In this document: piece after piece, positions 1 to 64,000 of the stretch
Numbering within the stretch: the stretch's first letter is position 1
How the letters are laid out: each line of letters opens with the position of its first letter
Assembly: GCA_017303535.1 (NCBI GenBank)
Contig: JAFLCO010000001.1
Location: forward strand, 7,446 to 71,445
DNA: 64,000 bases
Direction of reading: 5' to 3'
Source: Planctomycetota bacterium
Lineage (GTDB): Bacteria > Planctomycetota > Planctomycetia > Pirellulales > PNKZ01
Translations under genes and position numbers: made by a program
The notes under the pieces: model-generated
What the model was told of the DNA's origin: nothing
Database searches by the model: none
What the model saw: only the letters and a program-made list of their open reading frames with translations

Positions 1-1128
1 AAACCGCTGAACATCGCCATGATCGGCTACGGCTTCATGGGCCGTGCCCACTCGAACGCCTACGCCAACGTCGCCCACTACTTCGACCTGCCGTACAAGC
101 CGGTGCTCAAGGCCGTGTGTGCTCGCGACAAAGCGAAGGCCGAAGGGTTCGCGGCGCAGTGGGGTTATGAAAGCGTCGAGACCGATTGGAAGAAGCTGCT
201 CGAGCGGAAGGACATCGACGCCGTCGATATTTGCACGCCGAACAACCTGCACAAAGAAATCTCGATCGCCGCGGCGAAGGCCGGCAAAGCGATTCTCTGC
301 GAGAAGCCGCTGGCGATGAACGTCGCCGAGGGCGAAGAGATGTGCGATGCGGTCGAGAAGGCCGGCGTCGCCAACACGGTTTGGTACAACTATCGCCGCA
401 TCCCGGCCGTGTCGTTCGCCAAGCAACTGATCGACGAAGGCAAGCTCGGCCGGGTGTTTCACTACCGCGCCAACTTCCTGCAAGACTGGACGATCTCGGC
501 CGAACTGCCGCAAGGAGGCGCAGGCCTCTGGCGACTCGACGCCGCCGCGGCCGGCAGCGGTGTGACGGGCGACCTCCTCGCGCACTGCATCGACACCGCG
601 CTCTGGCTCAACGGTTCGCTCACGAACGTTTCGGCGATGACCGAGACCTTCATCAAGGAGCGGAAGCACACGCTCACCGGCAAGGTCGAGAAGGTGACGA
701 TTGACGACGCCTGCACATTCATGGGGCGCTTCGCCAACGGTTCGCTGGCTCTATTCGAAAGCACCCGCTATGCCCGCGGGCACAAGGCGCTCTACACGTT
801 TGAGATCAACGGCGAACACGCCTCGATCAAGTGGGACCTCCACGATCTGCACCGGCTGCAATACTTCGATCACCGCGACCAAGGCAACTTGCGCGGCTGG
901 CGTTCGATCCATGTGACCGACGGCGATCACCCGTACATGAAGCACTGGTGGGTGCCGGGCCTCGCGATCGGCTACGAATGCGGCTTCGTCCACCAAGTGG
1001 CCGATTTCCTCACCGGCATGGCGGCCGGCAAACCGGTGGGCCCGACGTTCCGCGATGCGCTGGAAACGCAAAAGGTGTGCGACGCGGTGCTCGCGAGCGC
1101 TAAGAGCGGAGCTTGGACGAACGTGTAA
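1..1128 (+). CDS. Gfo/Idh/MocA family NAD(P)-dependent oxidoreductase (5' end outside window)
   Basis: ORF 19..1128. The frame stays open back to nt 1 (KPLNIA precedes the first Met). It has the Rossmann-type N-terminus [14 protein letters not shown] and the EKPLA motif typical of this family. Confidence 0.85.
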
Positions 1129-1153
1129 ATTCGGGACGCTGTTATTTCCGGCA

Positions 1154-1231
1154 TTTAGCCGCGGAGCTTGCCTCCGCGCTCAATGCGTATTGCTCTCCAG
1201 AGAGCGCGGAGACAAGCTCCGCGGACAAATG
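1154..1231. repeat. Inverted pair of GCTAA-hairpin elements (family A) between convergent genes
   Basis: tttagccgcggagcttgcctccgcgct (1154-1180) and agcgcggagacaagctccgcggacaaatg (1202-1231) are reverse complements with about 3 mismatches. Each arm is itself a GCGGAG/CTCCGC hairpin. Confidence 0.7.
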
Positions 1232-1238
1232 AATTGAA

Positions 1239-2189
1239 TCAAGACTTTTCCCACTTCGGAAACGCGACTTGGCCTGCGACCGGTGCGCGGAGCGTGAAGA
1301 GCGTCTTCCCGGCGGTCACGTACAGCGTGCGACCGTCGGGCCCGCCGAAGGCGAGGTTCGTCAGCACGTCTTCGCCGATCGGAATACGGCCCAAGAGTTT
1401 GCCGCGCGGAGAGATGTGATAGATGCCCGGCGGGACGAGCGTGCTTTCATGCGGACCGCGCGGCGTCATGATGCCCGCGGCCACCCAGAGATTGCCGTCG
1501 GCGTCGAGTCGCATACCGTCGCCCCCGCGGCCGTGTGCGAAGTCGAACACTTCGCGCTGGTTCAGCGGCGACCCGCGGTCGTCGAGATCGAAACTCCAGA
1601 TCTTTCGGTTGCCGCCGACCACGGGGCAACTGTCGATGACATAGAGGTGCTTCGAGTCTTGCGTGACGGCGATGCCGTTGGGGCGCTGGATCGCCGGCTG
1701 CGTGATGATGCGGGTCACGCGGCCGTCGACGTCGATGCGGTAGACGCTTTCGTCGGTCATCTCCATCGTCGTGCGGTCCCAATAGCACGGATCCGTAAAA
1801 TAAATGCGGCCGTGCCCGTCGACGCAGATGTCGTTCGGGGCGTTGTAACGCTTACCGTCGTAGAGCTCGGTGAGGGTTTCGTAATGGCCGGTCTTCAGGT
1901 CGGTGCGGGTGACGCGGCGGTTGCCTCCTTCGCCGAACTCGGCTCCTTCGCAATGCAGCAGGCGTCCTTCGCGGTCGAACGTATTGCCGTTGGTCCGCCC
2001 GCTCGGCTCGCGGAAGACGGAGAGCTTGCCGTCGGCCGTACGCCGCAAGATGCGGTTGTTCATGATGTCGGAATAGTAGAGCGTGCCGTCGGCGTCGACG
2101 GCCGGGCCTTCGGTGAAGGCCAAGACCTGCGCGGCCTTGGGCGGTTCGGTGATTCCGGCGGGGAGCGGGGCGGCGTGAAAGTCGGGCAT
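1239..2189 (-). CDS. SMP-30/gluconolactonase/LRE family beta-propeller protein
   Basis: 316-aa ORF with family-typical motifs (EGPAVDADGTLYYSD, YFTDP, PNGIAV, DGMRLDADGNLWVA, NLAFGGPDGRTLYVT). Confidence 0.85.
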   Translation of the reverse strand: MPDFHAAPLPAGITEPPKAAQVLAFTEGPAVDADGTLYYSDIMNNRILRRTADGKLSVFREPSGRTNGNTFDREGRLLHCEGAEFGEGGNRRVTRTDLKTGHYETLTELYDGKRYNAPNDICVDGHGRIYFTDPCYWDRTTMEMTDESVYRIDVDGRVTRIITQPAIQRPNGIAVTQDSKHLYVIDSCPVVGGNRKIWSFDLDDRGSPLNQREVFDFAHGRGGDGMRLDADGNLWVAAGIMTPRGPHESTLVPPGIYHISPRGKLLGRIPIGEDVLTNLAFGGPDGRTLYVTAGKTLFTLRAPVAGQVAFPKWEKS

Positions 2190-2276
2190 GGTGGTGTGCG
2201 GCGGTTTTAAGACGAAAGACGACTGTGAAGCCGTATCGTTTTCGCTTTCGCCGCCGCGACGGTCAATCCGCGCATG

Positions 2277-2311
2277 AAAAAGCCCTCCCGCGCTCGAAGG
2301 CGCGAGAGGGC
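2277..2311 (-). terminator. Rho-independent terminator candidate downstream of the small lipoprotein gene
   Basis: GC-rich stem gccctcccgcgc / gcgcgagagggc with loop tcgaag. It is preceded on the + strand by aaaaa, which becomes a U-run after the stem on the - strand. Confidence 0.55.
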
Positions 2312-2421
2312 TCGGAACCGACGCCCGCGCCCGTGAGGGCTAACGTCGGACGGGGCGCCGTGATCAAGGGCCGCGACCATCGTGAAACGACGGGCTGCGG
2401 CGGATTTGATGGAATCGAAAC

Positions 2422-2604
2422 TTACGGACGAACGGCCGGCGGGTTGTCGCCGCTCTTTTCGACCGTGGTTTCTTGCGTCACCTTGGTTTCGCCTTCGGGT
2501 CCGGAAACCTTGTGCTCGGTGGTCGTCGTCTTGGTGTCGCTGCAGCCGACCATCATCGCGGCGGCCAGCGCACAAGTGGTGAAGCTTCGCATGAGATGCA
2601 TCAT
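2422..2604 (-). CDS. Small putative lipoprotein (60 aa)
   Basis: Internal ATG of ORF 2422..2715 at 2604 gives MMHLMRSFTTCALAAAMMVGC|SDTK, a signal peptide with a lipobox-like MVGC. aagga lies upstream. The mature part is Thr/Glu/Lys-rich. Confidence 0.5.
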   Translation of the reverse strand: MMHLMRSFTTCALAAAMMVGCSDTKTTTTEHKVSGPEGETKVTQETTVEKSGDNPPAVRP

Positions 2605-2911
2605 CGGTAGAGTCCTTCGTTCTTCAAAGTGCGCTCGACGCCGGCAGGCAACGGTTGCCGACCTGGGCGAGAGCCGATTGTTTTCGAAGCGACACTTTTG
2701 CACGCCGCATACCAAACGATTACGCTGGAGCGAAGTTCCCGGCCGACGGGCGAAGTTCGACCTGCGACCGACGACAAAACCAGGCGAATTTTCCGACGGT
2801 GACGGGGCTAACGTCCTAATTGCTGCGCCTGTTGAACGATGATCGACCGCGGCCGGCAGGTTGAACTGCGGCGGCCGATTTGCGATTCACCAACTGATTC
2901 GAGATTGACCT

Positions 2912-4267
2912 ATGCCGATCGTTGCTTGGTGTTTGACGGCCGTCCTCGCGGCGGCGCCGGAATCTGCGATTCTGCCCGTCGTGCAAGCGCGCGCACTAGC
3001 GATGCCGGGCGGGGAGTTGTTGAGCCCGCAGTTTCGCGGACCGGGTGGGGAAGGACACGTCGCGCAGACCGGCCTGCCGCTCACGTGGAGCGAGACGGAG
3101 AACATCGTTTGGAAGACGCCGCTGGCGGGGCTCGGGTGGTCATGCGCCGTGATCGACGGCGATCAGGTGTGGGTGACGACGGCCGTCGAACTACCGCCCA
3201 AGCCGGAAAAGGCCGAAGCTCCTAAAGCGGACGCGGAAAAACCTGCTGCGGAGAAGGACGCCGCGAAACCGTCCGCCGAAGCCAAGAAACCGCCGATCGA
3301 GCTACGCGCCATTTGCCTCGATCGCAACAGCGGCAAGATCGTGCGCGACGTGCTGGTGTTCACCGTCGACGATCCAGGCTCAATTCACAAGAAGAACAGC
3401 CACGCCTCGCCGACGCCCGTCCTTGAGGGCGACCGCGTGTATGTGCACTTCGGCAAGCATGGCACGGCCTGCCTGAAGAACGACGGCACGATCGTCTGGA
3501 AGACGCAGGAACTCGTTTACAACCATCGGCACGGGCCCGGCGGTTCGCCGGTGATCTACAAAGACGTGCTGATGCTCTCGTGCGACGGGACCGACGTGCA
3601 GTATGTCGTCGGCTTGGATAAGAACACTGGCAAGATTCTTTGGAAGGAATCGCGCGAGGGGCGGATGGCGTACAGCACGCCGCTGTTGGTCGAAGTCGAC
3701 GGGCAGGTGCAGCTTGTCAGCACCGGCGGCGATGCGGTGATCGCCTACGAACCGGAGACCGGCAAAGAAATTTGGCGCTGCAAGTACGACGGGTACTCGC
3801 TCGTGCCGCGGCCGGTGGTCGCGCATGGGTTGGCGTTCATCTGCACCGGGTACGATTTGCCGAGCCTGTACGCCGTGCGACTCGGCGGCAAAGGGGACGT
3901 CACCGAAACGCACGTGGCCTGGAAGCTCAAGAAGGCCGTGCCGCATAACCCGTCGCCGCTCGTGGTCGGTGACGAACTGTACATCGTGAGCGACAAGGGA
4001 ATTCTCACGGCGCTCGACGCCAAAACCGGCGAAGAAGTGTGGCAAGAACGGATCGGCGGCAACTATTCCGCTTCGCCGATCTTCGCCGACGGACGAATTT
4101 ACATTCTCGACGAAGAAGGGAAATGCCTCGTCATCGCGCCGGGGAAAGAGTTCAAAGAGTTGGCGGTGAACCAAGTCGACGGCCGCACGCTGGCCGGGCT
4201 TTCGGTGGCCGGCAAATCGATCTTTCTGCGGACCGATACGCATTTGTATCGGATTGAGAAGAAGTGA
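2912..4267 (+). CDS. PQQ-like (BamB-type) beta-propeller repeat protein, secreted
   Basis: 451-aa ORF with an N-terminal signal-like segment and repeated propeller blades (W..., DG.IVW, GKILW, GKEIWR, GEEVWQ). It carries a low-complexity KPEKAEAPKADAEKPAAEKDAAKPSAEAKKPP insert. Paralogue of 37574..39007. Confidence 0.8.
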   Translation: MPIVAWCLTAVLAAAPESAILPVVQARALAMPGGELLSPQFRGPGGEGHVAQTGLPLTWSETENIVWKTPLAGLGWSCAVIDGDQVWVTTAVELPPKPEKAEAPKADAEKPAAEKDAAKPSAEAKKPPIELRAICLDRNSGKIVRDVLVFTVDDPGSIHKKNSHASPTPVLEGDRVYVHFGKHGTACLKNDGTIVWKTQELVYNHRHGPGGSPVIYKDVLMLSCDGTDVQYVVGLDKNTGKILWKESREGRMAYSTPLLVEVDGQVQLVSTGGDAVIAYEPETGKEIWRCKYDGYSLVPRPVVAHGLAFICTGYDLPSLYAVRLGGKGDVTETHVAWKLKKAVPHNPSPLVVGDELYIVSDKGILTALDAKTGEEVWQERIGGNYSASPIFADGRIYILDEEGKCLVIAPGKEFKELAVNQVDGRTLAGLSVAGKSIFLRTDTHLYRIEKK

Positions 4268-4291
4268 TTGACGAACGGTCGTGAAATCACA

Positions 4292-4320
4292 TTAGCCCCC
4301 GGCGAGCCGCCGGGGGGCAA
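4292..4320. repeat. GCTAA-hairpin element (family A, CCCCCGG subtype)
   Basis: ttagcccccggcgagccgccggggggcaa. Same architecture as 26653-26682. Confidence 0.65.
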
Positions 4321-4385
4321 AGGGCGTCGATCCCGATCCCACGATCACGCTGTTGCAACTCCATCGCGTTATTGCGCAATAAAAA

Positions 4386-4414
4386 TGCCCCGGGCGACTC
4401 GCCCGGGGCTAAGG
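4386..4414. repeat. GCTAA-hairpin element (family A), inverted partner of 4292-4320; possible tadC terminator
   Basis: tgccccgggcgactcgcccggggctaagg, preceded by aaaaa on the + strand (a U-run on the - strand). It lies 29 nt downstream of the tadC stop. Confidence 0.6.
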
Positions 4415-4442
4415 CGTTTCTCGGGCTTCCGTATCGCGGTCA

Positions 4443-5360
4443 CTACCGCGTGCTGAACGTCGTGAAGAAGTTGCGGAGTTCGAGCAGGGCCGGGCCCCAG
4501 AGGATGATCATGGCCGCGGGCGCCAGACAGAACACGAGCGGGAAGAGCATCTTGATGCCCGCCTTCGAGGCCCGTTCGTCGGCCGTTTGACGTTGCCGGG
4601 TGCGGATGTCGTCGGAGAAATCTTTGACGGCCTGCACGACGTTGGTGCCGAGCCGTTCGGTTTGCATCATCAGCGTGTTGAGGGCCGAGGTTTCCGGAAT
4701 GTCGACCCGTTGGGCGAAGTTCTTGAAGCCGTCGGTGAGCGAACTCATTTCGGCTTGGCGGCGAACGATTTCGAGTTCCATGCCGAGTTCCGGGTGGGCG
4801 GGCGAGATCTCGCGGCTCACGTGTGCCAGCGAATCGTTCACGCCCAAACCGCCCGAGAGACACATCGTGAGCATGTCGAAGGCGTCGGGCAGACCGCGTT
4901 GAATCAGCGACGCACGACGGCGGACTTGTCGCTTGAGGAACAACCACGGCAGCACGTAGGCCAGCGCCGCGGCCGCGAAGCCCCAGATGATGACTTGGGC
5001 CAGCATCTGCCGACGTTCCGGACCGAGCGTCACCACCGTGAGGCCGGTGAGCACGATCACGCCGATCGCCATGATGTTGCGCAGGGCGAGAAATTCGCTG
5101 CGGGCCGACGGTTTGTAGTAGCCCGCTCGTCGCAGGTCGCGCTCGAGCGAATCTTCCGTCGAACCCAACAGCGGCAACTGCGCGGCCAGCGGATCGGTGA
5201 GGTCGCCGAATACCGGGCGGCTCGGCACGTACGGCGCCGATTGTTGTCCGGCGAGGTCCGTGGCGAACGTTCCTTGCCAGCTCATGATGAGTGCGCGGAT
5301 CGCGAAGACCGCGCCCACGATCAGCAGAAAGGCGACGACGGTAAGGATGTTGATCATCAT
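4443..5360 (-). CDS. tadC: Type II secretion system F-family protein, TadC-like
   Basis: 305-aa polytopic ORF with GspF-like repeat content (LPDAFDMLTMCLSGGLG, LMMQTERLGT). It sits directly after tadB in the tad operon. Confidence 0.85.
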   Translation of the reverse strand: MMINILTVVAFLLIVGAVFAIRALIMSWQGTFATDLAGQQSAPYVPSRPVFGDLTDPLAAQLPLLGSTEDSLERDLRRAGYYKPSARSEFLALRNIMAIGVIVLTGLTVVTLGPERRQMLAQVIIWGFAAAALAYVLPWLFLKRQVRRRASLIQRGLPDAFDMLTMCLSGGLGVNDSLAHVSREISPAHPELGMELEIVRRQAEMSSLTDGFKNFAQRVDIPETSALNTLMMQTERLGTNVVQAVKDFSDDIRTRQRQTADERASKAGIKMLFPLVFCLAPAAMIILWGPALLELRNFFTTFSTR

Positions 5361-5441
5361 GGCAGAAGGCGTTGGTTAAGCGACGTGGCGTTCGGCGGTG
5401 TGCGAGCTCGGTAGCGTGTATTAGTCGGAAACTCGCGGCGT

Positions 5442-6365
5442 TTAGTAGTCGTTGCTCAGCAGGCCATAGACCCAAACGAGCCCGACAAGCTGCAGTACGC
5501 CGGCGACGGCGAGCAGCGCCAAGCCGCCGGGCAGGTTGAAGAACTGGCCCATGTAGTCGGGCTGGAAGATCATCATGTAGGCAAACACGAGCGGACCGGC
5601 CAAGGCGATAAGGATCGTGGCCATACGGCTCGAACCGGTCGCGGCTTGGAACGACCGTTGGTAGCTCAAGCGGTCGCGAATGACGTGCGACATGCGTTCG
5701 AGCGCCGCCGCTAAGTTACCACCCGTGCGACGTTGCACGTTCAGCGCGGTCGAGAGGATACGCAGTTCCATCAGCGGCACGCGCTTGATCATCGACTTCA
5801 TCGCGGCCGGCACCGAAAGGCCCATTTCCAAATGGCGCGACGTCCGACGCCATTCCACTCCGAGCGGTTCGGACGTTCCCTTGCCCGTCGCTTCGACGGC
5901 TTGGTCGAGCGTTTCGCCGGCGCGAACCGCGCGAGCCATCATTTCCATGGAGCCCGGCAGTTGTTCGCGGAGGGTATTCAAGCGGGAGCGGCGTTGGAGC
6001 ATGTAGTACACCAACGGCACCACGAAGCCGATCGCGAAGGCGATCACGGCCTGCAGCACGTCGTTGCGCCAGAGGAACACGACGCCGCCGGCCAGCAAAC
6101 CGCTGAAGACCATCAGCAGGAAGGCCGGTTCCGGAGCGATGTCGAGGCCCGTCTGGTGCATCAACTCGTTGAAGCGGTAGTCGATCCGGTTCGTCATGCC
6201 TTCGGGAGGCGCTTGTTCGCCGGCAAAGGGCAACGTGCCGATGGTCGGACGCTCTTCTTCCTTCGTCGCGGCGGTGCCGGCGTTGAGGTCGCGCACGATC
6301 AAGTAGATCGCCGTCCCGAGCAACACGGCCAGCAGGCCGAAGTAGAGCAGCAGCGTGGTGTCCAT
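5442..6365 (-). CDS. tadB: Type II secretion system F-family protein, TadB-like
   Basis: 307-aa ORF (LPGSMEMMARAVRAGETLDQAV, ILSTALNVQRRTGGNLA) immediately downstream of cpaF. Confidence 0.85.
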   Translation of the reverse strand: MDTTLLLYFGLLAVLLGTAIYLIVRDLNAGTAATKEEERPTIGTLPFAGEQAPPEGMTNRIDYRFNELMHQTGLDIAPEPAFLLMVFSGLLAGGVVFLWRNDVLQAVIAFAIGFVVPLVYYMLQRRSRLNTLREQLPGSMEMMARAVRAGETLDQAVEATGKGTSEPLGVEWRRTSRHLEMGLSVPAAMKSMIKRVPLMELRILSTALNVQRRTGGNLAAALERMSHVIRDRLSYQRSFQAATGSSRMATILIALAGPLVFAYMMIFQPDYMGQFFNLPGGLALLAVAGVLQLVGLVWVYGLLSNDY

Positions 6366-6444
6366 GGTTATCTAAGCTCTGCTTATCTAAGCTTTACGAA
6401 ATCGATGTGCGTAACGGACCGGAGAAAACGCGAGTGTTCGATCA

Positions 6445-7773
6445 CTACTGTCGGATGCGGCGCGCCGTGAAGATGCTTTCATCGACGGTGACGCCGGCGG
6501 CCTTCAATCGCGATAGGCACTTCGGCTTGTAACCCGTGGCGAAGAATTCGCCGACGGCCGTGCCTTCGGAATCGACGCCGGTTTGCTCAAAGCCGAAGAT
6601 GTTTTCCAGGACGTATTCGCCGTTCTTCACGCCGACGATTTCCGCGACTTCCATGATCCGTCGCGGACCACCCTTGAGGCGCGAGCCGTGGACGACCAAG
6701 TTGATGCCGGCCGCCGCATATTGGCGGACGACGTTGATCGGCAGTTCGATACCGGTCATGGCGACCATCATCTCCAAACGGGTGAGCGCGTCGCGCGCCG
6801 TGTTGGCGTGGATGGTCGTCATCGAGCCTTCGTGGCCCGTGTTCATGGCCTGCAGCATGTCCCACACTTCGGGACCGCGGACTTCGCCGACGATGATGCG
6901 ATCGGGACGCATACGCAAGCTGTTACGAACGAGATCGCGCTGGGTGACGGCGCCGATCCCTTCCGTATTGGCCGGCCGCGTTTCCATGCGGATGCGGTGG
7001 CGGTGCTGCAAGATAAGTTCGGCCGAGTCTTCGATCGTCACGATGCGTTCGTCGGCCGGGATGTAGCGCGAGAAGGCGTTGAGCAGCGTCGTCTTACCGG
7101 CGCCGGTACCGCCGGAGAACAGGATGCTGCACCGCGCGGCCACGGCGGCCGAGACGAAGCTGGTCATGTCCGGCAAGATCGAGCCGAATCGAAGCAAGTC
7201 TTCCATCTTCAGCGGTTCGGCGCCGAAGCGGCGAATCGAAAGCGTCGGGCCGTCGAGCGCTAGCGGCGGAATGACGGCGTTCACACGGCTGCCGTCCGGC
7301 AAACGAGCGTCGACCATCGGGCTCGATTCGTCGATGCGCCGGCCGAGCTTGGCGACGATCTTTTGAATGATGCGGATCAGGTGCTGGTCGTCGGCGAACT
7401 GCACGCTGGTCAGCTCCAGCTTGCCGCGACGTTCGACGTACACGGTCTTCGCGTCGTTGACGAGAATATCGTTGACCGTCGGATCTTTGAGCAGCAGTTC
7501 CAGCGGGCCGAAGCCGAAGATTTCGTCCATCAACTCGTCCATCAGACGGTTGCGGTCGATCTTCTGGCCGAGGTCTTTGCGCGTGCCGAAGGCGTTGTTG
7601 GCCATCGTGCGAACTTCGTCCGCCAGTTGCTGGCGATTGATTCGCGTGATTTTCGACAGATCGAACGACTCGACGAGTTGTTCGTGCAGCGAAGCCTTAA
7701 CGCTTTGGAATTCGTGTTCCGCGGCGTCATACCCGCGATCGGCCCCGTTGCTGAGAGCGAAGGAGGTGTTCAT
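6445..7773 (-). CDS. cpaF: CpaF/TadA family pilus-assembly secretion ATPase
   Basis: Internal ATG at 7773 ([10 protein letters not shown]) gives 442 aa. Walker [27 protein letters not shown] and [12 protein letters not shown] are present. The longer 590-aa ORF overlaps the upstream gene and is Arg-rich junk. Confidence 0.95.
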
Positions 7774-7775
7774 GG

Positions 7776-9146
7776 CTATTGCGTTAGCTCCAGTTTTCCA
7801 ATCCAAGGATTGCGGGGGGCGCCCGCCGCGGTGACTGCTTGACTGCTGACCATCGTCGTCGGTTGCACGACGATTTCCCAAGTATCGTTCGACTCTCCGG
7901 AACCACGGCCCACGCGTACGATGCGTCCGGCCGCGAAGCCGACGACGTCGCAAACCGTAGCTTCGCCGTCGGTCGCTTCGCCATCTGTGGCGGCGGCGTC
8001 GGCCAGGGGCCAAACGCGGGTTTGTCCGAGAATCTCCATGAGCGTGTAACCCATCTCGGCCGGCATCTGCGGCAAGGCGGGCATCGGCAACGTGCCGACG
8101 ACGACAAGCTCGCCGCCGTACGGAGCCAGGTCGCCGCGCGACAAGCCCTCGCGTACGCGAACCGGCCAGACGTAGTCGATGTTGAGTTCGTTCGTGAGTT
8201 GCGGAACGTAGCACCATCCGGGAGTCGCCGGTTGCGACTCTTCCGCGGCGGCACCGTCTTGCGCGTCTTTGTTCTCTTCGGCGGTTCCTGGGGCACCGTT
8301 TTCGCCGACTTCGGCGGCAGCCTTGGCGTCGGCTTTCGGCGCACCGCTAACGAACACCAATTCCGGAATTCCATCCGGCCCGAATGTCACTTCGCCCGTG
8401 ACTGGGTTAACGCCGTAGTTGTCGTTCTTTCCGGCGACCACTTCGGCCGTCGATTGCTTGATCCAAGATTCGTACTCGGCGACCAGCGGCAAGATCGGAG
8501 CTTTCACGCCTCGTTCGGGACGGAAGCCGACGACGCGTTGATCGAGCGTGGCTTGCACGGCCACGGCCGGATCGGCGGTCGTCACTCCCGTCAGTCCGCC
8601 GATGGCCAGCGAGACGGTGTTGTAAATATTGCGGCTCACGCGGCCGGAGACGCGCACCGTGTTCACGTCGCCCGGAGCGGCCGGGTTCGTCGGGATGCCG
8701 AGCACGGTGCCGGCCGGAGCCAACGGATCGAGCGTGCCGACGACGACGTCCCCCGTGGGAGCATTATCGTGATTGGGGTCGAGCCGAAACTCGCGACCGT
8801 CGACCTGATTGCGCAAGCCTGTGAGCCGCGCCATTTCGCGGGCCATCAACACGTCGTCGCGCGAGTCGGCCTGGCCGAAGAGCAAGTTTTCGTCCATCAG
8901 CTCGGCCGCCCCGGCCAGAGCCGAGGCTTCGCAAGCGGCCTGCAACTCCGCGCGAACCGTGCAGAGCCGGGCCGTGTTGATTCCCAGCGCCACGAGGCCG
9001 GAGAGAAACACAAGCGTGAGGATCAGCAAGCCGGTCGCCAAGCCGCGACGATGCTCGACCCGGCGACCCGCGCGACCGACGGACGATCGGCGCGCCGCGC
9101 GTTGTCGCACAGCAGCGGGCGTCGAACTGTGTCGTCGATCTTGCAT
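7776..9146 (-). CDS. TadG-like (TadE/G-like domain) pilus-assembly protein
   Basis: ATG at 9146 (MQDRRHS). The N-terminal TM segment plus LCTVRAELQAACEASALAGAAELMD resembles the Tad-like N-terminal domain. There is an acidic Ala/Pro-rich insert, and the stop lies 2 nt before the cpaF start. Confidence 0.55.
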   Translation of the reverse strand: MQDRRHSSTPAAVRQRAARRSSVGRAGRRVEHRRGLATGLLILTLVFLSGLVALGINTARLCTVRAELQAACEASALAGAAELMDENLLFGQADSRDDVLMAREMARLTGLRNQVDGREFRLDPNHDNAPTGDVVVGTLDPLAPAGTVLGIPTNPAAPGDVNTVRVSGRVSRNIYNTVSLAIGGLTGVTTADPAVAVQATLDQRVVGFRPERGVKAPILPLVAEYESWIKQSTAEVVAGKNDNYGVNPVTGEVTFGPDGIPELVFVSGAPKADAKAAAEVGENGAPGTAEENKDAQDGAAAEESQPATPGWCYVPQLTNELNIDYVWPVRVREGLSRGDLAPYGGELVVVGTLPMPALPQMPAEMGYTLMEILGQTRVWPLADAAATDGEATDGEATVCDVVGFAAGRIVRVGRGSGESNDTWEIVVQPTTMVSSQAVTAAGAPRNPWIGKLELTQ

Positions 9147-9235
9147 GATGACAGGCCTAAGTAACGGACTCACTTCACTTCGCAAAGCACGGATGGACAA
9201 GCCACCCGTGGCACCTAACAACTAACCACGGACAA

Positions 9236-9263
9236 CTGACTTCTGACTACTGGCAACTGCTCA
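9236..9263. repeat. Heptamer-periodic CTG/CAG tract (4 units) abutting the cpaB stop codon
   Basis: ctgactt ctgacta ctggcaa ctgctca. Read in the cpaB sense direction it is tag TGAGCAG TTGCCAG TAGTCAG AAGTCAG. Related to 30420-30454. Confidence 0.7.
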
Positions 9264-10436
9264 CTACCAGCCCCAGCCGTAGCCGCCGCCGCCGTACCGC
9301 ATGTAGTCGACGGCGCGCCCGGTGGTGCCGTAGCCGCCGGCGCCGTACCCGTATCCTCCCGCACCGCCCCAACCACCGCCGTTGCCGTAGATGTTGGGCG
9401 TCGGCTTGTAGGTCTTCTCTTCCTGCGGCGTAGTCGTCGGAGCGGCCGGAACGCGATCCGGCACCGGGAACGTCATGCCGGAGGGGAGGCCCGGCACTAG
9501 GCTCACTTCGTTCTTGACCATTTGGTCGTTCGAGAAGCTCACGTGCTGTCGCGATTGACTGCCGCGGAAGATTTCGATGCGATCCATGCTGGCGACCGTC
9601 GGGTGCTTGACGCCGAGAATGCCTTCGAGCGTGTACTTGTTCGGCGTGACGGCGCCGAGACCGTTGCCTGCGCCTCGGAGAGCCAGCGACATGTCACCTT
9701 GGCCCATGACCGTCTTCACGACGTTGGCTTGGTCCGGCGTAACGGCGATGGTCACGCTGACGACGGCGGCGTTGTCGTAGTTGGCGCCGAACCCCTTCGG
9801 AGCGGCGGCCGAGCGATTTTGACGGATGTCCAAACCACCTTCGGTCGGGCCGCGTTCTTCCGTCGGCAAGCGGCCGACCGACAGCACTTCGACGTTTTCG
9901 AGCAACGTCACCGTAGTCGACGGGATTTCGAGCAGGCCGAGGCCAGGATTAGCGTCGCGCTTCTTCGAGCGGAAGAGGACGTCGACGAAGCTTCCTTCAA
10001 CGGTCGAACCGCCGACGGCCGCGAGGTTGTCGATCGGGATGGTCACCGCACGCATGCCCGGCTTCAGCTTGTCGGAAAGCTTCGGACCGGTGCCGGCCGG
10101 GTAGAGCGTCGTGGTGAGGATCGGCTCACCTTGCTTCACTTCGGTTTGAGCGATGCGGCCGATGATTTGGCTGCTGTCGAGCATCACGAGATTCAGATCG
10201 TACTTGCGCGACTTCATATCTTCGGCGGTCATCGGCACCAGAGCCAAGTCCGACAACGCAATCTGACGGCCGGCCGGAATCGTCACCGAGGCCAACGGCA
10301 CCGGAACGGTGCGCGGCGCGGCGGGCGGCTCCACGGCGGCGGGCGTCAGTGCGGCCCGCAGAGCGTACGCTCCGGCCAGGCCGAACAATAAGGCGAAAAT
10401 TCCGACGGTCATCGTGCCGGTACTAATACGGGCCAT
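9264..10436 (-). CDS. cpaB: Flp pilus assembly protein CpaB/RcpC-like with Gly/Tyr/Trp-rich C-terminal tail
   Basis: 390 aa. N-terminal TM segment MTVGIFALLFGLAGAYAL, a SAF-like region, and an upstream RBS gagaggaaag. The C-terminus is GNGGGWGGAGGYGYGAGGYG...GGGGYGWGW. Confidence 0.8.
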   Translation of the reverse strand: MARISTGTMTVGIFALLFGLAGAYALRAALTPAAVEPPAAPRTVPVPLASVTIPAGRQIALSDLALVPMTAEDMKSRKYDLNLVMLDSSQIIGRIAQTEVKQGEPILTTTLYPAGTGPKLSDKLKPGMRAVTIPIDNLAAVGGSTVEGSFVDVLFRSKKRDANPGLGLLEIPSTTVTLLENVEVLSVGRLPTEERGPTEGGLDIRQNRSAAAPKGFGANYDNAAVVSVTIAVTPDQANVVKTVMGQGDMSLALRGAGNGLGAVTPNKYTLEGILGVKHPTVASMDRIEIFRGSQSRQHVSFSNDQMVKNEVSLVPGLPSGMTFPVPDRVPAAPTTTPQEEKTYKPTPNIYGNGGGWGGAGGYGYGAGGYGTTGRAVDYMRYGGGGYGWGW

Positions 10437-10561
10437 GAAACACTTTCCTCTCTTACAGGGGCGACAACTTGCGGCTTAAAGGGCGGCGCCGCAGCGGCGT
10501 CGCAGACAAAATTCAAAACGGTTTCCCACGAGCGGACCGACGGGCAATCTCTATTCGCACT

Positions 10562-10987
10562 CTATTCGCAGCGCATGATGGTTTGCGCCACGACGTTTTT
10601 CTCTTTCAATCCGAACCCCAGGAACGCCAGCAGGTCGGGTGCGGCCGCATTCATCGGCACGCTGACCGTCACGGCGACGTCGTTGGACTGCGGATCAGGC
10701 TTCTCGACGTTCAGACTGTAGGTCGTGATCAACTTCTTTTTGGCGAGCGTTCGTTCGACGGCGGCGCGGATCGCCTGCTCGTCGGCTCCGCGAAACGACG
10801 CCGTGCGACAACCGGCCGAACTCGCTTCTTTCACGCGTTGACCGGCGCTCCAGAGCATGCCGAACTCGACCATGGCGCAAATGAGGCCGATCATGATCGG
10901 CAGCACGAGGATCAGTTCCATGCTCAAGACGGCGCCGAGCCTGCGACGGCCGGCGAGCTTGCGACGATGTTGTGCGTTGCGTTTCAT
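10562..10987 (-). CDS. TadE-like pilus-assembly (pseudopilin) protein
   Basis: Internal ATG at 10987 (MKRNAQHRRKLAGRRRLGAVLSMELILVLPIMIGLICAMVEFG), a TadE-type N-terminus. 141 aa. The 308-aa ORF upstream part is Arg-rich and overlaps cpaA. Confidence 0.7.
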   Translation of the reverse strand: MKRNAQHRRKLAGRRRLGAVLSMELILVLPIMIGLICAMVEFGMLWSAGQRVKEASSAGCRTASFRGADEQAIRAAVERTLAKKKLITTYSLNVEKPDPQSNDVAVTVSVPMNAAAPDLLAFLGFGLKEKNVVAQTIMRCE

Positions 10988-11010
10988 GGCGAAGCTTGTT
11001 CTTGGGTGAA

Positions 11011-11595
11011 TTACACGCCGAACAGTTGCGAGCGGAACGACCAGACCAGTACGACCCAAGCGGCCAGCGCGACCGGCACGCCGTACGGCATGAGGCGTCG
11101 CTTTTGCTTCCGGGCCACATCGGCTTCGGTGCTCGTGAGACCGCGCGTCTTGCGCTCGGTTTGTTCTTTGGAAAGGTACTTCCGTTTGACGTCGTACGCG
11201 CCGCGCTGAATCATCTGCCAGCCGAGCACGCCGATGCTGAGCGCGATCACGAAGCCGGTGCTCACGACGAACAGGATGAACGTATTCACCGGGCCGAACC
11301 AAGCGCCCAGCGCGCCCATGAGCTTGACGTCTCCCGCGCCGCCGCCGCCGGTGATCCAGAGGACGAACAGGATGCCGAAGCCGACGCCGAAGCCGGCCAT
11401 GGCCGTTAGCAGTGCGCTGCCGACGCCCGCGGCGCCGTCGGCCATACCGCCGCGCACGCCGTGAAAGACGAGCGCCGCCAGGAAGCACGGCACGGTCAGC
11501 CAGTTGGGGAGCCGTTTCGTGCGAAAGTCACAGACCGCGGCGACCAGCGTAAAGCCGATCACCAGCGCGAATTGGATGTAGTCGACGGTGTTCAC
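11011..11595 (-). CDS. cpaA: A24 family prepilin peptidase, CpaA/TadV type
   Basis: 194-aa polytopic ORF with CDFRTKRLPN (first catalytic Asp region) and GGGGAGDVKLMGALGAWFG (GxGDxKL motif). Confidence 0.85.
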   Translation of the reverse strand: MNTVDYIQFALVIGFTLVAAVCDFRTKRLPNWLTVPCFLAALVFHGVRGGMADGAAGVGSALLTAMAGFGVGFGILFVLWITGGGGAGDVKLMGALGAWFGPVNTFILFVVSTGFVIALSIGVLGWQMIQRGAYDVKRKYLSKEQTERKTRGLTSTEADVARKQKRRLMPYGVPVALAAWVVLVWSFRSQLFGV

Positions 11596-11767
11596 CGCGG
11601 CACGCCCTCAATAAAGAATAGCTCTGCGCACTCCGGCTAAATTCCAGAGTACTCACCAAGACAATAGGTTGCCGTTACTAACGAGCAAATCTGCGAAAGA
11701 GCTGCCGATTGTGCGGCTCGCGCGGAATAGCCCTTCGCCGCCGCTACGACCGGCACCATCGCACTCT

Positions 11768-11803
11768 CGGGTGCCTGGGGCATAGCGAAGCGGTGCCCCA
11801 GTG
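11768..11803. repeat. Family B hairpin repeat
   Basis: cgggtgcctggggcatagcgaagcggtgccccagt, with stem CTGGGGCA/TGCCCCAG. Near-identical copy at 15842-15877. Confidence 0.7.
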
Positions 11804-12208
11804 TTCCTGGGCCTTCGCCTTCGGCTCCAGACCCAGCCACCCGACATCGCCTAACGAAAACTTAGGTCGCAGTCCGCAACGCAAAAGCCGGTCCAACGGC
11901 GAAAACCGCGGACTTTCGACGACGCTGCGGCGTTTCGGCAACACGCGCTCCGCAGCGCGTGTCGACGTTCGGAAACACGCCGCCGAGCCGCGGTGCCGCG
12001 GATCGCGCCGCTTCAAGAATTCTGAAATTGCGTCGCACGCCGTAATTCGCAGTGTTTCAGCCGTCTTCGGCAACCGCCGTATGCGGCCGTGTTCACCTCA
12101 CGGCACGCCCGCTGCTTTAAGGCTTCCTCACCTTCGCAACGTCGCGAAATACAGAATGCCTGCCGCACAAAAATCAGTCCGCGTTACGCATCACAAGGGG
12201 AGCCTGCT

Positions 12209-12538
12209 ATGAAGACCGTTTTTGCTCGCATGTGGAATGAAGAAGCCGGTGCCGTCGTTTCCGCCGAAATCATGCTCGCCGCAACCATCCTGGTGCTCGG
12301 CGTGATCGTCGGCCTCAAGAGCGTCCGTGATTCGGTCGTCACCGAACTTGCCGACGTCGCCCAGGCCTTCGCCAACATCAACCAAAGCTATTGCTACAGC
12401 GGCACCAGCGGTCACGCCGGCCACACCGGCGGCGGCGACTTCCAAGACGGGGCCGATTTCTGCGACAACAACAACTCCTGGGGCGGCCAAGAATCGAAAT
12501 GCGTCAGCGTCGCCGCCTGGGGCGGTTCGGAGAGCTAG
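12209..12538 (+). CDS. Divergent Flp-like type IVb prepilin with C-terminal extension
   Basis: ATG at 12209 with RBS aaggggag. MKTVFARMWNEEAG|AVVSAEIMLAATILVLGVIVGL resembles the Flp G/xxxxEY leader plus hydrophobic helix. A ~60-aa Gly/His/Cys-containing tail follows. The gene is divergent from cpaA. Confidence 0.55.
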   Translation: MKTVFARMWNEEAGAVVSAEIMLAATILVLGVIVGLKSVRDSVVTELADVAQAFANINQSYCYSGTSGHAGHTGGGDFQDGADFCDNNNSWGGQESKCVSVAAWGGSES

Positions 12539-12693
12539 TCCGAACGTAACGAATATGCCGAGCCAAACCCGCTCCGGCCCTGAATCTCTCTCCTCCCCGT
12601 GATGCCCGACGCCTTCGGAACGCCCTGGTTCCGGAGGCGTCGGCATTTTCTTTTCCCGCCTGTTCGGACTATTTGGCGAACTATGTTTGCCAA

Positions 12694-12728
12694 GAACCCT
12701 GAACCTAGAACCCTGAACCCTGAACCGT
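12694..12728. repeat. Tandem heptamer array (GAACCCT)x5
   Basis: gaaccct gaaccta gaaccct gaaccct gaaccgt, ending 2 nt before ATG 12731. Related array at 21919-21960. Confidence 0.85.
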
Positions 12729-12730
12729 TC

Positions 12731-14491
12731 ATGAGCAGCGAACCTTCGTCGGCCGATGCCGCCGCGACTTCCACTCTCGCGACCGCAAGCCCCCTGGCCG
12801 AAGTCGCCGCGCCGCAGCCGCGCCGCACCGGCAACGATCCGGTATTGGTGCCCGTACTCGGTCCGCAGTGGGCCTTGCACTGGAAGCACCTGCTGGTGAC
12901 GCTCGCCTTCGGCACGTTGGCCGTGGTGCTGAATCACTTCCCCCTACGCGGCACCGATCTCTGGGGCCACTTGGAATGGGGCAAACAGATCATCGCCGAG
13001 CGTCGGCTGCCGACCGAAGACCCGCTCCAGCCGCTGGCCGCGGGCATGCGCGTGGTCGACCTCGGTTGGCTGTCGCAAGTCATCTATGCAGCCGTCGAGA
13101 AGGCCGGCGGGCCCGAGGCGCTCGTCAGCCTGTTCACGGCGACGATTCTGTTGTTCTATCTGGTCATCGCGCGCACCTGCTATTTGCAAACCCGCTCGGC
13201 TGTGCTGAGCACCCTGATTACGGGCGCCGCGCTGCTCTTGGGTTGGAGCCGCATCAGCACGATCCGGCCGGAAAACTTCGCTCTGTTGCTCTTCGCCGTG
13301 CTGTTGTGGTTGTTCGTAGGTCGCCGCGTTCGCCGCGATGCGTCGATTTTGCTGGACGATACCCACGGCGATTGGAAACTCTGGCTCGGCATCCCCGTGA
13401 TCTTCGCACTGTGGGCCAACCTGCACGGGTCATTTCTGTGCGGCCTCGGCCTCCTGGGCTGCTTAGTCTTGGGGCGGGCCTGCGAAGTCGTGCAAACAAA
13501 GAAGAGCATCACGGCCGTATTTCTCGATCGTGAATTTCGTCGCTTGGTCTACTGGACCGAACTGGCTGCGGCGGCCGTGCTCGTGAACCCCTACACGATC
13601 GACGCCTATATCGAAGCCCTGCGATTCTCGCGAAACCTGAACCTGCGTGAGATCGTGGAATGGGCGCCGCTCTCATTCAGTCATCCGGCGGGTAAGGAAT
13701 TTGCCGCGGCCGTCGTAGTGATCGGCTTGCTGCTGCGACATAGTCGCAAACCGTTTGCGGCTTCCGACGTGTTCGCTCTGCTGCTCTTCGGGGCCGCCGC
13801 CGCGTTGCAACTTCGCATGATCGGCTGGTTCGCCGCGGTGTGGGCCGTCGCCACGGCGCCGCACTTCGCCGACCTCGTCGCGCGCTGGTTTCCGGCCCGT
13901 GCGGCAAAGCCCGAAGTCGCGGAAGCCGACGCCGCGGTCGCTGACGAAGACGACGAAATTCCCGCCCTGCCGCCGGGCCATTCGTATCGTTACACGCTCG
14001 GCTGTGCCGGGCTCATTTGGATCGCCTTCGCCTTCACGACGTTCGCTCGTCCGCTGCTCGGCGGCCAACCCCGTTCGGCCGAAGCCCTCTTCGGCGAGCA
14101 ATCGCCGCAGAAACTCGCCGCGTGGCTGCAAAAGAATCCTTCGGCCGGTCAGGTGTTCAACCCGCAGTATTGGGGCGATTGGCTCGCCTGGGCCGGTCCG
14201 AGACCCATGAATCTGTTCGTCACGACGAACATGCACCTCACGCCGCGATCGGTGTGGCTCGACTACGGCCGCGTCACGGCGACGCAAGCGGGCTGGGAAA
14301 CGGTCCTCGATCGCTATCGCGTGCAAACCGTCATCGTCGACAAGGTGCTGCAACCGAATCTCGGCCGTGCGCTACGAACCTCGGGAGAGTGGTCGTTCGT
14401 TTACGAAGACGATCAGGCCCAAGTGTTCCGCCGTAAACCGAAGGCGCTTGCCGATGCCGGCAAACCCGCCGCTAAGCCTGCGGCTCACTAA
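12731..14491 (+). CDS. Large polytopic membrane protein, GT-C-like (ArnT/PMT-type) putative glycosyltransferase
   Basis: ORF 12599..14491. I place the start at ATG 12731, after the heptamer array (uncertain). There are more than 10 hydrophobic segments, a first-loop motif TDLWGHLEWGKQIIAERRLPTEDP, and a soluble C-terminal domain. Confidence 0.55.
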   Translation: MSSEPSSADAAATSTLATASPLAEVAAPQPRRTGNDPVLVPVLGPQWALHWKHLLVTLAFGTLAVVLNHFPLRGTDLWGHLEWGKQIIAERRLPTEDPLQPLAAGMRVVDLGWLSQVIYAAVEKAGGPEALVSLFTATILLFYLVIARTCYLQTRSAVLSTLITGAALLLGWSRISTIRPENFALLLFAVLLWLFVGRRVRRDASILLDDTHGDWKLWLGIPVIFALWANLHGSFLCGLGLLGCLVLGRACEVVQTKKSITAVFLDREFRRLVYWTELAAAAVLVNPYTIDAYIEALRFSRNLNLREIVEWAPLSFSHPAGKEFAAAVVVIGLLLRHSRKPFAASDVFALLLFGAAAALQLRMIGWFAAVWAVATAPHFADLVARWFPARAAKPEVAEADAAVADEDDEIPALPPGHSYRYTLGCAGLIWIAFAFTTFARPLLGGQPRSAEALFGEQSPQKLAAWLQKNPSAGQVFNPQYWGDWLAWAGPRPMNLFVTTNMHLTPRSVWLDYGRVTATQAGWETVLDRYRVQTVIVDKVLQPNLGRALRTSGEWSFVYEDDQAQVFRRKPKALADAGKPAAKPAAH

Positions 14492-14518
14492 CCCGAACGT
14501 ATTACTAGGGGCGCGTAA

Positions 14519-14551
14519 AGACTCCGGTCGCTGACGCGCCCGGCTCGCTGT
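14519..14551. repeat. Family C repeat (2 x CCGG(C)TCGCTG)
   Basis: agactccggtcgctgacgcgcccggctcgctgt. Copies at 26484-26516, 37474-37505 (rc) and 20918-20949 (rc). Confidence 0.8.
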
Positions 14552-14607
14552 TGATGTCGATCGCTGAATCACACACAACTCAATAATCTTCCGTCGTCGA
14601 TACTCCT

Positions 14608-15834
14608 ATGATTAAGTCCACCGGTGACGAACTGGCCAAGATTCGCAAGCCGAGCCTGGCGCTGTTTCTCGTTCCGCAATTGCTGCTGCTCACGGCAGGC
14701 ACGGTTTGGGGAGCGATCGAGTGGCGTCGTTGGGACGCCGATCTCGCATTGCCGCCGCTTCGCGAAACGCCGCTCACGATCCGCCCAACGTACGATAACC
14801 CGGTGGTCGTCAGCGATGAGCAGCTCGAGCGCGTGCTGTTAAAACTCCGCCCACGTAATCTCGGCGCGAAGACGAAGCTCAATCACATCGACCACGCCCT
14901 GCGGTTCTGGACGCCCAGCGCCAAGTTCGCGGATCCCGCGTTCTTCTCCGGCGAACAACTTCGCGGCATCCTGACAGACACGCGGAAGTTCCGCGCTCTG
15001 TTCGGCGATAAGACCTCGCCACTGCTGATCGATACGCCGTACGGCGTTCGCGTGCGCGTGCAAGAAGGGCTCACTTCGTCGAGCCACTTCGATCACACGG
15101 TCGCCGGCCTGGCCGAAGTCGGTACTCCGCTCAATTTTCCGGTCGTCACGCCGACGCACGTCACCACGTATCGGGCCATGGTCGATCAGGTCTTACACGA
15201 CTTCAATCTCAATCAGATCGAGTATGAATGGTCAGGCCTGACGATGATTTCGTTTCTGCCCCCCACAAAGTCGTGGCGGACGAGCGAAGGGCAGGAGATG
15301 AACTTCGACCGACTTGCCCTGAGGATGCTGCGTGAAGAAATGCCTCGCGGCGTCTGCTTCGGCAACCACCGCCTGCATACGCTCGTGATGTTTCTGCGAA
15401 TTGACGATCAGCAGCACGTGCTCGAGCCGAGCACCCGGGCCGAAGTCATTGCCTTCTTGCAAGACATGACCCGCCGCCTCGTGCAGCATCAGCACTCCGA
15501 CGGCTATTGGGACGGCCGCTGGCCCGATGAGCCGGCCGGCAGCGACGTGAAAGAAAATCTCAGCGGCGATGGATTGGCCGACCGAATTCTCGCGACCGGC
15601 CACGCCTTGGAATGGTGGTCGCTCGCACCGACCGAGTGCCATCCGCCGCGCGAAGTCTTGGCGAAGTCGGGCCAATGGATGGTGCGGACCGTCGAGAACC
15701 TCACGCCGGAGCAAGTCGAATCGTATTTCACTTATCTTTCGCACGCCGGTCGGGCGCTGGCGCTCTGGCGCGGCAAATTGCCGTATGAAGTGAAGCTCAA
15801 CGAAGTCGTCGCCGCGCCGGCGAACAAACCTTAG
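14608..15834 (+). CDS. Hypothetical membrane-anchored protein
   Basis: 408-aa ORF with coding-like GC3. One N-terminal TM segment (LALFLVPQLLLLTAGTVWGAI). No family recognised by eye. Confidence 0.6.
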   Translation: MIKSTGDELAKIRKPSLALFLVPQLLLLTAGTVWGAIEWRRWDADLALPPLRETPLTIRPTYDNPVVVSDEQLERVLLKLRPRNLGAKTKLNHIDHALRFWTPSAKFADPAFFSGEQLRGILTDTRKFRALFGDKTSPLLIDTPYGVRVRVQEGLTSSSHFDHTVAGLAEVGTPLNFPVVTPTHVTTYRAMVDQVLHDFNLNQIEYEWSGLTMISFLPPTKSWRTSEGQEMNFDRLALRMLREEMPRGVCFGNHRLHTLVMFLRIDDQQHVLEPSTRAEVIAFLQDMTRRLVQHQHSDGYWDGRWPDEPAGSDVKENLSGDGLADRILATGHALEWWSLAPTECHPPREVLAKSGQWMVRTVENLTPEQVESYFTYLSHAGRALALWRGKLPYEVKLNEVVAAPANKP

Positions 15835-15841
15835 CGCGTAA

Positions 15842-15877
15842 CGGGTGGCTGGGGCATAGCGCAGCGGTGCCCCAGTT
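15842..15877. repeat. Family B hairpin repeat
   Basis: cgggtggctggggcatagcgcagcggtgccccagt, with 2 mismatches to 11768-11803. Confidence 0.7.
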
Positions 15878-15983
15878 CTACGAGATGGAAATTGCGCGGC
15901 CGCGAGCTTTTCAAGCGTTCGCTCGTTTGCCATGATGGCGGGCCCGCCTCGGTTCCCGCCTCATCGCTTCCGGACATTCGCCC

Positions 15984-17156
15984 ATGATCGCTTCGCGCTC
16001 TCTGTTCGTCGCCGCCTCATTGTTCAGCAGATTTCTGTTCGGCTCGTCGGCGCTCGGCGAAGTTCCGCCCGAGTGGCGGCCGAAGGTTGTCGGCGGGGGC
16101 GAAGCACGCATTGCCGTGGCCGCGCCGACGGACGAGCGGTTCGCACATCTCTCCTGGCCGAAAGCCCATCGAGCGCCCGACGGTACGATCGTCTTGGCTT
16201 ACACGGCAGGCGTCTTTCACGGCGATCACGGCGGCGGGTCGCCGGCCGTATCGCTTTCGACCGACGAAGGCCGCACGTTCACCGCGCCGCACGTGCTCCG
16301 CGAGTTCGACCGCGATCACGACTACACGCAGAGCGGCAACTTGGCGATCGGCACGGCCGACGACGGCGCGCTGGTGCTCCTGGCGATGGCCTACACCGGC
16401 GGCCGAGGGGGCATCGTCGGCAAGGCCGGCGTCGGCAACAACATCTACGGTTGGCGCAGCACCGACAACGGCCGCACATGGACGCCGACCGACACCTCGA
16501 CGCTCGGCCCGAACAAGACCGGTTCGGTGTTCGGCCGCCTCGTCGATGTTCCCGGCCAGGGACTCACGGCGCTCGGCCACTACCGCGCCCCGGCGAAGCC
16601 TGCCGCCGGGATTTGGCTGGCCCAATCGAAAGACCAGGGCCGCACGTGGGGCGAGCCGCGACAAATCACCGAAGCCGACACGGCCGAACCGGTGCTCGTC
16701 GTCACGGAGAATCGCTGGCTGGCGTTTCTCCGCGGCAAGAAGGGCAATGGACGCCAGCACGTCGCCCACTCCGACGACGCGGGCAAGACGTGGTCGACGG
16801 AACTTTCCGAACTCGCACCACCGCCGAATTACAGCCTGGCCGCACCGTTTGCGACCGTGAACCCGGCCGATCCGAGCGAACTGCTCGTGCTCACCAACGA
16901 ACGGTCGGGCACCAAAGCGACGACGCCGAGCACCATTACGCTGTGGCGCGGCAAAGTCGACGACAGGAAATGGACCCGGGAGCGCGTGCTCGTCGAAATG
17001 CCCAAATCGGCCGACAACCCGAACAAAGACCTGGGCTACCCTTGGCTGCTCCACCAAGAGGGCGACCGCTGGCAGTTGTACTTCTACTACGGCCGCAGCC
17101 GCGGCGAATGTGCGCTTTGGGTGGCGGACGTAGCGATTCCCGCGAAGGCTCCGTGA
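15984..17156 (+). CDS. BNR/Asp-box repeat (sialidase-like) glycoside hydrolase family protein, secreted
   Basis: 390 aa. Signal peptide MIASRSLFVAASLFSRFLFGSSALG. Four Asp-box motifs are present: STDEGRTF, STDNGRTW, SKDQGRTW, SDDAGKTW. Confidence 0.8.
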   Translation: MIASRSLFVAASLFSRFLFGSSALGEVPPEWRPKVVGGGEARIAVAAPTDERFAHLSWPKAHRAPDGTIVLAYTAGVFHGDHGGGSPAVSLSTDEGRTFTAPHVLREFDRDHDYTQSGNLAIGTADDGALVLLAMAYTGGRGGIVGKAGVGNNIYGWRSTDNGRTWTPTDTSTLGPNKTGSVFGRLVDVPGQGLTALGHYRAPAKPAAGIWLAQSKDQGRTWGEPRQITEADTAEPVLVVTENRWLAFLRGKKGNGRQHVAHSDDAGKTWSTELSELAPPPNYSLAAPFATVNPADPSELLVLTNERSGTKATTPSTITLWRGKVDDRKWTRERVLVEMPKSADNPNKDLGYPWLLHQEGDRWQLYFYYGRSRGECALWVADVAIPAKAP

Positions 17157-17160
17157 CCGT

Positions 17161-20100
17161 TTACTTCGCCGTAAGGGATCTCGACGGGGCTCGGCTCATG
17201 ACGTAGGCGAAGAGGTCCTTTAGCTCTTGATCCTTCAACTCGTTGAGCTGGTTTTCCGGCATCAGCGAAATCGGCAGAGCCTGCAGTTCTTCAATGTCGT
17301 CGCGGTTCAAAAGCACCGGGCGATTGTCGGCGCCGCGCATCGTGACGGTGCGCGTCGTTTGCTCGGTGAGTAGGCCGGTGAGCGTACGGCCGTCGACGGT
17401 CGTGATCGCGAAGTTGGTGAACTCTTCGCGAATCGCCGCGCTCGGGTCGACCACGGCCGTCAGCAGGAAGTCGAGGTTGGTGCGCTCGTAGCCGGTGAGA
17501 TCGGGGCCGGTTTGGCCTCCTTCGCCGAAGAGCGTATGGCAGACGCCGCACTTCTTCGTGAAGAGCGCGTGGCCGGCCGCCGGATTGCCGCCTCCTTGTT
17601 TGACGAGCGAGAACAGCTTGGCGACTTGCTGTTGCTTCTCCGCCGGCGTCGCACGAATGCGGCCGTAGAACTTCGTCACCAGTTTCTTTACTTCTTCGTC
17701 CATGAAGAGCGACATCGTTTGCACGGCGTCTTGCGGGATGGCGCTCTTCGAGATCAGCCCGTCGTCGATTTGCTTGAGCATCAGCAAGGCCCACTGCGGG
17801 CGTGAGGCCAAGAGCTTTTGGGCCGTCGTGCGCACGCCTTGCTCGTCGGGCAATGCGCCGTGGTAGAGCTTGATGACCGTTTCGCCGATTTTCGGATCGT
17901 CGAAATTCATCAATGCTTCCAGGCCGGCCCGGCGCAGCGAATGCGACGGCGTCGAAGCCAGGAGCTTCAGCAATACGTCGACCGCCTTCGGCTGCTTGAT
18001 CTGACCGAGAATTTCAATGTACGCCAGCCGTTGCGGCTTCGACGCCTTTTCGTCGGCCACGATCTTCAGCGCCTGCGCAACGGCATCGGCCTTGCCGAGC
18101 CGCAGCCCCAGCGCCAGGTCGCTCTTGCCGAGTTGGCTTTGATATTCGTCGAGCGCCGAAGCGAGTTCGGGCGGCAGTCCGTCGATGCGGCGACCGCGGA
18201 AAGCTTCCAGCAAACCGGCGATGAGGCGATTCTTCTGATTCGCATCCGGCGCCAAGGCCAGCAGCTTCGCGCACGTTTCCAGGTCTTCCTTCTCGCCGGT
18301 CATGGAATAGCGCTGCATCGTGCGCTCGACCAGGAATTGATCGACGATCGGTTGCGACCAGAACGCCTTATCGGCATAGAGATCCAAGACTGCAGCCCGA
18401 TCGGTCGCCGTCTTCGACTCCAACGCCCACCACACCATCAGCGGTTGGTGCAGGTCGGTCGCATCTTCGCTCCGCGCGGCCAAAGCTTTGACGATCGGCA
18501 GCCCGATCTCCGCCGGAAAGCGTTTAGCGGACGCAGCCAACTGCACGCGCACTTGCACCTGCGGTTCACTGGCGGCCAGCTTCGCCATTTCGGCGGCGGC
18601 CGACGGCGGCGCGCTGCGATCGTCGCCGAGCAGCCGCACGGTCCAGTGGCGCACATGTTCATTCGAATGCCGCAACCCGGCCAGCGCCAAACTTTCGTCC
18701 AAACCGCCGAGCCGATACGAAACCCAGAGCGCTTCGAGAGCCCGTGGGTCGTTCGCATCGATCAACTCGCGCATCGCGGGCACCAGCGCACGGTCGCCCC
18801 GTTCGGCCAGCACACGAACGGCGTTTTGCCGGAACCATTTGTTGTCGTGCCCCAGCAGCTTTACGAGTTCGTCGGTCGAGGCCTTCGCCAGGTCGAACGG
18901 CTTCAGCGGCGCGGCCCCCTTCGTTTGCAATCGATACACGCGGCCGGAACCTTTGTGCCAGTTGTCCCGCGGGCCCGACCTCGACGTCGACCGGGCGAAA
19001 CCAATGGTCGGCCGTGACGGTAAGCATCGGCATGTCGATCGTGCGATAGGTCGACGTGTCGGGCAGCAACTCGCTGGCCCAGACGCGATTGTGCAGCGCA
19101 TTGCCTGCAATCACCGCGTGGTTGTAGCGTTCGGGAAATTGGCCCCCTTCGTAGACGACGAAGGTCTGCGGAAAGCGGACCTCGTCGCCCTCGTGCCGCA
19201 TGTGTTTGAACCAGCCGAAGGCGTACGGGTTCGTCAGCGGGCCGTGCTTCCCCCAATTCTTTTCGCCGTAGGAACCTTGCGGGTAGTGCATGCCGCGGGT
19301 GCCGCCGCCGTTGGTGCCGGAAAACACGCGGCCGACTTTGTCGATGTCGAGGCTAAACGTGTTGCCGCCCCCTTCGGCGAAGATTTCAAACACCTTCGTC
19401 GTCGGGTGATAACGCCAAATCATCTGACCCTGAAACGCGACGTTCTTCGTCACGTCGCTGTTCACGACACCGGTCGTGGTGCTACCGTTGGCGCCGTAGA
19501 GCCAGCCGTCGGGCCCCCACTTCAAACTGTTGGCCACCGAGTGCGTGTCTTCCAAGCCGAACCCGCTCAGACGCACTTCCGGATCGCCGTCCGGCACGTC
19601 GTCGCCGTCGGCATCCGGGTAGAACAGCAAGTACGGCGGGTTCAAAACCCAAATGCCGCCTTGCCCAACGGCGACGCTCACCGCGATGTTCAAACCCGTG
19701 ATCACGTCTTTCGACGTATCGAAACGGCCGTCGCCGTCGGTGTCTTCAAACACCGTGATCTTGTCGGCCCCTTTTTCGCCGTGCGGTGGCGGAGCGGGAA
19801 CTTTGTCGAACACGGCCCTTAGGTACTGGTCGTACTTCACGACCTTCAGCCCCGCCGGAAACGGGTACTGCCGATACTGCACGAGCCACAATCGGCCGCG
19901 CGAGTCAAAGCTCATATAAATCGGCTGAGCCACGGTCGGCTCATGCGCCAAAAGTTGCATCTCGAAGCCGTCCTGCACTTGGAACAACTTCAGAGCCTCT
20001 TCCGGCGGCGTCGGCAGCGAATCGTCGCCGACTTCTCCTTTGCCGGCGAACCCCTTCATCACGCGCTCGACATCGGCATTGGCCGCGAAGCCTTCTTTGA

Positions 20101-20968
20101 ACTTGTCACGGCTTTCGCCGGCTTCGGCTTGCTTGTCGAGTTCGGCCGGCGGCGTGCGATTCGCGGCCCAGTAGATGCCGTTGACGAGTAACCGATTGAA
20201 GTGCGGCAGCGTGAAATCGTCTTTGTGTCCGAGCGATGTGTAGAACACGCGCGACTTGCCGTATTGATACGTCCAGGCCACGGGATGGGTGACCGGCTTT
20301 CCTTTATCGCTGGCGATGCCGTTGAGCAGGATCGTCGTTCCTTTCACGGCCGTGCACTTATAGAGCGAGCCGGTGCTGTGCCAACTCGCTTGGCGAATCC
20401 CTTTCAGAATCGGGTGTGTCTGCGCGTGCGAGGCGATCGAGACGTCGGTGCCGATGTCGTTGGCGTAGTGGTTCTCGTACTTGCCGCCCAGCACTTCGAC
20501 GTCGAAGTCCGGCCACTGTTCGAGGCCTGCGCGCGGCTTCGGCTGATTGGCCCGCATCGAGAAGGCGTGGCTCGTCGTGCGGATGCCGACCAGCGGCTTG
20601 CCGCTCTTCAAGTAGTTGCGGATCGCGTCTAGCTCGGCCTTCGGCAACGGTCGCCGCCGCACCGAGACGAACAGCACGTCGGCGTCGGCGATCTTCTCAA
20701 TGCCCGGGAAATGGTTCAGGTCGTCCTTATCGGCATGGATGATCGTCGATTCGATGCCCAGCGGTTTGAGTTCCCGCTCGACGAATGCCGGCAGGGTTTC
20801 CCACGTTTGATACTCGTCTTCACCGATCAGGAACGTCACTCGCAAAGGAGCTTCGGCCGCTGCGGCATGTGCTAAAGTTACGGACGACCAGACGAGGCCC
20901 AAGGCCGCAGCGGCCAAACAGCGAGCCGGGAGCGTTAGCGACCGGAGTCGGCACGAAACGAAACGCAT
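17161..20968 (-). pseudogene. PVC-type heme-binding CxxCH protein (ThuA-like + membrane-bound dehydrogenase + HEAT repeats + cytochrome c), interrupted by a +1 frame break near 18970
   Basis: ORF 18659..21061 (start ATG 20968) carries the ThuA-like and dehydrogenase domains up to ...WFRPVDVEVGP. ORF 17161..19110 continues in the +1 frame from RDNWHKGSGRVYRL through HEAT repeats to CGVCH. Skipping the single nt 18970 joins them into ~1268 aa. Confidence 0.7.
20918..20949. repeat. Family C repeat copy inside the predicted signal-peptide coding region
   Basis: acagcgagccgggagcgttagcgaccggagtc is the reverse complement of the family C consensus with 1 mismatch to copy 26485-26516 over these 32 nt. 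It encodes RLRSLTLPARC of MRFVSCRLRSLTLPARCLAAAALG. Confidence 0.75.
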
Positions 20969-21075
20969 GAGAGCGTCCTCAAAAGCGGTGGGACGAATAG
21001 CAGAAGGCGGGATCGAGCAAAGTGAATTCAGATTGTACTCTGGCCGAGCAAACGTCGGCAACCTGCCCCGGCACC

Positions 21076-21828
21076 ATGCTACCTGAAGTCTTGCCGGTTC
21101 TCGACTTAAAGAACCATCAGGTTGTTCGCGGCGTGGCGGGCGACCGCGACAATTACCGACCGATCGAGAGCCGCTTGTGCGACGGTGCGACGCCCGCCGC
21201 CGTGGCTCGCGGGCTGCGCGAGGCCTTCGGCTTCCGTCGCTGCTACATCGCCGATCTCGACGCCATCGCCGGTGGTGAGCCCGCTTGGGCCTGTTACGAC
21301 GACGTGATCGCCGCCGGTTTCGCTCCCTGGATCGATGCCGGAATTCGCTCCGCCGATCAAGGCCGGCGCATCGCCGATTACCTTGCCGCGCGCGCCGCCG
21401 AAGGTCGGATAATCGTCGGCCTGGAGTCGATGCCCGACGTGCTGACGCTCGCCGCCACGGGCCGCGCGGTCCGTTGGGAGCGCCTCGTCTTTAGCCTTGA
21501 TCTGAAGCACGGCGAACCGTTCGCCTCGTCGTACGGTTGGGCCGGCCAAACGCCGGAGCAAATCGCTGATCAGGCCGTCGCGGTGGGCGTGCAAACGTTG
21601 ATCGTGCTCGACCTCGCGGCGGTCGGCGTCGGCCAAGGGGTGCCGACCTTGGAACTCTGCCGCACGCTGCACGCGAAGTACCCGACGCTGCAACTTGTCA
21701 CCGGCGGCGGCGTGCGCGACGTCGCCGATTTGCGGAGCATCGCCGAATGCGGTTGCCATGCCGCGCTGGTCGCTTCCGCCCTGCACGACGGCCGGCTCAC
21801 GCGCGAGTCGCTCGCCGCCGGCGTTTGA
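21076..21828 (+). CDS. HisA/HisF family TIM-barrel protein (stand-alone)
   Basis: ATG 21076 (MLPEVLPVLDLKNHQVVRGVAGDRDNYRPI). The C-terminal GGGVRDVADL phosphate-binding motif is present. There are no other his genes nearby. Confidence 0.75.
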   Translation: MLPEVLPVLDLKNHQVVRGVAGDRDNYRPIESRLCDGATPAAVARGLREAFGFRRCYIADLDAIAGGEPAWACYDDVIAAGFAPWIDAGIRSADQGRRIADYLAARAAEGRIIVGLESMPDVLTLAATGRAVRWERLVFSLDLKHGEPFASSYGWAGQTPEQIADQAVAVGVQTLIVLDLAAVGVGQGVPTLELCRTLHAKYPTLQLVTGGGVRDVADLRSIAECGCHAALVASALHDGRLTRESLAAGV

Positions 21829-21882
21829 CGCTGCCCAATCGGCCGCGGCATTGGTATCTTGAAGCACACCAAGCGGTCGGCT

Positions 21883-21909
21883 CCCGGAGGCAAGCTCCGG
21901 GGCTAAATG
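21883..21909. repeat. GCTAA-hairpin element (family A)
   Basis: cccggaggcaagctccggggctaaatg. Compare 42711-42736, gcggagacaagctccgcggctaaatg. Confidence 0.65.
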
Positions 21910-21918
21910 CTGCTGCAA

Positions 21919-21960
21919 GAACCCTGAACCCCGAACCCCGAACCCTGAACCCCGAACCGC
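21919..21960. repeat. Tandem heptamer array (GAACCCY)x6
   Basis: gaaccct gaacccc gaacccc gaaccct gaacccc gaaccgc, ending 2 nt before the ribE GTG start. Confidence 0.85.
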
Positions 21961-21962
21961 CC

Positions 21963-22571
21963 GTGTTCACCGGCCTCGTCGAACTGAAAGCCGCCGTCGT
22001 CGAAATCCACGATGAACCGCCGGGCAAGCGGTTGCGCATCGCCGCGCCTGCGATCGCCGCCGTAGTCGCGCTGGGCGACAGCATCTGCGTCAGCGGCTGT
22101 TGCCTCACGGTCGTCCGGTTCGACGACGGCGTCCTCGAATTCGAAGCCGGCCCCGAAACCCTGGCCCGCACGAGCTTAGGAAAACTGCAGCCGGGCGGCT
22201 TCGTTAATCTCGAACGTTCGCTCCGGTTAAGTGATCGGCTCGGCGGCCATTTGGTCACCGGCCACGTCGATTGCACCGGCACGCTCCTCGAACGTCGCGA
22301 CCTGGGGCAATCGACCGACAGCCCCTGGTCCGAAATGTGGTTTGGCTTTCCCAAGCCATACGCCGGGCACCTCGTCGAGAAAGGCTCGATCACCGTCTCA
22401 GGCGTCAGCCTCACGGTCGTCGCCGCCGAAGCCGAGCGGTTTAGCGTACAACTCATTCCGCATACCTTGGCCGTCACGACGCTCGGCGACCTCAAACCCG
22501 GCGACGTCGTGAACCTCGAAACCGATCTACTCGCCAAATACGTCGAACGCCAACTCGGGCTCCGCTCATGA
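21963..22571 (+). CDS. ribE: Riboflavin synthase alpha chain
   Basis: The GTG at 21963 gives (M)FTGLVELKAAVVEI, the canonical MFTGLV/I N-terminus. The duplicated lumazine-binding repeats are present (GDSICVSGCCLTVV, GSITVSGVSLTVV). 202 aa. Confidence 0.9.
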   Translation: MFTGLVELKAAVVEIHDEPPGKRLRIAAPAIAAVVALGDSICVSGCCLTVVRFDDGVLEFEAGPETLARTSLGKLQPGGFVNLERSLRLSDRLGGHLVTGHVDCTGTLLERRDLGQSTDSPWSEMWFGFPKPYAGHLVEKGSITVSGVSLTVVAAEAERFSVQLIPHTLAVTTLGDLKPGDVVNLETDLLAKYVERQLGLRS

Positions 22572-22966
22572 CCGAAGCCGCCGCCTCGCAAAACCCGCAA
22601 ACTTCCCCCAGCTTCGAGCAAGCGCTCCAGCGGCTCGAGCAGATCGTGCAACAGCTCGAAGACGGCCGCACCGACTTGGGGTCGTCGCTCGCCGGTTACG
22701 AAGAAGGGGTCAAACTCCTGCGGCAATGTCATGGCCTGCTCGAAAGGGCCGAACGGCGCATCGAATTGCTCAGCGGCGTCGATGCCGACGGGAAACCGAC
22801 GACGCAGCCCTTCGACGACGAAGCCACAATTTCCCTGGAAGAGAAAGCACAAACCCGGTCCAAGCGTCGTAGTACGAAGAAGTCGCCGCCGTCGGACGTC
22901 GCCGATGTGGGGAATTCCGCCTCGGCAGGGCCTGATAGCGTGGACGAGTCGAACACCCTTTTTTAG
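22568..22966 (+). CDS. xseB: Exodeoxyribonuclease VII small subunit with extended C-terminal tail
   Basis: SFEQALQRLEQIVQQLEDGRTDLGSSLAGYEEGVKLLRQCHGLLERAERRIELL matches the XseB core. The start overlaps the ribE stop (ATGA). The xseB-ispA-dxs synteny is classical. Confidence 0.85.
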   Translation: MTEAAASQNPQTSPSFEQALQRLEQIVQQLEDGRTDLGSSLAGYEEGVKLLRQCHGLLERAERRIELLSGVDADGKPTTQPFDDEATISLEEKAQTRSKRRSTKKSPPSDVADVGNSASAGPDSVDESNTLF

Positions 22967-23095
22967 AATGAAATCGGCCCTTCTTGCGGGGAAGGCCGTC
23001 CGTAGGATCGTTGCCTGGCGAGTCGTCGCCCCCGATCCGACTGCCGTGGTTGCCCAACGCGCCACGTTGCCCGAAGCCGCGATTGTGCGTTGTTG

Positions 23096-24088
23096 ATGGC
23101 CACTCTTTCCACCGCCGCCGCTCGTAGCCCGTCGCCTGCGCCGTTCCCGGCGCTCGACGCGTTCACCGGCCTCTGGCGGGCCCGAGTCGAAGCAGCCCTG
23201 GCCGATTGTCTTCCTCGTCCCAACGCGACGACGCCCGGCTGCCCGCAGCTTCTGGCCGACGCGATGCGCTACAGTTTGCTCGCCCCCGGCAAGCGGCTCC
23301 GTCCGATCTTGGTTCTCGCCGGCTGTCAGGCTTGCGGCGGCGATCTCGAAGCGGCGCTCCCCGCGGCCTGCGCGGTCGAGATGATCCACTGCTATTCGCT
23401 CATCCACGACGATCTGCCGGCGATGGACGACGACGATCTCCGTCGCGGCAACCCGACGAACCACAAAGTCTTCGGCGAAGGGTTGGCCATTCTCGCCGGC
23501 GATGCCCTGCTCACGCTCGCCTTTGAAACTCTGGCAACCCGGGTCCATCCCGCGACCGCGGCCGCCGAGTGCTGCGCCGAGTTGGCACGTGCCGCCGGTG
23601 CCTGCGAGATGGTCGGCGGGCAGGCCGACGACCTCGCCGAAGAAGGCAAACTTCCCGGCGCCCCGCGCAATACCTCGCGCACGCCTGCCGAAGGGCTCGC
23701 CACGCTCGAAGCCATTCATCGCCGTAAGACCGGCGCGATGATTCTCGTCTCGCTCCGGCTCGGCGCGATCGTCGCCGGAGCGCAGCCTGCCCAACGCGCG
23801 GCCCTCGACGAATACGGCCGGCGCCTCGGGCTGACCTTTCAAATCATGGACGACCTGCTCGACGTGCGCGGCTCCGAAGCCGCGGTCGGGAAGCGAGTCG
23901 GCAAAGATGCGGCCCGCGGCAAACTCACGTTCCCCGGGCTCTTGGGTGAAGCGGAAAGTTTGCGACGCGCCGAAACGCTGACGGCCGGAGCCCTGGCGGC
24001 GCTCGGCGAGTTGAAACAACATGGAATAGGTACCGACGTCGAAGTCTTGGAAGACCTCGCGCGTTACGTCGTGGAAAGGAACCACTAA
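23096..24088 (+). CDS. ispA: Polyprenyl (farnesyl/geranylgeranyl) diphosphate synthase
   Basis: First Asp-rich motif IHDDLPAMDDDDLRRG and second motif FQIMDDLLD. It lies between xseB and dxs. Confidence 0.88.
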   Translation: MATLSTAAARSPSPAPFPALDAFTGLWRARVEAALADCLPRPNATTPGCPQLLADAMRYSLLAPGKRLRPILVLAGCQACGGDLEAALPAACAVEMIHCYSLIHDDLPAMDDDDLRRGNPTNHKVFGEGLAILAGDALLTLAFETLATRVHPATAAAECCAELARAAGACEMVGGQADDLAEEGKLPGAPRNTSRTPAEGLATLEAIHRRKTGAMILVSLRLGAIVAGAQPAQRAALDEYGRRLGLTFQIMDDLLDVRGSEAAVGKRVGKDAARGKLTFPGLLGEAESLRRAETLTAGALAALGELKQHGIGTDVEVLEDLARYVVERNH

Positions 24089-26029
24089 ATGCCGGCTCCC
24101 CTGCTCCCCACCATCGACTCGCCGGACGATCTGCGCCCCTTGTCGCTCTTGCAGCTCGAGCAAGTGGCGGCGGAGATGCGCGAGGCTCTCTGCCACGTCG
24201 TTTCCAATCGCACGGCCCACTTCGCGTCGAACCTCGGCGTGGTCGAGCTTTGCTTGGCCCTGCACACGACGTTCGACTTCCGTCGCGATCGGCTCATTTG
24301 GGACACCGGCCACCAAATCTATCCGCACAAGCTCATCACGGGCCGCTTCCGCGACTTCGCCTCGATTCGCACCAAGGGCGGCTTGATGGGTTACCCGAAC
24401 CCCGCCGAAAGCGAATACGACTTGTTCGTCACCGGTCACGCCGGCTCGAGCGTTTCCACGGTGCTCGGCCTGAAGAGCGGCGACGACCTGCTGCCCGGCC
24501 AGGAAGATCGGCAGGCCGTGGCCGTCATTGGCGACGGCGCGTTCCCCTCCGGCATCGTCTTTGAAGCCCTCAACAACGCGGCGTTTCTCAAGAAGAAAAT
24601 GATCGTGGTGCTGAACGACAACAAAATGTCGATCTGCCCGCGCGTCGGCGGCCTGGCCGATTACTTCGATCGCCTGCGGATGAACTCGCTCTACGTCGGC
24701 CTGAAGACCGGCGCCGCGAAGGCCCTCACCAAAGTGCCGCTGATCGGCGACGGCATGGAGCGGATGTTCAAGAACACCCGCGACGCCTTTAAGGCCGGCC
24801 TGCACGGCGGGATGCTGTTCGAAGAACTCGGCATCCGCTACGTCGGCCCGATCGACGGCCACAACCTCGGCCTGCTCAAGCAATATCTGGAGATGTGCCA
24901 AGAGGCCGAAGGTCCGGTGCTGCTGCACATCGTCACGCAAAAGGGACATGGCTTCGGTCCGGCCGAAGAAGATCCGGTCAGCTTCCACACTCCCGCCCCG
25001 TTCCAACGCGACGGCCGCTGCGTGGTGCCGGTCAAGAAGTCGTCGAGCAAGGCCTACACGAACATCGCCAGCGCCGCGATTCACGAGCAACTCGCCGCCA
25101 ATCCGAAGGTCACCGTGCTCACGGCCGCGATGTGCCAAGGGACGAACCTCGAAAAGGTCCGCGACGATTTCCCGACCCGCTTCTTCGACGTCGGCATTTG
25201 CGAATCGCACGCCGTGGCGTTCGCGGCCGGCCAAGCGAAGGCGGGCCTGCGACCGATCGTCGATATCTACAGCACGTTCCTGCAGCGCAGCTTCGATCAG
25301 ATCTTCCAAGAAGTCTCGCTGCAGAACTTGCCGGTGACGTTCTTGCTCGACCGCGGCGGCCTCACCGGTCCCGACGGTCCGACGCATCACGGCGTGTTCG
25401 ACATCGGCTACATGCGGATGTTCCCGCACATGGTCGTGATGGCCCCCGGCGACGCCGCCGACTTGCCCGCGATGCTTGACTTCGCATTGAAGCACGACGC
25501 GCCGACCTCGCTCCGCTACCCGAAGGCTCCGGCCGAAACGATCGATCGCTCGCCCGCGCCGATCGAACTCGGGCGGGCCGAAGTGCTCGAATGGGGCGGC
25601 GACGGCATGATCGTCGCCTGCGGTACGCTGCTGACCGACTGCGTGAAGGCGGCGGCCCAACTTCGCGAAGAAGGGCTCGACGTCGGCGTGATCAATGCCC
25701 GCTTCATCAAGCCGCTCGACACGGAGACGATCCTCAAGGCCGTGTCGACGGCGCCGTTCGTGCTGACCGTGGAAGAAGGGCAACTGATGACCGGCTTCGG
25801 CTCGGCCGTGCTGGAAGCGGCCAACGAAGCTCGCTTGCCGACCGCCAACATCCACCGTCTCGGCATCCCGGACGCCTACGTGGAACACGGCGAGCGAGGC
25901 GAACTCCTGGCCGACCTCGGTCTCGACGCCACGGGCATCGCCGCCAAGTGCCGCGAACTGGCCGCCGCCGCATTGCATCACGACGAAGACCTCGGCCCGG
26001 CCAAACCGGCCGTCCGCCGCCGCGGCTAA
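24089..26029 (+). CDS. dxs: 1-deoxy-D-xylulose-5-phosphate synthase
   Basis: 646 aa. Motifs HFASNLGVVELCLALH, DTGHQIYPHKLITGR, GHAGSSVSTVLG, GDGAFPSGIVFEALNNA and DVGICESHAV. The start directly follows the ispA stop (taaATG). Confidence 0.97.
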   Translation: MPAPLLPTIDSPDDLRPLSLLQLEQVAAEMREALCHVVSNRTAHFASNLGVVELCLALHTTFDFRRDRLIWDTGHQIYPHKLITGRFRDFASIRTKGGLMGYPNPAESEYDLFVTGHAGSSVSTVLGLKSGDDLLPGQEDRQAVAVIGDGAFPSGIVFEALNNAAFLKKKMIVVLNDNKMSICPRVGGLADYFDRLRMNSLYVGLKTGAAKALTKVPLIGDGMERMFKNTRDAFKAGLHGGMLFEELGIRYVGPIDGHNLGLLKQYLEMCQEAEGPVLLHIVTQKGHGFGPAEEDPVSFHTPAPFQRDGRCVVPVKKSSSKAYTNIASAAIHEQLAANPKVTVLTAAMCQGTNLEKVRDDFPTRFFDVGICESHAVAFAAGQAKAGLRPIVDIYSTFLQRSFDQIFQEVSLQNLPVTFLLDRGGLTGPDGPTHHGVFDIGYMRMFPHMVVMAPGDAADLPAMLDFALKHDAPTSLRYPKAPAETIDRSPAPIELGRAEVLEWGGDGMIVACGTLLTDCVKAAAQLREEGLDVGVINARFIKPLDTETILKAVSTAPFVLTVEEGQLMTGFGSAVLEAANEARLPTANIHRLGIPDAYVEHGERGELLADLGLDATGIAAKCRELAAAALHHDEDLGPAKPAVRRRG

Positions 26030-26043
26030 AAGTCTCTCAGAAT

Positions 26044-26100
26044 TCTCCCCTCGCCACGTGCTTTCAAGAGACACGGGGGAGAGGGGCCGGGGGTGAGGGG
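26044..26100. repeat. Family D G-rich hairpin repeat (…GGGGAGAGGGG-C-GGGGGTGAGGGG)
   Basis: tctcccctcgcc...gggggagaggggccgggggtgagggg. Close relative at 36001-36043. Confidence 0.7.
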
Positions 26101-26240
26101 TTTCTAATTCTCGAGCGGCCTCAATTGAGCCCGCCGCAGTAACCGTTCGCCGAGCAGAAATCGCCTTCTGTAAGGAACGCCCTCCGCGGCGTTCCGCCGG
26201 CACTAATCGCAACAGATTTGCAATTGCGCCAAAATTGCAA

Positions 26241-26342
26241 GTGCGTACATCGGAGCCCGAGATGTACGCACCCTTAGTTCTAAGTGATCCGGTGCGTACT
26301 TTTCGGACCTCGATGTACGCACCCTGCCCGATTTGTACGCAC
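26241..26342. repeat. Phased inverted-repeat array built on TGTACGCAC
   Basis: IR1 is GTGCGTACATC-N9-GATGTACGCAC (26241-26271). IR2 is GGTGCGTAC-N12-GATGTACGCACC (26291-26323). A half-site tgtacgcac sits at 26334-26342. The 13-mer GATGTACGCACCC recurs exactly 51 bp apart. Confidence 0.8.
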
Positions 26343-26413
26343 TTACGGTAGCGCGTTTGTAATTGCAAAACGATCGTCAATAAGACGACCTGCCGAACAG
26401 AAATCGCATATTT

Positions 26414-26460
26414 CCCTTCTCCCCTCGCGGGAGAAGGTGCCCGAAGGGCGGATGAGGGGG
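26414..26460. repeat. Family D repeat (hairpin + GTGCCCGAAGGGCGGRTGAGGG subtype)
   Basis: cccttctcccctcgcgggagaaggtgcccgaagggcggatgaggggg. The tail is shared with 26566-26610. Confidence 0.7.
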
Positions 26461-26483
26461 CAGATCGTCGTATCGACGCCGCA

Positions 26484-26516
26484 AGACTCCGGTCGCTGAC
26501 GCTCCCGGCTCGCTGT
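26484..26516. repeat. Family C repeat
   Basis: agactccggtcgctgacgctcccggctcgctgt, with 1 mismatch to 14519-14551. Confidence 0.8.
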
Positions 26517-26565
26517 CCGGGCTTGTACCACCAACCCCTCTCCCACCGGGAGACTGCGTTGTTTG

Positions 26566-26610
26566 TCGCCTCCTGCCGGAGGCGAGTGCCCGAAGGGCGG
26601 GTGAGGGTGG
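26566..26610. repeat. Family D repeat (hairpin + GTGCCCGAAGGGCGGGTGAGGG)
   Basis: tcgcctcctgccggaggcgagtgcccgaagggcgggtgagggtgg. Confidence 0.7.
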
Positions 26611-26652
26611 CGGTGCGTAAAGGTTGGTTATGGTGATTCATGGTCATGGACC

Positions 26653-26829
26653 TTAGCCCCCGGCACTTCATGCCGGGGGCAATGTGGGTTTGATTCGGTT
26701 TAACGGCTTAAGCACGATCGGGAGTTCGCCATGTCCCCTCGCTTGCGCTTCGGGGCTAGTATGCGGATCCCACGCCGCTCGCGAGATTCCACGCCGATTG
26801 CCCCCGGTTTGAAGAACCGGGGGCTAAGG
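26653..26829. repeat. Inverted pair of family A hairpins bracketing ~115 bp
   Basis: ttagcccccggcacttcatgccgggggcaa (26653-26682) and ttgcccccggtttgaagaaccgggggctaagg (26798-26829) are in opposite orientation. The pair at 4292/4386 has the same arrangement. Confidence 0.7.
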
Positions 26830-26900
26830 TCGACGCCCAAGCGCGCAGCGGCGCATCACGTAGTTTCCCAAATCCGGACCACCGATTCCAATCACTTTTT

Positions 26901-27077
26901 GGCCGGCAATGTAACAGGCACACTCCGCGTGCCGTTGGCCGCGGACCCAAAAACGCCCGCACGAATCAAAGTACGACGGTGAACAGACGACGCGATCCGA
27001 GTAACTCACGGCGGCGAAGCAAATCCACGAGCGACGGCACACGGAGCGTGCCTGTGACATTGGCAAAGCGGCCGGCC
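26901..27077. repeat. Inverted pair of family E elements (GGCACRCTCCGYGTGCC hairpins)
   Basis: ggccggcaatgtaacaggcacactccgcgtgccg (26901-26934) versus cggcacacggagcgtgcctgtgacattggcaaagcggccggcc (27035-27077). These form a ~27-bp inverted repeat with ~3 mismatches. ccaaaaacgccc and cttgacgc words recur nearby. Confidence 0.65.
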
Positions 27078-27425
27078 AAAAACGCCCCTTGACGCCGCAA
27101 AAAATCCCCCGCCGGCCAAAACTTTTCTTGACGCGACGAACAATTCTTTTCACGCAGCAGCGAAGTTACGGCAACCTTTATCTTTCTCGCCGTCCTGTGA
27201 ACGCTCGAAAGCCTGCGAAGACCACCCATTCCACGCCGTAGACTACGGTCAATATGCCCCGCCTTATCCAGGAGTAAAGCCAGAGAACGGCTTCTAAAGC
27301 GAGTTCAAAAAGAAGTTCCGTCATTTGTTGCAACAAAATATGGGTTGGCAATAACTGGTGCAACAGAAAGCGCGGACTGTAGAATTTGAAGACTCGCACG
27401 CGCGAGCGGACGCTTGAACCGCAAA

Positions 27426-28841
27426 ATGAACAAAAGTCAGCGCACTTGTATGCCCATTGATGTCAGTCAAATTACCGACGCACAACTTGAACAGGTTTTC
27501 ACCTACAAGGAGGGGCATTTCTTTGATCTCAAAGCCAAGGAGATTAAGCCAGCCAAGCTTACTAAGACTATCTCTGGCTTTGCGAACGCTGACGGTGGGG
27601 AATTGTACATTGGAATTGCAGAGGGGCAGGCCGGTGCTCCGCATGACTGGAATGGGTTCGCCGACCCCGAGGATGCCAATGGCCATTTGCAGTGTTTTGA
27701 GGAACTGTTTCCGCTAGGTGGAGACTATTCCTATTGCTTCCTAACGCATCCAAAAGAAACCGGTTATGTGCTTCAAGTGATCGTCTCTAAGACGAAGGCA
27801 CCGGTAAAGGCAAGTGACGGCATCTGCTACCTCCGCCGTGGTGCACAAAGTTTGCCTCAGAACACAGAGGCAAAGCTGCGTCTATTAGAGCGCAATAAGG
27901 GGGTTACTTCGTTTGAGAATGAACCGGTTTCTACCGACTTGGACACGATCTGCAATTCGGCGACTACGATTGGGTTTATGCTTGACGTCGTTCCCACTTC
28001 TGAGCCGGAAGTTTGGCTGAAGAAACAGGAACTAATCAAAGACAGCAAGCCAACGGTTGCTGGCGTCGTATTGTTTGCTGATCTGCCGCAGGCAGTGCTT
28101 CCAAAGCGATGCGGCAATAAGGTCTACCGGTACAGGACAGCAGACAAGGAGGGGACGCGCGACACTCTTGTTGGATTGCCTCAAAGCGTCGAAGGTTCGG
28201 CGTATGACATCATCAAGGGAGCGGTCAGGCTGACCCAAGAAACCATAAATGGAATTCAGATACTTGGTGACGACGGTCTGGAGCCGGTTGCGTACCCAAC
28301 GGAGACACTTCACGAAGTCATTACTAATGCCGTTTTGCACCGCGATTACGGAAATGCAGATGATGTGCATGTTCGCATTTTCGATAACCGCGTTGAGGTG
28401 GAAAGCCCTGGGCGACTGCCTGCCCACATAACGCCGAAAAACATTCTTAAGGAGCGATTTGCACGAAATGGAAATATTGTTCGAGTGATTAACAAATTCC
28501 CAGACCCACCCAACAAGGACGTCGGGGAAGGCCTAAATACTGCGTTTGAGGCGATGCGAACTCTGAATCTGAAGCCGCCGATCATCGTCGAAACCGACAA
28601 TTCAGTCGTGGTGCAAATCAAGCACGAAAAGCTTGCGTCAGCTGAAGATGTGGTAATGGAATACTTGGATCAAAACCCGCTCATCACTAATCGTGTGGCA
28701 CGCGGGTTGACAGGAATTCATTCAGAAAACTCAATGAAGAATGTCTTTAACCGATTGCGCGACCGAGAGCTAATTGAGCAAGTTCCGGGACGATCTGGCT
28801 TTGCGTCGGCATGGCAAAAGGCAAGAAAGAAGAAGAAATAA
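27426..28841 (+). CDS. AlbA_2 (Schlafen-like, former divergent AAA_4) + HATPase_c_4 + C-terminal wHTH protein, on a low-GC segment
   Basis: The ORF is 27414(TTG)..28841, and the ATG options are 27426 and 27450. N-terminal FFDLKAKEIKPAKLTKTISGFANADGGELYIGI is the AlbA_2 core. EVITNAVLHRDYGNADDVHVRIFDNRVEVESPGRLP is the RecG-C-terminal/HATPase_c_4 type. The tail is Lys-rich. GC is far below that of the flanks. Confidence 0.8.
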   Translation: MNKSQRTCMPIDVSQITDAQLEQVFTYKEGHFFDLKAKEIKPAKLTKTISGFANADGGELYIGIAEGQAGAPHDWNGFADPEDANGHLQCFEELFPLGGDYSYCFLTHPKETGYVLQVIVSKTKAPVKASDGICYLRRGAQSLPQNTEAKLRLLERNKGVTSFENEPVSTDLDTICNSATTIGFMLDVVPTSEPEVWLKKQELIKDSKPTVAGVVLFADLPQAVLPKRCGNKVYRYRTADKEGTRDTLVGLPQSVEGSAYDIIKGAVRLTQETINGIQILGDDGLEPVAYPTETLHEVITNAVLHRDYGNADDVHVRIFDNRVEVESPGRLPAHITPKNILKERFARNGNIVRVINKFPDPPNKDVGEGLNTAFEAMRTLNLKPPIIVETDNSVVVQIKHEKLASAEDVVMEYLDQNPLITNRVARGLTGIHSENSMKNVFNRLRDRELIEQVPGRSGFASAWQKARKKKK

Positions 28842-29189
28842 CCGTCGGAAGCGGACGAGTCGAATGCCGCCGGACCAACCGCTCCCTTTGCTGGCTTGTA
28901 AGTTGAGTTCGCCGCCAAGAAGCGGACCCCATTCCGTGGGCTAGTCTACTAGCCCCAACGAGCCTGACCACGCGGGCGCTCTCGCGTTCAGCAACGCGCT
29001 CTGCGGTATCCTTGCGAATTCCGGCCCCTTCCCGTACTTTTTAGGGTTCGTTCTTGGCGAACTTTCATCGTCTGGGCGACGTCTGTTGTCGTGTCCCCTT
29101 GCTGGCGCGGCGGGGCTAGTCTTTGAGTTCCGCGCGTCGCTCTCGATCCGTCACAATCTACAACCTCTTTCCGTCTCACGCACATCGCT

Positions 29190-30422
29190 ATGGCCGATCC
29201 TTATTTTCAGTCGCGTTTTGCCGATCGCATTGGGGGCCCTAACTACGGTAAGGGGACCGAGATCTATAAGTTTGAGAAGATCAAGCGGGCCAAGCGCAAG
29301 GCGCTGGCCGATCATCCCGAGCGGTCGCTTGTCGACTTCGGCATCGGCGAGAACGACGAGATGGCGCCGGAAGGGGTGCGGCGCGTGTTGACGGAAGAAG
29401 CCAACAAGCCGGAGAACCGGGGCTACGCCGACAACGGCATCGCGGCCTATAAGGAAGCCGCGGCTCGCTTCATGCAGCGGCAGTTCGGCGTAGCGCTCGA
29501 TCCCGTCAAGGAAATCAATCACTGCATCGGCACCAAGACGGCCCTGGCCATGCTGCCGGCGGCGTTCATCAACCCGGGCGACGTCACGCTGATGACCGTG
29601 CCGGGCTATCCGGTTGCCGGCACGCACACGAAGTACTACGGCGGCGAAGTCCACCGGCTGCCGCTCTTGGCGAAGAACAACTTCTTCCCGGACCTCGACA
29701 ACATTCCGGCCGACGTTCTGCGCCGCACGAAGCTGCTCGTGCTTTGCTACCCGAACAGCCCGACCGGTAAGACGGCCACCGTCGACTTCTACAAGCGGGC
29801 CATTGATTTCGCGCAGAAGAACAACGTGGTGATCGTGCAAGACGCGGCCCACGCGCTGCTCTCGTACGATCAAGAGCCGACGAGCTTCCTGCAGGTGCCG
29901 GGCGCGAAGGAAGTCGGCGTCGAGGTGCACTCGATGTCGAAGGGGTTCCACATGATCGGATGGCGGATGGGCTTCGTCGCCGGTCATCCGCTGATCGTGC
30001 AGGCCTTCGCCGACGTGAAAGACAACAGCGACTCGGGCCAGTTCATGGCCGTGCAAAAAGCGGCGGCCGCGGCGCTGGACGACGCGAGCATTCCGAAGAT
30101 CGTTCGTGACAAGTATCGTCGCCGCTTAAAGAAGCTGGTCGACGTGCTCAAGCGGTGCGGCTTCGAGTGTGAGATGCCGGGCGGAACGTACTTCCTCTAC
30201 ACGCCCGCGCCGAAGGGCTTAGCCGACGGAACGAAGTTTGAAACCGGCGAAGCGGCGAGCCAGTACCTGATCACGCAGCACTCGATCGTGACGGTGCCGT
30301 GGGACGACGCCGGCCCGCACTTGCGGTTCTCGGTGACGTACGAAGCGGCCGACGAAGCCGCGGAAGACTCGCTAATGCGCACCACGGAAGAACGGCTGAA
30401 GAAGATCCAGCCGGTGTTTTGA
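29190..30422 (+). CDS. dapL: LL-diaminopimelate aminotransferase
   Basis: 410 aa. A class I/II aminotransferase with the DapL-type N-terminus MADPYFQSRFADRIGGPNYGKGTEIYKFEKIKRAKR, NPGDVTLMTVPGYP and SMSKGFHMIGWRMG (PLP lysine). Confidence 0.88.
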   Translation: MADPYFQSRFADRIGGPNYGKGTEIYKFEKIKRAKRKALADHPERSLVDFGIGENDEMAPEGVRRVLTEEANKPENRGYADNGIAAYKEAAARFMQRQFGVALDPVKEINHCIGTKTALAMLPAAFINPGDVTLMTVPGYPVAGTHTKYYGGEVHRLPLLAKNNFFPDLDNIPADVLRRTKLLVLCYPNSPTGKTATVDFYKRAIDFAQKNNVVIVQDAAHALLSYDQEPTSFLQVPGAKEVGVEVHSMSKGFHMIGWRMGFVAGHPLIVQAFADVKDNSDSGQFMAVQKAAAAALDDASIPKIVRDKYRRRLKKLVDVLKRCGFECEMPGGTYFLYTPAPKGLADGTKFETGEAASQYLITQHSIVTVPWDDAGPHLRFSVTYEAADEAAEDSLMRTTEERLKKIQPVF

Positions 30423-30454
30423 GCAGGTGCCAGTAGGCAGGAGCCAGGAGTCAG
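30420..30454. repeat. Heptamer-periodic CAG tract (5 units) starting in the dapL stop codon
   Basis: TGAGCAG GTGCCAG TAGGCAG GAGCCAG GAGTCAG. This aligns unit-for-unit with the tract after the cpaB stop. Confidence 0.7.
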
Positions 30455-30610
30455 GTGGGACGGAACTAAGTTCCGCGTCGACTAAGCTGCCTTCGTCATT
30501 CGGGCTTCTGCATTCGTCAATTGCCTTCGCCGGCTCTGCGCCGAGAAGAGGTCACGGGGATGAACCTCTTCTCGGCGTCTCACCGGACGACGTCCGATTA
30601 GCCGCGGGGC

Positions 30611-30985
30611 TTAGTAGCCCTTAGGGCCGTGGTGGCCGCCGCCGTGGTCGCCTTCGACGACCGGGCCGCCGCCCGAGCAGATGCGGACGCACTTCGAGTT
30701 GCCCCAGTCGCCGTTCGACCAGGCGTTGTCGCAGAAGTCGGCCGCGTCGTTAAATGCGCCGCCGCCCGAGAGGGCATGGTGGCCGGTCACGCCGCTGTAG
30801 CTGTACGATTGATTCACGTTGGCCAGGGCCTGGGCGACGTCGGCAAGTTCGGTAACGACCGAATCACGCACGGCGGCCAAACCGACGATGACGCCGATTA
30901 CGAGGATCGAGGCGATCAACATTACTTCCGCCGACACGATGGCACCGGCTTCTTCCGTCCACAAACGTTCGAACAAGACCTTCAT
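30611..30985 (-). CDS. Divergent Flp-like prepilin, paralogue of 12209..12538
   Basis: ATG at 30985: MKVLFERLWTEEAGAIVSAEVMLIASILVIGVIVGLAAVRDSVVTELADVAQALANVNQSYSYSG... It shares the leader, helix and DFCDN...SKCV tail with the other copy. 124 aa. Confidence 0.55.
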   Translation of the reverse strand: MKVLFERLWTEEAGAIVSAEVMLIASILVIGVIVGLAAVRDSVVTELADVAQALANVNQSYSYSGVTGHHALSGGGAFNDAADFCDNAWSNGDWGNSKCVRICSGGGPVVEGDHGGGHHGPKGY

Positions 30986-31596
30986 AATGCAAACTCCGGG
31001 GAGAGAGAGGACGCGGGTGAGGCGTCTGGCTTGCGACCGGCGACAAGTGTGAGAGCGTTGCCGGCCCTGCGACCGCGGTTGGGTCGAGCACCTAAGTTGC
31101 AAAGTAGTTACGACCGGTGCGACTCAGGCGCGTGAATCAAGCGACGCCGGAGCGGTTTTGCTCGGGTTTTTTCGTGGCTGCGCCGCGAGATCGGCGCGAC
31201 CGTCAAAGTCGGAATTCCGAACTTGCCGAAGCTGTCGATTTCTCCGAATTCGCGGATCGCGCGGCGCGTGGAATTTGGGGAACATTGCGTGATGCCCGTA
31301 TGCTGCGGAGCGTTGCGATCGGCAAGTCCGTTCAATAGCCCCGGGTGGATACCCGGGGCACCGCAGGTATGCTCCTGCGGCTCGGTGGAGATCGTCATAA
31401 GTGGCGAATTTTCGCTGACTTACGTCGCGCAAAACCTGCGGGTTTTACCCCCTTTGTGTTTTGCATCAAGAACAAATAATCGATGTCGGACGCGCATCAG
31501 ATAGGTGCAGGTCCGAGGAATACCGAGCGGGGCAGCGATCGGCGTCGAGTTGCCGGTCGTCGCCGGCTGACGCGGACAGGCGATTTTTCGAGACAG

Positions 31597-32247
31597 ATGA
31601 AGATGAATAGCAGCAATAGCAACCCCTTCGCGGGCAAAGTTCGAGCGAGCGATGAGCTGCTCTGGACGGCGTATCAATACTCCGTAGGCGAGCTGGATGA
31701 TTCGGCCGCGGCGGCGTTTGAAGAGCGCATGGCGAGCGATCCGTCGGCTTGTGAAGCTTTGGCCGAGGCGGTGGCACTGGGCGAAGTGGTCCGCGTATCG
31801 TTTGAGCAGAGTTCTTTCGAACGGGGCTCTTTCGAACGGGCCGCACCGATCGAGCCGGCGAAACGCCCGCTGGTCGCCGCTTCCGCATCGCGATCGACGA
31901 TCGGCTGGTGGGCGATCGTGACGGCCGCGAGCGTCGCGCTCGTCGTCGCTTGGCAAACCTGGCGCAAGCCGGCCGACGCGCCGACCGGCGAAGTCGCCGC
32001 GGCGCAGCGTCTTGAAGGTTTGGCGGAAGCCGACTCGCAACTCTTGGCGGCGTTGGGCCCCGAGCACCGTTGGGACGCCGTGTCGCCGCTGGTGGATGAA
32101 CTCGTCGCCGCGGACGAAGTGCTTGACGAAGTCGCCGTCATCGAAAGCGGTGACGAGGACGAAGTCGCCGCCGACCCGATGGACCTTGCAGCACCGGATT
32201 GGCTGCTGGCCGCGGTGGCCGAGTCGTCGTCGGACGCCACGGAATAA
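31597..32247 (+). CDS. Hypothetical protein with anti-sigma-factor-like N-terminus and one TM segment
   Basis: ATG 31597. LLWTAYQYSVGELDDSAAAAFEERMASDPSACEALAEAVALGEVV resembles anti-sigma N-terminal helices. The TM segment is WWAIVTAASVALVVAW, and the C-terminus is acidic. No sigma-factor gene is adjacent. Confidence 0.45.
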   Translation: MKMNSSNSNPFAGKVRASDELLWTAYQYSVGELDDSAAAAFEERMASDPSACEALAEAVALGEVVRVSFEQSSFERGSFERAAPIEPAKRPLVAASASRSTIGWWAIVTAASVALVVAWQTWRKPADAPTGEVAAAQRLEGLAEADSQLLAALGPEHRWDAVSPLVDELVAADEVLDEVAVIESGDEDEVAADPMDLAAPDWLLAAVAESSSDATE

Positions 32248-32255
32248 CGCCGAGC

Positions 32256-33056
32256 ATGTCGCACCATCTCAAGAATTTGATTCTGCAGCACTCCGGCTTC
32301 CTTCGTTTCGCGACGGCGCTGGCTGTCGTGGTCGGTTGCATTTCGTTGACTCGCTTGACGGCCGACGAAGGGATCGTCCCCGTCAAAGCGACGACCTCCG
32401 GCACGGCCGCGGCTCTGAAGGCCGACGGCTCGAAGTCGAGCAAAGGTCCCAAAGGCCCGCAGGCTTCCAAAGCGTTGCAAGGTTTCACGCCGGAGCGCGA
32501 AGCGGCGGCGCTGACGTTTGTGCGGGCCCATCATCCGGAACTTGCCGAGCTTCTCGACCGGCTCAAGACGCGCCGCCCGCAAGAGTATCAAAAGGCGGTG
32601 CGCGAACTCTTCCGCGCCAGCGAGCGCTTGGCCCAAAGCCAGGAGATGCAGCCGCTGCGCTATGAAATGGAACTCAACGAGTGGAAACTGCAATCGCGCA
32701 TTCAGTTGCTCGTGGCCCGCATGTCGATGGGGCGGACGCCGGAACAGGAGGCCGAGTTGCGGCAGTTGCTGGCCGAGCAATTGGCCGTCCATCGAGAACT
32801 GGTGAAGTTCACGCACGAACGAACCGCCGCCCGGGCCGCCGCGTTGCAAAAAGAGCTGGATGAATTGGATGCCGACCGCGAGCAGTTGGTCGAACGCCGC
32901 TACCAGGAAGCTTTGAAAACCGCCGGCCGACCGAAGCCCGCCGGGAAAGCGACGCCTTCGAAGAACGGTGCCGCGAAACCTTCGCCCGGCAAATCCGGTG
33001 ACGGTAAATCCGGCGACGGCAAGCCGGCGGAAAAGAAACCAAGTGAAAGCCCGTAA
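32256..33056 (+). CDS. Secreted coiled-coil protein (hypothetical)
   Basis: ATG 32256, 9 nt after the upstream stop. Signal-like LRFATALAVVVGCISL, long heptad-like helices, and a Lys/Pro/Gly-rich tail. Confidence 0.5.
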   Translation: MSHHLKNLILQHSGFLRFATALAVVVGCISLTRLTADEGIVPVKATTSGTAAALKADGSKSSKGPKGPQASKALQGFTPEREAAALTFVRAHHPELAELLDRLKTRRPQEYQKAVRELFRASERLAQSQEMQPLRYEMELNEWKLQSRIQLLVARMSMGRTPEQEAELRQLLAEQLAVHRELVKFTHERTAARAAALQKELDELDADREQLVERRYQEALKTAGRPKPAGKATPSKNGAAKPSPGKSGDGKSGDGKPAEKKPSESP

Positions 33057-33242
33057 CCAAGCCTGAGAAGTCGTCAACTTGTTCTATTGAGCAGCGTCGC
33101 TGTTCAAACGCCTGGATTGCCGTCCGATCGTTCCCCCGTCCGTTTCGTTTGCCGCCCGCACACACAATCCACGCCTGCCTGATTTCGGCTTAATTGCTTT
33201 GCCATCGCAAGTGAATTGAGTCATTTACGGAGAGTCGTAAGT

Positions 33243-35990
33243 ATGCGTCGCACCCATTTCGCACTCGTCGCCGCTTGCTGTCTGGCGCCGTCACTCGCTT
33301 TTGGCGCCGCGATTGAAAAGTCGTCGGACGTGCCGGCCAAGGTTCTGCCGCCGGCCAGTATCCGTTTCGAATCGCCGGACGTGAAGGAAGTGCCGAGCTT
33401 GCAACGGCACGTGCTGCCGCTGATGGGCCGGCTCGGTTGCAGCGGTCGGGCCTGCCACGGCTCGTTCCAAGGGCAAGGGGGCTTCCGCCTCTCGCTCTTC
33501 GGCTACGACTTCAAGACCGATTTCGAAGCGATCGTTAAGAGTGAAACGCCGCGGGTCGACGTCAAGAAGCCGGCCGAGAGCATGATCCTCGCCAAGACGT
33601 CGAGTGACGTCGAAGACGAGCACGGCGGCGGCAAGCGGATGGAAAAGAACAGTTGGCAATACCGGCTGATCTCGAAGTGGATCGAAGCCGGTGCGCCGGC
33701 CGTTGATGAAGCGAAAGATCCGACCTTCGTGAAGATGGAAGTCCGGCCGACGGAAATCGAATACGTGAAGCCGGGCGAGACGACGCAATTGCATGTCGTC
33801 GCTCACTGGTCCGACGGCACGATCGAAGACGTCACGCCGCTGTGCCGTTTTCAAACGAACGACGACGCCGTCGCGAAAGTCGACGTCAATGGCGTGATCA
33901 CGTGCGTCGGCAAGGGCGACACGCACGTCGTCGCCTTCTACGACAACGGCGTGGTGCCCGTGGCCGTGATGCTGCCCGTCAGCGATCAGGTCGGTCCGAA
34001 ATATCCGAACATCCCGGCCAAGACGAAGGTCGACGAACTGGTGCTGACGAAGCTGAAGAAGATCGGCGTCGTGGCGTCGGACGTTTGCACGGACGAAGAA
34101 TTCTTGCGTCGGGCCAGCTTAGACGTGACGGGCGTCCTGCCGACGGCCGACGAAGTGCGGGCGTTCCTCGCCGATAAGTCGCCGAACAAACGAGCCGCGA
34201 AGGTCGACGAACTTCTCAGCCGCCCCGCCTACGCCGCTTGGTGGACCACGAAGCTCAGCGACATCTTGGGCAACAGCGAGAACCAACTTCGCAACAGCGC
34301 TCCGGCCAAAGCCGGCACGCACTGGTACGAATGGCTGCACCGCCGCGTGGCCGACAACGTCCACTACGACGATATTGTCGAAGGCATCGTCCTGGCCGTA
34401 AGCCGAACCTCGCCGGACCAAGACTACCTGGAATACTGCCAGGAAATGACGTCGTACGTTCGCGACGACAAGCCGGCCGACTTCACGGCCCGCGAGACGA
34501 TGCCGTATTACTGGATGCGTCGTAACATGCGGACGTCGAACGAGAAGGCGCTGTCGTTTAGCTACGCGTTCCTCGGCGTGCGGTTGCAATGCGCGGAATG
34601 CCATAAGCACCCGTTCGACCAGTGGAGCCAGTACGACTTCCAACACTTCACGGCGTTCTTTGATCGCATCACCAGCGGAACCGGCGATCGCGAAATCGCC
34701 AAAGAGCTGATCGCGAAGGCGGGCGTGGAGACCGATCCGAAGAAGGTCGGCGGCGCGAAGATTCGGGCCGACCTCGATCGCGTGGCTCGCTCCGGCGGCG
34801 TGGTGCCGTTCTCCGAGTTGTACGTTCGGGCTCCGAAGGCGGCGCCGAAGGGGAAAAAGGATAAAAGCAAAGTCGCGGCGGCCGGTCGCGTGCTGACGCC
34901 GAAGGTTCTGGGCGGCGACGAGATCGTCGACCAAAACTACGACGATCCCCGTGAGCCGCTGATGGACTGGCTACGTCAGAAGGACAACCCGTACTTCGCG
35001 CGGGCCTTCGTCAACCGCGTGTGGGCGCACTACTTCAACGTGGGCATCGTCGAGCCCGCCGACGACATGAACCTTGCCAACGCCCCGAGCAATCGCGAAT
35101 TGCTCGACTACTTGGCGGCTCAGTTCGTCGAGCACGACTACGACATCAAGTGGCTGATGCGCGAGATCGTCAATTCGGATACGTACCAACGTTCGTGGCT
35201 GACCAACAGCACGAACGAGTTTGATCTGCGTAACTTTAGCCATGCGGTGCCGCGGCGCCTGCCGGCGGAAGTGGTGTACGACGCCGTCGTGAGCGCGACG
35301 GCCGGCCAAAGCGAACTGGCCCGTCGTGCGCAAGACCCGGTGACGAACTGCGCAATCGGCATGAGCCTGAGCTATACGAACCGGAACAACATCAATAACT
35401 ACGCCCTGACCGTGTTCGGCAAGCCGAAGCGGGAGACGCCGTGCGATTGCGAGCGGTCGAACGAACCGTCGCTGTTGCAAACTGTCTACCTCCGCAACGA
35501 CCAGGAAATGTTCCGCATGATCGAGCGTCCCAACGGTTGGCTCGACGCCGTGACCGCCGACCTGCCGGGCACGCAAAAGAAGTCATCGGACCCTGCCGCC
35601 GAACTCCGCAACAAGGAGCGCGAGTTGGCCCGCATGAAGGAACGCCTCAAGGAAGAAACCGCGAAGGCGAAGAAGAACAAAGGCAAGGTTACTGCCAACG
35701 AAGCTCAGCGGTTGCTCGCGATGAAGGATCGGGCCAAGGAAAAGATGGCGGAACTCGAAGCGGAGATCGCGGCTCTGCAAAGCGCCGGTGACCAAGGGAA
35801 GCAGGCCAAGCCGCAGTCGACGGCCGAACTGATCAACGAAGCCTACTTGCGGACGTTCACTCGTTATCCGACGAAGGACGAACTGGCGACGGCCGAGGAA
35901 TATATGAAGACGGCGGAGAACCCGGCCACCGGCATCCGCGATCTCGTCTGGGCTCTGCTCAACACGAAAGAGTTCGTGGTCAACCACTAG
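33243..35990 (+). CDS. DUF1549/DUF1553 (PSCyt2 / PSD1) domain protein
   Basis: ATG 33243 with RBS ggagag. Signal peptide, CSGRACHGSFQGQGGFRLSLFGYD (DUF1549-type), a central Big-like region, CAECHKHPFDQW (DUF1553-type), a C-terminal coiled coil and a ...LLNTKEFVVNH end. Confidence 0.85.
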   Translation: MRRTHFALVAACCLAPSLAFGAAIEKSSDVPAKVLPPASIRFESPDVKEVPSLQRHVLPLMGRLGCSGRACHGSFQGQGGFRLSLFGYDFKTDFEAIVKSETPRVDVKKPAESMILAKTSSDVEDEHGGGKRMEKNSWQYRLISKWIEAGAPAVDEAKDPTFVKMEVRPTEIEYVKPGETTQLHVVAHWSDGTIEDVTPLCRFQTNDDAVAKVDVNGVITCVGKGDTHVVAFYDNGVVPVAVMLPVSDQVGPKYPNIPAKTKVDELVLTKLKKIGVVASDVCTDEEFLRRASLDVTGVLPTADEVRAFLADKSPNKRAAKVDELLSRPAYAAWWTTKLSDILGNSENQLRNSAPAKAGTHWYEWLHRRVADNVHYDDIVEGIVLAVSRTSPDQDYLEYCQEMTSYVRDDKPADFTARETMPYYWMRRNMRTSNEKALSFSYAFLGVRLQCAECHKHPFDQWSQYDFQHFTAFFDRITSGTGDREIAKELIAKAGVETDPKKVGGAKIRADLDRVARSGGVVPFSELYVRAPKAAPKGKKDKSKVAAAGRVLTPKVLGGDEIVDQNYDDPREPLMDWLRQKDNPYFARAFVNRVWAHYFNVGIVEPADDMNLANAPSNRELLDYLAAQFVEHDYDIKWLMREIVNSDTYQRSWLTNSTNEFDLRNFSHAVPRRLPAEVVYDAVVSATAGQSELARRAQDPVTNCAIGMSLSYTNRNNINNYALTVFGKPKRETPCDCERSNEPSLLQTVYLRNDQEMFRMIERPNGWLDAVTADLPGTQKKSSDPAAELRNKERELARMKERLKEETAKAKKNKGKVTANEAQRLLAMKDRAKEKMAELEAEIAALQSAGDQGKQAKPQSTAELINEAYLRTFTRYPTKDELATAEEYMKTAENPATGIRDLVWALLNTKEFVVNH

Positions 35991-36000
35991 CCTATGAAAA

Positions 36001-36043
36001 CTCCCCTCGCCCCCTTGGGGGAGAGGGGCAGGGGGTGAGGGGG
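36001..36043. repeat. Family D G-rich hairpin repeat
   Basis: ctcccctcgcccccttgggggagaggggcagggggtgaggggg, just after the DUF1553 stop. Confidence 0.7.
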
Positions 36044-36129
36044 CCGATCATCTATCGCCTTCCCTAGCAAGAACCTATTCAAACTCATTCAACGCACGCA
36101 CACTCGCTCGTCAATAAGGAATCCGAACC

Positions 36130-37422
36130 ATGTCCCAACATCGTTTTTGCGACGGTTTGAAGCGGCGCGACTTCTTGAAGGTCGGTGCTCTGGGCGCAAG
36201 CCTCACGCTTACGGATTACCTTCGCTTGGCGAAGGCCGGCGAAGTGAAGTCGACCGCGAAGGCCAAGGCCGCGATTTACATCCGGCTCGGCGGCGGACCG
36301 ACGCACATGGACACATTTGATATGAAGCCGGAAGCTCCGGTCGAATATCGCGGCAACCTCAAGCCGATCAAGACGAACGTTCCGGGCATGGAGATCTGCG
36401 AAAAGTTCCCGCTGTTGGCCAAGTGCGCCGATAAGTTCACGATTCTCCGCGGCGTGAGCCACACGCTCGCCGCACACGAACTCGGGTCGAAGTACCTGCT
36501 CACCGGCAATCGGCCGTTGCCGTCGATCGAGTTTCCCTCGCTCGGCTCGATTGTCAGCAAGGAACTCGCGTCGCCGCCCGACATGCCGCCGTTCGTCGCC
36601 GTTCCCAATACGCCGCAAGGGGGCGGGTTCCTCGGTCTGCAATACGGCCCGTTCTCGACAAACGCGCAGCCGAAGCAAGGCCAACCGTTCAACGTGCGCG
36701 GCATCGGCCTGCAAGGGGGCATGACGCTTACCGAAGTCAATCGCCGCGAGCAATTGCTGGCCTCGGTCGACAACACCTTCCGTTCGATCGAAGCCAAGAG
36801 CGACGTACTCTCCGGCCTCGACGAATTCTCCGAACAAGCGTTCGCGATGATCAGCTCGAAGCGGGCCCGCGAGGCGTTTGACTTGGGGCGCGAAGATCCC
36901 AGCGTGGCCAAGCGGTTCGGCGACGGCGAAGTGAATCAAAGCGCCCTCCTGGCCGTGCGGCTCATCGAAGCCGGCGCCCGGTTTGTCACGCTGACGACCG
37001 GCAGTTGGGACATGCACAACGACATTTGGACCCGGCTCGACAAGAACTTGCCGATGGTCGACCAAACGCTGTCGGCGCTCCTGATGACGCTCGAAGAACG
37101 CGGCCTGCTGGAAAGCACCGCCGTCATCATGACGGGCGAATTCGGTCGGACGCCGAAGCTCAATCAACGCGGCGGACGCGATCACTGGCCGCGGGCGATG
37201 TTCGTCGTCATGGCCGGCGGCGGCATGAAGACCGGTCAAGTCATCGGCGCCTCCGACGACAAAGGCCAAGGCCCGGCCAACGAAGCGATCGCCCCGGACG
37301 ACGTGGCGACGACGCTGCTCACGACCTTGGGCATCGACACCCGCAAGGAATACCACACCAACACCGGCCGCCCGATCATGATCTCGCGCGACGGCAAACC
37401 GATCTCGAAGCTGCTGGGCTAA
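36130..37422 (+). CDS. DUF1501 domain protein (sulfatase-fold, Tat signal)
   Basis: 430 aa. Tat-like RRDFLKVGALGA and GGGPTHMDTFDMKPEAP, ending TGEFGRTPKLN...GRDHWP. It is the canonical partner of DUF1549/1553 genes. Confidence 0.9.
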   Translation: MSQHRFCDGLKRRDFLKVGALGASLTLTDYLRLAKAGEVKSTAKAKAAIYIRLGGGPTHMDTFDMKPEAPVEYRGNLKPIKTNVPGMEICEKFPLLAKCADKFTILRGVSHTLAAHELGSKYLLTGNRPLPSIEFPSLGSIVSKELASPPDMPPFVAVPNTPQGGGFLGLQYGPFSTNAQPKQGQPFNVRGIGLQGGMTLTEVNRREQLLASVDNTFRSIEAKSDVLSGLDEFSEQAFAMISSKRAREAFDLGREDPSVAKRFGDGEVNQSALLAVRLIEAGARFVTLTTGSWDMHNDIWTRLDKNLPMVDQTLSALLMTLEERGLLESTAVIMTGEFGRTPKLNQRGGRDHWPRAMFVVMAGGGMKTGQVIGASDDKGQGPANEAIAPDDVATTLLTTLGIDTRKEYHTNTGRPIMISRDGKPISKLLG

Positions 37423-37473
37423 GCGAGCGGGGAGCCCGAAGACGCCGCGGCGCCGAACAGAAATTTCACGCCG

Positions 37474-37505
37474 ACAGCGAGCCGGTAGCATCAGCGACCG
37501 GAGTC
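37474..37505. repeat. Family C repeat (reverse orientation)
   Basis: acagcgagccggtagcatcagcgaccggagtc, whose reverse complement is gactccggtcgctgatgctaccggctcgctgt (3 mismatches to consensus). Confidence 0.75.
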
Positions 37506-37532
37506 ATTAGCGTCTGAACGACGACGGAAACA

Positions 37533-37573
37533 ACAAACCGGCCGGAACTTCGCAAGAGGTCCGGCCGGTTTGT
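37533..37573. terminator. Bidirectional rho-independent terminator between convergent genes
   Basis: Perfect 14-bp stem acaaaccggccgga / tccggccggtttgt with a 13-nt loop. T-rich tails follow on both strands. Confidence 0.6.
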
Positions 37574-39007
37574 TTACTTCCCTACGCAATACAAATGCTT
37601 GCTAGAGCGAATGAAAATCGCGCCGTCGGCGGCGGCCGGGGTGCTGCTGAAATCTTCCGCTTCGTCCGTCACGCGATTCACGGCCAGTTGTTCGAACTTG
37701 TCGCCGGCCTTGAACACGAAAGTCTCGCCGCCGCGGGTCGTGTAGTAGACCTTGCCGTCGACGATGATCGGCGAGCCGTAGTCTTGGCCGCCGCGACCGC
37801 CGCGACCTCCGTAACCGCCGGCGAAGCCTCCTCCACCGGGCCCACCGAAGCCGCCGCCTCCAAAACCTCCCGGGCCGCCGAAGCCGCCGGGCCGTCCGGC
37901 CGGGTCCTCGCGTGCAACGTCGCCGGAGTTCGCTGCTGCCGCGTCGCTCGTCAGTCGGGCCTGAAAAATCTTCTTGCCGGTTTTGGCGTCGATGCAATTG
38001 GCGATCTTGTTCGCCACGAAATACACGCGCCCTTCATAAACGACCGGCGTACCGATGCGGTTGCTGTCTCGGCCGTTCCAGACGACGTGCGTTTTGGTAA
38101 CGTCGTCGGTACCGCCGGCTCGCACGGCGATCGAACCGCCGCCGCGTCCTTCGATGCCGATGACGGTGTCGCCGTCGACCGCGAGGCTCGAGCAAAACGA
38201 GTCGGTATCCATCGCCTCGCAGAACCAGAGGAACTTGCCGGTTCGCGGATCGAAGCCCCACACGTCGTACGGCACGCCGATGACGAGGTCCGTCCGCTGG
38301 TCGTCGACCTTCACCAGCACCGGCGTTCCCCAGGTGCTGTCGAAGCCGCCGGCCTTCTTGCGCCACACTTCCTTACCCGTCGCTTTGTCGAGCGCGATCA
38401 AGGCTTGGCTCTCGATGGCCGCCGTGACAATCACCAAGTTCTCAAACAAGATCGGGCTCGACGCCGTTCCCCAGCCGCGACGATCGGATTGGTCGCCGAC
38501 ATCGGTTTGCCACAGTTGTTTACCGTTCATGTCGAATGCCACGACGCCCGATTTGCCGAAGAACGCGAACACGCGCTCGCCGTCGCTCGCGGGCGTGTGC
38601 GAGGCGTAACCGTTTTCGGCGAACATCCCGCCGTAGCGATCCTCAGGCAACTTAGCGGCAACGGTCGCATCCCACAGCGTCTTGCCGGTCGCGCGGTCGA
38701 AGCAGACGAGATGTCGCTTGAGGTTCCTCTGCTCGCCGAGTTCACCGCGGTCGACGGCGTATCCGCTCCAGCAGGTGACGAGAACTTTGTCGCCGACGAC
38801 GATCGGGCACGACGAGCCGGGCCCAGGGAGCGCGACTTTCCACTTGATGCCTTCCTTCGGGCTCCACGTTGTCGGCGCGCTCGCGGAGTCCGGGGAAACA
38901 CCGGAACCGTTGGGGCCGCGGAAGCGCGACCAATCGGAGGCTGCTGATTCGCGGCCGCTGAACATCGCGAGACACATACCGATGACGGCGAGCGGAGCAC
39001 GCGACAT
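37574..39007 (-). CDS. PQQ-like beta-propeller repeat protein with internal Gly-rich insert
   Basis: ATG 39007 (MSRAPLAVIGMCLAMFSG signal). WSRFRGPNGSGV and propeller blades parallel 2912..4267. Insert: PAGRPGGFGGPGGFGGGGFGGPGGGGFAGGYGGRGGRGGQDYG. Confidence 0.8.
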   Translation of the reverse strand: MSRAPLAVIGMCLAMFSGRESAASDWSRFRGPNGSGVSPDSASAPTTWSPKEGIKWKVALPGPGSSCPIVVGDKVLVTCWSGYAVDRGELGEQRNLKRHLVCFDRATGKTLWDATVAAKLPEDRYGGMFAENGYASHTPASDGERVFAFFGKSGVVAFDMNGKQLWQTDVGDQSDRRGWGTASSPILFENLVIVTAAIESQALIALDKATGKEVWRKKAGGFDSTWGTPVLVKVDDQRTDLVIGVPYDVWGFDPRTGKFLWFCEAMDTDSFCSSLAVDGDTVIGIEGRGGGSIAVRAGGTDDVTKTHVVWNGRDSNRIGTPVVYEGRVYFVANKIANCIDAKTGKKIFQARLTSDAAAANSGDVAREDPAGRPGGFGGPGGFGGGGFGGPGGGGFAGGYGGRGGRGGQDYGSPIIVDGKVYYTTRGGETFVFKAGDKFEQLAVNRVTDEAEDFSSTPAAADGAIFIRSSKHLYCVGK

Positions 39008-39409
39008 GGGGCACCTAGGTGGAGGGGACGTCGTGAAGTGAGGCGGACCGTCGGAAGAAACCGCGCCGCCGGACCTTCCAAACCCCGCCGCGACGGCCGA
39101 GTTTCGCGGGCATCGCGACGGCCCGTTCTCTTCGGTCGCGCGAAGAAGCGTCCGGTTGAGGCGGCGGCCGCGCTCGAAATCGTCCGGCCTGGGCGAAATT
39201 CCCGGCAAAACCGGCGAACTTTACCGCGAAACGCCTGTCATAATTCAGAATTCGGGCTCCGTCCGCCGCCGTCGGCCCGTTGTCAATTTGCCCCCTGCGG
39301 TTTAAGGTAAATTGTTTGCCCACACGGGCTTGGCCTCGACCATCGGGTCGGTCGCCGCCTTTCCGTCAGCCGCCGTTTTTCGTCCCCTTTCAGCCTGCGA
39401 GATTCCGCC

Positions 39410-41194
39410 GTGGCCACGATCGCCAAGCCTGCCGCCGCCAAACCTGCCGCCGCCGTCGAACTGATGTGCGGGGCCGACATCGTTATCGAGTCGCTCATTC
39501 GGCACGGCGTCGACGTTATGTTCGCCTACCCGGGCGGGGCGAGCATGCCGCTGCACCAATCGCTGGTGAAGTACAAGGACAAGATTCGCACGATCCTGCC
39601 GCGCCACGAACAAGGGGGCGGTTTCGCGGCCCAAGGCTATACGCGCAGCACCGGCAAGGTCAGCGTTTGCATGGCCACAAGCGGCCCGGGCGCGACGAAC
39701 CTCGTGACCGTGATCGCCGACGCCAAGCTCGACAGCATCCCGCTCATCGCGATCACCGGCCAAGTGAAGACGCCGGTCATCGGCAGCGACGCGTTTCAAG
39801 AAACTCCGATGGTCGAAGTTTGTCGCGGTATCACGAAGCATCATTACTTGGTGACCGACGTCGCCGACTTGGCCCGCGTGATGAAGGAAGCGTTCCACAT
39901 TGCGACGACCGGCCGGCCGGGCCCGGTACTGATTGATATTCCGAAAGACGTGCAGCAGTTTGAAACCAAGGTCGATTTCGACTGCCCGATGAACTTGCCG
40001 GGCTATCACGTTGAAGATCGCAAAGCAAAGCCGGAAGAAATCAAGGCCGTGGCCGCCGCGATCAAGCGGGCCAAGAAGCCGGTGATCTACGCCGGCGGCG
40101 GCATCATCGCGGGCGAGGCGTCGGAAGAACTTCGCACGCTCGTGAAGAAGACCGGTATCCCCGTGGCCATGACCTTGATGGGCCTCGGCGCGTATCCGGG
40201 CGACGACAAGCTCTCGCTCGACATGCTCGGCATGCACGGCAGCGTGTACTCGAACTACGCCGTGGAATCGTGCGACCTGTTGTTGGCGTTCGGCGTGCGG
40301 TTCGACGACCGCGTCACCGGCAAGCTCGCGGAGTTCGCCAAGCACGCGGTGATCGTGCATATCGACATCGATCCGTCGGAGCTTCACAAGAACAAGCCGG
40401 CGCACATCGGCATCACGAGCGACATCAAGTTCGCGCTGGCCGAGTTGAACAAGATCGTCGAAGCGCCGACCGGCCTGGAGCCGTGGCTCAAGCAAGTGCA
40501 GGAATGGAAGACGACGTATCCGTACAAGTACGACAAGTCGTTCCCCGGCATCACGGCCCAATACGCGCTCAGCGAACTTGATCGGCTGATCAAGGATCGC
40601 GAGGCGATCGTCGCCGTGGGCGTCGGCCAGCATCAGATGTGGGCCGCGCAGTGGCTGAAATTCCGCAAACCCCGCACCTGGCTGTCGAGCAGCGGGCTGG
40701 GCACGATGGGCTTCGGCTTGCCGGCGGCGATGGGGGCCAAGGTCGCGCATCCGGATAAGCTCTGCTTCGACATCGACGGCGACGGCAGCTTCCAGATGAA
40801 CATTCAGGAACTCGGCACCTGCGTCTGCGAGAAGATTCCGGTGAAGGTGCTGCTGCTCAACAACCAGCATCTCGGCATGGTCGTGCAGTGGGAAGATCGC
40901 TTCCACGACGCGACTCGCGCCCACACGTACCTCGGCCCGGTCGATCATCCGGAAGCGGCCGGCAAAGGTGACGGGCTTGGCAATCCCGAGCGTTATCCGA
41001 ACTTCGTGCAGATCGCCAAGGGCTACGGCTGGGGCGCTCGCTTCGTGAACAAGAAGGAAGACCTCGCGGCGGCCCTGCAGGAAATGATCGACTACGACGG
41101 TCCGTTCTTGCTCGACGTGCAAACGCCGTATCAAGAGCACGTGCTGCCGATGATCCCGGCCGGCATGACGGTCCGCGATTTGATCAACGACTAA
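39410..41194 (+). CDS. ilvB: Acetolactate synthase (biosynthetic) large subunit
   Basis: GTG start, 594 aa. Motifs [36 protein letters not shown] and the TPP motif [15 protein letters not shown]...DGDGSFQMN. Confidence 0.95.
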
Positions 41195-41206
41195 CGCAGT
41201 CGCCTC

Positions 41207-42097
41207 GTGAACCGCGAATCGCTCCTCGTCATCGGTGCGTCGTCGCTTGTCGGGCGACGTCTCGTCGAGTTGCTGGCGCAGGAGCCGTACGCCGAGCGGC
41301 ATGCGGCTCGGTTTACGTCGAGCAAGCCTCGTGACGGTCGCTTGCTACTGGATTTATCTCGGCCCAATGACTTTGCGCCGGACGAGCCGCCGACGACCGT
41401 GGTCTTCTGTTGCCCGATCCGCATGGTCTCGACCGAGGCCCTCACGCGATTGCACGTGCTTGGCATGCGAAGAGTCGTCGCCTTCTCGTCGACGAGCCGG
41501 TTTACGAAAACCGACTCCGCCGAACCGGCCGAACGCGCGGCGGCCGACGACCTCATCGCGGCGGAAGACCGATTGACGACGTTCGCCCGAGCGCACGGCG
41601 TCGGCTACACGATTCTCCGCCCGACGATCATCTACGACGAAGGCTTCGACAAGAACATCACGCGCATCGCCGCCTTCATCCGGCGGTTCGGCTTCTTCAT
41701 CGTCTGCGGCCGTGCCGACGGCTTGCGGCAACCGGTTCATGCCCGGGACTTGGCCCGGGCCGTTCTGCAGACGCTTGAGCACGACGCGGCACACAATCAA
41801 GCGTACGAGCTAAGCGGCGGAGAAACGCTGACTTACCGTGAGATGGTGCGGCGTGTTTTTGAGGGGCTCGGCCGGCCGCCGCGCATCATCTCTTTGCCGG
41901 CGTTGGCCTGGCGTGTCGGGTTCAGCATGCTCGGCCTTGCTCGCCGTCGCCGAACATCGCTGCAGGAAAACGTGCAAATGGCCCTGCGGATGAACAAAGA
42001 CATGATCTTTGATCACGGGGCGGCGACGCGCGATTTCGGCTATTCGCCGGTCGAATTCCGACCGCAATTTGGCCCGCCGGCTCCACCGCCGCGGTAA
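41207..42097 (+). CDS. NAD(P)-binding epimerase/dehydratase (SDR-type) family protein
   Basis: GTG start. LLVIGASSLVGRRLVELL Rossmann N-terminus. 296 aa. Confidence 0.65.
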   Translation: MNRESLLVIGASSLVGRRLVELLAQEPYAERHAARFTSSKPRDGRLLLDLSRPNDFAPDEPPTTVVFCCPIRMVSTEALTRLHVLGMRRVVAFSSTSRFTKTDSAEPAERAAADDLIAAEDRLTTFARAHGVGYTILRPTIIYDEGFDKNITRIAAFIRRFGFFIVCGRADGLRQPVHARDLARAVLQTLEHDAAHNQAYELSGGETLTYREMVRRVFEGLGRPPRIISLPALAWRVGFSMLGLARRRRTSLQENVQMALRMNKDMIFDHGAATRDFGYSPVEFRPQFGPPAPPPR

Positions 42098-42195
42098 CTA
42101 TAGGATTGGTAACAGCTTAGGGATTGCACGCCTGGATACTTGTTCAAACAACTATTGTCTTGACGATGTTCGTTTCGACCGATAATAAAGTAGGT

Positions 42196-42696
42196 ATGAC
42201 CAACGTTGCTCCCCTCAACCCGCGTCGCGTCCAAAAGTTCGACTCGCTCGAACAGGCGGCCTATTTGCATCTATGGCGGGCCTACGATCGCTTGCGGGCG
42301 ATGGAAGACGAACTCTTTGGCCGCTTCGACCTCTCGGCCCAACAATACAACACGCTCCGTTTGCTCAAGGCGGCCCATCCGGGAACCATGTCGACTTCGG
42401 CCCTCGGCGCGAAGCTGATCTCGCGGGCACCCGACATGACGCGGCTGCTCGACAAGCTCGACGAACGGGGGCTCGTGCGACGCGAGCGCAAAGCCGAAAA
42501 CCGCCGCGTCGTGGAAGTCGGCCTCACCGAAGCCGGCGCGGCGCTCATTGATTCGCTGGCCGAGGAAGTCCGCGCTTGCCACGATCGGCAGCTTGGGCAT
42601 CTCAGCGATAAGAAGCTGCGCGAGTTAATCACTCTGCTCAATGAAGTTCGTGGTCCGCATGAAGACGCCGAGCGCCCTTGGCCGGCGAGCGAGTAG
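42196..42696 (+). CDS. MarR family transcriptional regulator
   Basis: ATG 42196. LSAQQYNTLRLLKAA...STSALGAKLISRAPDMTRLLDKLDERGLVRRER is a winged-helix MarR core. Confidence 0.85.
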   Translation: MTNVAPLNPRRVQKFDSLEQAAYLHLWRAYDRLRAMEDELFGRFDLSAQQYNTLRLLKAAHPGTMSTSALGAKLISRAPDMTRLLDKLDERGLVRRERKAENRRVVEVGLTEAGAALIDSLAEEVRACHDRQLGHLSDKKLRELITLLNEVRGPHEDAERPWPASE

Positions 42697-42710
42697 TTGC
42701 TCTTGAGAAC

Positions 42711-42736
42711 GCGGAGACAAGCTCCGCGGCTAAATG
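42711..42736. repeat. GCTAA-hairpin element (family A)
   Basis: gcggagacaagctccgcggctaaatg. Near-identical to arm 1205-1231. Confidence 0.7.
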
Positions 42737-42746
42737 ACTTGTTTTA

Positions 42747-42774
42747 CTGATGTCTGACGTCTGATATCTGAAGT
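42747..42774. repeat. Heptamer-periodic tract (CTGANNT)x4
   Basis: ctgatgt ctgacgt ctgatat ctgaagt, 45 nt upstream of ATG 42819. Confidence 0.75.
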
Positions 42775-42818
42775 CTCCTAGCACGCATTCCTTTCGCCCC
42801 TATTCGCGAGTGTCGTAA

Positions 42819-44090
42819 ATGATCACTTCCGCTCATCCCGACGTCATCGTCATTGGCGGCGGCCCTTCCGGCGCCACCGTTTCCACGCTCATCGCTCAGA
42901 AGGGTTACAAGGTCCAACTCTTTGAGCGCGAGAAGTTTCCCCGCTATCACATCGGCGAATCCTTAATTCCCGAAACGTTTTGGGTGCTCGAGCGGCTCAA
43001 TATGCTGCCGAAGATGAAGAAGAGTCACTTCGTCCACAAGCACAGCGTGCAATTCGTCACTTCGAAAGGAAAGCTCTCCGAGCCGTTTTACTTCCACGAC
43101 AACAAGCCGCACGAATGTTCGCAGACGTGGCAAGTCGAACGTGCGGAATTCGACGAAATGATGCTCAACAATGCTCGCGAGCACGGCGTCGACGTCCATG
43201 AAGAAACGCGGGTCGTCGATATCCTGTTCGAAGGCAAGCGCGCCGTCGGCGTGAAGATCATGGATAAGAACGGCGCCGAGCGCGAAGTGCGGGCCGACGT
43301 CGTGATCGACGCCGCCGGGCAAAGCTGCATCATCCAAGACCGCTTTAACCTGCGCGAATGGGACCCGGTGCTGAAGAAGGCCGCCCTCTGGACATATTGG
43401 GAAGGCGCTTATCGCGACACGGGTCGCGACGAAGGCGCCACGATCGTAATGCAGACCGAAGGCAAACAAGGCTGGTTCTGGTACATCCCGCTGCACGATA
43501 ACAAGATCAGCGTCGGCGTGGTCGCGCCTTACACTTACCTCTTCACCGAACGTGACACGAAGGATCTCGAAAAGATCTACTTCGATGAAGTCGCCAAGTG
43601 CCCCGGCTTGCAACCGCGGATCGCCAACGCTAAGCAAGTCGCGCCGTTCCGCGCCGCGAAGGAATACTCGTACCGCGCGAAGGAAGTGGCGGGCGACGGC
43701 TGGGTTCTGGTCGGCGATGCGTTCGGCTTTCTTGATCCGCTCTATTCCTCCGGCGTGCTACTCGCGCTACGGTCGGGGGCCTGCGCCGCCGACGCCGTTT
43801 GCGAAGGCCTGGCCAAGGGAGACACCTCGGCCGCGCAACTCGGCAAGTGGGGGCCGGATTTCGTCGCCGGCATGGAGCGGATGCGTCGCCTGGTTTGCGA
43901 GTACTACGACGGCTTCAGCTTCGGCCGGTTCGTCAAGAAGCATCCGCACTTGAAGGGACATCTCACCGACTTGCTCATCGGCGACCTGTTCACGGATAAG
44001 GTCGACGACGTCGTCGCGCCGATGGACGAACTGCGTGCCGAGATGAACGCCGCCAAGGCTGCCGGCCAACCGGTGCAATTGGGCGAGTAG
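42819..44090 (+). CDS. FAD-dependent oxidoreductase, flavin-dependent halogenase-like
   Basis: 423 aa. Dinucleotide fold VIVIGGGPSGAT, GESLIPE, and the WxWxIP-type motif GWFWYIPL. Confidence 0.7.
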   Translation: MITSAHPDVIVIGGGPSGATVSTLIAQKGYKVQLFEREKFPRYHIGESLIPETFWVLERLNMLPKMKKSHFVHKHSVQFVTSKGKLSEPFYFHDNKPHECSQTWQVERAEFDEMMLNNAREHGVDVHEETRVVDILFEGKRAVGVKIMDKNGAEREVRADVVIDAAGQSCIIQDRFNLREWDPVLKKAALWTYWEGAYRDTGRDEGATIVMQTEGKQGWFWYIPLHDNKISVGVVAPYTYLFTERDTKDLEKIYFDEVAKCPGLQPRIANAKQVAPFRAAKEYSYRAKEVAGDGWVLVGDAFGFLDPLYSSGVLLALRSGACAADAVCEGLAKGDTSAAQLGKWGPDFVAGMERMRRLVCEYYDGFSFGRFVKKHPHLKGHLTDLLIGDLFTDKVDDVVAPMDELRAEMNAAKAAGQPVQLGE

Positions 44091-44096
44091 CACCTG

Positions 44097-45401
44097 ATGC
44101 CTGGAACTGCCTTCACGTCGCTCTTGGTGCAGTTGGCCGTCATGCTCGTGTGCGGGCTCGCCGGCGGCATCCTTATGCGCCGACTACGGCAACCGGCCGT
44201 GGTCGGCGAGATGCTCTGCGGCGTGGTCCTTGGGCCGACGCTCCTGGGTGCCATCGCGCCGGAGTTTCAAACGTCGCTCTTCCCGACGTCCGGCGATGCG
44301 GCCGCGCTCCGCAACGCCGTCATCAAGTTCGGCATGCTGTTCTTCATGTTCACCGTGGGCTTGGAGATCAATGCCCGCGGCGTGTTGAAGAACGGCCGCG
44401 TCGCCCTCTTCGTCGGCTTGCTCGGTACGCTAGCGCCGCTGGCCGCCGGTATGGCTCTCGTGTACGCCGCGCCGCATTTATTCGGCTTGGAAAATCCCGC
44501 GCATGAGTTTCCGCTTGCGCTCTTCATCGGCGCGGCCATGGCCAACTCCGCCAATCCGGTGTTGGCCCGCATCCTGCTCGATCTCGGTTTGCTGAAAGAC
44601 AAGTTCGGCGCGATCATTATGTCGGCCACGGTGATCGACGATCTCGTGAGCTGGATGTTGCTCTTCGTTGCGTTTGAGCAGATTTCGCAGCCTCAGGCGG
44701 GCATAGCAGCGGGCGTCGGTTCCGAGATCGTCGAACTCACGGCTTTCTTCGCCGGAACGCTGCTCGTCGGCGCGGCGGCCTCACGACTCTTGGCCTATTG
44801 GCACCGCGTGCGGCCGCAGCAATCGGCAGGACGCATGACGGTCGTGGCTGCGCTCTTGTTGCTGGCCGCGGCCGTGGCAGAGTCGCTGGAAATTCACGCA
44901 TTCCTCGGGGCGTTTTTGTTCGGCGTCATGCTCACACCGACGCCGAGCGAAGCCGAAGATCAGGCCTATGAAGGAATTCGCCGCTTTTCGAACGGCGTCT
45001 TCGTGCCGATCTACTTTGTCTCCCTCGGGCTAACGACCGACTTTGCGAAACATTTTGCTCCGGTCTTGGTGCTTGCCGTCATACTTGTGGCGTGCATCAG
45101 CAAGATTCCGGCCGCTTACGTCGGCGGGCGCCTCGGCGGCTTGGGGAATCGTATGTCGCTGGCCGTCGGCTGGGGGATGAATGCCCGCGGAGCGACGGGA
45201 ATCATTCTCGCCAATCTCGGGCTCGATCGTGGGGCGATTAATCTGCCGACGTACGTCGCTCTGGTGACGATGGCGATCGCCACATCATTGGCGGCCGCCC
45301 CGATGATGAAGCGGTTGGTCGCTCAGCATGAGCAAGAAGTGAAAGCCGCCGCGATTATGCGCGAGACATTGGAAAGGCGAGCAAGCGGAGCCGCCGGCTA
45401 A
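44097..45401 (+). CDS. Cation:proton antiporter (CPA2/Kef-like Na+/H+ exchanger family)
   Basis: 434-aa polytopic ORF, 6 nt after the preceding stop. Typical N-terminal LVQLAVMLVCGLAGGILMRRLRQPAVVGEMLCGVVLGP. Confidence 0.85.
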   Translation: MPGTAFTSLLVQLAVMLVCGLAGGILMRRLRQPAVVGEMLCGVVLGPTLLGAIAPEFQTSLFPTSGDAAALRNAVIKFGMLFFMFTVGLEINARGVLKNGRVALFVGLLGTLAPLAAGMALVYAAPHLFGLENPAHEFPLALFIGAAMANSANPVLARILLDLGLLKDKFGAIIMSATVIDDLVSWMLLFVAFEQISQPQAGIAAGVGSEIVELTAFFAGTLLVGAAASRLLAYWHRVRPQQSAGRMTVVAALLLLAAAVAESLEIHAFLGAFLFGVMLTPTPSEAEDQAYEGIRRFSNGVFVPIYFVSLGLTTDFAKHFAPVLVLAVILVACISKIPAAYVGGRLGGLGNRMSLAVGWGMNARGATGIILANLGLDRGAINLPTYVALVTMAIATSLAAAPMMKRLVAQHEQEVKAAAIMRETLERRASGAAG

Positions 45402-45482
45402 AAAGCTTGAATCGACGATGCTCGGCCTCCCTTCGGTCGGGTGATGCCGAGTCATCGGAATACTTCGTCTTTTTGCCTCCTA

Positions 45483-46334
45483 CTACTTCGACGACGTCGG
45501 CGAAAGCGGCCGCGGTTGATAGAAGACCGATCGGCAGTGATGCTTCGGCGCAAATTCCGGGCCGATATCGAGCAACGACTCCGACGAGCCGACGAACAGA
45601 TAGCCGCCCGCATAGAGTTGCTGCTTCAAACGCAGAAAGAGACTCTTTCGAGCCGCGGCCGTGAAATAAATCGCGACGTTACGGCAAAAAATCACGTCGA
45701 ACGTGCCGACGTTCGGAAACGGCTCCAATAGATTGAGCTTGCGAAACGAGGTCAGGGCCCGCACGTCGTCGCGCACGCGCCAGCCGGCGGCGTCACGAAC
45801 GAAGTGGTTTTGCCGAGCGCCTGCGGAGACGCCCCGTTCCATCTCGAAGTTCGTGAAATATCCGCGCGACGCCGCTTGCACGGCGGCGTCCGACACGTCG
45901 GTGCCGAGAATTTGAACGTCCCATTTAGGCAGGTCGGGGATGAGTTCGCGGAGCACCATCACGATGCTATAGGCTTCCTGGCCCGTACTGCACGCGGCCG
46001 ACCAGATACGCAGCCGCCGTGGAGTCGTCGACTTTGCTTTGGCGTCGATCAGTTCCGGCAGCGTCTTGTGCCGCAGCGCCTCGAACGGGGCGGCGTCGCG
46101 AAAGAAAAGGGTTTCGTTCGTCGTGATCGCGTCGATGATGCGGCGATGCAACGATTCATCCCGCTGCGTGCGGGCCTTCTGCGCCAGCTCGTAGTACGTC
46201 GATGCGCCCGCGGCTCGGAGCAGCGGCGCGAGCCGGCTCTCGATCAGATAGCCCTTAGTTTCGTCCAATACGATACCGCAGAGATCGAGCACCAGGGAGC
46301 CGACGGCTTCGATGTCGTCTTTGGTTATCGGCAT
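45483..46334 (-). CDS. cheR: Chemotaxis protein methyltransferase CheR
   Basis: 283 aa. TTNETLFFRD and the SAM motif IWSAACSTGQEAYSI. Overlaps the cheB stop by 10 nt. Confidence 0.9.
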   Translation of the reverse strand: MPITKDDIEAVGSLVLDLCGIVLDETKGYLIESRLAPLLRAAGASTYYELAQKARTQRDESLHRRIIDAITTNETLFFRDAAPFEALRHKTLPELIDAKAKSTTPRRLRIWSAACSTGQEAYSIVMVLRELIPDLPKWDVQILGTDVSDAAVQAASRGYFTNFEMERGVSAGARQNHFVRDAAGWRVRDDVRALTSFRKLNLLEPFPNVGTFDVIFCRNVAIYFTAAARKSLFLRLKQQLYAGGYLFVGSSESLLDIGPEFAPKHHCRSVFYQPRPLSPTSSK

Positions 46335-47398
46335 ACCGCCTCCCGCCGCCGCGTGAACAGCGTGATTTGCTCGGCAATCTTATTAAGTGGGGCCACGACG
46401 TCGACCAAGGCTTCGGCGATCGGCTGGGCCGGCATTCCGAAGACGACGCACGTCGCTTCGTCCTGGGCGATAATCGGCGCGCCGAGCCGCTTGAGTTCGC
46501 GCAGTCCTTTGGTTCCGTCGGAGCCCATGCCCGTCATAATTACGGCGAGCGTTCGTGCGCCGCAGATCTTCGCCGCGGAACGAAACAAATAGTCGACGGC
46601 CGGCCGGCAACTGTTCTCGGGCGGGTCGTCGGAGAGTCGAACGACGAAGTGCGGCGGTTGTCGCTCGATGCGCATGTGTCGTCCGCCGGGAGCGATGACG
46701 ATTTCGCCCGGACCGACGAGCTGGGAATCGACCCCCTCGCTGACGCGTAGACGGCAGCGTTTGTCGAGATCGTCGGCCAGTGATTTGGTGAAAAGCGGCG
46801 GCATGTGCTGAACGACGAACATCGGCACCGGCAGATCGGCCGGAAGTTGCGGCAGCATTTTGCCGAGCGCTTCGGGACCACCCGTGGAGATACCCAGGCA
46901 GACGACCTCGGGCGGCGAACGTTTGACGTCGCCTTCTGCGGCCGTCGTAATCGACGGGCCTGACTGGGCGGGCAAGGCCCGTCGACGACGAGCGTGGAAC
47001 GCCGCGACTTTTTCCGTGAGTTCGGCCGCCAGCAGCGCGTGATTTGCCGCCACGTCGGGGCCGGAGGGCTTGAGAACGAAGTCGAACGCCCCGAGCGAAA
47101 GGGCTTCCATGGTCGTCGCCGCGCCGCCCGAGGTGAAAGCGCTGAGCATCACCACGCCGACGCGTCGGTCGAGAACGCGCAACCGCCGCAGCAACTGCAC
47201 GCCGTCGAGTTCGGGCATCTCGACGTCGAGCGTGATCAGGTCCGGGCGCAACTCCTGAATTTTGTCCAACGCGGCGCGACCGTTGGCCGCCGCGCTGACG
47301 ACTTCAACGTCGGGCATCGAGCGAAGCGTCTCAGCGACGATCTTGCGGTAAATCGCGGCGTCGTCGACGACGAGAACTTTTAACGGGGCGGACATCAT
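46325..47398 (-). CDS. cheB: Chemotaxis response regulator protein-glutamate methylesterase CheB
   Basis: 357 aa. REC domain (VLVVDD...DLITLDVEMPELDG) plus a methylesterase domain (ISTGGPEAL, FVVQHMPP, GMGSDG). Confidence 0.9.
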   Translation of the reverse strand: MMSAPLKVLVVDDAAIYRKIVAETLRSMPDVEVVSAAANGRAALDKIQELRPDLITLDVEMPELDGVQLLRRLRVLDRRVGVVMLSAFTSGGAATTMEALSLGAFDFVLKPSGPDVAANHALLAAELTEKVAAFHARRRRALPAQSGPSITTAAEGDVKRSPPEVVCLGISTGGPEALGKMLPQLPADLPVPMFVVQHMPPLFTKSLADDLDKRCRLRVSEGVDSQLVGPGEIVIAPGGRHMRIERQPPHFVVRLSDDPPENSCRPAVDYLFRSAAKICGARTLAVIMTGMGSDGTKGLRELKRLGAPIIAQDEATCVVFGMPAQPIAEALVDVVAPLNKIAEQITLFTRRREAVCR

Positions 47399-47479
47399 GA
47401 ATTGCGCGGGATATTCGGTCGTGGTGCGAGTCGAGAAAAGCCGCCGCCGCGGCGACGTCGCCGCGGCGGCGCGGCGGGA

Positions 47480-49531
47480 TCAGACCTGGAACTGTCCGAC
47501 CATCGATTGCAACTGCGAGGCCATGGCCGACAACTGACCGCCGGACTGCTTCGTATGCGAAGCTCCGACCGCCGTTTGTTGAGCGGCTTGATCCACGCCG
47601 TTGATGTTCTGCGTGATTTCCTGGCAAGCCGACGCCGACTCGGCGACGTTGCGGGAAACCGTCGCCGCGACCGTGGAGGTTTCGGCGACGTTGCGCGAAA
47701 TCTCTTTCGTGGCGATGCTTTGCTCTTCCACCGCCGCGGCGATGGAGCGGGCCACTTCGTTCACGTTTTTGATGGCCGTGCTGATGAGCCCGATGACGCG
47801 GACGGTCTCGTTCGTCGAGCCTTGCATTCCTTGAATGCGTTGGCGGATCGTATCGGTGGCGGCCGCCGATTGTTTGGCCAACTCCTTGACTTCGGTCGCC
47901 ACGACGGCGAATCCCTTGCCCGCTTCGCCGGCGCGTGCCGCTTCAATCGTGGCGTTGAGCGCCAGCAGGTTCGTCTGATCGGCGATGTCCTGAATGACGT
48001 CGATCACCTTGCCGATTTCGTCGGCCGCGATGCCGAGTTGTTGAACCTTGGCGTTGCTTTCCTCGGCCAACGACGCGGCCTCATCGGCGACGCCCGACGA
48101 ACGCTCGGCGTTCTTGGCGATTTCTCCGACGCTGGCGGTCATTTCCTCGATCGCGGCGGCGACGGTCTTGACGTTGGCCGACATCTGCTCGGTCGACGCG
48201 GCCATGGTCCGCATGTTCGTCGACATTTCTTCGGCGGCCGCCGCGACGTTGGCGGACTGGCGCCGAGCGCCGTCGGCTCCGTCGGCCAGTTCGCCGGCGG
48301 TGGTCGTCAATTCGCCCGATGAAGTTCCCAAGGCGGCGGCGTTGCCGACGATCTTACGGATCATTTCTTGAAGTTTGTCGGCCAGGTTATTCACCGAGTT
48401 TCCAAGCACGCCGACTTCGTCGACGCTGGTAACTTGCAAGCGCTGCGTTAGGTCGCCGCCGGCAATTCTGCCCAGCGTGTCGACCGCACGAACTAAAGGG
48501 CGGGAGATGGCCCTCGCGACGATGTAGCCCGCGGCGGCGACGAGCACCGCGGCGATCACGCCGAGCACGACCATGAACTTGGCCAACGAATTGACCGCGG
48601 CGAACGCCTCTTCGGAACTCTGGCGAATTAACACGCCCCAGCCGTAGCCGGGAAAGCCCAGCGCGCCTTTGCCGGCCGCGTAACCGATGACTTGCTCGGT
48701 TTGTTGGCGCGGGCTGACTTCGACCGTGCTGCCGCTCTTGCCCTCGACGATTCCTTCGGCGGCTTCCAGGCCCGCTTCCGCGAGGTTGTATCGCAGAACC
48801 TGATCTTCGGCTTCATCTTCCAGGAGTAGGCCCGACTTGGAAATCACCTGGGCTTGGATGGACTGGTAACCTTTGTCGGCGAGTTTCTTGGTGAGGTCGC
48901 CGACGATTTCGCCGACGACGCGGTCCCACGACGCCCAGTTGCCCCACACGCGGACGACCTTGCCGTCGGCGTCGACGATCGGCGCGGCGAACGCGAGCGA
49001 CAAGCCGCGACCGCGCGTCACGCCGGCCACGCGGCGATCTTCGGACAGGTCGGCGAAGTACGATTGCCCCGGCTTAACGACGCCGGAAGCCACGTCATCG
49101 AACCACCGTTCTCCCTTGACGCTCTTGCCCAGCAAGTGCGCGGTGTCGACAGGCTTTCCTTCCCGGTCGACCGTGTTGGCGGCGATGATCCGGCCGTCGG
49201 CGTCGGCGACGACCATGAGATCGTAAATACCGTAGGTTTTCGTGTAAAAGTCCGCTGCCTTAGCCACTTCCTTCGTTTCGCCTTGTGCCAGCGGATTGGC
49301 GGCGAAAGCCTGCACGTCGCCGTAGCGTTCAAAGAGGTTGCGTTCGATCTTGTTGACGGTTTCCTCCGCCACGACTTGCACGCGATTGCCCGTCTCCTTG
49401 GCAAGAGCATCTCGCGAACGTTGGTAGGCGCTGTAGCCGATGACGGCGGCAGGCACCAACCCCATCATCAGAAAGCAAACGAGCAGCTTGGCGCCCAAGC
49501 TCTTGAAGCGAAAACGAGATTGTGCGGACAT
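47480..49531 (-). CDS. Methyl-accepting chemotaxis protein with periplasmic Cache-like sensor and HAMP
   Basis: 683 aa. Two TM segments, HAMP, and the highly conserved signalling hairpin [35 protein letters not shown]. Confidence 0.9.
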
Positions 49532-49612
49532 GAAAGTATCTCCCGAGAGGTGCGATGAAAAAAGCGAAATGAGAATCAGAACGATATCGAGCGTGCGCCT
49601 TGCGCGGCGCGG

Positions 49613-50125
49613 TCAGTGCGAACGTGAAGAGACGCGGGGGGCCGAAGGTTTCGCATCGACGTCGTGGCCGGCGAGCGACATCGTCCGTTCGACGTCGAGA
49701 ATCGCCAGCAATCCGTGATCGAGCTTGAAAACGCCTTGAAAGAACTCGCCGTCGGCGCCTGTTAGGTTTTCCGGCAGCGGATGGATCTGTTCGGCGTCGA
49801 CGACGATGACGTCGGATACGCGATCGGCCAGCAAGCCGATCTGCTCGCCGTCGGCATGCACGATGATGTTGCGACGCTCGCGCGAAGGCGCCGAAGCCGG
49901 CAGCCCGAGCACCGTTCGCAGGTCGACGATCGTGACCACGTCGCCCCGCAGGTTGATCACGCCGCAAACGGCCTGCGCGGCATGCGGCACGACGGTCAGG
50001 TTCCAATTGCGATTGATTTCGCGAACGCGGCGGATATCGATGCCGAGCAGCAACTCGCCGACGACGAATGATACGAACTGCAATTCGCCGGCGGGGCTAC
50101 GCGTCAACACGGCTTGGTCGCTCAT
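49613..50125 (-). CDS. cheW: Chemotaxis coupling protein CheW
   Basis: 170 aa. FVSFVVGELLLGIDIRRVREI...GVINLRGDVVTIVDLR. Confidence 0.9.
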   Translation of the reverse strand: MSDQAVLTRSPAGELQFVSFVVGELLLGIDIRRVREINRNWNLTVVPHAAQAVCGVINLRGDVVTIVDLRTVLGLPASAPSRERRNIIVHADGEQIGLLADRVSDVIVVDAEQIHPLPENLTGADGEFFQGVFKLDHGLLAILDVERTMSLAGHDVDAKPSAPRVSSRSH

Positions 50126-50216
50126 AGTGATTCATTCCGAAAACAAGGGTGACATGTCGAAGTCCGGGCGCACCGCAGGCCGCAAAATCGGCCTGGCGGC
50201 GCAAGAACCGGAGAGA

Positions 50217-52829
50217 TTAGGTGGCCACGAGCGCCGGACGGCGGTGCTCGCGCGACGCTTCCTTGAGCAATCGCGACACGGCGCCGAGCAGTTGGTCGCG
50301 ATCCATTTTCACTTGATACTCGTCGACGCCGGCGGCCGAACCGCGATCGACGTCTTCCTGACCGGCTAGAGACGTGAGCGCGATGACCGGCAAATTCGTG
50401 AAGCGCTCCTCGTCCTTGATCCGACGACAAAGTTCAAATCCGTTCAGCCGCGGCATTTCGACGTCGGTGACGACCAGATCATACGGCTCGAGCGATTCGT
50501 TGAGTTCGTCCCAAGCGGCCTGCCCGTCTTCGCAACCGACCGTCTCATGGCCGTGCGATTCGAGAAATACCGTAACTTGGCGACGAAAGAATTCGGAATC
50601 TTCCGCCAACAGAATTCGCGACTTGCGACCCGCTGCGCCCGAGGGCCGCGCGGCGGCGCGGGCCAGTTCCGGATGCGCCAGGCCGGCGAGTTCGAACACG
50701 TCGATGATTCGCGTCGCCTTGCGATCGATCACGACGGAGCCGATTACGCCCGGCTCGCGCAGCGTCGCCGTGTCGGCCCCGGTCGAAAGCTCGACGATGT
50801 CGAGGATATTCGGAACGATGAGGCCGAGTTCCCGCCCCTCGAACTCGAACACCAGAACCGACAGCCGTTGCTGATTCGGTCGCGGCTTCACTCGCAGATG
50901 CCGGTGCATGCTGATGAGCGGTAGCGACGAGTCGCGGTACGTCAGAAACTCCTTCTCGCCGATCATCTCCAATTGGTCTGCGCGAATTCGCTCGATGCGG
51001 CGGATCACGGCCATCGGCACGGCGAAACGTTCGTCGGCGGCGTTCGTAAATAACAAAGCCGGCTGTGTTTCATGTCGGGGTTGTTTGTTTTGGTCTTCCT
51101 CGTTCGACGTCCCCGCATTCGAGTTCGACAGATGCGAATGCCCGGCGATTCCGGCGACGTCGAGGATGAGGGCCACGCGGCCGTCGCCGAGCACCGTGGC
51201 GCCGGCGAGACAACGGCAGTTCTTCAAGTGCCGCCCGAGCGGTTTGACGACGATTTCCTCGGAGTCATGAAGACCGTCGACGGCCAAGCCGTAGCGCAGT
51301 TGATCCGCCTCCACGACGATGACGTTCATGGCGTCGACGGCGTTTGTCGAGGCGACGGAGCACGCTGTGAGCGTGTCGCGCAAGCGGAGTAACGGCAGCA
51401 ATCTGCCGCGCAACCGCAGAACCTCGCGACCGTTGATCCGCTCGACCGGTACGGCGGATTCGCCCGCCTTCACGCGTACCAGTTCGACGATATGGTTCTG
51501 CGGAATCGCAAAGCGCTCGTCGCCGACGTGGACGATGAGCGACGGGATGATCGCCAGCGTCAGCGGCAACTGCACTTGAATGGTCGTGCCCGCTCCCGAT
51601 CGGCTTTCGACGTCGACTGCCCCGCCGATCTTTTCGATGTTGGTTCGCACGACGTCCATGCCGACGCCGCGCCCGCTGACTTCGCTGACCTTCTCCGCCG
51701 TGGAGAGCCCCGGGTGGAAGATGAGCCGCATCGCTTCGCGTTCCGGCATTTCGGACGCTTGTTCGACGGTGAGAATGCCCGCCGCGATCGCCTTCTGTTT
51801 GACCTTGTCGGTATTGATTCCGGCGCCGTCGTCGACGATCGAAATCAGAACCTTGCCGGCTTGATGGCGGGCGGTTAGATGAATCGTTCCGGAGGCCGGC
51901 TTGCCGCGTCGAACGCGATCTTCCGGACGCTCGACGCCGTGATCGAGGGAGTTGCGCACAAGGTGCGTGAGCGGATCTCCGATGGCCTCGAGAATCGTCT
52001 TGTCAAGTTCGACTTCATTGCCTTCGACGACCAGTCGACACTGTTTGCCGAGCAGACCGCTTAAGTCGCGAACTACGCGCGAGAAGCGACTGAAAACTGT
52101 GCCGATCGGCTGCATGCGGGAGTGCATGACCGCCTCCTGCAACTCGCTCGTGATCTGATCGATGCGGGCCGACACGGCGTCGAGGCAAGCGGCGTCGCGA
52201 CTTTCGACGACCTGCAATAGTTGATTGCGGCCGAGAACCAGTTCGCCGGCTAACGTCATGAGTCGATCAAGAATGGCGACCGAAACTCGAATACTCTTTT
52301 CGCCGCCCGCCGGGGATGAAGACGCCGCGGATTTCGCCGCCGACGATTCGTCGGATGACCCTCTTTCGCCCAAATCCTCGCAGGCCACCGGTATCGACGG
52401 CTCCTGGCGCGCCGTGGGTTGATCTTCGGAGTTAAGGGCTCCCTCACGGCTTGCAAGTGCCTGCAGTTCTTGAACATGCGACGAAATGTCGACGTCGTTC
52501 GAATGCTCGACGTCTTGCAGCATACCGCGCAGGCAATCGACGGCCCGCAGCATCGCATCGGTGGTTCGATGCGAAGTCGCAAGTTCGCGAGTTCGCTGCA
52601 AGTTCAGCAGGTTTTCCAACTCGTGGGATAGGTCGCTGATGCGCTCGAATCCCAAGAATCCCGCCGCACCTTTGGTCGAATGCACGGCGCGAAACACGGT
52701 GTTCACAAGTTCGACGTCGAGATTCGCGCCGGCGGCCTCGATGTCGAGCAACCGACGTTCGACGTCGGACAGATGCTCGAGCGACTCGGTCACGAACTCT
52801 TGTGTGAGATCAGAATCGTTGTGCGACAT
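50217..52829 (-). CDS. cheA: Hybrid chemotaxis histidine kinase CheA (Hpt-dimerisation-HATPase-2xCheW-like-REC)
   Basis: 870 aa. Hpt motif FRAVHSTKGAAGFLG. The HATPase boxes are present (HLVRNSLDHG, DDGAGI, GRGVGMD). There are two CheW-like segments (ERFAIPQNHIVEL, ERFAVPMAVIRRI) and a C-terminal receiver (ILLAEDS...DLVVTDVEMPRLNG). Confidence 0.9.
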   Translation of the reverse strand: MSHNDSDLTQEFVTESLEHLSDVERRLLDIEAAGANLDVELVNTVFRAVHSTKGAAGFLGFERISDLSHELENLLNLQRTRELATSHRTTDAMLRAVDCLRGMLQDVEHSNDVDISSHVQELQALASREGALNSEDQPTARQEPSIPVACEDLGERGSSDESSAAKSAASSSPAGGEKSIRVSVAILDRLMTLAGELVLGRNQLLQVVESRDAACLDAVSARIDQITSELQEAVMHSRMQPIGTVFSRFSRVVRDLSGLLGKQCRLVVEGNEVELDKTILEAIGDPLTHLVRNSLDHGVERPEDRVRRGKPASGTIHLTARHQAGKVLISIVDDGAGINTDKVKQKAIAAGILTVEQASEMPEREAMRLIFHPGLSTAEKVSEVSGRGVGMDVVRTNIEKIGGAVDVESRSGAGTTIQVQLPLTLAIIPSLIVHVGDERFAIPQNHIVELVRVKAGESAVPVERINGREVLRLRGRLLPLLRLRDTLTACSVASTNAVDAMNVIVVEADQLRYGLAVDGLHDSEEIVVKPLGRHLKNCRCLAGATVLGDGRVALILDVAGIAGHSHLSNSNAGTSNEEDQNKQPRHETQPALLFTNAADERFAVPMAVIRRIERIRADQLEMIGEKEFLTYRDSSLPLISMHRHLRVKPRPNQQRLSVLVFEFEGRELGLIVPNILDIVELSTGADTATLREPGVIGSVVIDRKATRIIDVFELAGLAHPELARAAARPSGAAGRKSRILLAEDSEFFRRQVTVFLESHGHETVGCEDGQAAWDELNESLEPYDLVVTDVEMPRLNGFELCRRIKDEERFTNLPVIALTSLAGQEDVDRGSAAGVDEYQVKMDRDQLLGAVSRLLKEASREHRRPALVAT

Positions 52830-53385
52830 GAATGATTGCCGTAATCGTTAAGCGTGGCAGGATGTGAGCTTCAGAGCGCCTAGTGCTTTCGAGTAGTTTT
52901 TGCCGACGAGACTTCGAACACTACCACGCGATCGTGCGATCACGACGCATGTGCTCTCTGTTTGCGCGCATTAGCGGCAAACCGCCTGGTGTGGAGTTTG
53001 TGGAAATTACTCTCTCGCGATTTCGCGCGGATGTTTGAACCCGGCGCGAAGTGCTGCCGAAGTGTCGGAGATGAATTCGACATTCGCCGTAGAAGTGCAA
53101 TCGAAGTGATTGCGGCACACGATCGAGCCGGCTGTCGAAGGTGCGATGCTTGGCGATTCGAACGGGCTGCTCGGAAAGCGGACTACCGTTGCCTCGCGGG
53201 GCGAGGTGACCCCCGTTGTGGGGCGATCAAGACACTAACTCGGCTCGCAACGGCGCCGGCGGTGGTTGGCCGTTTATGGTCGGCGGTCCGTCAAAGAAGC
53301 GGAGCGTCGCTCAGAACGAGCCCGCAGTAAATACGGCAATAGCGCACGCCGTCGCGATGTGGCCCCAATGGATAGTTCGTTCGAC

Positions 53386-53425
53386 AAAAAAAGCGGTGGT
53401 CGTTCCGAGAAGAACGACCGCCGCT
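53386..53425 (-). terminator. Rho-independent terminator downstream of the 115-aa secreted-protein gene
   Basis: 14-bp stem agcggtggtcgttc / gaacgaccgccgct (1 mismatch) with loop cgagaa. Seven A on the + strand give U7 after the stem on the - strand. Confidence 0.65.
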
Positions 53426-53474
53426 TGCTTATCGAATTCGCACGACGTGGTGTTGCGTCGTGGTGCGCAACAGC

Positions 53475-53822
53475 TTATTTCCAGGGAGCGCGGATGTAGT
53501 ACGTGCCGAATTGGTTCGTGTCCGTCGGTTGCACCGGCTGCGGTTGGAACGGGCCGCCGATAAATGTGCCGTCGGCGCGACCCGACGGGCCGTACTGGTG
53601 GCTGATGATCGAATGCCGGGTGCCCGAGGCGCCCCACGTGTAGTCGATCTGCCGATGTACGGTCGGCGGCACGACCATCGCGTGAGGCACGCCGGCCCAC
53701 TGCGGATCGTAGTAATTGCCGTGCCACGAGCCGCGATGGCGGAACACGCCCGCCTCCGCCACGTTCGAGATCAGGCAGCAAACGAGCGCCGCCAACGTCA
53801 CGCGCATAACGAATGTCTTCAT
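53475..53822 (-). CDS. Small secreted protein (115 aa), aromatic/His/Pro-rich
   Basis: Internal ATG 53822: MKTFVMRVTLAALVCCLISNVAEA signal. The mature part is GVFRHRGSWHGNYYDPQWAGVPHAMVVPPTV..., followed by a terminator. Confidence 0.5.
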   Translation of the reverse strand: MKTFVMRVTLAALVCCLISNVAEAGVFRHRGSWHGNYYDPQWAGVPHAMVVPPTVHRQIDYTWGASGTRHSIISHQYGPSGRADGTFIGGPFQPQPVQPTDTNQFGTYYIRAPWK

Positions 53823-53886
53823 CCTGCTTGCTCCTCGATCTTCGGGCTTACGGCATCGCGGGCTTTTGGCGTCGCGGGCTTGTGGG

Positions 53887-54198
53887 TTACCAGTAATAGG
53901 CGCGGGTCGTCGTGCGGCCGCCGCCGGGATGCGGGCGACGATAAACGTCGTAATGCGACCACATGAACTTGTGCGGGTAGAACGGCTGGTAGGTGTGCCA
54001 GGTGTTGCCGACCCAGCCCGGCACCGGTACCGGCGCGGGATACATCCGCGAGCCGATCGAGCCGTGGTCTTCGTAGTATTGCTGCGAGATGCCCGGCGCC
54101 GGTTGAGCGATGCCGTATTGCGCTTGGGCTTCGTCGGTCGTCGCAAATAAAGCGGCGGCCAGCGCCATGGCCGGCAGCGCGCGACGCAAAATCAACAT
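53887..54198 (-). CDS. Small secreted protein (103 aa), aromatic/His/Pro-rich
   Basis: MLILRRALPAMALAAALFATTDEAQA signal. The mature part is rich in Y/W/H/P and ends ...RAYYW. Confidence 0.5.
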   Translation of the reverse strand: MLILRRALPAMALAAALFATTDEAQAQYGIAQPAPGISQQYYEDHGSIGSRMYPAPVPVPGWVGNTWHTYQPFYPHKFMWSHYDVYRRPHPGGGRTTTRAYYW

Positions 54199-54415
54199 GG
54201 CGGCGAACTCCGTTAGTTTCGTTCTGGCGTTAAGGCTCGCCGCGGCCGATCTTCGGCTGCGAACGTCGCGCTGGGCGAAGCGTCCTGCCTCGCACGTTCT
54301 CTAAACTCGGCCGGCCGCACGAGGTGGGGTCAAACTTTGTGTCCCGCCTGTAACAACCGGAACCGCCGTAACGACTGCACGCGTCGCTCGCAAAACGCCG
54401 ACGGCATAAGTCGAC

Positions 54416-54445
54416 TTGGGGCCGGCGGGGGTTGCCGACTATAAT
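54416..54445 (+). promoter_or_regulatory. Candidate sigma70-type promoter upstream of top6B
   Basis: TTGGGG-N18-TATAAT. A perfect -10 hexamer in a ~64% GC background, ~160 nt upstream of ATG 54608. Sequence pattern only. Confidence 0.25.
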
Positions 54446-54607
54446 CCGCAAAGTTTACGCATCCTCGGCAGATCGCCAACGGGGCCGTTTCACCCAAGCG
54501 TGCCTGTTGCAAAGACCGAAACTTGAGGTCGGCGGCAACGATGTTCGCCCGTATCCTCAATGCCACGTTTGCCTTACGGAGATTCCGGTTTGACACCGTC
54601 GCCCGCT

Positions 54608-56713
54608 ATGCCCGCCCAAAGTCGCAAGGCCAAGCCCGAAAAAAAGTCTGGAAAGTCCTCGAAGTCGAAGCCTGAAGCGGATGCGGTCGAAGCAAAGGCC
54701 GCGACCAACGGCGAAGCGCCGACCGCGGAACCTGTGCCGAAAGCCGCTCCGGCCAAGCGCCGCAGCACGGCCGAGAAGATGGCCGAGGGACAGCGCGATA
54801 TTTCCGTCAGCGAGTTCTTCGCCAAGAACCGCCACCTGCTCGGCTTCGACAATCCGCGCAAGGCGCTGCTGACCACGGTGAAGGAAGCGGTCGACAACTC
54901 GCTCGACGCCTGCGAAGAGGCCGGCATCCTTCCGGAGATCTGGGTGCACCTCGAACAGACCGGCCCGACACGATTCAAAATCGGCATCCAAGACAATGGG
55001 CCGGGCATCGTCAAGAAACAGATCCCGCTGATCTTCGGCAAGCTGTTGTACGGTTCGAAGTTTCATCGTTTGCGGATGAGCCGCGGTCAACAAGGGATCG
55101 GCATCAGTGCCGCCGGCATGTACGGCGTGCTCACCACGGGTAAGCCGGTCAAGATCATCAGCAAGATCGGCAAGAAGCATCCGGCACACTACTACGAAAT
55201 CCAGATCAACACGAAGACCAACGATCCGGAAATCTTGAACGGCAAGGGAGAAGGAGTCGACATCGCATCCGGCGCGAAGATGCAAGCCGACCTCGAGAAG
55301 CACAAAGTCGAGTGGGTCGCCGTTAACGACGCGGGCGAAGAACTCGAAAGCGGCACGCGTGTGACGATCGAACTCGAGGCGATCTACAAGCGCGGGCGCG
55401 GCAGCATCGACGAGTACCTGGAGCAAACGGCGATCGCCAACCCGCACGTGCGGATTCATTTCAAGGATTCGGAGAACAACGAGCGGCTGTTCGAACGCTC
55501 GGCCACGACCTTGCCGCCGGAACCGAAGGAAATTAAGCCGCATCCGTACGGCATCGAACTCGGCCGCCTAATTGCGATGCTCAAAGACACGCGCGAAACG
55601 ACGTTGAGCGCGTTCTTGTCGAGCAGTTTTTCACGCGTCAGTTCCGGTGCGGCGAAGAAGATTTGCGACGCCGCGAAGGTCAGCACGCGGATGTCGCCGA
55701 GCAAGGCCGGCCGTCACGAGGCCGAAGAGTTATTCAAGGCACTGCAAGAAGCGAAGCTCCCGCCGCCGGCGACGGATTGCATCTCGCCGATCGGTGAAGA
55801 ACTGTTGCTCAAGGGCCTGCATCAGGTCGTGCCCGGCGAATTCTACGCCGCCGCCACACGCCCGCCGGCCGTGTATCGCGGGAATCCGTTTCAGATCGAA
55901 GCGGCGCTGGCCTTCGGCGGCTCTCCCGCGGCACAGCGCGTTTCGCTCGACGCGTTGACCGAACTGTTGTCGCAAAGCGATGCACGGACATTGCGGCAGT
56001 TCTTAACGAGCAACTTCGCCGGCCTTGGCAGCGACGCGGCCGACAAGATCATCGCCGAAGCCGAATTTGGAGCACGGCAATCGCCGGGCAAACTGAAGAA
56101 AGACGAGATCGCCAAGCTCCACGAAGCGATGCGGAGCGTGAACCTCGACGATGGACAAACGATGAACGTCCTGCGGTACGCCAACCGCGTGCCGTTGCAG
56201 TTTCAGTTGTCGGCTTGCGCGATCACGCAAACGATTATGCAAACCAACTGGCGCTCGTACGGCATCACGCAATCGCGCAATGCCTTGCCGAGCGGGCCGA
56301 TTTCGCTGATGGTGCATATCGCCAGCGTTTGGGTTCCATTTACGAGCGAAAGCAAGGAAGCCGTCGCAAGTTATCCGGAAATTCAGAAAGAGATCCGGCT
56401 GGCAATCCAGACGGTCGGGCGGAAACTCGGCATGTTTCTCCGTCGCCGATTGGAAGTGAAAGCCGAAGGAGAGCGACGCAACGTGTTCTTGCGATATCTC
56501 GGCGAAGTGGCGGACGCCGTGAGCGACATCCGTGACGCCGAGGATCAACGCGACGAACTCTACAACCAACTTCTGGAAGTCGCCAAGAAGAAGACGGCTC
56601 AAGCCGACGCCAAGTACGACAACCGCGGCAAGAAGATCGAAGACGCCGACGACTTGGAGAACGACAAGAGCGTGCTGATTATTCCTCGTGAAGAACCGGC
56701 CGCCGCCAAGTAG
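54608..56713 (+). CDS. top6B: DNA topoisomerase VI subunit B (GHKL ATPase) with Lys/Pro/Ala-rich N-terminal extension
   Basis: ATG 54608. QRDISVSEFFAKNRHLLGFDNPRKALLTTVKEAVDNSLDA (N-box), IQDNGPGI (G1) and SRGQQGIGISAA (G2). The H2TH/transducer regions follow. Confidence 0.9.
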   Translation: MPAQSRKAKPEKKSGKSSKSKPEADAVEAKAATNGEAPTAEPVPKAAPAKRRSTAEKMAEGQRDISVSEFFAKNRHLLGFDNPRKALLTTVKEAVDNSLDACEEAGILPEIWVHLEQTGPTRFKIGIQDNGPGIVKKQIPLIFGKLLYGSKFHRLRMSRGQQGIGISAAGMYGVLTTGKPVKIISKIGKKHPAHYYEIQINTKTNDPEILNGKGEGVDIASGAKMQADLEKHKVEWVAVNDAGEELESGTRVTIELEAIYKRGRGSIDEYLEQTAIANPHVRIHFKDSENNERLFERSATTLPPEPKEIKPHPYGIELGRLIAMLKDTRETTLSAFLSSSFSRVSSGAAKKICDAAKVSTRMSPSKAGRHEAEELFKALQEAKLPPPATDCISPIGEELLLKGLHQVVPGEFYAAATRPPAVYRGNPFQIEAALAFGGSPAAQRVSLDALTELLSQSDARTLRQFLTSNFAGLGSDAADKIIAEAEFGARQSPGKLKKDEIAKLHEAMRSVNLDDGQTMNVLRYANRVPLQFQLSACAITQTIMQTNWRSYGITQSRNALPSGPISLMVHIASVWVPFTSESKEAVASYPEIQKEIRLAIQTVGRKLGMFLRRRLEVKAEGERRNVFLRYLGEVADAVSDIRDAEDQRDELYNQLLEVAKKKTAQADAKYDNRGKKIEDADDLENDKSVLIIPREEPAAAK

Positions 56714-56755
56714 CGACGCTTAAGCTTTCCCGACACACCTGATACCGATAAGACG

Positions 56756-57910
56756 ATGGCCAAGAAACCGAAGAAGAATGCGGGCGAAAAGAAAGCCGCT
56801 AAGCCCACAGACCTTTCACCGCGCGACAAGAAAACGCTGGGCTCGCTCGTGACGGTCGCCGTCGACGTCGTCGAGGCGGCCCAAAAGAAAAGAGATCCGC
56901 AACTCGCGATTCCTTTGCGTGCCCTCTCGAACGTCAAGTTCAACAAGACCAAGCGCATGATCGAGATGGGCTCGGCCAAAAACGCGCGGCAATTGTTCAA
57001 CCTGAACCAAGCCAAGTCGTACATGCAGTCGCTGCTCGTGGCCAAGGGCTGCAAGCAACTCATCTACGACAACAAGAATTGCAGCCTGCGAAGCTTGTAC
57101 TACATGCTCAAGCACACGATCGCAGGCACCAAGGAAGAAACCTTCGCCGGTCAGGAAGAGTGCGATCCGATCATCGAAGATATGGAAGTGACGCTCAACG
57201 CGTTGCGCGAAGAGTTGCATCTCTTCGCCGAGAATCGCGGCAACATCGCCGGGCCGATCGTCGTCACCGACAAAGGCTTCGACATCGACTGCGCCCGCAT
57301 GGGTTCCGCCGGTTACAGCATTCCGTCGATCATGGAACCCGACCGGATTCAGTTCAAGAAGTGCACCGCCGACTTCGTCCTGCACGTCGAAAAAGGTACG
57401 GTTTGGAATCGCTTCAACGAAGATGAGTTCTGGAAGAAGCATAACTGCCTGATCACGCACGGCATGGGCCAGCCCCCGCGCGGCGTCCGGCGGATGTTGT
57501 ATCGGCTTAACAACGAACTCAAGCTGCCGGTCTATTGCCTGCTCGATAACGACCCGTGGGGGTACTACATCTACAGCGTCATCAAGCAGGGCTCGATCAA
57601 CCTCGCCTTTGAGAGCACGCGGATGGCGGTGCCCGACGCGAAGTTCATCGGTATTCGCTCGATGGACGTCGATCGTTACCAGCTTTCGGACAGCGTCAAA
57701 ATCAAGCTGAACGACACGGACATCAAGCGGGCGAACCAAGTCCGCAACTACCCGTGGTTCAAGGATAAGAAGCCGTGGCAGAAAGAGGTCGAGACGATGC
57801 TCGCCAACGGCATCAAGCTCGAAGTGGAAGCCCTGACGAGCAAGTCGCTCAGCTTCGTGACGGAGACGTACGTGCCCGCTCGGCTGAAGGATAAAGACTG
57901 GCTCGATTAG
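56756..57910 (+). CDS. top6A: DNA topoisomerase VI subunit A (Spo11/Top6A)
   Basis: 384 aa. Catalytic-Tyr region LRSLYYMLK. Toprim motifs FVLHVEKGTVW and YCLLDNDPWGYYIY. Confidence 0.9.
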   Translation: MAKKPKKNAGEKKAAKPTDLSPRDKKTLGSLVTVAVDVVEAAQKKRDPQLAIPLRALSNVKFNKTKRMIEMGSAKNARQLFNLNQAKSYMQSLLVAKGCKQLIYDNKNCSLRSLYYMLKHTIAGTKEETFAGQEECDPIIEDMEVTLNALREELHLFAENRGNIAGPIVVTDKGFDIDCARMGSAGYSIPSIMEPDRIQFKKCTADFVLHVEKGTVWNRFNEDEFWKKHNCLITHGMGQPPRGVRRMLYRLNNELKLPVYCLLDNDPWGYYIYSVIKQGSINLAFESTRMAVPDAKFIGIRSMDVDRYQLSDSVKIKLNDTDIKRANQVRNYPWFKDKKPWQKEVETMLANGIKLEVEALTSKSLSFVTETYVPARLKDKDWLD

Positions 57911-57995
57911 AAGTCGTCGCGGCTGTTTCTACGGTCGGTCTTCGTCGCGAGAGCGGCCGGCGTTTTTAGATGCCGGCCGCTACAATGCCCCCACG

Positions 57996-59066
57996 ATGAC
58001 TCCTTCGTTGTGGGCCGACATCGCCGTGTTTCCGTACGAGCCGCCGCTGGTGACGGTCATCGTCCTCTCGTTGTTCTTGCTATTCATGGGAGCCTGCGTC
58101 GGCAGTTTTCTCAACGTCGTCATCTACCGTGTGCCGGCGGGCCTAAGCATCGTAAAGCCGCGTTCGCGCTGCCCGCGCTGCCTGACGCCGATTCTCGGCC
58201 GCGACAACGTTCCCGTCATCGGCTGGCTCGTGCTTCGCGGACGTTGCCGCTTCTGCCGAACTTGGATACCTGCGCGCTATCCGCTTGTCGAAGCAACGTT
58301 CGGGCTGGCGTTTCTGCTTTTGTGCTGGGGCGAAGCGATTGTGCCCGGCTATACTCTGCCGATCCCCTTCGGCGAAATTGAAGAGTACCCGCTGTTCGGC
58401 ATCGCGGGTTACCACTTCGCGCTCGTCTGCGGCTTGGGCGCTGCGGCGCTAATGACTTACGACGGCGGCGTGGTCCCCGCCGGCTTTTGGCGGGTGATTC
58501 TCGCCATCGGCATGTTGCCGCCGCTGGTTTGGCCGGAGTTGCGACCGATCCCTTTCAGGCCGGACGCGGAACTTTACGGGCGACTGGTCGCCGGCACGGC
58601 GGATGGTGCCATGGGCGCGTTGGTCGGCGCTTTACTCGGCGTCGCCGCTTGGCCGGTTGCGGTGATCGGCGCTCGTGCGCGAAGCGGCCATTTGAACTCG
58701 GTCGCGGCGCTCGCGGCCGTCGGAGCGTTTCTCGGCTGGCAAGCGGTCTTGGCCGTGGCCGGCGTCGTCGCGGCTCTAACGTTGCTGCAGTCTTCGTTAC
58801 GAGGCATCGGCTTCGTCAGTCGGTTTCCCTGGCTCGGGTTCGTCGCAATCACGACGTTCGGGTTTTTGCTCGGCTGGCGCTGGTTCGTCGCGCACAGTCT
58901 TGTCGACAAGACGCGCTGGCTCGGCTCGAAGGCTCCGCTGCTGCTGATTCCGGCCGGGATTGCGGGAACGTTCGCCCTCGCGCTCGCCGCAGGAAAGCTG
59001 CATCGCCCCATTTCGAGATCGACTCCGGCTAACACCTTAAGCACGCCGCCGGCAGCTACGCACTGA
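57996..59066 (+). CDS. Prepilin peptidase-like A24 family membrane protein (PilD-type N-terminal Zn-finger domain, divergent catalytic motifs)
   Basis: CVGSFLNVVIYRVP...CPRCLTPILGRDNVPVIGWLVLRGRCRFCRTWIPARYPLVE is the DiS-P-DiS N-domain. The peptidase part has TYDGGVVP and GTADGAMGAL in place of the canonical GxGDxKL. Confidence 0.65.
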   Translation: MTPSLWADIAVFPYEPPLVTVIVLSLFLLFMGACVGSFLNVVIYRVPAGLSIVKPRSRCPRCLTPILGRDNVPVIGWLVLRGRCRFCRTWIPARYPLVEATFGLAFLLLCWGEAIVPGYTLPIPFGEIEEYPLFGIAGYHFALVCGLGAAALMTYDGGVVPAGFWRVILAIGMLPPLVWPELRPIPFRPDAELYGRLVAGTADGAMGALVGALLGVAAWPVAVIGARARSGHLNSVAALAAVGAFLGWQAVLAVAGVVAALTLLQSSLRGIGFVSRFPWLGFVAITTFGFLLGWRWFVAHSLVDKTRWLGSKAPLLLIPAGIAGTFALALAAGKLHRPISRSTPANTLSTPPAATH

Positions 59067-59089
59067 CACAACCTCGCGGCGTTTCAACC

Positions 59090-60475
59090 ATGCTTAACAT
59101 CACGTTCCACGGCGCCGCGGAAACCGTCACCGGCTCGAAGTATTTGCTGGAAACCGACGACGCCCGAGTGCTCATCGATTGCGGCCTCTTTCAAGGGCTC
59201 AAGGAACTGCGACTCCGCAACTGGGCCGACCTGCCTTTTCGTCCACAGTCGGTGAATGCCGTCGTGCTGACGCATGCCCACATCGACCACATCGGGTACC
59301 TGCCGCGATTTGTGAAGACCGGCTTTCGCGGGCCGATCTACTGCACCCCGGCGACGGAAGAACTCTGCGAAATCCTGCTCTACGACTCCGCAAGCAACCA
59401 AGAGAACGACGCCGAGTACGCCAACCGCAAAGGATTCTCCAAGCACCGGCCCGCGCTACCGTTGTACGAAGCGACGGACGTCGGCCATACGATCAAGCTG
59501 CTTCAAGGCGTCTCGCGCGACAAGTGGTTCAACCCAGCCGGTTCGATCTGGTGCCGCTTCCACAACGCCGGGCACTTGCTCGGCTCGGCCATGATCGAGG
59601 TCGAGGTTCGCCGGCCGGAGAAGATGACGCGCATCTTGTTTTCCGGCGACGTCGGCCGTTATGGAGCGCCCCTCTATCACGATCCCGAACCGCCGCCGCC
59701 TTGCGACTATCTGATCTGCGAAAGCACTTACGGCGATCGCGAACATGCGCCGCAGAAGATACTCGATCAACTGTGCGACGTCGTGCAAGACTCGATTCGT
59801 CGCGGTGGCGTCATGCTAACGGCTTCGTTCGCCGTCGGTCGGGCCCAGCAGTTAATCTTTCTCTTGCGCGTGCTCGAGAAAGCGGGCCGGATCCCGCGGA
59901 TTCCGATTTATCTCGATAGTCCGATGGCGGCCAGCGCGACGCTTGTCTTCAACAAGTACGCGGACGAACACGACATGACGGAAGACAAATCGATCAGTCC
60001 CGCGGAAGCCCTGAAGGCGCCGAACGTGCACATCATGCGCACGGTCGATGAATCGCGGCGGATCAACTCCGTGCAGGGCCCGGCGGTGATCATCGCCTCC
60101 AACGGAATGATGACCGGCGGTCGCATTTTGCATCATATGAAACAGCGGTTGCCGGATGCTCGCAACACCATCGTACTCGGCGGCTACATGGCGCCTGGGA
60201 CGCGCGGGCGCGACATTATCGAAGGCCGCGACCGTATTCGTATCCACGGCCAAGACGTACCGGTGCGGGCCCAGCGAGCTTCAATTTCGGCCATCAGCGG
60301 ACACGCCGACCGCCGTGAGTTGCTGCGCTGGCTCTCAAAACTCCCGCCGCCGAAGCGTACGTTTCTCACGCACGGCGAGCTTTCCGCGGCGAACGCCTTG
60401 GCCGAAACTCTGCGGACGGAGCGGCAATGGGACGTCGTCATCCCGCAACAAGGTGCCGAGTTTCCGCTGGTTTGA
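59090..60475 (+). CDS. MBL-fold beta-CASP family ribonuclease/hydrolase
   Basis: 461 aa. FHGAAETVTGS, LIDCG and THAHIDHIGYLP (HxHxDH), plus later beta-CASP motifs (ESTYGDR, ISAISGHAD). Confidence 0.85.
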   Translation: MLNITFHGAAETVTGSKYLLETDDARVLIDCGLFQGLKELRLRNWADLPFRPQSVNAVVLTHAHIDHIGYLPRFVKTGFRGPIYCTPATEELCEILLYDSASNQENDAEYANRKGFSKHRPALPLYEATDVGHTIKLLQGVSRDKWFNPAGSIWCRFHNAGHLLGSAMIEVEVRRPEKMTRILFSGDVGRYGAPLYHDPEPPPPCDYLICESTYGDREHAPQKILDQLCDVVQDSIRRGGVMLTASFAVGRAQQLIFLLRVLEKAGRIPRIPIYLDSPMAASATLVFNKYADEHDMTEDKSISPAEALKAPNVHIMRTVDESRRINSVQGPAVIIASNGMMTGGRILHHMKQRLPDARNTIVLGGYMAPGTRGRDIIEGRDRIRIHGQDVPVRAQRASISAISGHADRRELLRWLSKLPPPKRTFLTHGELSAANALAETLRTERQWDVVIPQQGAEFPLV

Positions 60476-60487
60476 CGTCGTGCGAAA

Positions 60488-62467
60488 TCAGATCGGCACT
60501 TGGCGCTCGCGCTTCGGTTTCGCCGAGCCGTTTTCATCGGGCTGACGGCGGCGCGGGCGGCGCCAGAAACGGGCCGCCAGCGAATCTTGATTCAGCGCCA
60601 AGTGCCCGCCGTACGGTTCATTCTCGCGCTGCCAATCGTGCAGCAAATCGAGGCAGGCGCGGTCGATGACGTCGAGCGCCTCGACGTTGAGCCGAAGCTC
60701 GGCGTCGCGCGGAACTTCGGCCAGCGCGTCGGCCAAGAACGGCAGCCGAAGAAATGTGGCGTTCCCGCGCAACGTCAGCGTGTAGCGGCCAAGTTCCGGC
60801 TCGGACGTACGGGCGATTTCCAATCGTGAAAACTCCCAGACGAGCCGACCCAGCGAGCAGCCGATGCCGATCAACAGGCCGGGCAAGAGGCCGACGACGA
60901 ACACGCTGGCGGCCGTGGCGATGAAGATCGCGGCATCCTGACGATTCTCGCGCCAGAGACGAATCGCCGCGCGATGATCGATGAGTCGGAAGCCGGTGTA
61001 AACCATCACGGCGGCCAGCGCCGAAATCGGCACCAAATGCAGCCATTGCAACGCGGCGGCGACGAACACCGCTAAGAAAGCCGCATGTGCGATCCCCGCG
61101 AGACGCGATTGGGCGCCGGCCCGAGCATTGGCCGAACTTTTGACGAGCGATCCGGCAACCGGTAGCGCACGAAGCAAACCGCAACAAACGTTCGCAATTC
61201 CCTGCCCGAGCAATTCGCGATTGAAGTCCGAACGTGGCCCCGAGTGTCGACGGTCGATGCGCGTGGCGCAAAGCAGTGATTCGGCACTGGCCACCAAGGC
61301 GAATTCGACGGCCAACAGCAGCAAGGCGGGATTGGCAAGCTTCGCAAACTCGCCGCGATTCGGGAAGAACGTCTCGCCGAAGAGCCGCGTCGGTAGTTCC
61401 ACGAAATCCAGCGGCAATTGCCAAACGGTCGCCGCCGCCGTCATCGCCGCCACGGCTAGGATCACGCCGGGGAGGTACGGCATCCGCGGCACGACCAGCG
61501 ATTGCCAGCCGATAATGAGCGTGATGGTGAGTATACCAATTGTTGCCGCCCAACGATGGTGCTTAGTCGTGTCGCGCGCGGCGATGAGCAATGACTCCGC
61601 CCGGTCTTGTGAAGCCCGGGCCGCTGCGACGTCGCCGGCTTCGAGATCGGCGAGCGCCTTCTGCGCGCCCGTCAATGCCGCCGGGATTGCCGTCGAGCCG
61701 ACGTCGCCGCGGAGCGTCGCGAGTTCATCTACGATTTGCTTTTGGCGCGGAGCAAGATCCTGGAGCGACGCCGCGAGCAGCATGGCTCGAACCGTCGCTT
61801 CATCTTCGTCGTTCTCCGAATCGTCGTCTTCCGCCGCCGCAAGTTCTTCGCCGGCCAACAAGTGGTGTACTTCTTCGAGAAGTTCGTTCTGTCGTTGATG
61901 CAGACCGCTGAGGCGATCCATCGCGTTGCGAACCGCCGCTCGTTGCTCGGCCGTTTCCAGCGTCGGCGGCGGGAAGCCCTTGGCCACGGCTTCGGGAATG
62001 GTGACGAGGTTCGCGATGCCGGAATCTTTCGGGCGATCGTCGACCATCACGTGAAACTGCGAGGCGAAAATGAGCAACCCGATGCCCGCCATCAGCCCTT
62101 GCAATACGGCCGGTGAAACGGCCCGGTACCATACGCCGAGGCGAAAAAGCGAGAATAGAATCTGCAACATCCCGCACACGATCACGAGCACGCCGAGGCT
62201 CTCGATGCCGTGTTGTTGCCAAGCTTGATAGACCAACACCGTCAGCGCCACCGAAGGGCCGGAAACAACGAGCGGAGCGCCGCCGAGCAGGCTCACGACC
62301 AATCCGCCGACGATGCCGGCGGTGAGGCCCGCCGACACGGGCACTCCGGCCGCTACGGCGACGGCCATCGAAAGCGGCAGCGCGACCAAGAACACGATCA
62401 GCGCGGCCGGCAGATCCTGCTTCCAGGTTGCGCCGAGCCGTTGCGAAAGCTGTGATTTCGGCGTCAT
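60488..62467 (-). CDS. SulP family anion transporter with STAS domain and a ~140-aa soluble insertion
   Basis: 659 aa. SulP N-terminus DLPAALIVFLVALPLSMAVAVAAGV. C-terminal STAS-like YTLTLRGNATFLRLPFL. The insert is about aa 165-303. Adjacent to the carbonic anhydrase gene. Confidence 0.82.
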   Translation of the reverse strand: MTPKSQLSQRLGATWKQDLPAALIVFLVALPLSMAVAVAAGVPVSAGLTAGIVGGLVVSLLGGAPLVVSGPSVALTVLVYQAWQQHGIESLGVLVIVCGMLQILFSLFRLGVWYRAVSPAVLQGLMAGIGLLIFASQFHVMVDDRPKDSGIANLVTIPEAVAKGFPPPTLETAEQRAAVRNAMDRLSGLHQRQNELLEEVHHLLAGEELAAAEDDDSENDEDEATVRAMLLAASLQDLAPRQKQIVDELATLRGDVGSTAIPAALTGAQKALADLEAGDVAAARASQDRAESLLIAARDTTKHHRWAATIGILTITLIIGWQSLVVPRMPYLPGVILAVAAMTAAATVWQLPLDFVELPTRLFGETFFPNRGEFAKLANPALLLLAVEFALVASAESLLCATRIDRRHSGPRSDFNRELLGQGIANVCCGLLRALPVAGSLVKSSANARAGAQSRLAGIAHAAFLAVFVAAALQWLHLVPISALAAVMVYTGFRLIDHRAAIRLWRENRQDAAIFIATAASVFVVGLLPGLLIGIGCSLGRLVWEFSRLEIARTSEPELGRYTLTLRGNATFLRLPFLADALAEVPRDAELRLNVEALDVIDRACLDLLHDWQRENEPYGGHLALNQDSLAARFWRRPRRRQPDENGSAKPKRERQVPI

Positions 62468-62518
62468 CTCGCGGCCTCTTGCTAGAAACTCAGAAGTCGA
62501 TAGGCGGACGGCGCGCCG

Positions 62519-63160
62519 CTAAACATTGGCCGTCTCGGCCACGGCGGTTTCCGAAAGCGGCAGGAACCGGCCTTCGGCATCGTCATAGGCGAAGACTTCG
62601 CCGGCCTCGATCTTGAACATCCAACCATGCAAGGTCAGCGCGCCACGCACCAGCCGCGACGCCACGACCGGATGAGTCTGCAGAATCTCCAACTGCATCA
62701 GCACGTGCTCTTGCGCGGCAATATTGACCAGCGCATCGCCCGTGTAGTCTTCGTAATTGTCGCGCAAGATGCGGCGCGTCGATTCGGCGTATTTCAGCCA
62801 GTCGTTGACGATCGGCATCCCTTCCGCCGCGCCGGGCGTGACCAGCGCCTTCATCGCGCCGCATTGCGTATGGCCGCAGACGATGATGTGCTCGACCTTC
62901 AAATGTTCGACGGCGAACTCGATCGTCGCCGCCTCGCCGCCTCCCGCGTTCGGCGGAGGAATAATGTTCCCGGCGTTGCGGAGGACGAAAAGTTCACCGG
63001 GCGCGGTTTGCGTTATCAGGTTCGGCACGATCCGCGAGTCGCTACAAGTGATAAAGAGCGCTTGCGGATGCTGACCGGCGGCGAGCTTCTTGTAGTACTC
63101 ACGCTGCTGCGCGAAGACTTCCGTGCGGAAACGGCGAACGCCTTGGACAAGGTTGCGCAT
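62519..63160 (-). CDS. Beta-class carbonic anhydrase
   Basis: 213 aa. CSDSRIVP and VCGHTQCGAM zinc-ligand motifs. Confidence 0.9.
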   Translation of the reverse strand: MRNLVQGVRRFRTEVFAQQREYYKKLAAGQHPQALFITCSDSRIVPNLITQTAPGELFVLRNAGNIIPPPNAGGGEAATIEFAVEHLKVEHIIVCGHTQCGAMKALVTPGAAEGMPIVNDWLKYAESTRRILRDNYEDYTGDALVNIAAQEHVLMQLEILQTHPVVASRLVRGALTLHGWMFKIEAGEVFAYDDAEGRFLPLSETAVAETANV

Positions 63161-63389
63161 GGAGACTCAAGTCGCTAGGGAACAATTGACGGCGGCGGAA
63201 CGTGTCCGCCGAATACATGCGCTGCCGCCAAAAGGAGTAGAGCGGCCGAAAGCGAGGCATGACCTTCCGAACAAAGCTTACAGGAACGTAAGTTTCGTTA
63301 ATGGATTTTTACTTTGCCCGCTCGGCCGGGTCTAGGTAAGAACGCCGAGATTGGGCCGAAAACCGCTCATTTGGACTCGCAGAATACCC

Positions 63390-63441
63390 AAAAAACGAAC
63401 CACGCCGACGGATCGCATGGAACCGTCGGCGTGGGGTTTTT
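63390..63441. terminator. Rho-independent terminator downstream of the Cys-rich ORF (bidirectional shape)
   Basis: 12-bp stem ccacgccgacgg / ccgtcggcgtgg, flanked by aaaaaa (left) and ttttt (right). Confidence 0.6.
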
Positions 63442-63478
63442 GAAGCAAGACCCGGCAGGCCTCAGGGCGACTCGTCGA

Positions 63479-64000
63479 CTAATGGTTGCAATTGCAGGGC
63501 TTCGACGGAGCGGTCGTCGCGGCAAAGCTCGCGGGGCTCCGACGGTACGACACGTTCTTTACCGTGTTTGTAGGCCAAGGCGGCGACATGGCCGCGTCCA
63601 TCATGACGGCATGTCCGCCTCCGGAATTTGTGCAACCGCAGCCCGGTTCGCCGCAGGCCGGTTCACACGTGGCCTCGCAAGTCGGAGCGCATGATGGTTC
63701 GCACGTGGCTTCACACGTGGCTTCGCAACATCCGCTATTGCCGCCGCAGTATTGGCGGCGCGTAAACAGACTGTTTAGCAGGCAGAGTTGACGCCCCTTG
63801 CTACGCTGCCACGGAAAGATCGAAGCACAACCGCTGTCGCATCCGGAGCTACAACCGCCCGTGGAGCATCCGCCGGTCGAGCAGCCGTGGCCGACCCAGT
63901 TGGCGCACCGATCACACGGTTCGCAGCCCGGGGGATCTTCGCAATAGGCGCCCCAGTAGGTGCGGCCGCAGCCGCCGTTGCCGCAAGGACCACCGAGGCA
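63479..64000 (-). CDS. Cys-rich repeat protein, C-terminal 173 codons (start beyond window); absent from ORF track
   Basis: Hand translation of the reverse strand from nt 64000 is stop-free down to TAG at 63479-63481: CLGGPCGNGGCGRTYWGAYCEDPPGCEPCDRC...CCEATCEATCEPSCAPTCEATCEPACGEPGCGC...KPCNCNH*. GC3 is high and a terminator follows. Confidence 0.5.
   Translation of the reverse strand, partial: CLGGPCGNGGCGRTYWGAYCEDPPGCEPCDRCANWVGHGCSTGGCSTGGCSSGCDSGCASIFPWQRSKGRQLCLLNSLFTRRQYCGGNSGCCEATCEATCEPSCAPTCEATCEPACGEPGCGCTNSGGGHAVMMDAAMSPPWPTNTVKNVSYRRSPASFAATTAPSKPCNCNH

Follow-up and report, generated by a model that had tools for sequence, protein, structure and literature searches.

The gap between the housekeeping genes dxs and dapL in the 64,000-nucleotide stretch of planctomycete DNA analysed here (the window) is a cargo-swapping slot, as comparison with sister strains showed, and in the window this slot is filled by a low-GC cassette with a Schlafen gene that has recently spread between lineages differing by about 7%. 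As the closest sister strain has a different candidate defence system in this slot, the gene is probably a mobile anti-phage gene of a described kind. We consider it rather probable that this is an acquired Schlatpase-HTH cassette in a recombination-prone slot, the product of which would act as an ATP-gated tRNase in abortive-infection-type immunity. The protein is a stand-alone Schlatpase-HTH, which is a catalogued class; the new element is the two-junction slot with allelic cargo in Planctomycetota, which is absent from the descriptions in the Schlatpase-HTH papers. The coordinates of the features are listed in Table 1.

The closest sister strain (L183), with a right flank 98.35% identical to that of the window and a left flank 94.7% identical, aligns to positions 20864-27094 and 29009-37571, and the two aligned segments are separated by 1623 bp of unrelated low-GC DNA. 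The cargo at exactly this position is a pair consisting of a DUF6932 gene and a 313-aa ORF, which matches PDC-M63A (8.5e-11) and, weakly, PDC-M63B (1.9e-4) of PADLOC, where PDC-M63 is listed as a candidate system only. PDC-M63-like pairs occupy the slot in L183-L185. In a more distant sister (L002), the slot holds the same cassette as in the window, with 7 mismatches over the 1996-bp block (27076, 27107, 27219, 27467, 27569, 27596, and 28117) where ~130 are expected at the divergence of the flanks; the Schlafen gene differs by 0.29% at the nucleotide level, compared with 4.53% for dxs and 4.14% for dapL. With L187, which lacks the Schlafen gene, these strains provide the presence/absence polymorphism that the earlier sequence-only reading had proposed to look for. 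The slot junctions (…CTTGACG, the cargo, and then TCCTTGCG…) are identical between the arrangements. Inside the cassette, at 27111-27134, the GCCGGCCAAAA..CTTGACGC motif occurs a second time; the target shows no clear duplication. With its constant flanks and varying cargo, the slot may be regarded as a putative defence hotspot, the cargo being of defence type at the level of candidate annotation.

Table 1. Positions in the window of the slot, its cargo, and the flanking features
Feature	Position	Strand	Basis
dxs, left core flank (ispA-dxs)	24089..26029	+	Pfam DXP_synthase_N / Transket_pyr / Transketolase_C
Repeat-rich spacer 3' of dxs ("repeat hotspot"), not in the cassette	26030..27070		Repeat families D2, D3, D6, I1, I2
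Block 99.65% identical to L002, flanks there ~93% (93.2%)	27071..29066		Alignment
Left junction sequence CCAAAAACGCCCCTTGACG, common to window and L183	27076..27094		Junction alignment
Cassette (variable cargo slot), 1914 bp of low-GC DNA between dxs and dapL	27095..29008		L183 comparison, GC, and tetranucleotides
Putative 48-aa hydrophobic ORF, divergent from the Schlafen gene	27178..27324	-	JGI call in sister contig
Perfect 14-bp palindrome TTTGTTGCAACAAA, divergent promoter region	27325..27338		
Schlatpase-wHTH gene, 463 aa (NCBI MBN8623871.1 = P0121)	27450..28841	+	ORF list, Pfam PF04326 and PF13749
Schlafen/AlbA_2 nuclease domain, residues 21-135	27510..27854	+	Pfam, Foldseek
GHKL (Bergerat-fold) ATPase domain, ~residues 250-390	28197..28619	+	Pfam, Foldseek
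C-terminal winged helix-turn-helix, residues 395-457	28632..28820	+	AF2 and Foldseek
Hairpin GGGCTAGT-CT-ACTAGCCC, downstream of the stop codon	28938..28955		
Right junction TCCTTGCGAATT...CCCGTACTTTTTAGGGTTCGTTC, common to window, L002, L183, and L187	29009..29066		Junction alignment, blastn ends
LL-diaminopimelate aminotransferase (dapL), right core flank	29190..30422	+	Pfam Aminotran_1_2, source names

The cassette is the sole segment of the 64 kb with both a strongly lowered GC content (0.50) and an atypical tetranucleotide composition. In 400-nt sliding windows, the GC content is 0.49-0.53 across ~27200-28900 but 0.58-0.69 in the flanks on both sides. The lowest-GC 1.8-kb stretch begins at 27101 (GC 0.503), and the remainder has a GC content of 0.625 ± 0.016 with a minimum of 0.568. 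In tetranucleotide composition, 27001-29000 correlates with the whole window at only 0.54, the lowest value obtained, whereas the median is 0.95. The shift is carried by GC3, which is 0.530 in the Schlafen gene versus 0.855 in dxs and 0.842 in dapL, and not by the amino-acid composition. The sequence-only reading had noticed a low-GC island at 27180-28990 between dxs and dapL; sliding-window GC and tetranucleotide correlation confirm the island, and Pfam and the source names confirm its flanks, but its extent was drawn slightly too narrow, as the sister-strain comparison gives the wider limits in Table 1. The repeat hotspot described in front of the island is also present, though outside the cassette, as a spacer that is conserved yet indel-prone in sister strains (identity to L002 0.78-0.98 with gaps).

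The full ORF of the Schlafen gene (27414-28841, +) has 475 codons and two further upstream starts (ATG 27426 and TTG 27414); the start at ATG 27450 is backed by the homologue consensus MPIxVxEITD and by the JGI and NCBI calls. The resulting protein differs from P0001 by a single residue (N223I). Both Pfam matches, SLFN_AlbA_2 (2.5e-9) and HATPase_c_4 (3.8e-13), exceed the gathering scores, that of PF04326 with 38.1 bits against a cut-off of 25.3 over residues 33-147 of the 475-aa ORF. The predicted catalytic motif E21-x4-D26-x-K28 (E21-GHFF-D26-L-K28, 27510-27533) is intact, and so are the SAFAN-type Schlafen box S42-G-F-A-N46 (SGFAN, residues 42-46) and the GHKL N-box E289-x3-N293 (28314-28328), the Pfam HATPase_c_4 match itself covering residues 305-389. 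Among 81 homologues with 51-100% identity, E21, D/E26, K28, and N46 are each conserved in 81/81, and the GHKL domain is the most conserved one (E289 81/81, N293 80/81, and G321 81/81). The dN to the nearest non-sister homologue is 0.115, and dS is saturated.

The winged helix has no Pfam match and is detected by no sequence model. In the AlphaFold2 monomer model (pLDDT 83.5), the C-terminus adopts a helix-helix-helix-strand-strand arrangement (H398-408, H414-421, H426-438, E442-444, and E454-457), to which Foldseek matches BpsR of the MarR family and PapI with a probability of 1.00. The nuclease domain is matched to SLFN12 (3.3e-4), SLFN5, SLFN13, SLFN11, SLFN14, and the SAMD9 tRNase, and the ATPase domain to PDK2/4, BCKDK, and histidine-kinase catalytic domains; since the complete three-domain model served as query, the TM-scores for individual domains are low. 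The AlbA_2 / HATPase_c_4 / wHTH architecture first recognised by eye is thus established by Pfam for the first two domains and by AF2 and Foldseek for the third. The JGI product name, RecG helicase, was rejected: PF04326 and PF13749 are the only families found, with no Pfam helicase family and no NCBIfam match, and the name was taken from the Pfam title of PF13749.

The stand-alone Schlatpase (SLFN + GHKL) with a C-terminal HTH was described by Kuzmenko et al. (bioRxiv 10.64898/2026.05.29.728809), and the same group is the pSlfn "HisKinase-HTH" class of Perez Taboada et al. (Nat Microbiol 2026, PMC13056530); it is the commonest prokaryotic Schlafen architecture in these 2026 papers (PMC13056530; bioRxiv 10.64898/2026.05.29.728809). 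The window protein shares with this class the order of PF04326, PF13749, and a short HTH tail, the size class, the nuclease and ATPase motifs, the horizontal spread, and the frequent defence-island context, and no structural difference was seen. Bacterial Schlafens protect via tRNA cleavage (PMC13056530, PMC13462974, PMC13552941). Because bacterial Schlafens are now proven defence nucleases and the architecture is catalogued, the defence idea as first noted is no longer novel (PMC13056530; bioRxiv 10.64898/2026.05.29.728809). In the one screen covering histidine-kinase-type Schlafen fusions, two of seven systems protected E. coli, namely the DUF262 and Ig-like fusions, and neither of these is of the histidine-kinase type (PMC13056530). 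Schlatpase proteins reportedly account for more than half of the >100,000 prokaryotic Schlafen-domain proteins, and the plain stand-alone form, including the Schlatpase-HTH class, has no published phenotype or demonstrated function.

The PADLOC SLFN-pAgo model aligns through its positions 56-438 (of 1121) to residues 48-406 in the 475-aa numbering, and this part of the model is equivalent to the Schlatpase module of SLFN-pAgo, residues 1-442 (bioRxiv 10.64898/2026.05.29.728809). In the case of RzAgo, the SLFN-GHKL-pAgo of Runella zeae, the Schlatpase module, the E-x4-D-x-K motif, and a SAFAN-like box are shared, and the GHKL E..N pair is E314/N318 in RzAgo and E289/N293 in the window protein; RzAgo supplies a working model of ATP-driven tetramerisation and tRNA cleavage. 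However, the window protein ends at residue 463 and has a 65-residue winged helix where the Argonaute core of RzAgo begins, and without the PAZ/MID/PIWI core it has no guide-RNA sensor and no filament control. RorSlfn5 and EcoSlfn7, which are Ig-like and DUF262 fusions, and Cash (Schlafen-Csx15) share the Schlafen effector and the single-gene logic and are proven anti-phage tRNases, but all of them lack the GHKL ATPase and their sensors differ, the Ig-like domain detecting a tail assembly chaperone and Csx15 detecting cA4. DIP2311 of Corynebacterium diphtheriae (PDB 3lmm; 583 residues) is the only solved full-length structural relative, with a Foldseek E of 1e-20 over ~510 aligned columns, a phmmer E of 1.4e-7 across the GHKL region, and 18% identity. 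Human SLFN11, SLFN13, and SLFN14 have a homologous nuclease lobe with the catalytic motif and cleave tRNA or rRNA in antiviral action governed by oligomerisation and nucleic-acid binding; mammalian Schlafens have two lobes per chain and a C-terminal SF1 helicase, whereas the bacterial protein combines a single lobe with a GHKL ATPase. The Schlatpase-HsdR fusions (P0243-P0246; locus L189) share 49-54% identity with it across residues 1-460, a stretch that takes in the winged-helix region, and continue with ResIII, Helicase_C, and EcoEI_R_C. One lies within a type I R-M operon, with hsdR on one side and hsdM/hsdS on the other, and in these fusions the Schlatpase stands in for the HSDR_N nuclease.

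By analogy with the Schlatpase module of RzAgo and with other bacterial Schlafens, the following mechanism may be proposed for the protein in its host, a soil Pirellulales-like planctomycete. The N-terminal Schlafen/AlbA_2 domain would be a metal-dependent endoribonuclease. The GHKL domain would bind ATP and drive the formation of a dimer or tetramer, pairing the Schlafen domains into a horseshoe-shaped nuclease as in mammalian SLFN11. A nucleic-acid cue, sensed by the winged helix together with the middle region, would then license the nuclease, and the cutting of tRNA would halt translation and phage production. The tRNA substrate, the ATP-driven oligomerisation, and the anti-phage phenotype are all suggested by this analogy, and what triggers the enzyme and what its winged helix does are guesswork. 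A bolder form of this proposal, to which we attach a tentative and rather low confidence, is that the stand-alone Schlatpase-wHTH makes up an entire immune system in a single protein, in which its own winged helix, with no partner protein, would sense a DNA or RNA cue that gates the ATP-driven assembly of the tRNase. Judging by the HsdR-fused relatives, this cue could be foreign or unmodified DNA. The cassette would then be passing through Pirellulales populations in a gene-specific sweep, with the slot junctions fixed and the slot free of a recombinase; if true, this would be a mechanism of hotspot exchange not yet described for Planctomycetota.

The genomic context of the homologues is consistent with an immune role. 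In a test with crude ORF calls and a control of different phylum mix, 150 ORFs in the homologue neighbourhoods match 160 PADLOC models, among them those for type IIG R-M (E = 0), a type I S subunit, Cas1, and TIR, while 141 control ORFs near dxs match 14 weak models; within these limits, the defence-gene enrichment near homologues that the first reading had proposed to look for is present. Some relatives are residents of temperate-phage immunity regions and integrative elements: homologues on IMG/VR contigs (51-57% identical) lie amid CI, CII, Ant, O/P, DnaB, NinB, and RecE genes, and the P0003 homologue lies inside an integrase / relaxase / BglII R-M / DndB element. Several other homologues are surrounded by ordinary genes, and the Schlafen gene has no known defence neighbour in the window; ~30% of prokaryotic Schlafens lack one (PMC13056530). 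A search for a conserved partner or a small antitoxin-like ORF (400 neighbouring and 1413 small ORFs, compared all against all) returned only antisense artefacts and no family in more than four loci, and no neighbour is conserved among the 54 homologue loci; the gene is therefore stand-alone, as it had appeared at first sight.

The locus itself supplies natural genetic evidence of an immune role, in that the gene is allelic with a candidate defence system in the same slot, has recently swept between ~7%-divergent lineages, and has close relatives in phage immunity regions or type I restriction operons. Furthermore, a 1.9-kb segment that encodes a single protein between its native upstream and downstream sequences could be a minimal construct for the class-wide ATP-switch/tRNase model, and the slot documents a candidate defence-type hotspot in a phylum in which phage defence has received little attention.

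The rival reading that keeps most weight, although we think it unlikely, is a growth-arrest or stress toxin, either a TrlG-like module that responds to a physiological signal by stopping growth or a selfish gene of the addiction type kept by its mobility. TrlG of Photorhabdus laumondii shares AlbA_2 + HATPase_c_4, the RecG mis-annotation, and the patchy distribution; it is part of the temperature restriction locus and arrests growth when active, and loss-of-function mutants grow at 36 °C (bioRxiv 10.1101/2020.06.02.129163). Toxin-antitoxin genes adjoin some homologues, and distant Pseudomonas plasmid homologues (~24% identity) adjoin TrlF-family ATPases. However, TrlG acts in a conserved three-gene trlR-trlF-trlG operon, and these partners are absent from the window, from L002, and from the 54 homologue loci; the alternative slot cargo, the relatives in phage immunity regions, and the R-M fusions indicate a conflict with mobile DNA instead. 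A toxin phenotype and abortive-infection defence are, moreover, compatible with each other.

An ordinary mobile DNA- or RNA-binding regulator, with the Schlafen fold as merely a nucleic-acid-binding module, is improbable. The traditional annotation ("putative transcriptional regulator" or "putative DNA binding domain-containing protein"), the NCBI name (DNA-binding protein), the MarR/PapI-type wHTH, and the perfect palindrome in the gene's own upstream region agree with it, and some mammalian Schlafens lack the catalytic residues (PMC13462974). Yet the (near-)invariance of E-x4-(D/E)-x-K and of the GHKL E-x3-N in the 81 homologues would be unexpected for a pure binder, no adjacent target operon is conserved, and an allelic swap with candidate defence systems would be unusual for regulators. 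The palindrome is possibly an operator or binding site of the wHTH, and the homology to L187 ends exactly at it; no operator motif is conserved family-wide upstream of the Schlafen homologues, and GGTGGATAAATTACAAC, considered as one, is confined to a single subclade (L005, L103, and L105) and absent here.

That no recent transfer took place, the low GC reflecting selection and the near-identity to L002 reflecting assembly or binning chimerism or extreme constraint, is very improbable: all compared genomes are metagenome assemblies and the family is AT-shifted in nearly every host, which could mean a family-wide constraint, but the near-identity to L002 extends into the non-coding DNA flanking the gene on either side and ends no more than tens of bases from the junctions independently defined by L183, the window, L002, and L183-L185 come from separate samples and assemblers, several independent contigs recover the L183 arrangement, the shift lies in GC3, and the Schlafen gene is missing at 80 related loci. 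The horizontal acquisition of the cassette proposed by the first reading is well supported, by its foreign composition, its absence from these 80 Planctomycetota dxs loci, and the other cargo in the closest sister, and vertical conservation across the order was not found. None of the 80 loci has a Schlafen homologue or dapL within 8 kb of dxs; because dxs and dapL do not stay adjacent beyond the immediate clade, they show absence of the gene and not an empty site. The informative sister strains were obtained by searching via dapL and not via dxs.

The closest named relatives (68-84% aa) are Acidobacteriota, and the GC content of the homologue is below that of its flanks in 48 of the 53 distinct loci (median -0.071, p = 7e-10). 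DNA similarity to every other locus is limited to the coding sequence and to at most 72%, so no donor lineage has been sampled. As regards mobility, the absence of a visible integrase, transposase, or tRNA was borne out: ARAGORN found no tRNA in the window, no Rfam match was obtained there, no integrase or transposase was called within ~10 kb in the sister contigs, and tblastn with two integrases and a Y1 transposase gave no match. We therefore rejected an integrase-, tRNA-, or IS-mediated island. An integron-like cassette was likewise rejected, with no attC (GTTRRRY) core and a 3' tail that contains a single hairpin and as a whole is no more stably folded than shuffled sequences (z = -0.03). 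A 44-nt direct repeat (26732-26775 / 29092-29135, 75% identical), considered as a target-site duplication, lies off the junctions defined by L183.

The putative 48-aa ORF upstream of the Schlafen gene has no Pfam or PADLOC match, and L187 carries a homologue of the same length (32/48 aa, 79% nt) beside the same right junction. The hairpin behind the stop codon is the only stable element of the 3' tail and is kept in the centroid structure.

Across ~27200-28900 the sliding GC profile drops to 0.49-0.53, against 0.58-0.69 on either side, and of every 1.8-kb stretch in the 64 kb, the one starting at 27101 is the poorest in GC (0.503); outside the island, such stretches average 0.625 (sd 0.016, minimum 0.568). 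Correlated with the whole window by tetranucleotide usage, 27001-29000 scores 0.54, compared with a median of 0.95. The compositional shift is located in the third codon positions, with a GC3 of 0.530 in the Schlafen gene versus 0.855 in dxs and 0.842 in dapL. A single ORF occupies the trough, and its start at ATG 27450, backed by the consensus of homologues and by the two public gene calls, yields a product of 463 aa (NCBI MBN8623871.1, here P0121, from a 'Planctomycetes bacterium' MAG). The island is flanked by ispA-dxs on one side and the LL-DAP aminotransferase gene (dapL) on the other, with PSCyt2/PSD1 and DUF1501 genes among its neighbours; these genes and the relatives of dxs assign the window to Pirellulales-like Planctomycetota. 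Window 23548-26511 is identical to a 2,964-bp contig of GCA_016794185.1. The tRNA and Rfam searches found nothing in the window, and no recombinase was called within ~10 kb of the island. The sequence-only reading of a one-gene, low-GC island between dxs and dapL, with no visible integrase, transposase or tRNA, is thus confirmed, and its interpretation as a candidate acquired defence gene is supported.

We retrieved a graded series of sister strains through a dapL search. Three of their loci, L183, L184 and L185 (dapL 99% identical to the window's in amino acids; ENA and Logan assemblies), keep the window's synteny throughout, hisF-ribE-xseB-ispA-dxs ... dapL-PSCyt2-DUF1501, and align to window 20864-27094 and 29009-37571. 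In place of window 27095-29008, they hold a low-GC segment of 1,623 bp that is unrelated to it. The junctions of this slot are sharp, and the alignment reads ...CCAAAAACGCC(C/G)CTTGACG, the cargo, then TCCTTGCG(A/G)A...CCCGTACTTTTTAGGGTTCGTTC. The alternative cargo contains a DUF6932 ORF (Pfam, 3.9e-14), minimal-nucleotidyltransferase-like with DGSF...DVDV and up to 173 aa long from a TTG start, which overlaps by 4 nt a 313-aa ORF with no Pfam match. In PADLOC, the cargo matches PDC-M63A (8.5e-11) and, weakly, PDC-M63B (1.9e-4), the two parts of a candidate phage-defence system. At a more distant sister locus, L187 (~90% nt), a homologue of the window's 48-aa hydrophobic ORF lies at the same right junction, and the interval from it to dapL lacks the Schlafen gene; the contig stops 276 bp beyond that ORF. 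The 48-aa ORF keeps its length and ends in this strain, which is 10% diverged, and matches no family; its coding status is uncertain because the 31 nt changes bring 16 amino-acid changes. At L186 (dapL 95% aa, 79% nt), glycosyltransferases lie upstream of dapL, and no slot is found at this dapL locus. Past window 37571, the homology with L183 ends, with an IS200-type Y1 transposase at L183:16747-17202 that the window does not have, and near the same position L002 has a second PSCyt2/PSD1 gene; ~37571 is a further strain-variable point.

Features of the dxs-dapL slot and its surroundings (window positions unless a locus is named)
Feature	Position	Strand	Remark
ORF filling the GC trough	27414-28841	+	ORF list
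48-aa hydrophobic ORF MTELLFELALEAVLWLYSWIRRGILTVVYGVEWVVFAGFRAFTGRRER, upstream of the Schlafen gene	27178-27324; L187:276-422	- (both)	
Alternative cargo, DUF6932 ORF + 313-aa ORF	L185:273-1735 (= L183:6210-7832)		Pfam, PADLOC
Spacer repeats	26241-26322; 26641-26683 / 26797-26839; 26908-26935 / 27036-27063		
GGGGCTAGT-centred direct copies	26732-26775 and 29092-29135		44 nt, 75% identical, outside the cassette
GGGGCTAGT-centred third copy	28938-28955		palindromic, 3' tail
Perfect palindrome	27325-27338		divergent promoter region; point where L187 homology ends

The cassette and its flanks have different histories. The sister locus L002 is 93.2% identical to the window in the left flank and 93.2% in the right (6.7 kb), with 88 of 1,941 sites differing in dxs and 51 of 1,233 in dapL, and its cassette shows only 7 differences over 1,996 bp (27071-29066). 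Four of the differing sites fall in the Schlafen gene, three synonymous and one giving N223I. This near-identical block takes in non-coding DNA on both sides of the gene, and its two ends lie no more than 24 bp and 58 bp from the junctions seen in the L183 comparison. Read most simply, recombination at or close to the junctions has recently moved the cassette from one lineage to another, and one lineage has had its cargo replaced. The slot also marks a recombination breakpoint between genome segments of different history, because the identity to L183, whose cargo differs, is unequal, at 94.7% on the left and 98.35% on the right (6.7 kb). An assembly artefact behind the slot alleles is unlikely, since the samples and assemblers behind them differ and the L183 allele turned up repeatedly. 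At all three synonymous differences (27467, 27569 and 27596), each a third codon position, the window has T and L002 has C, which may be a first sign of amelioration to host GC in L002, although n = 3 is too small to test. Separately, 20801-21000, near the divergent start of a ThuA/cytochrome-like gene and hisF, has one mismatch to L002, against 10-23 in the adjacent 200-bp windows, and matches nothing in Rfam.

Among 80 Planctomycetota genomes with dxs 65-83% identical (full 8 kb on both sides at 45 loci), 75 keep the ispA-dxs adjacency, and in none do the 8 kb on either side of dxs contain dapL or a homologue of the Schlafen gene. The protein has more than 5,700 homologues; the best 120 of these are 67-100% identical, and the named ones among them are Acidobacteriota. 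The donor of the cassette is not among the sampled sequences, because DNA similarity to all other loci stays within the coding sequence and reaches at most 72%. At 48 of 53 distinct loci, which span flank GC of 0.41-0.76, the gene is lower in GC than its flanks (median -0.071; sign test 7e-10).

The product exceeds the Pfam thresholds for SLFN_AlbA_2 and HATPase_c_4 and has no NCBIfam match. Its AlphaFold2 model, built from 46 homologues (mean pLDDT 83.5), was compared with the PDB by Foldseek, which matched it over its full length to the uncharacterised DIP2311 (3lmm, E = 1e-20). The N-terminal part matches the nuclease domains of SLFN12, SLFN5, SLFN13, SLFN11 and SLFN14 and the SAMD9 tRNase; the central part matches PDK2/4, BCKDK and histidine-kinase catalytic domains, all of the GHKL (Bergerat) fold; and the C-terminal part matches the winged helices of the MarR-type BpsR and of PapI, so that the architecture first proposed, AlbA_2, HATPase_c_4 and winged helix, is upheld. 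The motifs are E21-x4-D26-x-K28, S42-G-F-A-N46 and E289-x3-N293. In an alignment of 81 distinct homologues from the fetched loci (51-100% identity), E21, K28, N46 and E289 are invariant, residue 26 is D or E in every case, N293 is kept in 80, and conservation is highest in the GHKL domain. The gene is intact, with both predicted catalytic centres under purifying selection, because these motifs are invariant or nearly so and dN is 0.115 with saturated dS against the nearest non-sister homologue. PADLOC gives only partial matches, to the pAgo model (positions 56-438 of 1121), because the PF04326 + PF13749 module also occurs in SLFN-pAgo.

This domain pair was named the "Schlatpase" supradomain by Kuzmenko et al., who found it in 58.6% of 103,533 prokaryotic Schlafen proteins, mostly small ones with no further domain or a C-terminal HTH; pairs of Schlafen domains re-form the mammalian horseshoe, tRNA cleavage follows, and the D32A mutant is dead (bioRxiv 10.64898/2026.05.29.728809). 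Perez Taboada et al. compiled 5,930 prokaryotic Schlafens in which an Ex4(E/D)xK motif is conserved, the commonest architectures being "HisKinase" (34.0%) and "HisKinase-HTH" (19.2%) fusions, and 69.6% having a defence gene no more than 10 kb away; when they tried seven systems in E. coli, protection came only from a DUF262 fusion and an Ig-like fusion, the latter a phage-triggered tRNase, and from none of the selected histidine-kinase-type fusions (PMC13056530). Further defence Schlafens are Cash (PMC13462974) and an Enterococcus protein (PMC13552941). Photorhabdus TrlG shares both Pfam domains with the window protein and causes growth arrest at 36 C, but it works inside a three-gene operon. 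The window gene is a new member of this recently described kind, a stand-alone Schlatpase-HTH prokaryotic Schlafen; our literature search found no paper testing any such protein. By analogy, the GHKL domain would drive ATP-dependent oligomerisation, the Schlafen lobes would pair and tRNA would be cut, and translation would be arrested once the winged helix and middle region sense a nucleic-acid cue.

Around the homologues no neighbour gene is conserved, the commonest family occurring in 4 of 54 loci (400 ORFs); small-ORF clusters considered as partner genes proved to be antisense artefacts. The 81%-identical relative P0003 belongs to an element that also carries two integrases, a relaxase, a DUF87 ATPase, a BglII R-M system and DndB, P0055 adjoins a Gp49-type toxin pair, and P0014 is surrounded by ordinary genes. 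In PADLOC, 150 ORFs near homologues (36 loci) match 160 models, versus 14 models for 141 ORFs beside dxs at 35 Planctomycetota loci, a rough test given the crude ORF calls, several models per protein and a phylum mix unlike the control's. Matches near homologues include a type IIG enzyme (E = 0), a type I S subunit (5e-79), Cas1 (7e-46) and TIR effectors (1e-44); those of the control are no lower than 3e-27. Nine IMG/VR contigs carry homologues (51-57% identical) in a temperate-phage lysogeny and early region, beside CI-like and CII-like regulators, Ant, replication O/P-type proteins, DnaB, NinB and RecE. More distant homologues were also found on 99 plasmids, including 57 conjugative ones, and in 19 deposited records of phages, chiefly those of Gordonia and Mycobacterium.

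When phmmer was run exhaustively against 1.84 billion cluster representatives, 5,380 clusters reached E <= 1e-3, of which 170 reached E <= 1e-30. Among the very closest relatives, P0243-P0246 (853-1,141 aa) are 49-54% identical over residues 1-460 and continue as ResIII, Helicase_C and EcoEI_R_C, an HsdR translocase without the HSDR_N nuclease. At L189:4431-14945, on a 3.1-Mb contig, one such fusion has a canonical hsdR on one side and hsdM, a PIN pair and hsdS on the other. This is a type I R-M operon in which a second R-like subunit carries the Schlafen RNase module as its predicted nuclease. This sister clade thus has the Schlatpase-wHTH wired into a type I restriction system where the DNA nuclease would be; the fusions support a conflict-system role and hint at DNA as the cue. 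Beyond the sequence-only reading, the analysis places the boundaries of the cassette, identifies the PDC-M63-like cargo allelic to it, and brings to light its recent spread between lineages and its phage-borne and R-M-fused relatives. The Schlatpase class is huge and the locus makes a good test case, but it stays within the known logic of defence hotspots.

Several sequence elements surround the cassette. The palindrome at the divergent promoter may be an autoregulatory operator; no upstream motif conserved family-wide was found. A common upstream element, GGTGGATAAATTACAAC(G/C)G(C/T)TC, missing from the window copy, stands ~50-70 nt before the start codon at L005 (9930-9960), L103 and L105, a subclade of acidobacterial homologues. 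The GGGGCTAGT-centred sequence occurs three times in the 64 kb, always around the cassette; its 44-nt direct repeat was rejected as the slot-junction sequence, as the copies do not match the junctions. The 1-kb spacer behind dxs (26030-27070) is dense in hairpin-forming repeats, the last pair in the table being missing in L002, and contains GTGCCCGAAGGGCGGRTGAGGG twice. Its G-rich element GGGAGAGGGGCCGGGGGTGAGGGG recurs at 36019-36042, between PSCyt2 and DUF1501, and therefore belongs to a dispersed REP-like family.

Follow-up and report, generated by a model that had tools for sequence, protein, structure and literature searches.

The locus raises the question whether a pair of archaeal-type topoisomerase genes in a bacterial chromosome encodes a complete topoisomerase VI (topo VI), and in what respects its 701-residue B subunit departs from the archaeal enzymes. 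The genes for Top6B and Top6A are adjacent on the plus strand of a Pirellulales (Planctomycetota) host, in a 64-kb window that comprises the whole stretch of DNA analysed here. The gap of 42 nt between them (56714-56755) agrees with the initial annotation, and of the 61 related loci in which the order could be assessed, 36 likewise have top6B first. In the list of open reading frames, the top6B frame spans 54560..56713 on the plus strand (717 aa), and position 54608 corresponds to its internal Met17. With the latter start, the protein has the same length as its closest homologue among the matches listed (P0001, 701 aa; 98% identity at 100% query coverage). An alternative in-frame ATG is found at 54560. 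The features of the locus are collected in Table 1.

Table 1. Coordinates of genes, domains and other elements at the topo VI locus, numbered along the window.
Feature	Position	Strand	Description
top6B CDS	54608..56713	+	701 aa plus stop; Pfam and NCBIfam matches
Top6B N-terminal basic extension, low complexity	54608..54763	+	residues 1-52; Lys/Ala/Pro-rich, net charge +7
GHKL (Bergerat) ATPase domain	54764..55522	+	aligned to 2q2e_B and 2zbk_B; codons verified
GHKL insertion, clade-specific	55238..55348	+	residues 211-247 (37 aa); ~27 residues longer than M. mazei here
H2TH-1, canonical H2TH domain	55547..55759	+	residues 314-384; aligns to H2TH of 2q2e_B and 2zbk_B
Transducer, first part	55760..55933	+	residues 385-442; aligns to 2q2e_B ~310-372
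H2TH-2, nested in transducer loop	55934..56146	+	residues 443-513 (~70 aa)
Transducer, second part, and long stalk helix	56147..56536	+	residues 514-643; aligns to 2q2e_B 365-495
Top6B C-terminal tail and stop codon	56537..56713	+	residues 644-701 (58 aa), net charge -4
top6B/top6A spacer	56714..56755	+	42 nt
top6A CDS	56756..57910	+	384 aa plus stop; ORF list, Pfam, NCBIfam, structure alignment
Top6A N-terminal basic tail	56756..56836	+	residues 1-27; begins MAKKPKKNAGEKKAAKP
5Y-CAP / winged-helix DNA-cleavage domain	57017..57223	+	PF04406 over residues 88-156
Toprim domain	57374..57886	+	PF21180 over residues 207-377; metal ligands E212, D264, D266
GC-rich 13-bp hairpin	57952..57981	+	42 nt downstream of top6A stop; without U-tract

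Both proteins were assigned by Pfam and NCBIfam profiles and by alignment to solved structures. Top6B matches the Pfam families Topo-VIb_trans (PF09239, 2e-51) and HATPase_c (1.5e-9), and exceeds the cut-offs of the NCBIfam equivalog NF003218 (677 bits, cut-off 274) and of TIGR01052 (510 bits, cut-off 381). Top6A matches TOP6A-Spo11_Toprim (PF21180, 7.8e-60), TP6A_N (PF04406, 1.2e-13) and Topo_VI_alpha (4.2e-9), and the equivalog NF003333 scores 547 bits (cut-off 465). Among solved structures, Top6B aligns to 2q2e_B (E 4.9e-142) and Top6A to 2zbk_A (E 4.1e-74). The initial annotation had called both subunits unambiguous, and this holds on the Pfam matches, the NCBIfam equivalogs and the intact catalytic residues. 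The motifs it had quoted (N-box, G1 and G2 of Top6B; LRSLYY and the Toprim DND-PWG of Top6A) were all found and could be mapped onto the solved structures. It had also named failing HMM searches and a substituted catalytic tyrosine or Toprim acidic residue as findings that would speak against it; neither occurred. The possibility of a non-catalytic homologue was ruled out, as the catalytic residues are all conserved. Judged from its sequence, the pair encodes a complete, apparently active type IIB topo VI with all catalytic residues present.

In the ATPase domain, structure alignment places the N-box residues E93 and N97 at S. shibatae E38 and N42. The G1 box reads D129-N-G131-P-G133, with D129 aligned to S. 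shibatae D76, and the G2 box reads G160-QQ-G163-I-G165; G1 and G2 also align to the M. mazei motifs. An equivalent of the KGRR loop, K261-R262-G-R264, lies within the GHKL domain. The best stretch of the PF09239 match covers residues 515-620, in the second part of the transducer, which holds the WKxY motif (W548-R549-x-Y551), the switch lysine K583, equivalent to S. shibatae K427, and the stalk residue R605, all mapped against PMC5922973. The WKxY region reads N-W-R-x-Y, so that K399, one of two M. mazei lysines, is replaced by Asn547. In an alignment of 18 Top6B sequences, E93, N97, D129, G131, G133, G160, G163 and G165 are invariant, as are W548, R549, Y551, K583 and R605. For full-length Top6B, an AF2 model based on 18 aligned close homologues was of poor quality (mean pLDDT 53, pTM 0.35), and its use was restricted to a repeated four-helix pattern. 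A helix at residues 590-643 is predicted in this low-confidence model only.

In Top6A, the catalytic tyrosine of LRSLYY is Y116 (codon 57101-57103), which corresponds to S. shibatae Y106. The Toprim domain carries E212 and the motif D264-N-D266, followed by PWG, with codons verified. All 81 Planctomycetota sequences compared carry R112, Y116, E212, D264 and D266 without exception. The N-terminal tail is variable across the same 81 sequences (median 26 aa, median net charge +5), many of which start with MAKK. This basic tail of Top6A is absent from the initial annotation.

The segment that interrupts the Top6B transducer is a nested internal duplicate of the H2TH domain. A BLASTP comparison of H2TH-1 with H2TH-2 gave 32% identity over 74 aa (E 2e-10), and hhalign paired the two family profiles at 98.6% (E 4.8e-16). 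The H2TH-2 profile also matches the H2TH regions of S. shibatae Top6B, M. mazei Top6B and Fpg. An AF2 model of H2TH-2 reached a pLDDT of 86; its best Foldseek match is M. mazei Top6B (TMq 0.92, rmsd 1.2 A), followed by S. shibatae Top6B and then Fpg/MutM. A Pfam match to NFACT_N (profile positions 176-239) falls on residues 447-511. According to Allen & Maxwell 2024 (PMC11302465), the transducer of Pirellulales Top6B contains a "unique alpha-helical bundle" placed in the central cavity; the bundle was left without identification there and is recognised here as a duplicated H2TH. No such identification was found in the literature searched. In a 725-aa representative of a 50% cluster (P0127), a divergent insertion occupies the same transducer site, and its hhalign comparison with H2TH gave E 0.005 at a probability of 7%.

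The H2TH domain of M. mazei topo VI couples bending of the G-segment to cleavage and ATP turnover. In H2TH-1, R343 and K383 correspond to the M. mazei DNA-binding residues K268 and K308. In H2TH-2, T467, G472 and N512 stand at the sites of M. mazei R263, K268 and K308. None of these three sites, which were mutated in the M. mazei H2TH, is basic in H2TH-2, so that DNA binding cannot simply be carried over to it from the M. mazei domain.

The initial annotation had explained the length of about 700 aa by terminal additions, a basic Lys/Pro/Ala-rich N-terminal extension and a charged C-terminal tail, both regarded as DNA- or partner-binding. Both exist, but the internal insertions at residues 211-247 and ~443-513 had been missed. 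The N-terminal extension ends in a conserved RR motif directly before the N-terminal strap, and is missing from Top6B of both M. mazei and S. shibatae, with which the alignment begins at query residue 54. In a set of 120 homologues the extension varies in sequence and spans 0 to 111 aa (median 45), with a median net charge of +2. The alignment with the PDB chains is interrupted between residues 210 and 248 by the GHKL insertion, which measures 30-37 aa in homologues and is absent from the closest full-length proteins beyond the clade among those aligned. The C-terminal tail consists of a conserved helical part (LY.QLL.VAKKKTA.AD) and a variable end in the family alignment. It is charged, as had been claimed, but with its net acidic character and a conserved helix in part of its length it hardly qualifies as a DNA-binding element; the basic end of Top6B is the N-terminus. 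Top6B has no Ig-like C-terminal domain, and the M. mazei alignment ends at about chain residue 495 of 621. Bacterial Top6B proteins are described as devoid of this domain in PMC11302465.

Among solved structures, the one most similar to Top6B is that of M. mazei topo VI (PDB 2Q2E; cryo-EM 9O0G and others), which has in common with it the GHKL domain, one H2TH, a transducer with switch lysine, the WKxY and stalk elements and a KGRR-type loop; its A subunit shares the 5Y-CAP and Toprim chemistry of Top6A. M. mazei Top6B carries an Ig-like C-terminal domain of ~120 aa, whereas the present protein lacks it and has a 52-aa basic N-terminal extension, the GHKL insertion, the nested H2TH-2 and a short acidic C-terminal tail. 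For Top6A, the best match with a solved structure is topo VI from S. shibatae (Saccharolobus shibatae; PDB 2ZBK, 1MX0), and Y106, E38/N42 and K427 map one-to-one and unambiguously. Its B subunit has 530 aa versus 701 aa here, and is free of any insertion or tail. The nearest solved chain is from M. mazei for Top6B and from S. shibatae for Top6A. Such mixed affinities were weighed as a hint of chimeric origin, but solved chains come from only three archaeal species, and rates differ between lineages.

Within the bacteria, the same taxon and the same two subunits are represented by the Pirellulales (PVC) topo VI clade of Allen & Maxwell 2024, with Pirellula staleyi, Thermogutta terrifontis and Lacipirellula parvula as examples. 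As described there (PMC11302465), this clade shares with the present Top6B the extra helical module in the transducer and the missing Ig-like domain; term searches of that paper did not find basic N-terminal tails of either subunit or a GHKL insertion. The bacterial topo VI clade is already annotated and published, and it is ordinary except for the duplicated H2TH in the B subunit.

This leads to the question of how the enzyme came to reside in the chromosome, and whether it is a topo VI in function. Recent arrival as horizontally transferred cargo, or as an enzyme of a mobile element such as topo VIII or Mini-A, is very unlikely. Bacterial topo VI is ultimately of archaeal origin by horizontal transfer, and in phylogenies from the literature the two bacterial subunits are nested inside archaeal clades (PMC11302465). 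The GC content of top6A (0.566) is also below the window mean of 0.621, with top6B at 0.598. However, the lower total GC follows from a protein composition rich in Lys/Asn/Asp, and the GC3 values (0.77 and 0.82 for top6B/top6A) agree with those of neighbouring host genes (0.74-0.81), which bears out the host-like GC noted at the outset. The surrounding genes (Che cluster, Tad pilus, PSCyt2/PSD1) are of the kind usual in a planctomycete chromosome, and among the scanned ORFs beside the operon no integrase, transposase or plasmid genes were found. A Top6A relative was found in no fewer than 575 species genomes of GTDB; the 80 best come almost exclusively from Planctomycetota, and orthologues are spread over hundreds of species of the phylum. 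The Top6B search returned at least 8000 matches; the best 120 are 67-98% identical and nearly all from Pirellulales/Planctomycetota, and named database proteins up to 98% identical are called "DNA topoisomerase VI subunit B". Topo VIII shares the 5Y-CAP and Toprim chemistry and also has GHKL, H2TH and transducer, and Mini-A shares the same cleavage chemistry (PMC7671362). According to the same paper, topo VIII is usually one fused polypeptide on mobile elements and Mini-A has no B moiety, both being borne by plasmids, integrated elements or viruses; the present locus has two canonical subunits with a full-length B, a chromosomal context and scores above the topo VI equivalog cut-offs, and topo VIII and Mini-A were rejected. 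Recent transfer was likewise ruled out by GC3, genomic context and distribution. The enzyme clade is long-resident, vertically inherited and under long-term purifying selection, as seen from conservation, distribution, GC3 and context. The description of topo VI as sporadic in Bacteria is accurate for the domain as a whole but not for this lineage, as it is widespread in Pirellulales and other Planctomycetota.

That the pair might be a derivative other than a topoisomerase, either a double-strand-break maker of the Spo11/TopoVIBL type or a defence nuclease such as Wadjet JetD, is suggested by the use of Top6A homologues in such systems (PMC13040014), but is exceedingly improbable here. TopoVIB-like proteins have no H2TH and degenerate GHKL motifs, as stated in PMC11302465, whereas in the present Top6B the H2TH is present twice and the GHKL ATP-binding motifs and the switch lysine are intact, so that a Spo11/TopoVIB-like complex was discarded. 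Both proteins exceed the NCBIfam topo VI cut-offs, and the scanned ORFs beside the operon contain no SMC/Mks or other defence genes. Improbable, if less so, is an additional, redundant or specialised enzyme beside gyrase and topo IV, as it occurs in some Pseudomonadota/Terrabacteria. Against it, ParC/ParE were missing from every PVC-group family with topo VI in the survey of PMC11302465, and the identity of 67-98% in the best 120 homologues together with wide retention across the order suggests an important, non-redundant function. Among 36 ORFs examined, which include most of the longest in the window, none is gyrA, gyrB, parC or parE. The absence of topo IV from this genome would be an extrapolation from published relatives: topo IV is missing from PVC-group bacteria having topo VI, and Pirellulaceae, Lacipirellulaceae and Thermoguttaceae have GyrA/GyrB and no ParC/ParE (PMC11302465).

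The pair is very probably a catalytically competent topo VI of a vertically inherited Pirellulales clade, most likely acting as decatenase and relaxase beside gyrase; we infer its activity, the substitution for topo IV and DNA binding by the added elements. By homology, the subunits would assemble into an A2B2 heterotetramer. A G-segment duplex would be bound and cleaved by Top6A through Y116, while E212, D264 and D266 coordinate Mg2+. Binding of ATP would dimerise the GHKL domains of Top6B and capture a T-segment, E93 serving as general base and N97 as Mg ligand. K583 and the long transducer helix would then transmit ATP hydrolysis to the DNA gate, which opens and lets the T-segment pass. In the cell, the most likely task would be decatenation and relaxation of positive supercoils beside gyrase, that is, the role of topo IV. 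Consistent with this, topo VI is characterised as a preferential decatenase in PMC8837201, and unpublished data mentioned in PMC11302465 have M. mazei topo VI rescuing an E. coli parE(ts) mutant.

The most plausible role of the additions, namely H2TH-2 and the basic disordered tails at the N-termini of Top6B and Top6A, is to make further contacts with DNA, and any functional consequence of the H2TH duplication is speculation. A bolder and rather doubtful proposal is that Pirellulales topo VI forms a mechanistically distinct type IIB subtype, in which a cavity-projecting H2TH-2 and the basic tails provide a new way to sense or hold transported or bent DNA, and which could have evolved as the enzyme became the sole dedicated decatenase of cells without topo IV. 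Cell division in many planctomycetes is by budding and does without FtsZ. The topo VI of Pirellulales, derived from archaea, probably replaces the topo IV that they lack, and the natural variant, with an H2TH copy in the transducer, no Ig-like domain and basic tails, offers a ready-made comparison for the recognition of crossings and bends by type IIB enzymes. For biochemistry, it also provides topo VI from a bacterium that is probably a mesophile; biochemical or genetic work on any Pirellulales topo VI was not found in the literature searched.

On the transcriptional side, a promoter scan of 54100-58100 gave no signal beyond the shuffled expectation. Downstream of top6A, the RNA of 57905-58000 folds with -43.5 kcal/mol (z-score -3.3 versus shuffles), and a terminator scan likewise chose the site of the GC-rich hairpin, which is possibly a transcription stop or an RNA-stabilising element.

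The initial annotation had read two forward-strand genes as an archaeal-type Top6B-Top6A pair encoding topo VI. The pair is real and far beyond chance, as Pfam models, NCBIfam equivalogs and solved chains all match it, and the topo VI interpretation is supported. In Pfam, Top6B matches Topo-VIb_trans (2e-51) and HATPase_c, and Top6A matches TOP6A-Spo11_Toprim (7.8e-60), TP6A_N and Topo_VI_alpha. The equivalog cut-offs are widely exceeded, with 677 bits for Top6B (NF003218, cut-off 274) and 547 bits for Top6A (NF003333, cut-off 465). The solved M. mazei Top6B is matched by Top6B with an E-value of 4.9e-142, and the solved S. shibatae Top6A by Top6A with 4.1e-74. The closest database homologue of Top6B (P0001, 98% identity at 100% query coverage) has 701 residues, like the product of the 54608 start, and the ORF coordinates confirm the 42-nt spacer between the genes. 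By bit score, Top6B is far nearer to M. mazei (478) than to S. shibatae (249), whereas Top6A scores 253 bits to S. shibatae and about 164 to M. mazei or M. jannaschii. These opposite archaeal affinities may reflect unequal rates rather than different origins.

Functional residues were placed by HMMER alignment to the solved chains with their codons checked, and the M. mazei residue definitions were taken from PMC5922973. In an 18-sequence family alignment of Top6B, the residues E93, N97, D129, G131, G133, G160, G163 and G165 are invariant, as are W548, R549, Y551, K583 and R605. All 81 Planctomycetota Top6A sequences compared share R112, Y116, E212, D264 and D266. One difference from the M. 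mazei enzyme is the replacement of its K399 by Asn-547. Failed HMM searches or a substituted catalytic tyrosine or Toprim acidic residue had been named as signs of a non-catalytic homologue. Both checks were run; the Pfam and NCBIfam models matched, and Y116, E212, D264 and D266 are all intact. Thus, with the residues present and invariant, neither sign was found.

Features of the topo VI genes, their products and the surrounding window
Feature	Location	Strand	Remarks
top6B ORF	54560..56713	+	717 aa; 54608 = Met17, giving 701 aa
top6A ORF	56756..57910	+	384 aa
Top6B N-terminal extension	residues 1-52		Lys/Ala/Pro-rich, net charge +7
Top6B N-box	E93, N97		S. shibatae E38, N42
Top6B G1 box	D129-N-G131-P-G133		S. 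shibatae D76
Top6B G2 box	G160-QQ-G163-I-G165		
Top6B GHKL insertion	residues 211-247		kept in clade at 30-37 aa
Top6B KGRR-loop equivalent	K261-R262-G-R264		M. mazei K186, R188, R189
Top6B WKxY motif	N547-W548-R549-S-Y551		M. mazei K399-W-K401-Q-Y
Top6B switch lysine	K583		S. shibatae K427
Top6B stalk residue	R605		M. mazei R457
Top6B C-terminal tail	residues 644-701		net acidic (-4); conserved helix, then variable end
Top6A catalytic Tyr region	R112, Y116		S. shibatae reference Y106
Top6A Toprim metal ligands	E212, D264, D266		
Tad pilus cluster	5442-11488		ordinary planctomycete context
PSCyt2/PSD1 protein	33216-35990		typical of planctomycetes
Chemotaxis cluster	45483-52829		ordinary planctomycete context

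The length of about 700 residues had been ascribed to additions at the two termini of Top6B. Both tails are present, but the alignment with M. mazei Top6B is also broken at two internal sites, so that there are four additions in total. Across the family, the N-terminal extension is conserved in composition and variable in sequence and length (0-111 residues, median 45); a conserved RR(R)-x-TA motif closes it before the conserved N-terminal region. The GHKL insertion is missing from the next-closest full-length relatives aligned. The Ig-like CTD of M. mazei Top6B is absent, because the alignment stops near residue 495 of the 621 in the M. mazei chain. Top6A, too, has a low-complexity basic tail at its N terminus (median 26 residues, median net charge +5) that typically reads 'MAKK...'; in other bacterial Top6B clusters, long tails rich in Lys, Ala and Pro are attached at the C terminus instead. 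The occurrence of basic tails at different ends in different clusters suggests that a basic disordered tail may be under selection wherever it is attached. Many Top6B representatives of 50%-identity clusters are long, at 1000-1570 residues (P0125, P0131, P0134, P0141, P0146, P0155, P0163, P0174, P0195, P0224). Most of the long representatives have the H2TH 700-870 residues from the N terminus and therefore contain large extra N-terminal or internal segments, which raises the question whether these are inteins or fusions.

The insertion in the transducer (H2TH-2, residues ~443-513) is a second H2TH domain, a duplicate of the canonical one (H2TH-1, residues 314-384). Residues 447-511 are matched by positions 176-239 of the Pfam model NFACT_N, and BLASTP of the canonical domain against the insertion gave 32% identity over 74 residues (E 2e-10). 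Profiles made from 15 family members per segment align with each other over 68 columns with 98.6% probability (E 4.8e-16). Against all PDB sequences, the H2TH-2 profile matches S. shibatae Top6B within its H2TH (residues ~251-300, E 3e-5), M. mazei Top6B likewise within its H2TH (residues 241-308), plant Fpg and uS13 ribosomal proteins. Modelled by itself with AF2, the segment forms four helices at good confidence (pLDDT 86). The best Foldseek match of this model is M. mazei Top6B (TMq 0.92, rmsd 1.2 Å, 71 columns), followed by S. shibatae Top6B and then Fpg/MutM/Nei. The positions mutated in M. mazei, R263, K268 and K308, correspond to T467, G472 and N512 in H2TH-2, none of them basic. The duplicate has invariant arginines of its own (R460, R463, R490), and the window sequence has lysines at 494, 496 and 497.

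H2TH-2 is present in all 120 of the best homologues listed and in every related locus whose fetched DNA spans that part of top6B. Among the 50%-identity cluster representatives, it is found in only one full-length cluster (P0121) and in fragments. The next relatives, about 50-59% identical and including a 'Planctomycetota bacterium' sequence (P0128), are without it. At this transducer site, the more divergent P0127 carries a similarly sized insertion, a doubtful H2TH candidate for which hhalign gave E 0.005 and a probability of 7%. A different bacterial Top6B (P0126) carries a helical insertion of ~65 residues directly after the H2TH (alignment columns ~491-558), and other bacterial Top6B have short low-complexity loops where the Pirellulales H2TH-2 sits. 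In these alignments, the H2TH/transducer junction and the transducer loop bearing H2TH-2 look like insertion hot spots.

Identity to the best Top6B homologues is 67-98%; they have ~650-770 residues, and those that carry a name are called 'DNA topoisomerase VI subunit B [Pirellulales bacterium]'. When a single genome for each GTDB species was scanned, at least 575 genomes contained a Top6A relative, and the best 80 (65-88% identity) are nearly all Pirellulales, Thermoguttaceae, Planctomycetaceae or Planctomycetota by label. The earlier description of topo VI as sporadic in Bacteria thus does not hold for this lineage. The claim of host-like GC stands, since top6B and top6A (0.77 and 0.82) have the same third-position GC as neighbouring genes (0.74-0.81). 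No mobile-element genes were found among the ORFs scanned adjoining the operon. The wide spread of homologues, the ordinary context and the neighbour-like third-position GC together argue that topo VI is an old, conserved resident of the lineage and no sporadic recent import.

Of the 61 related loci that could be assessed, 36 have Top6B upstream of Top6A, making this order common, not universal; the aligned regions of linked loci are 32-1966 nt apart. In the other 25 Planctomycetota genomes, Top6B is missing from the fetched flanks, which span up to ~6 kb per side where available, eight loci being assessable on the upstream side only. These include L002, L007, L014, L015, L021, L024, L028, L033, L034, L036 and L042, among others. 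In Planctomycetota, top6A and top6B are therefore frequently unlinked. Some linked loci have 0.7-2 kb between the aligned regions, and the two regions in L081 flank an ABC substrate-binding gene.

Bacterial topo VI with a clade in Pirellulales has already been reported (Allen & Maxwell 2024, PMC11302465), so the finding itself is known and the identification of the H2TH duplicate is a small addition. According to that paper, the clade includes Pirellula staleyi, Thermogutta terrifontis and Lacipirellula parvula, bacterial topo VI came from archaea through at least two ancient transfers, and the dinoflagellate Cladocopium goreaui received it from Pirellulales in a secondary transfer. The paper describes bacterial Top6B as being without the Ig-like CTD, PVC-group bacteria with topo VI as having gyrase and no topo IV, and the Pirellulales transducer as having a "unique alpha-helical bundle". 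It was the only paper in the literature searched that combined H2TH with Pirellul*, and it does not call the bundle an H2TH duplicate.

By homology, the two subunits would form an A2B2 ATP-dependent strand-passage machine. In M. mazei, the H2TH engages the distal arms of a G-segment that is bent, and cleavage is thereby coupled to ATP turnover (PMC5922973). Speculatively, a second H2TH turned towards the cavity could touch the T-segment or lend bent DNA additional stability. Judging from the published distribution and the decatenase preference of topo VI (the latter from PMC8837201), the likeliest cellular role would be decatenation and positive-supercoil relaxation, replacing topo IV. No gyrase or topo IV genes were found in the 64-kb window (36 ORFs, most of the longest). 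It appears rather unlikely that the H2TH duplication, together with the basic tails, sets this enzyme apart as a functionally distinct type IIB subtype.

Just upstream of top6B, two overlapping ORFs in different frames (53475-54198, reverse strand) are alternative readings; their predicted products are small proteins rich in Tyr, Pro and Gly that contain hydrophobic stretches resembling signal peptides and match no Pfam family. The gene directly downstream of top6A (57996-59066, forward strand) encodes a 356-residue polytopic membrane protein that matches only the prepilin peptidase N-terminal domain (A24_N_bact, 1e-31), the catalytic domain Peptidase_A24 giving no match at E <= 0.01. Between these two genes lies a perfect GC-rich 13-bp hairpin (57952-57981, forward strand; AGCGGCCGGCGTT-TTTA-GATGCCGGCCGCT), and the surrounding region (57905-58000) folds with -43.5 kcal/mol (z -3.3). 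The hairpin has no U-tract and is therefore no classic intrinsic terminator. A 1624-residue ORF (21797-26671, reverse strand) is without a Pfam match at E <= 1e-4, as are the large ORFs at 12599-14491, 14608-15834, 15932-17206 and 39302-41302. The stretch 26001-30000 has a GC content of 0.556-0.568, compared with ~0.62 elsewhere, and holds a Schlafen/AlbA_2 and HATPase_c_4 protein (27414-28841); by its composition it may be a foreign island.
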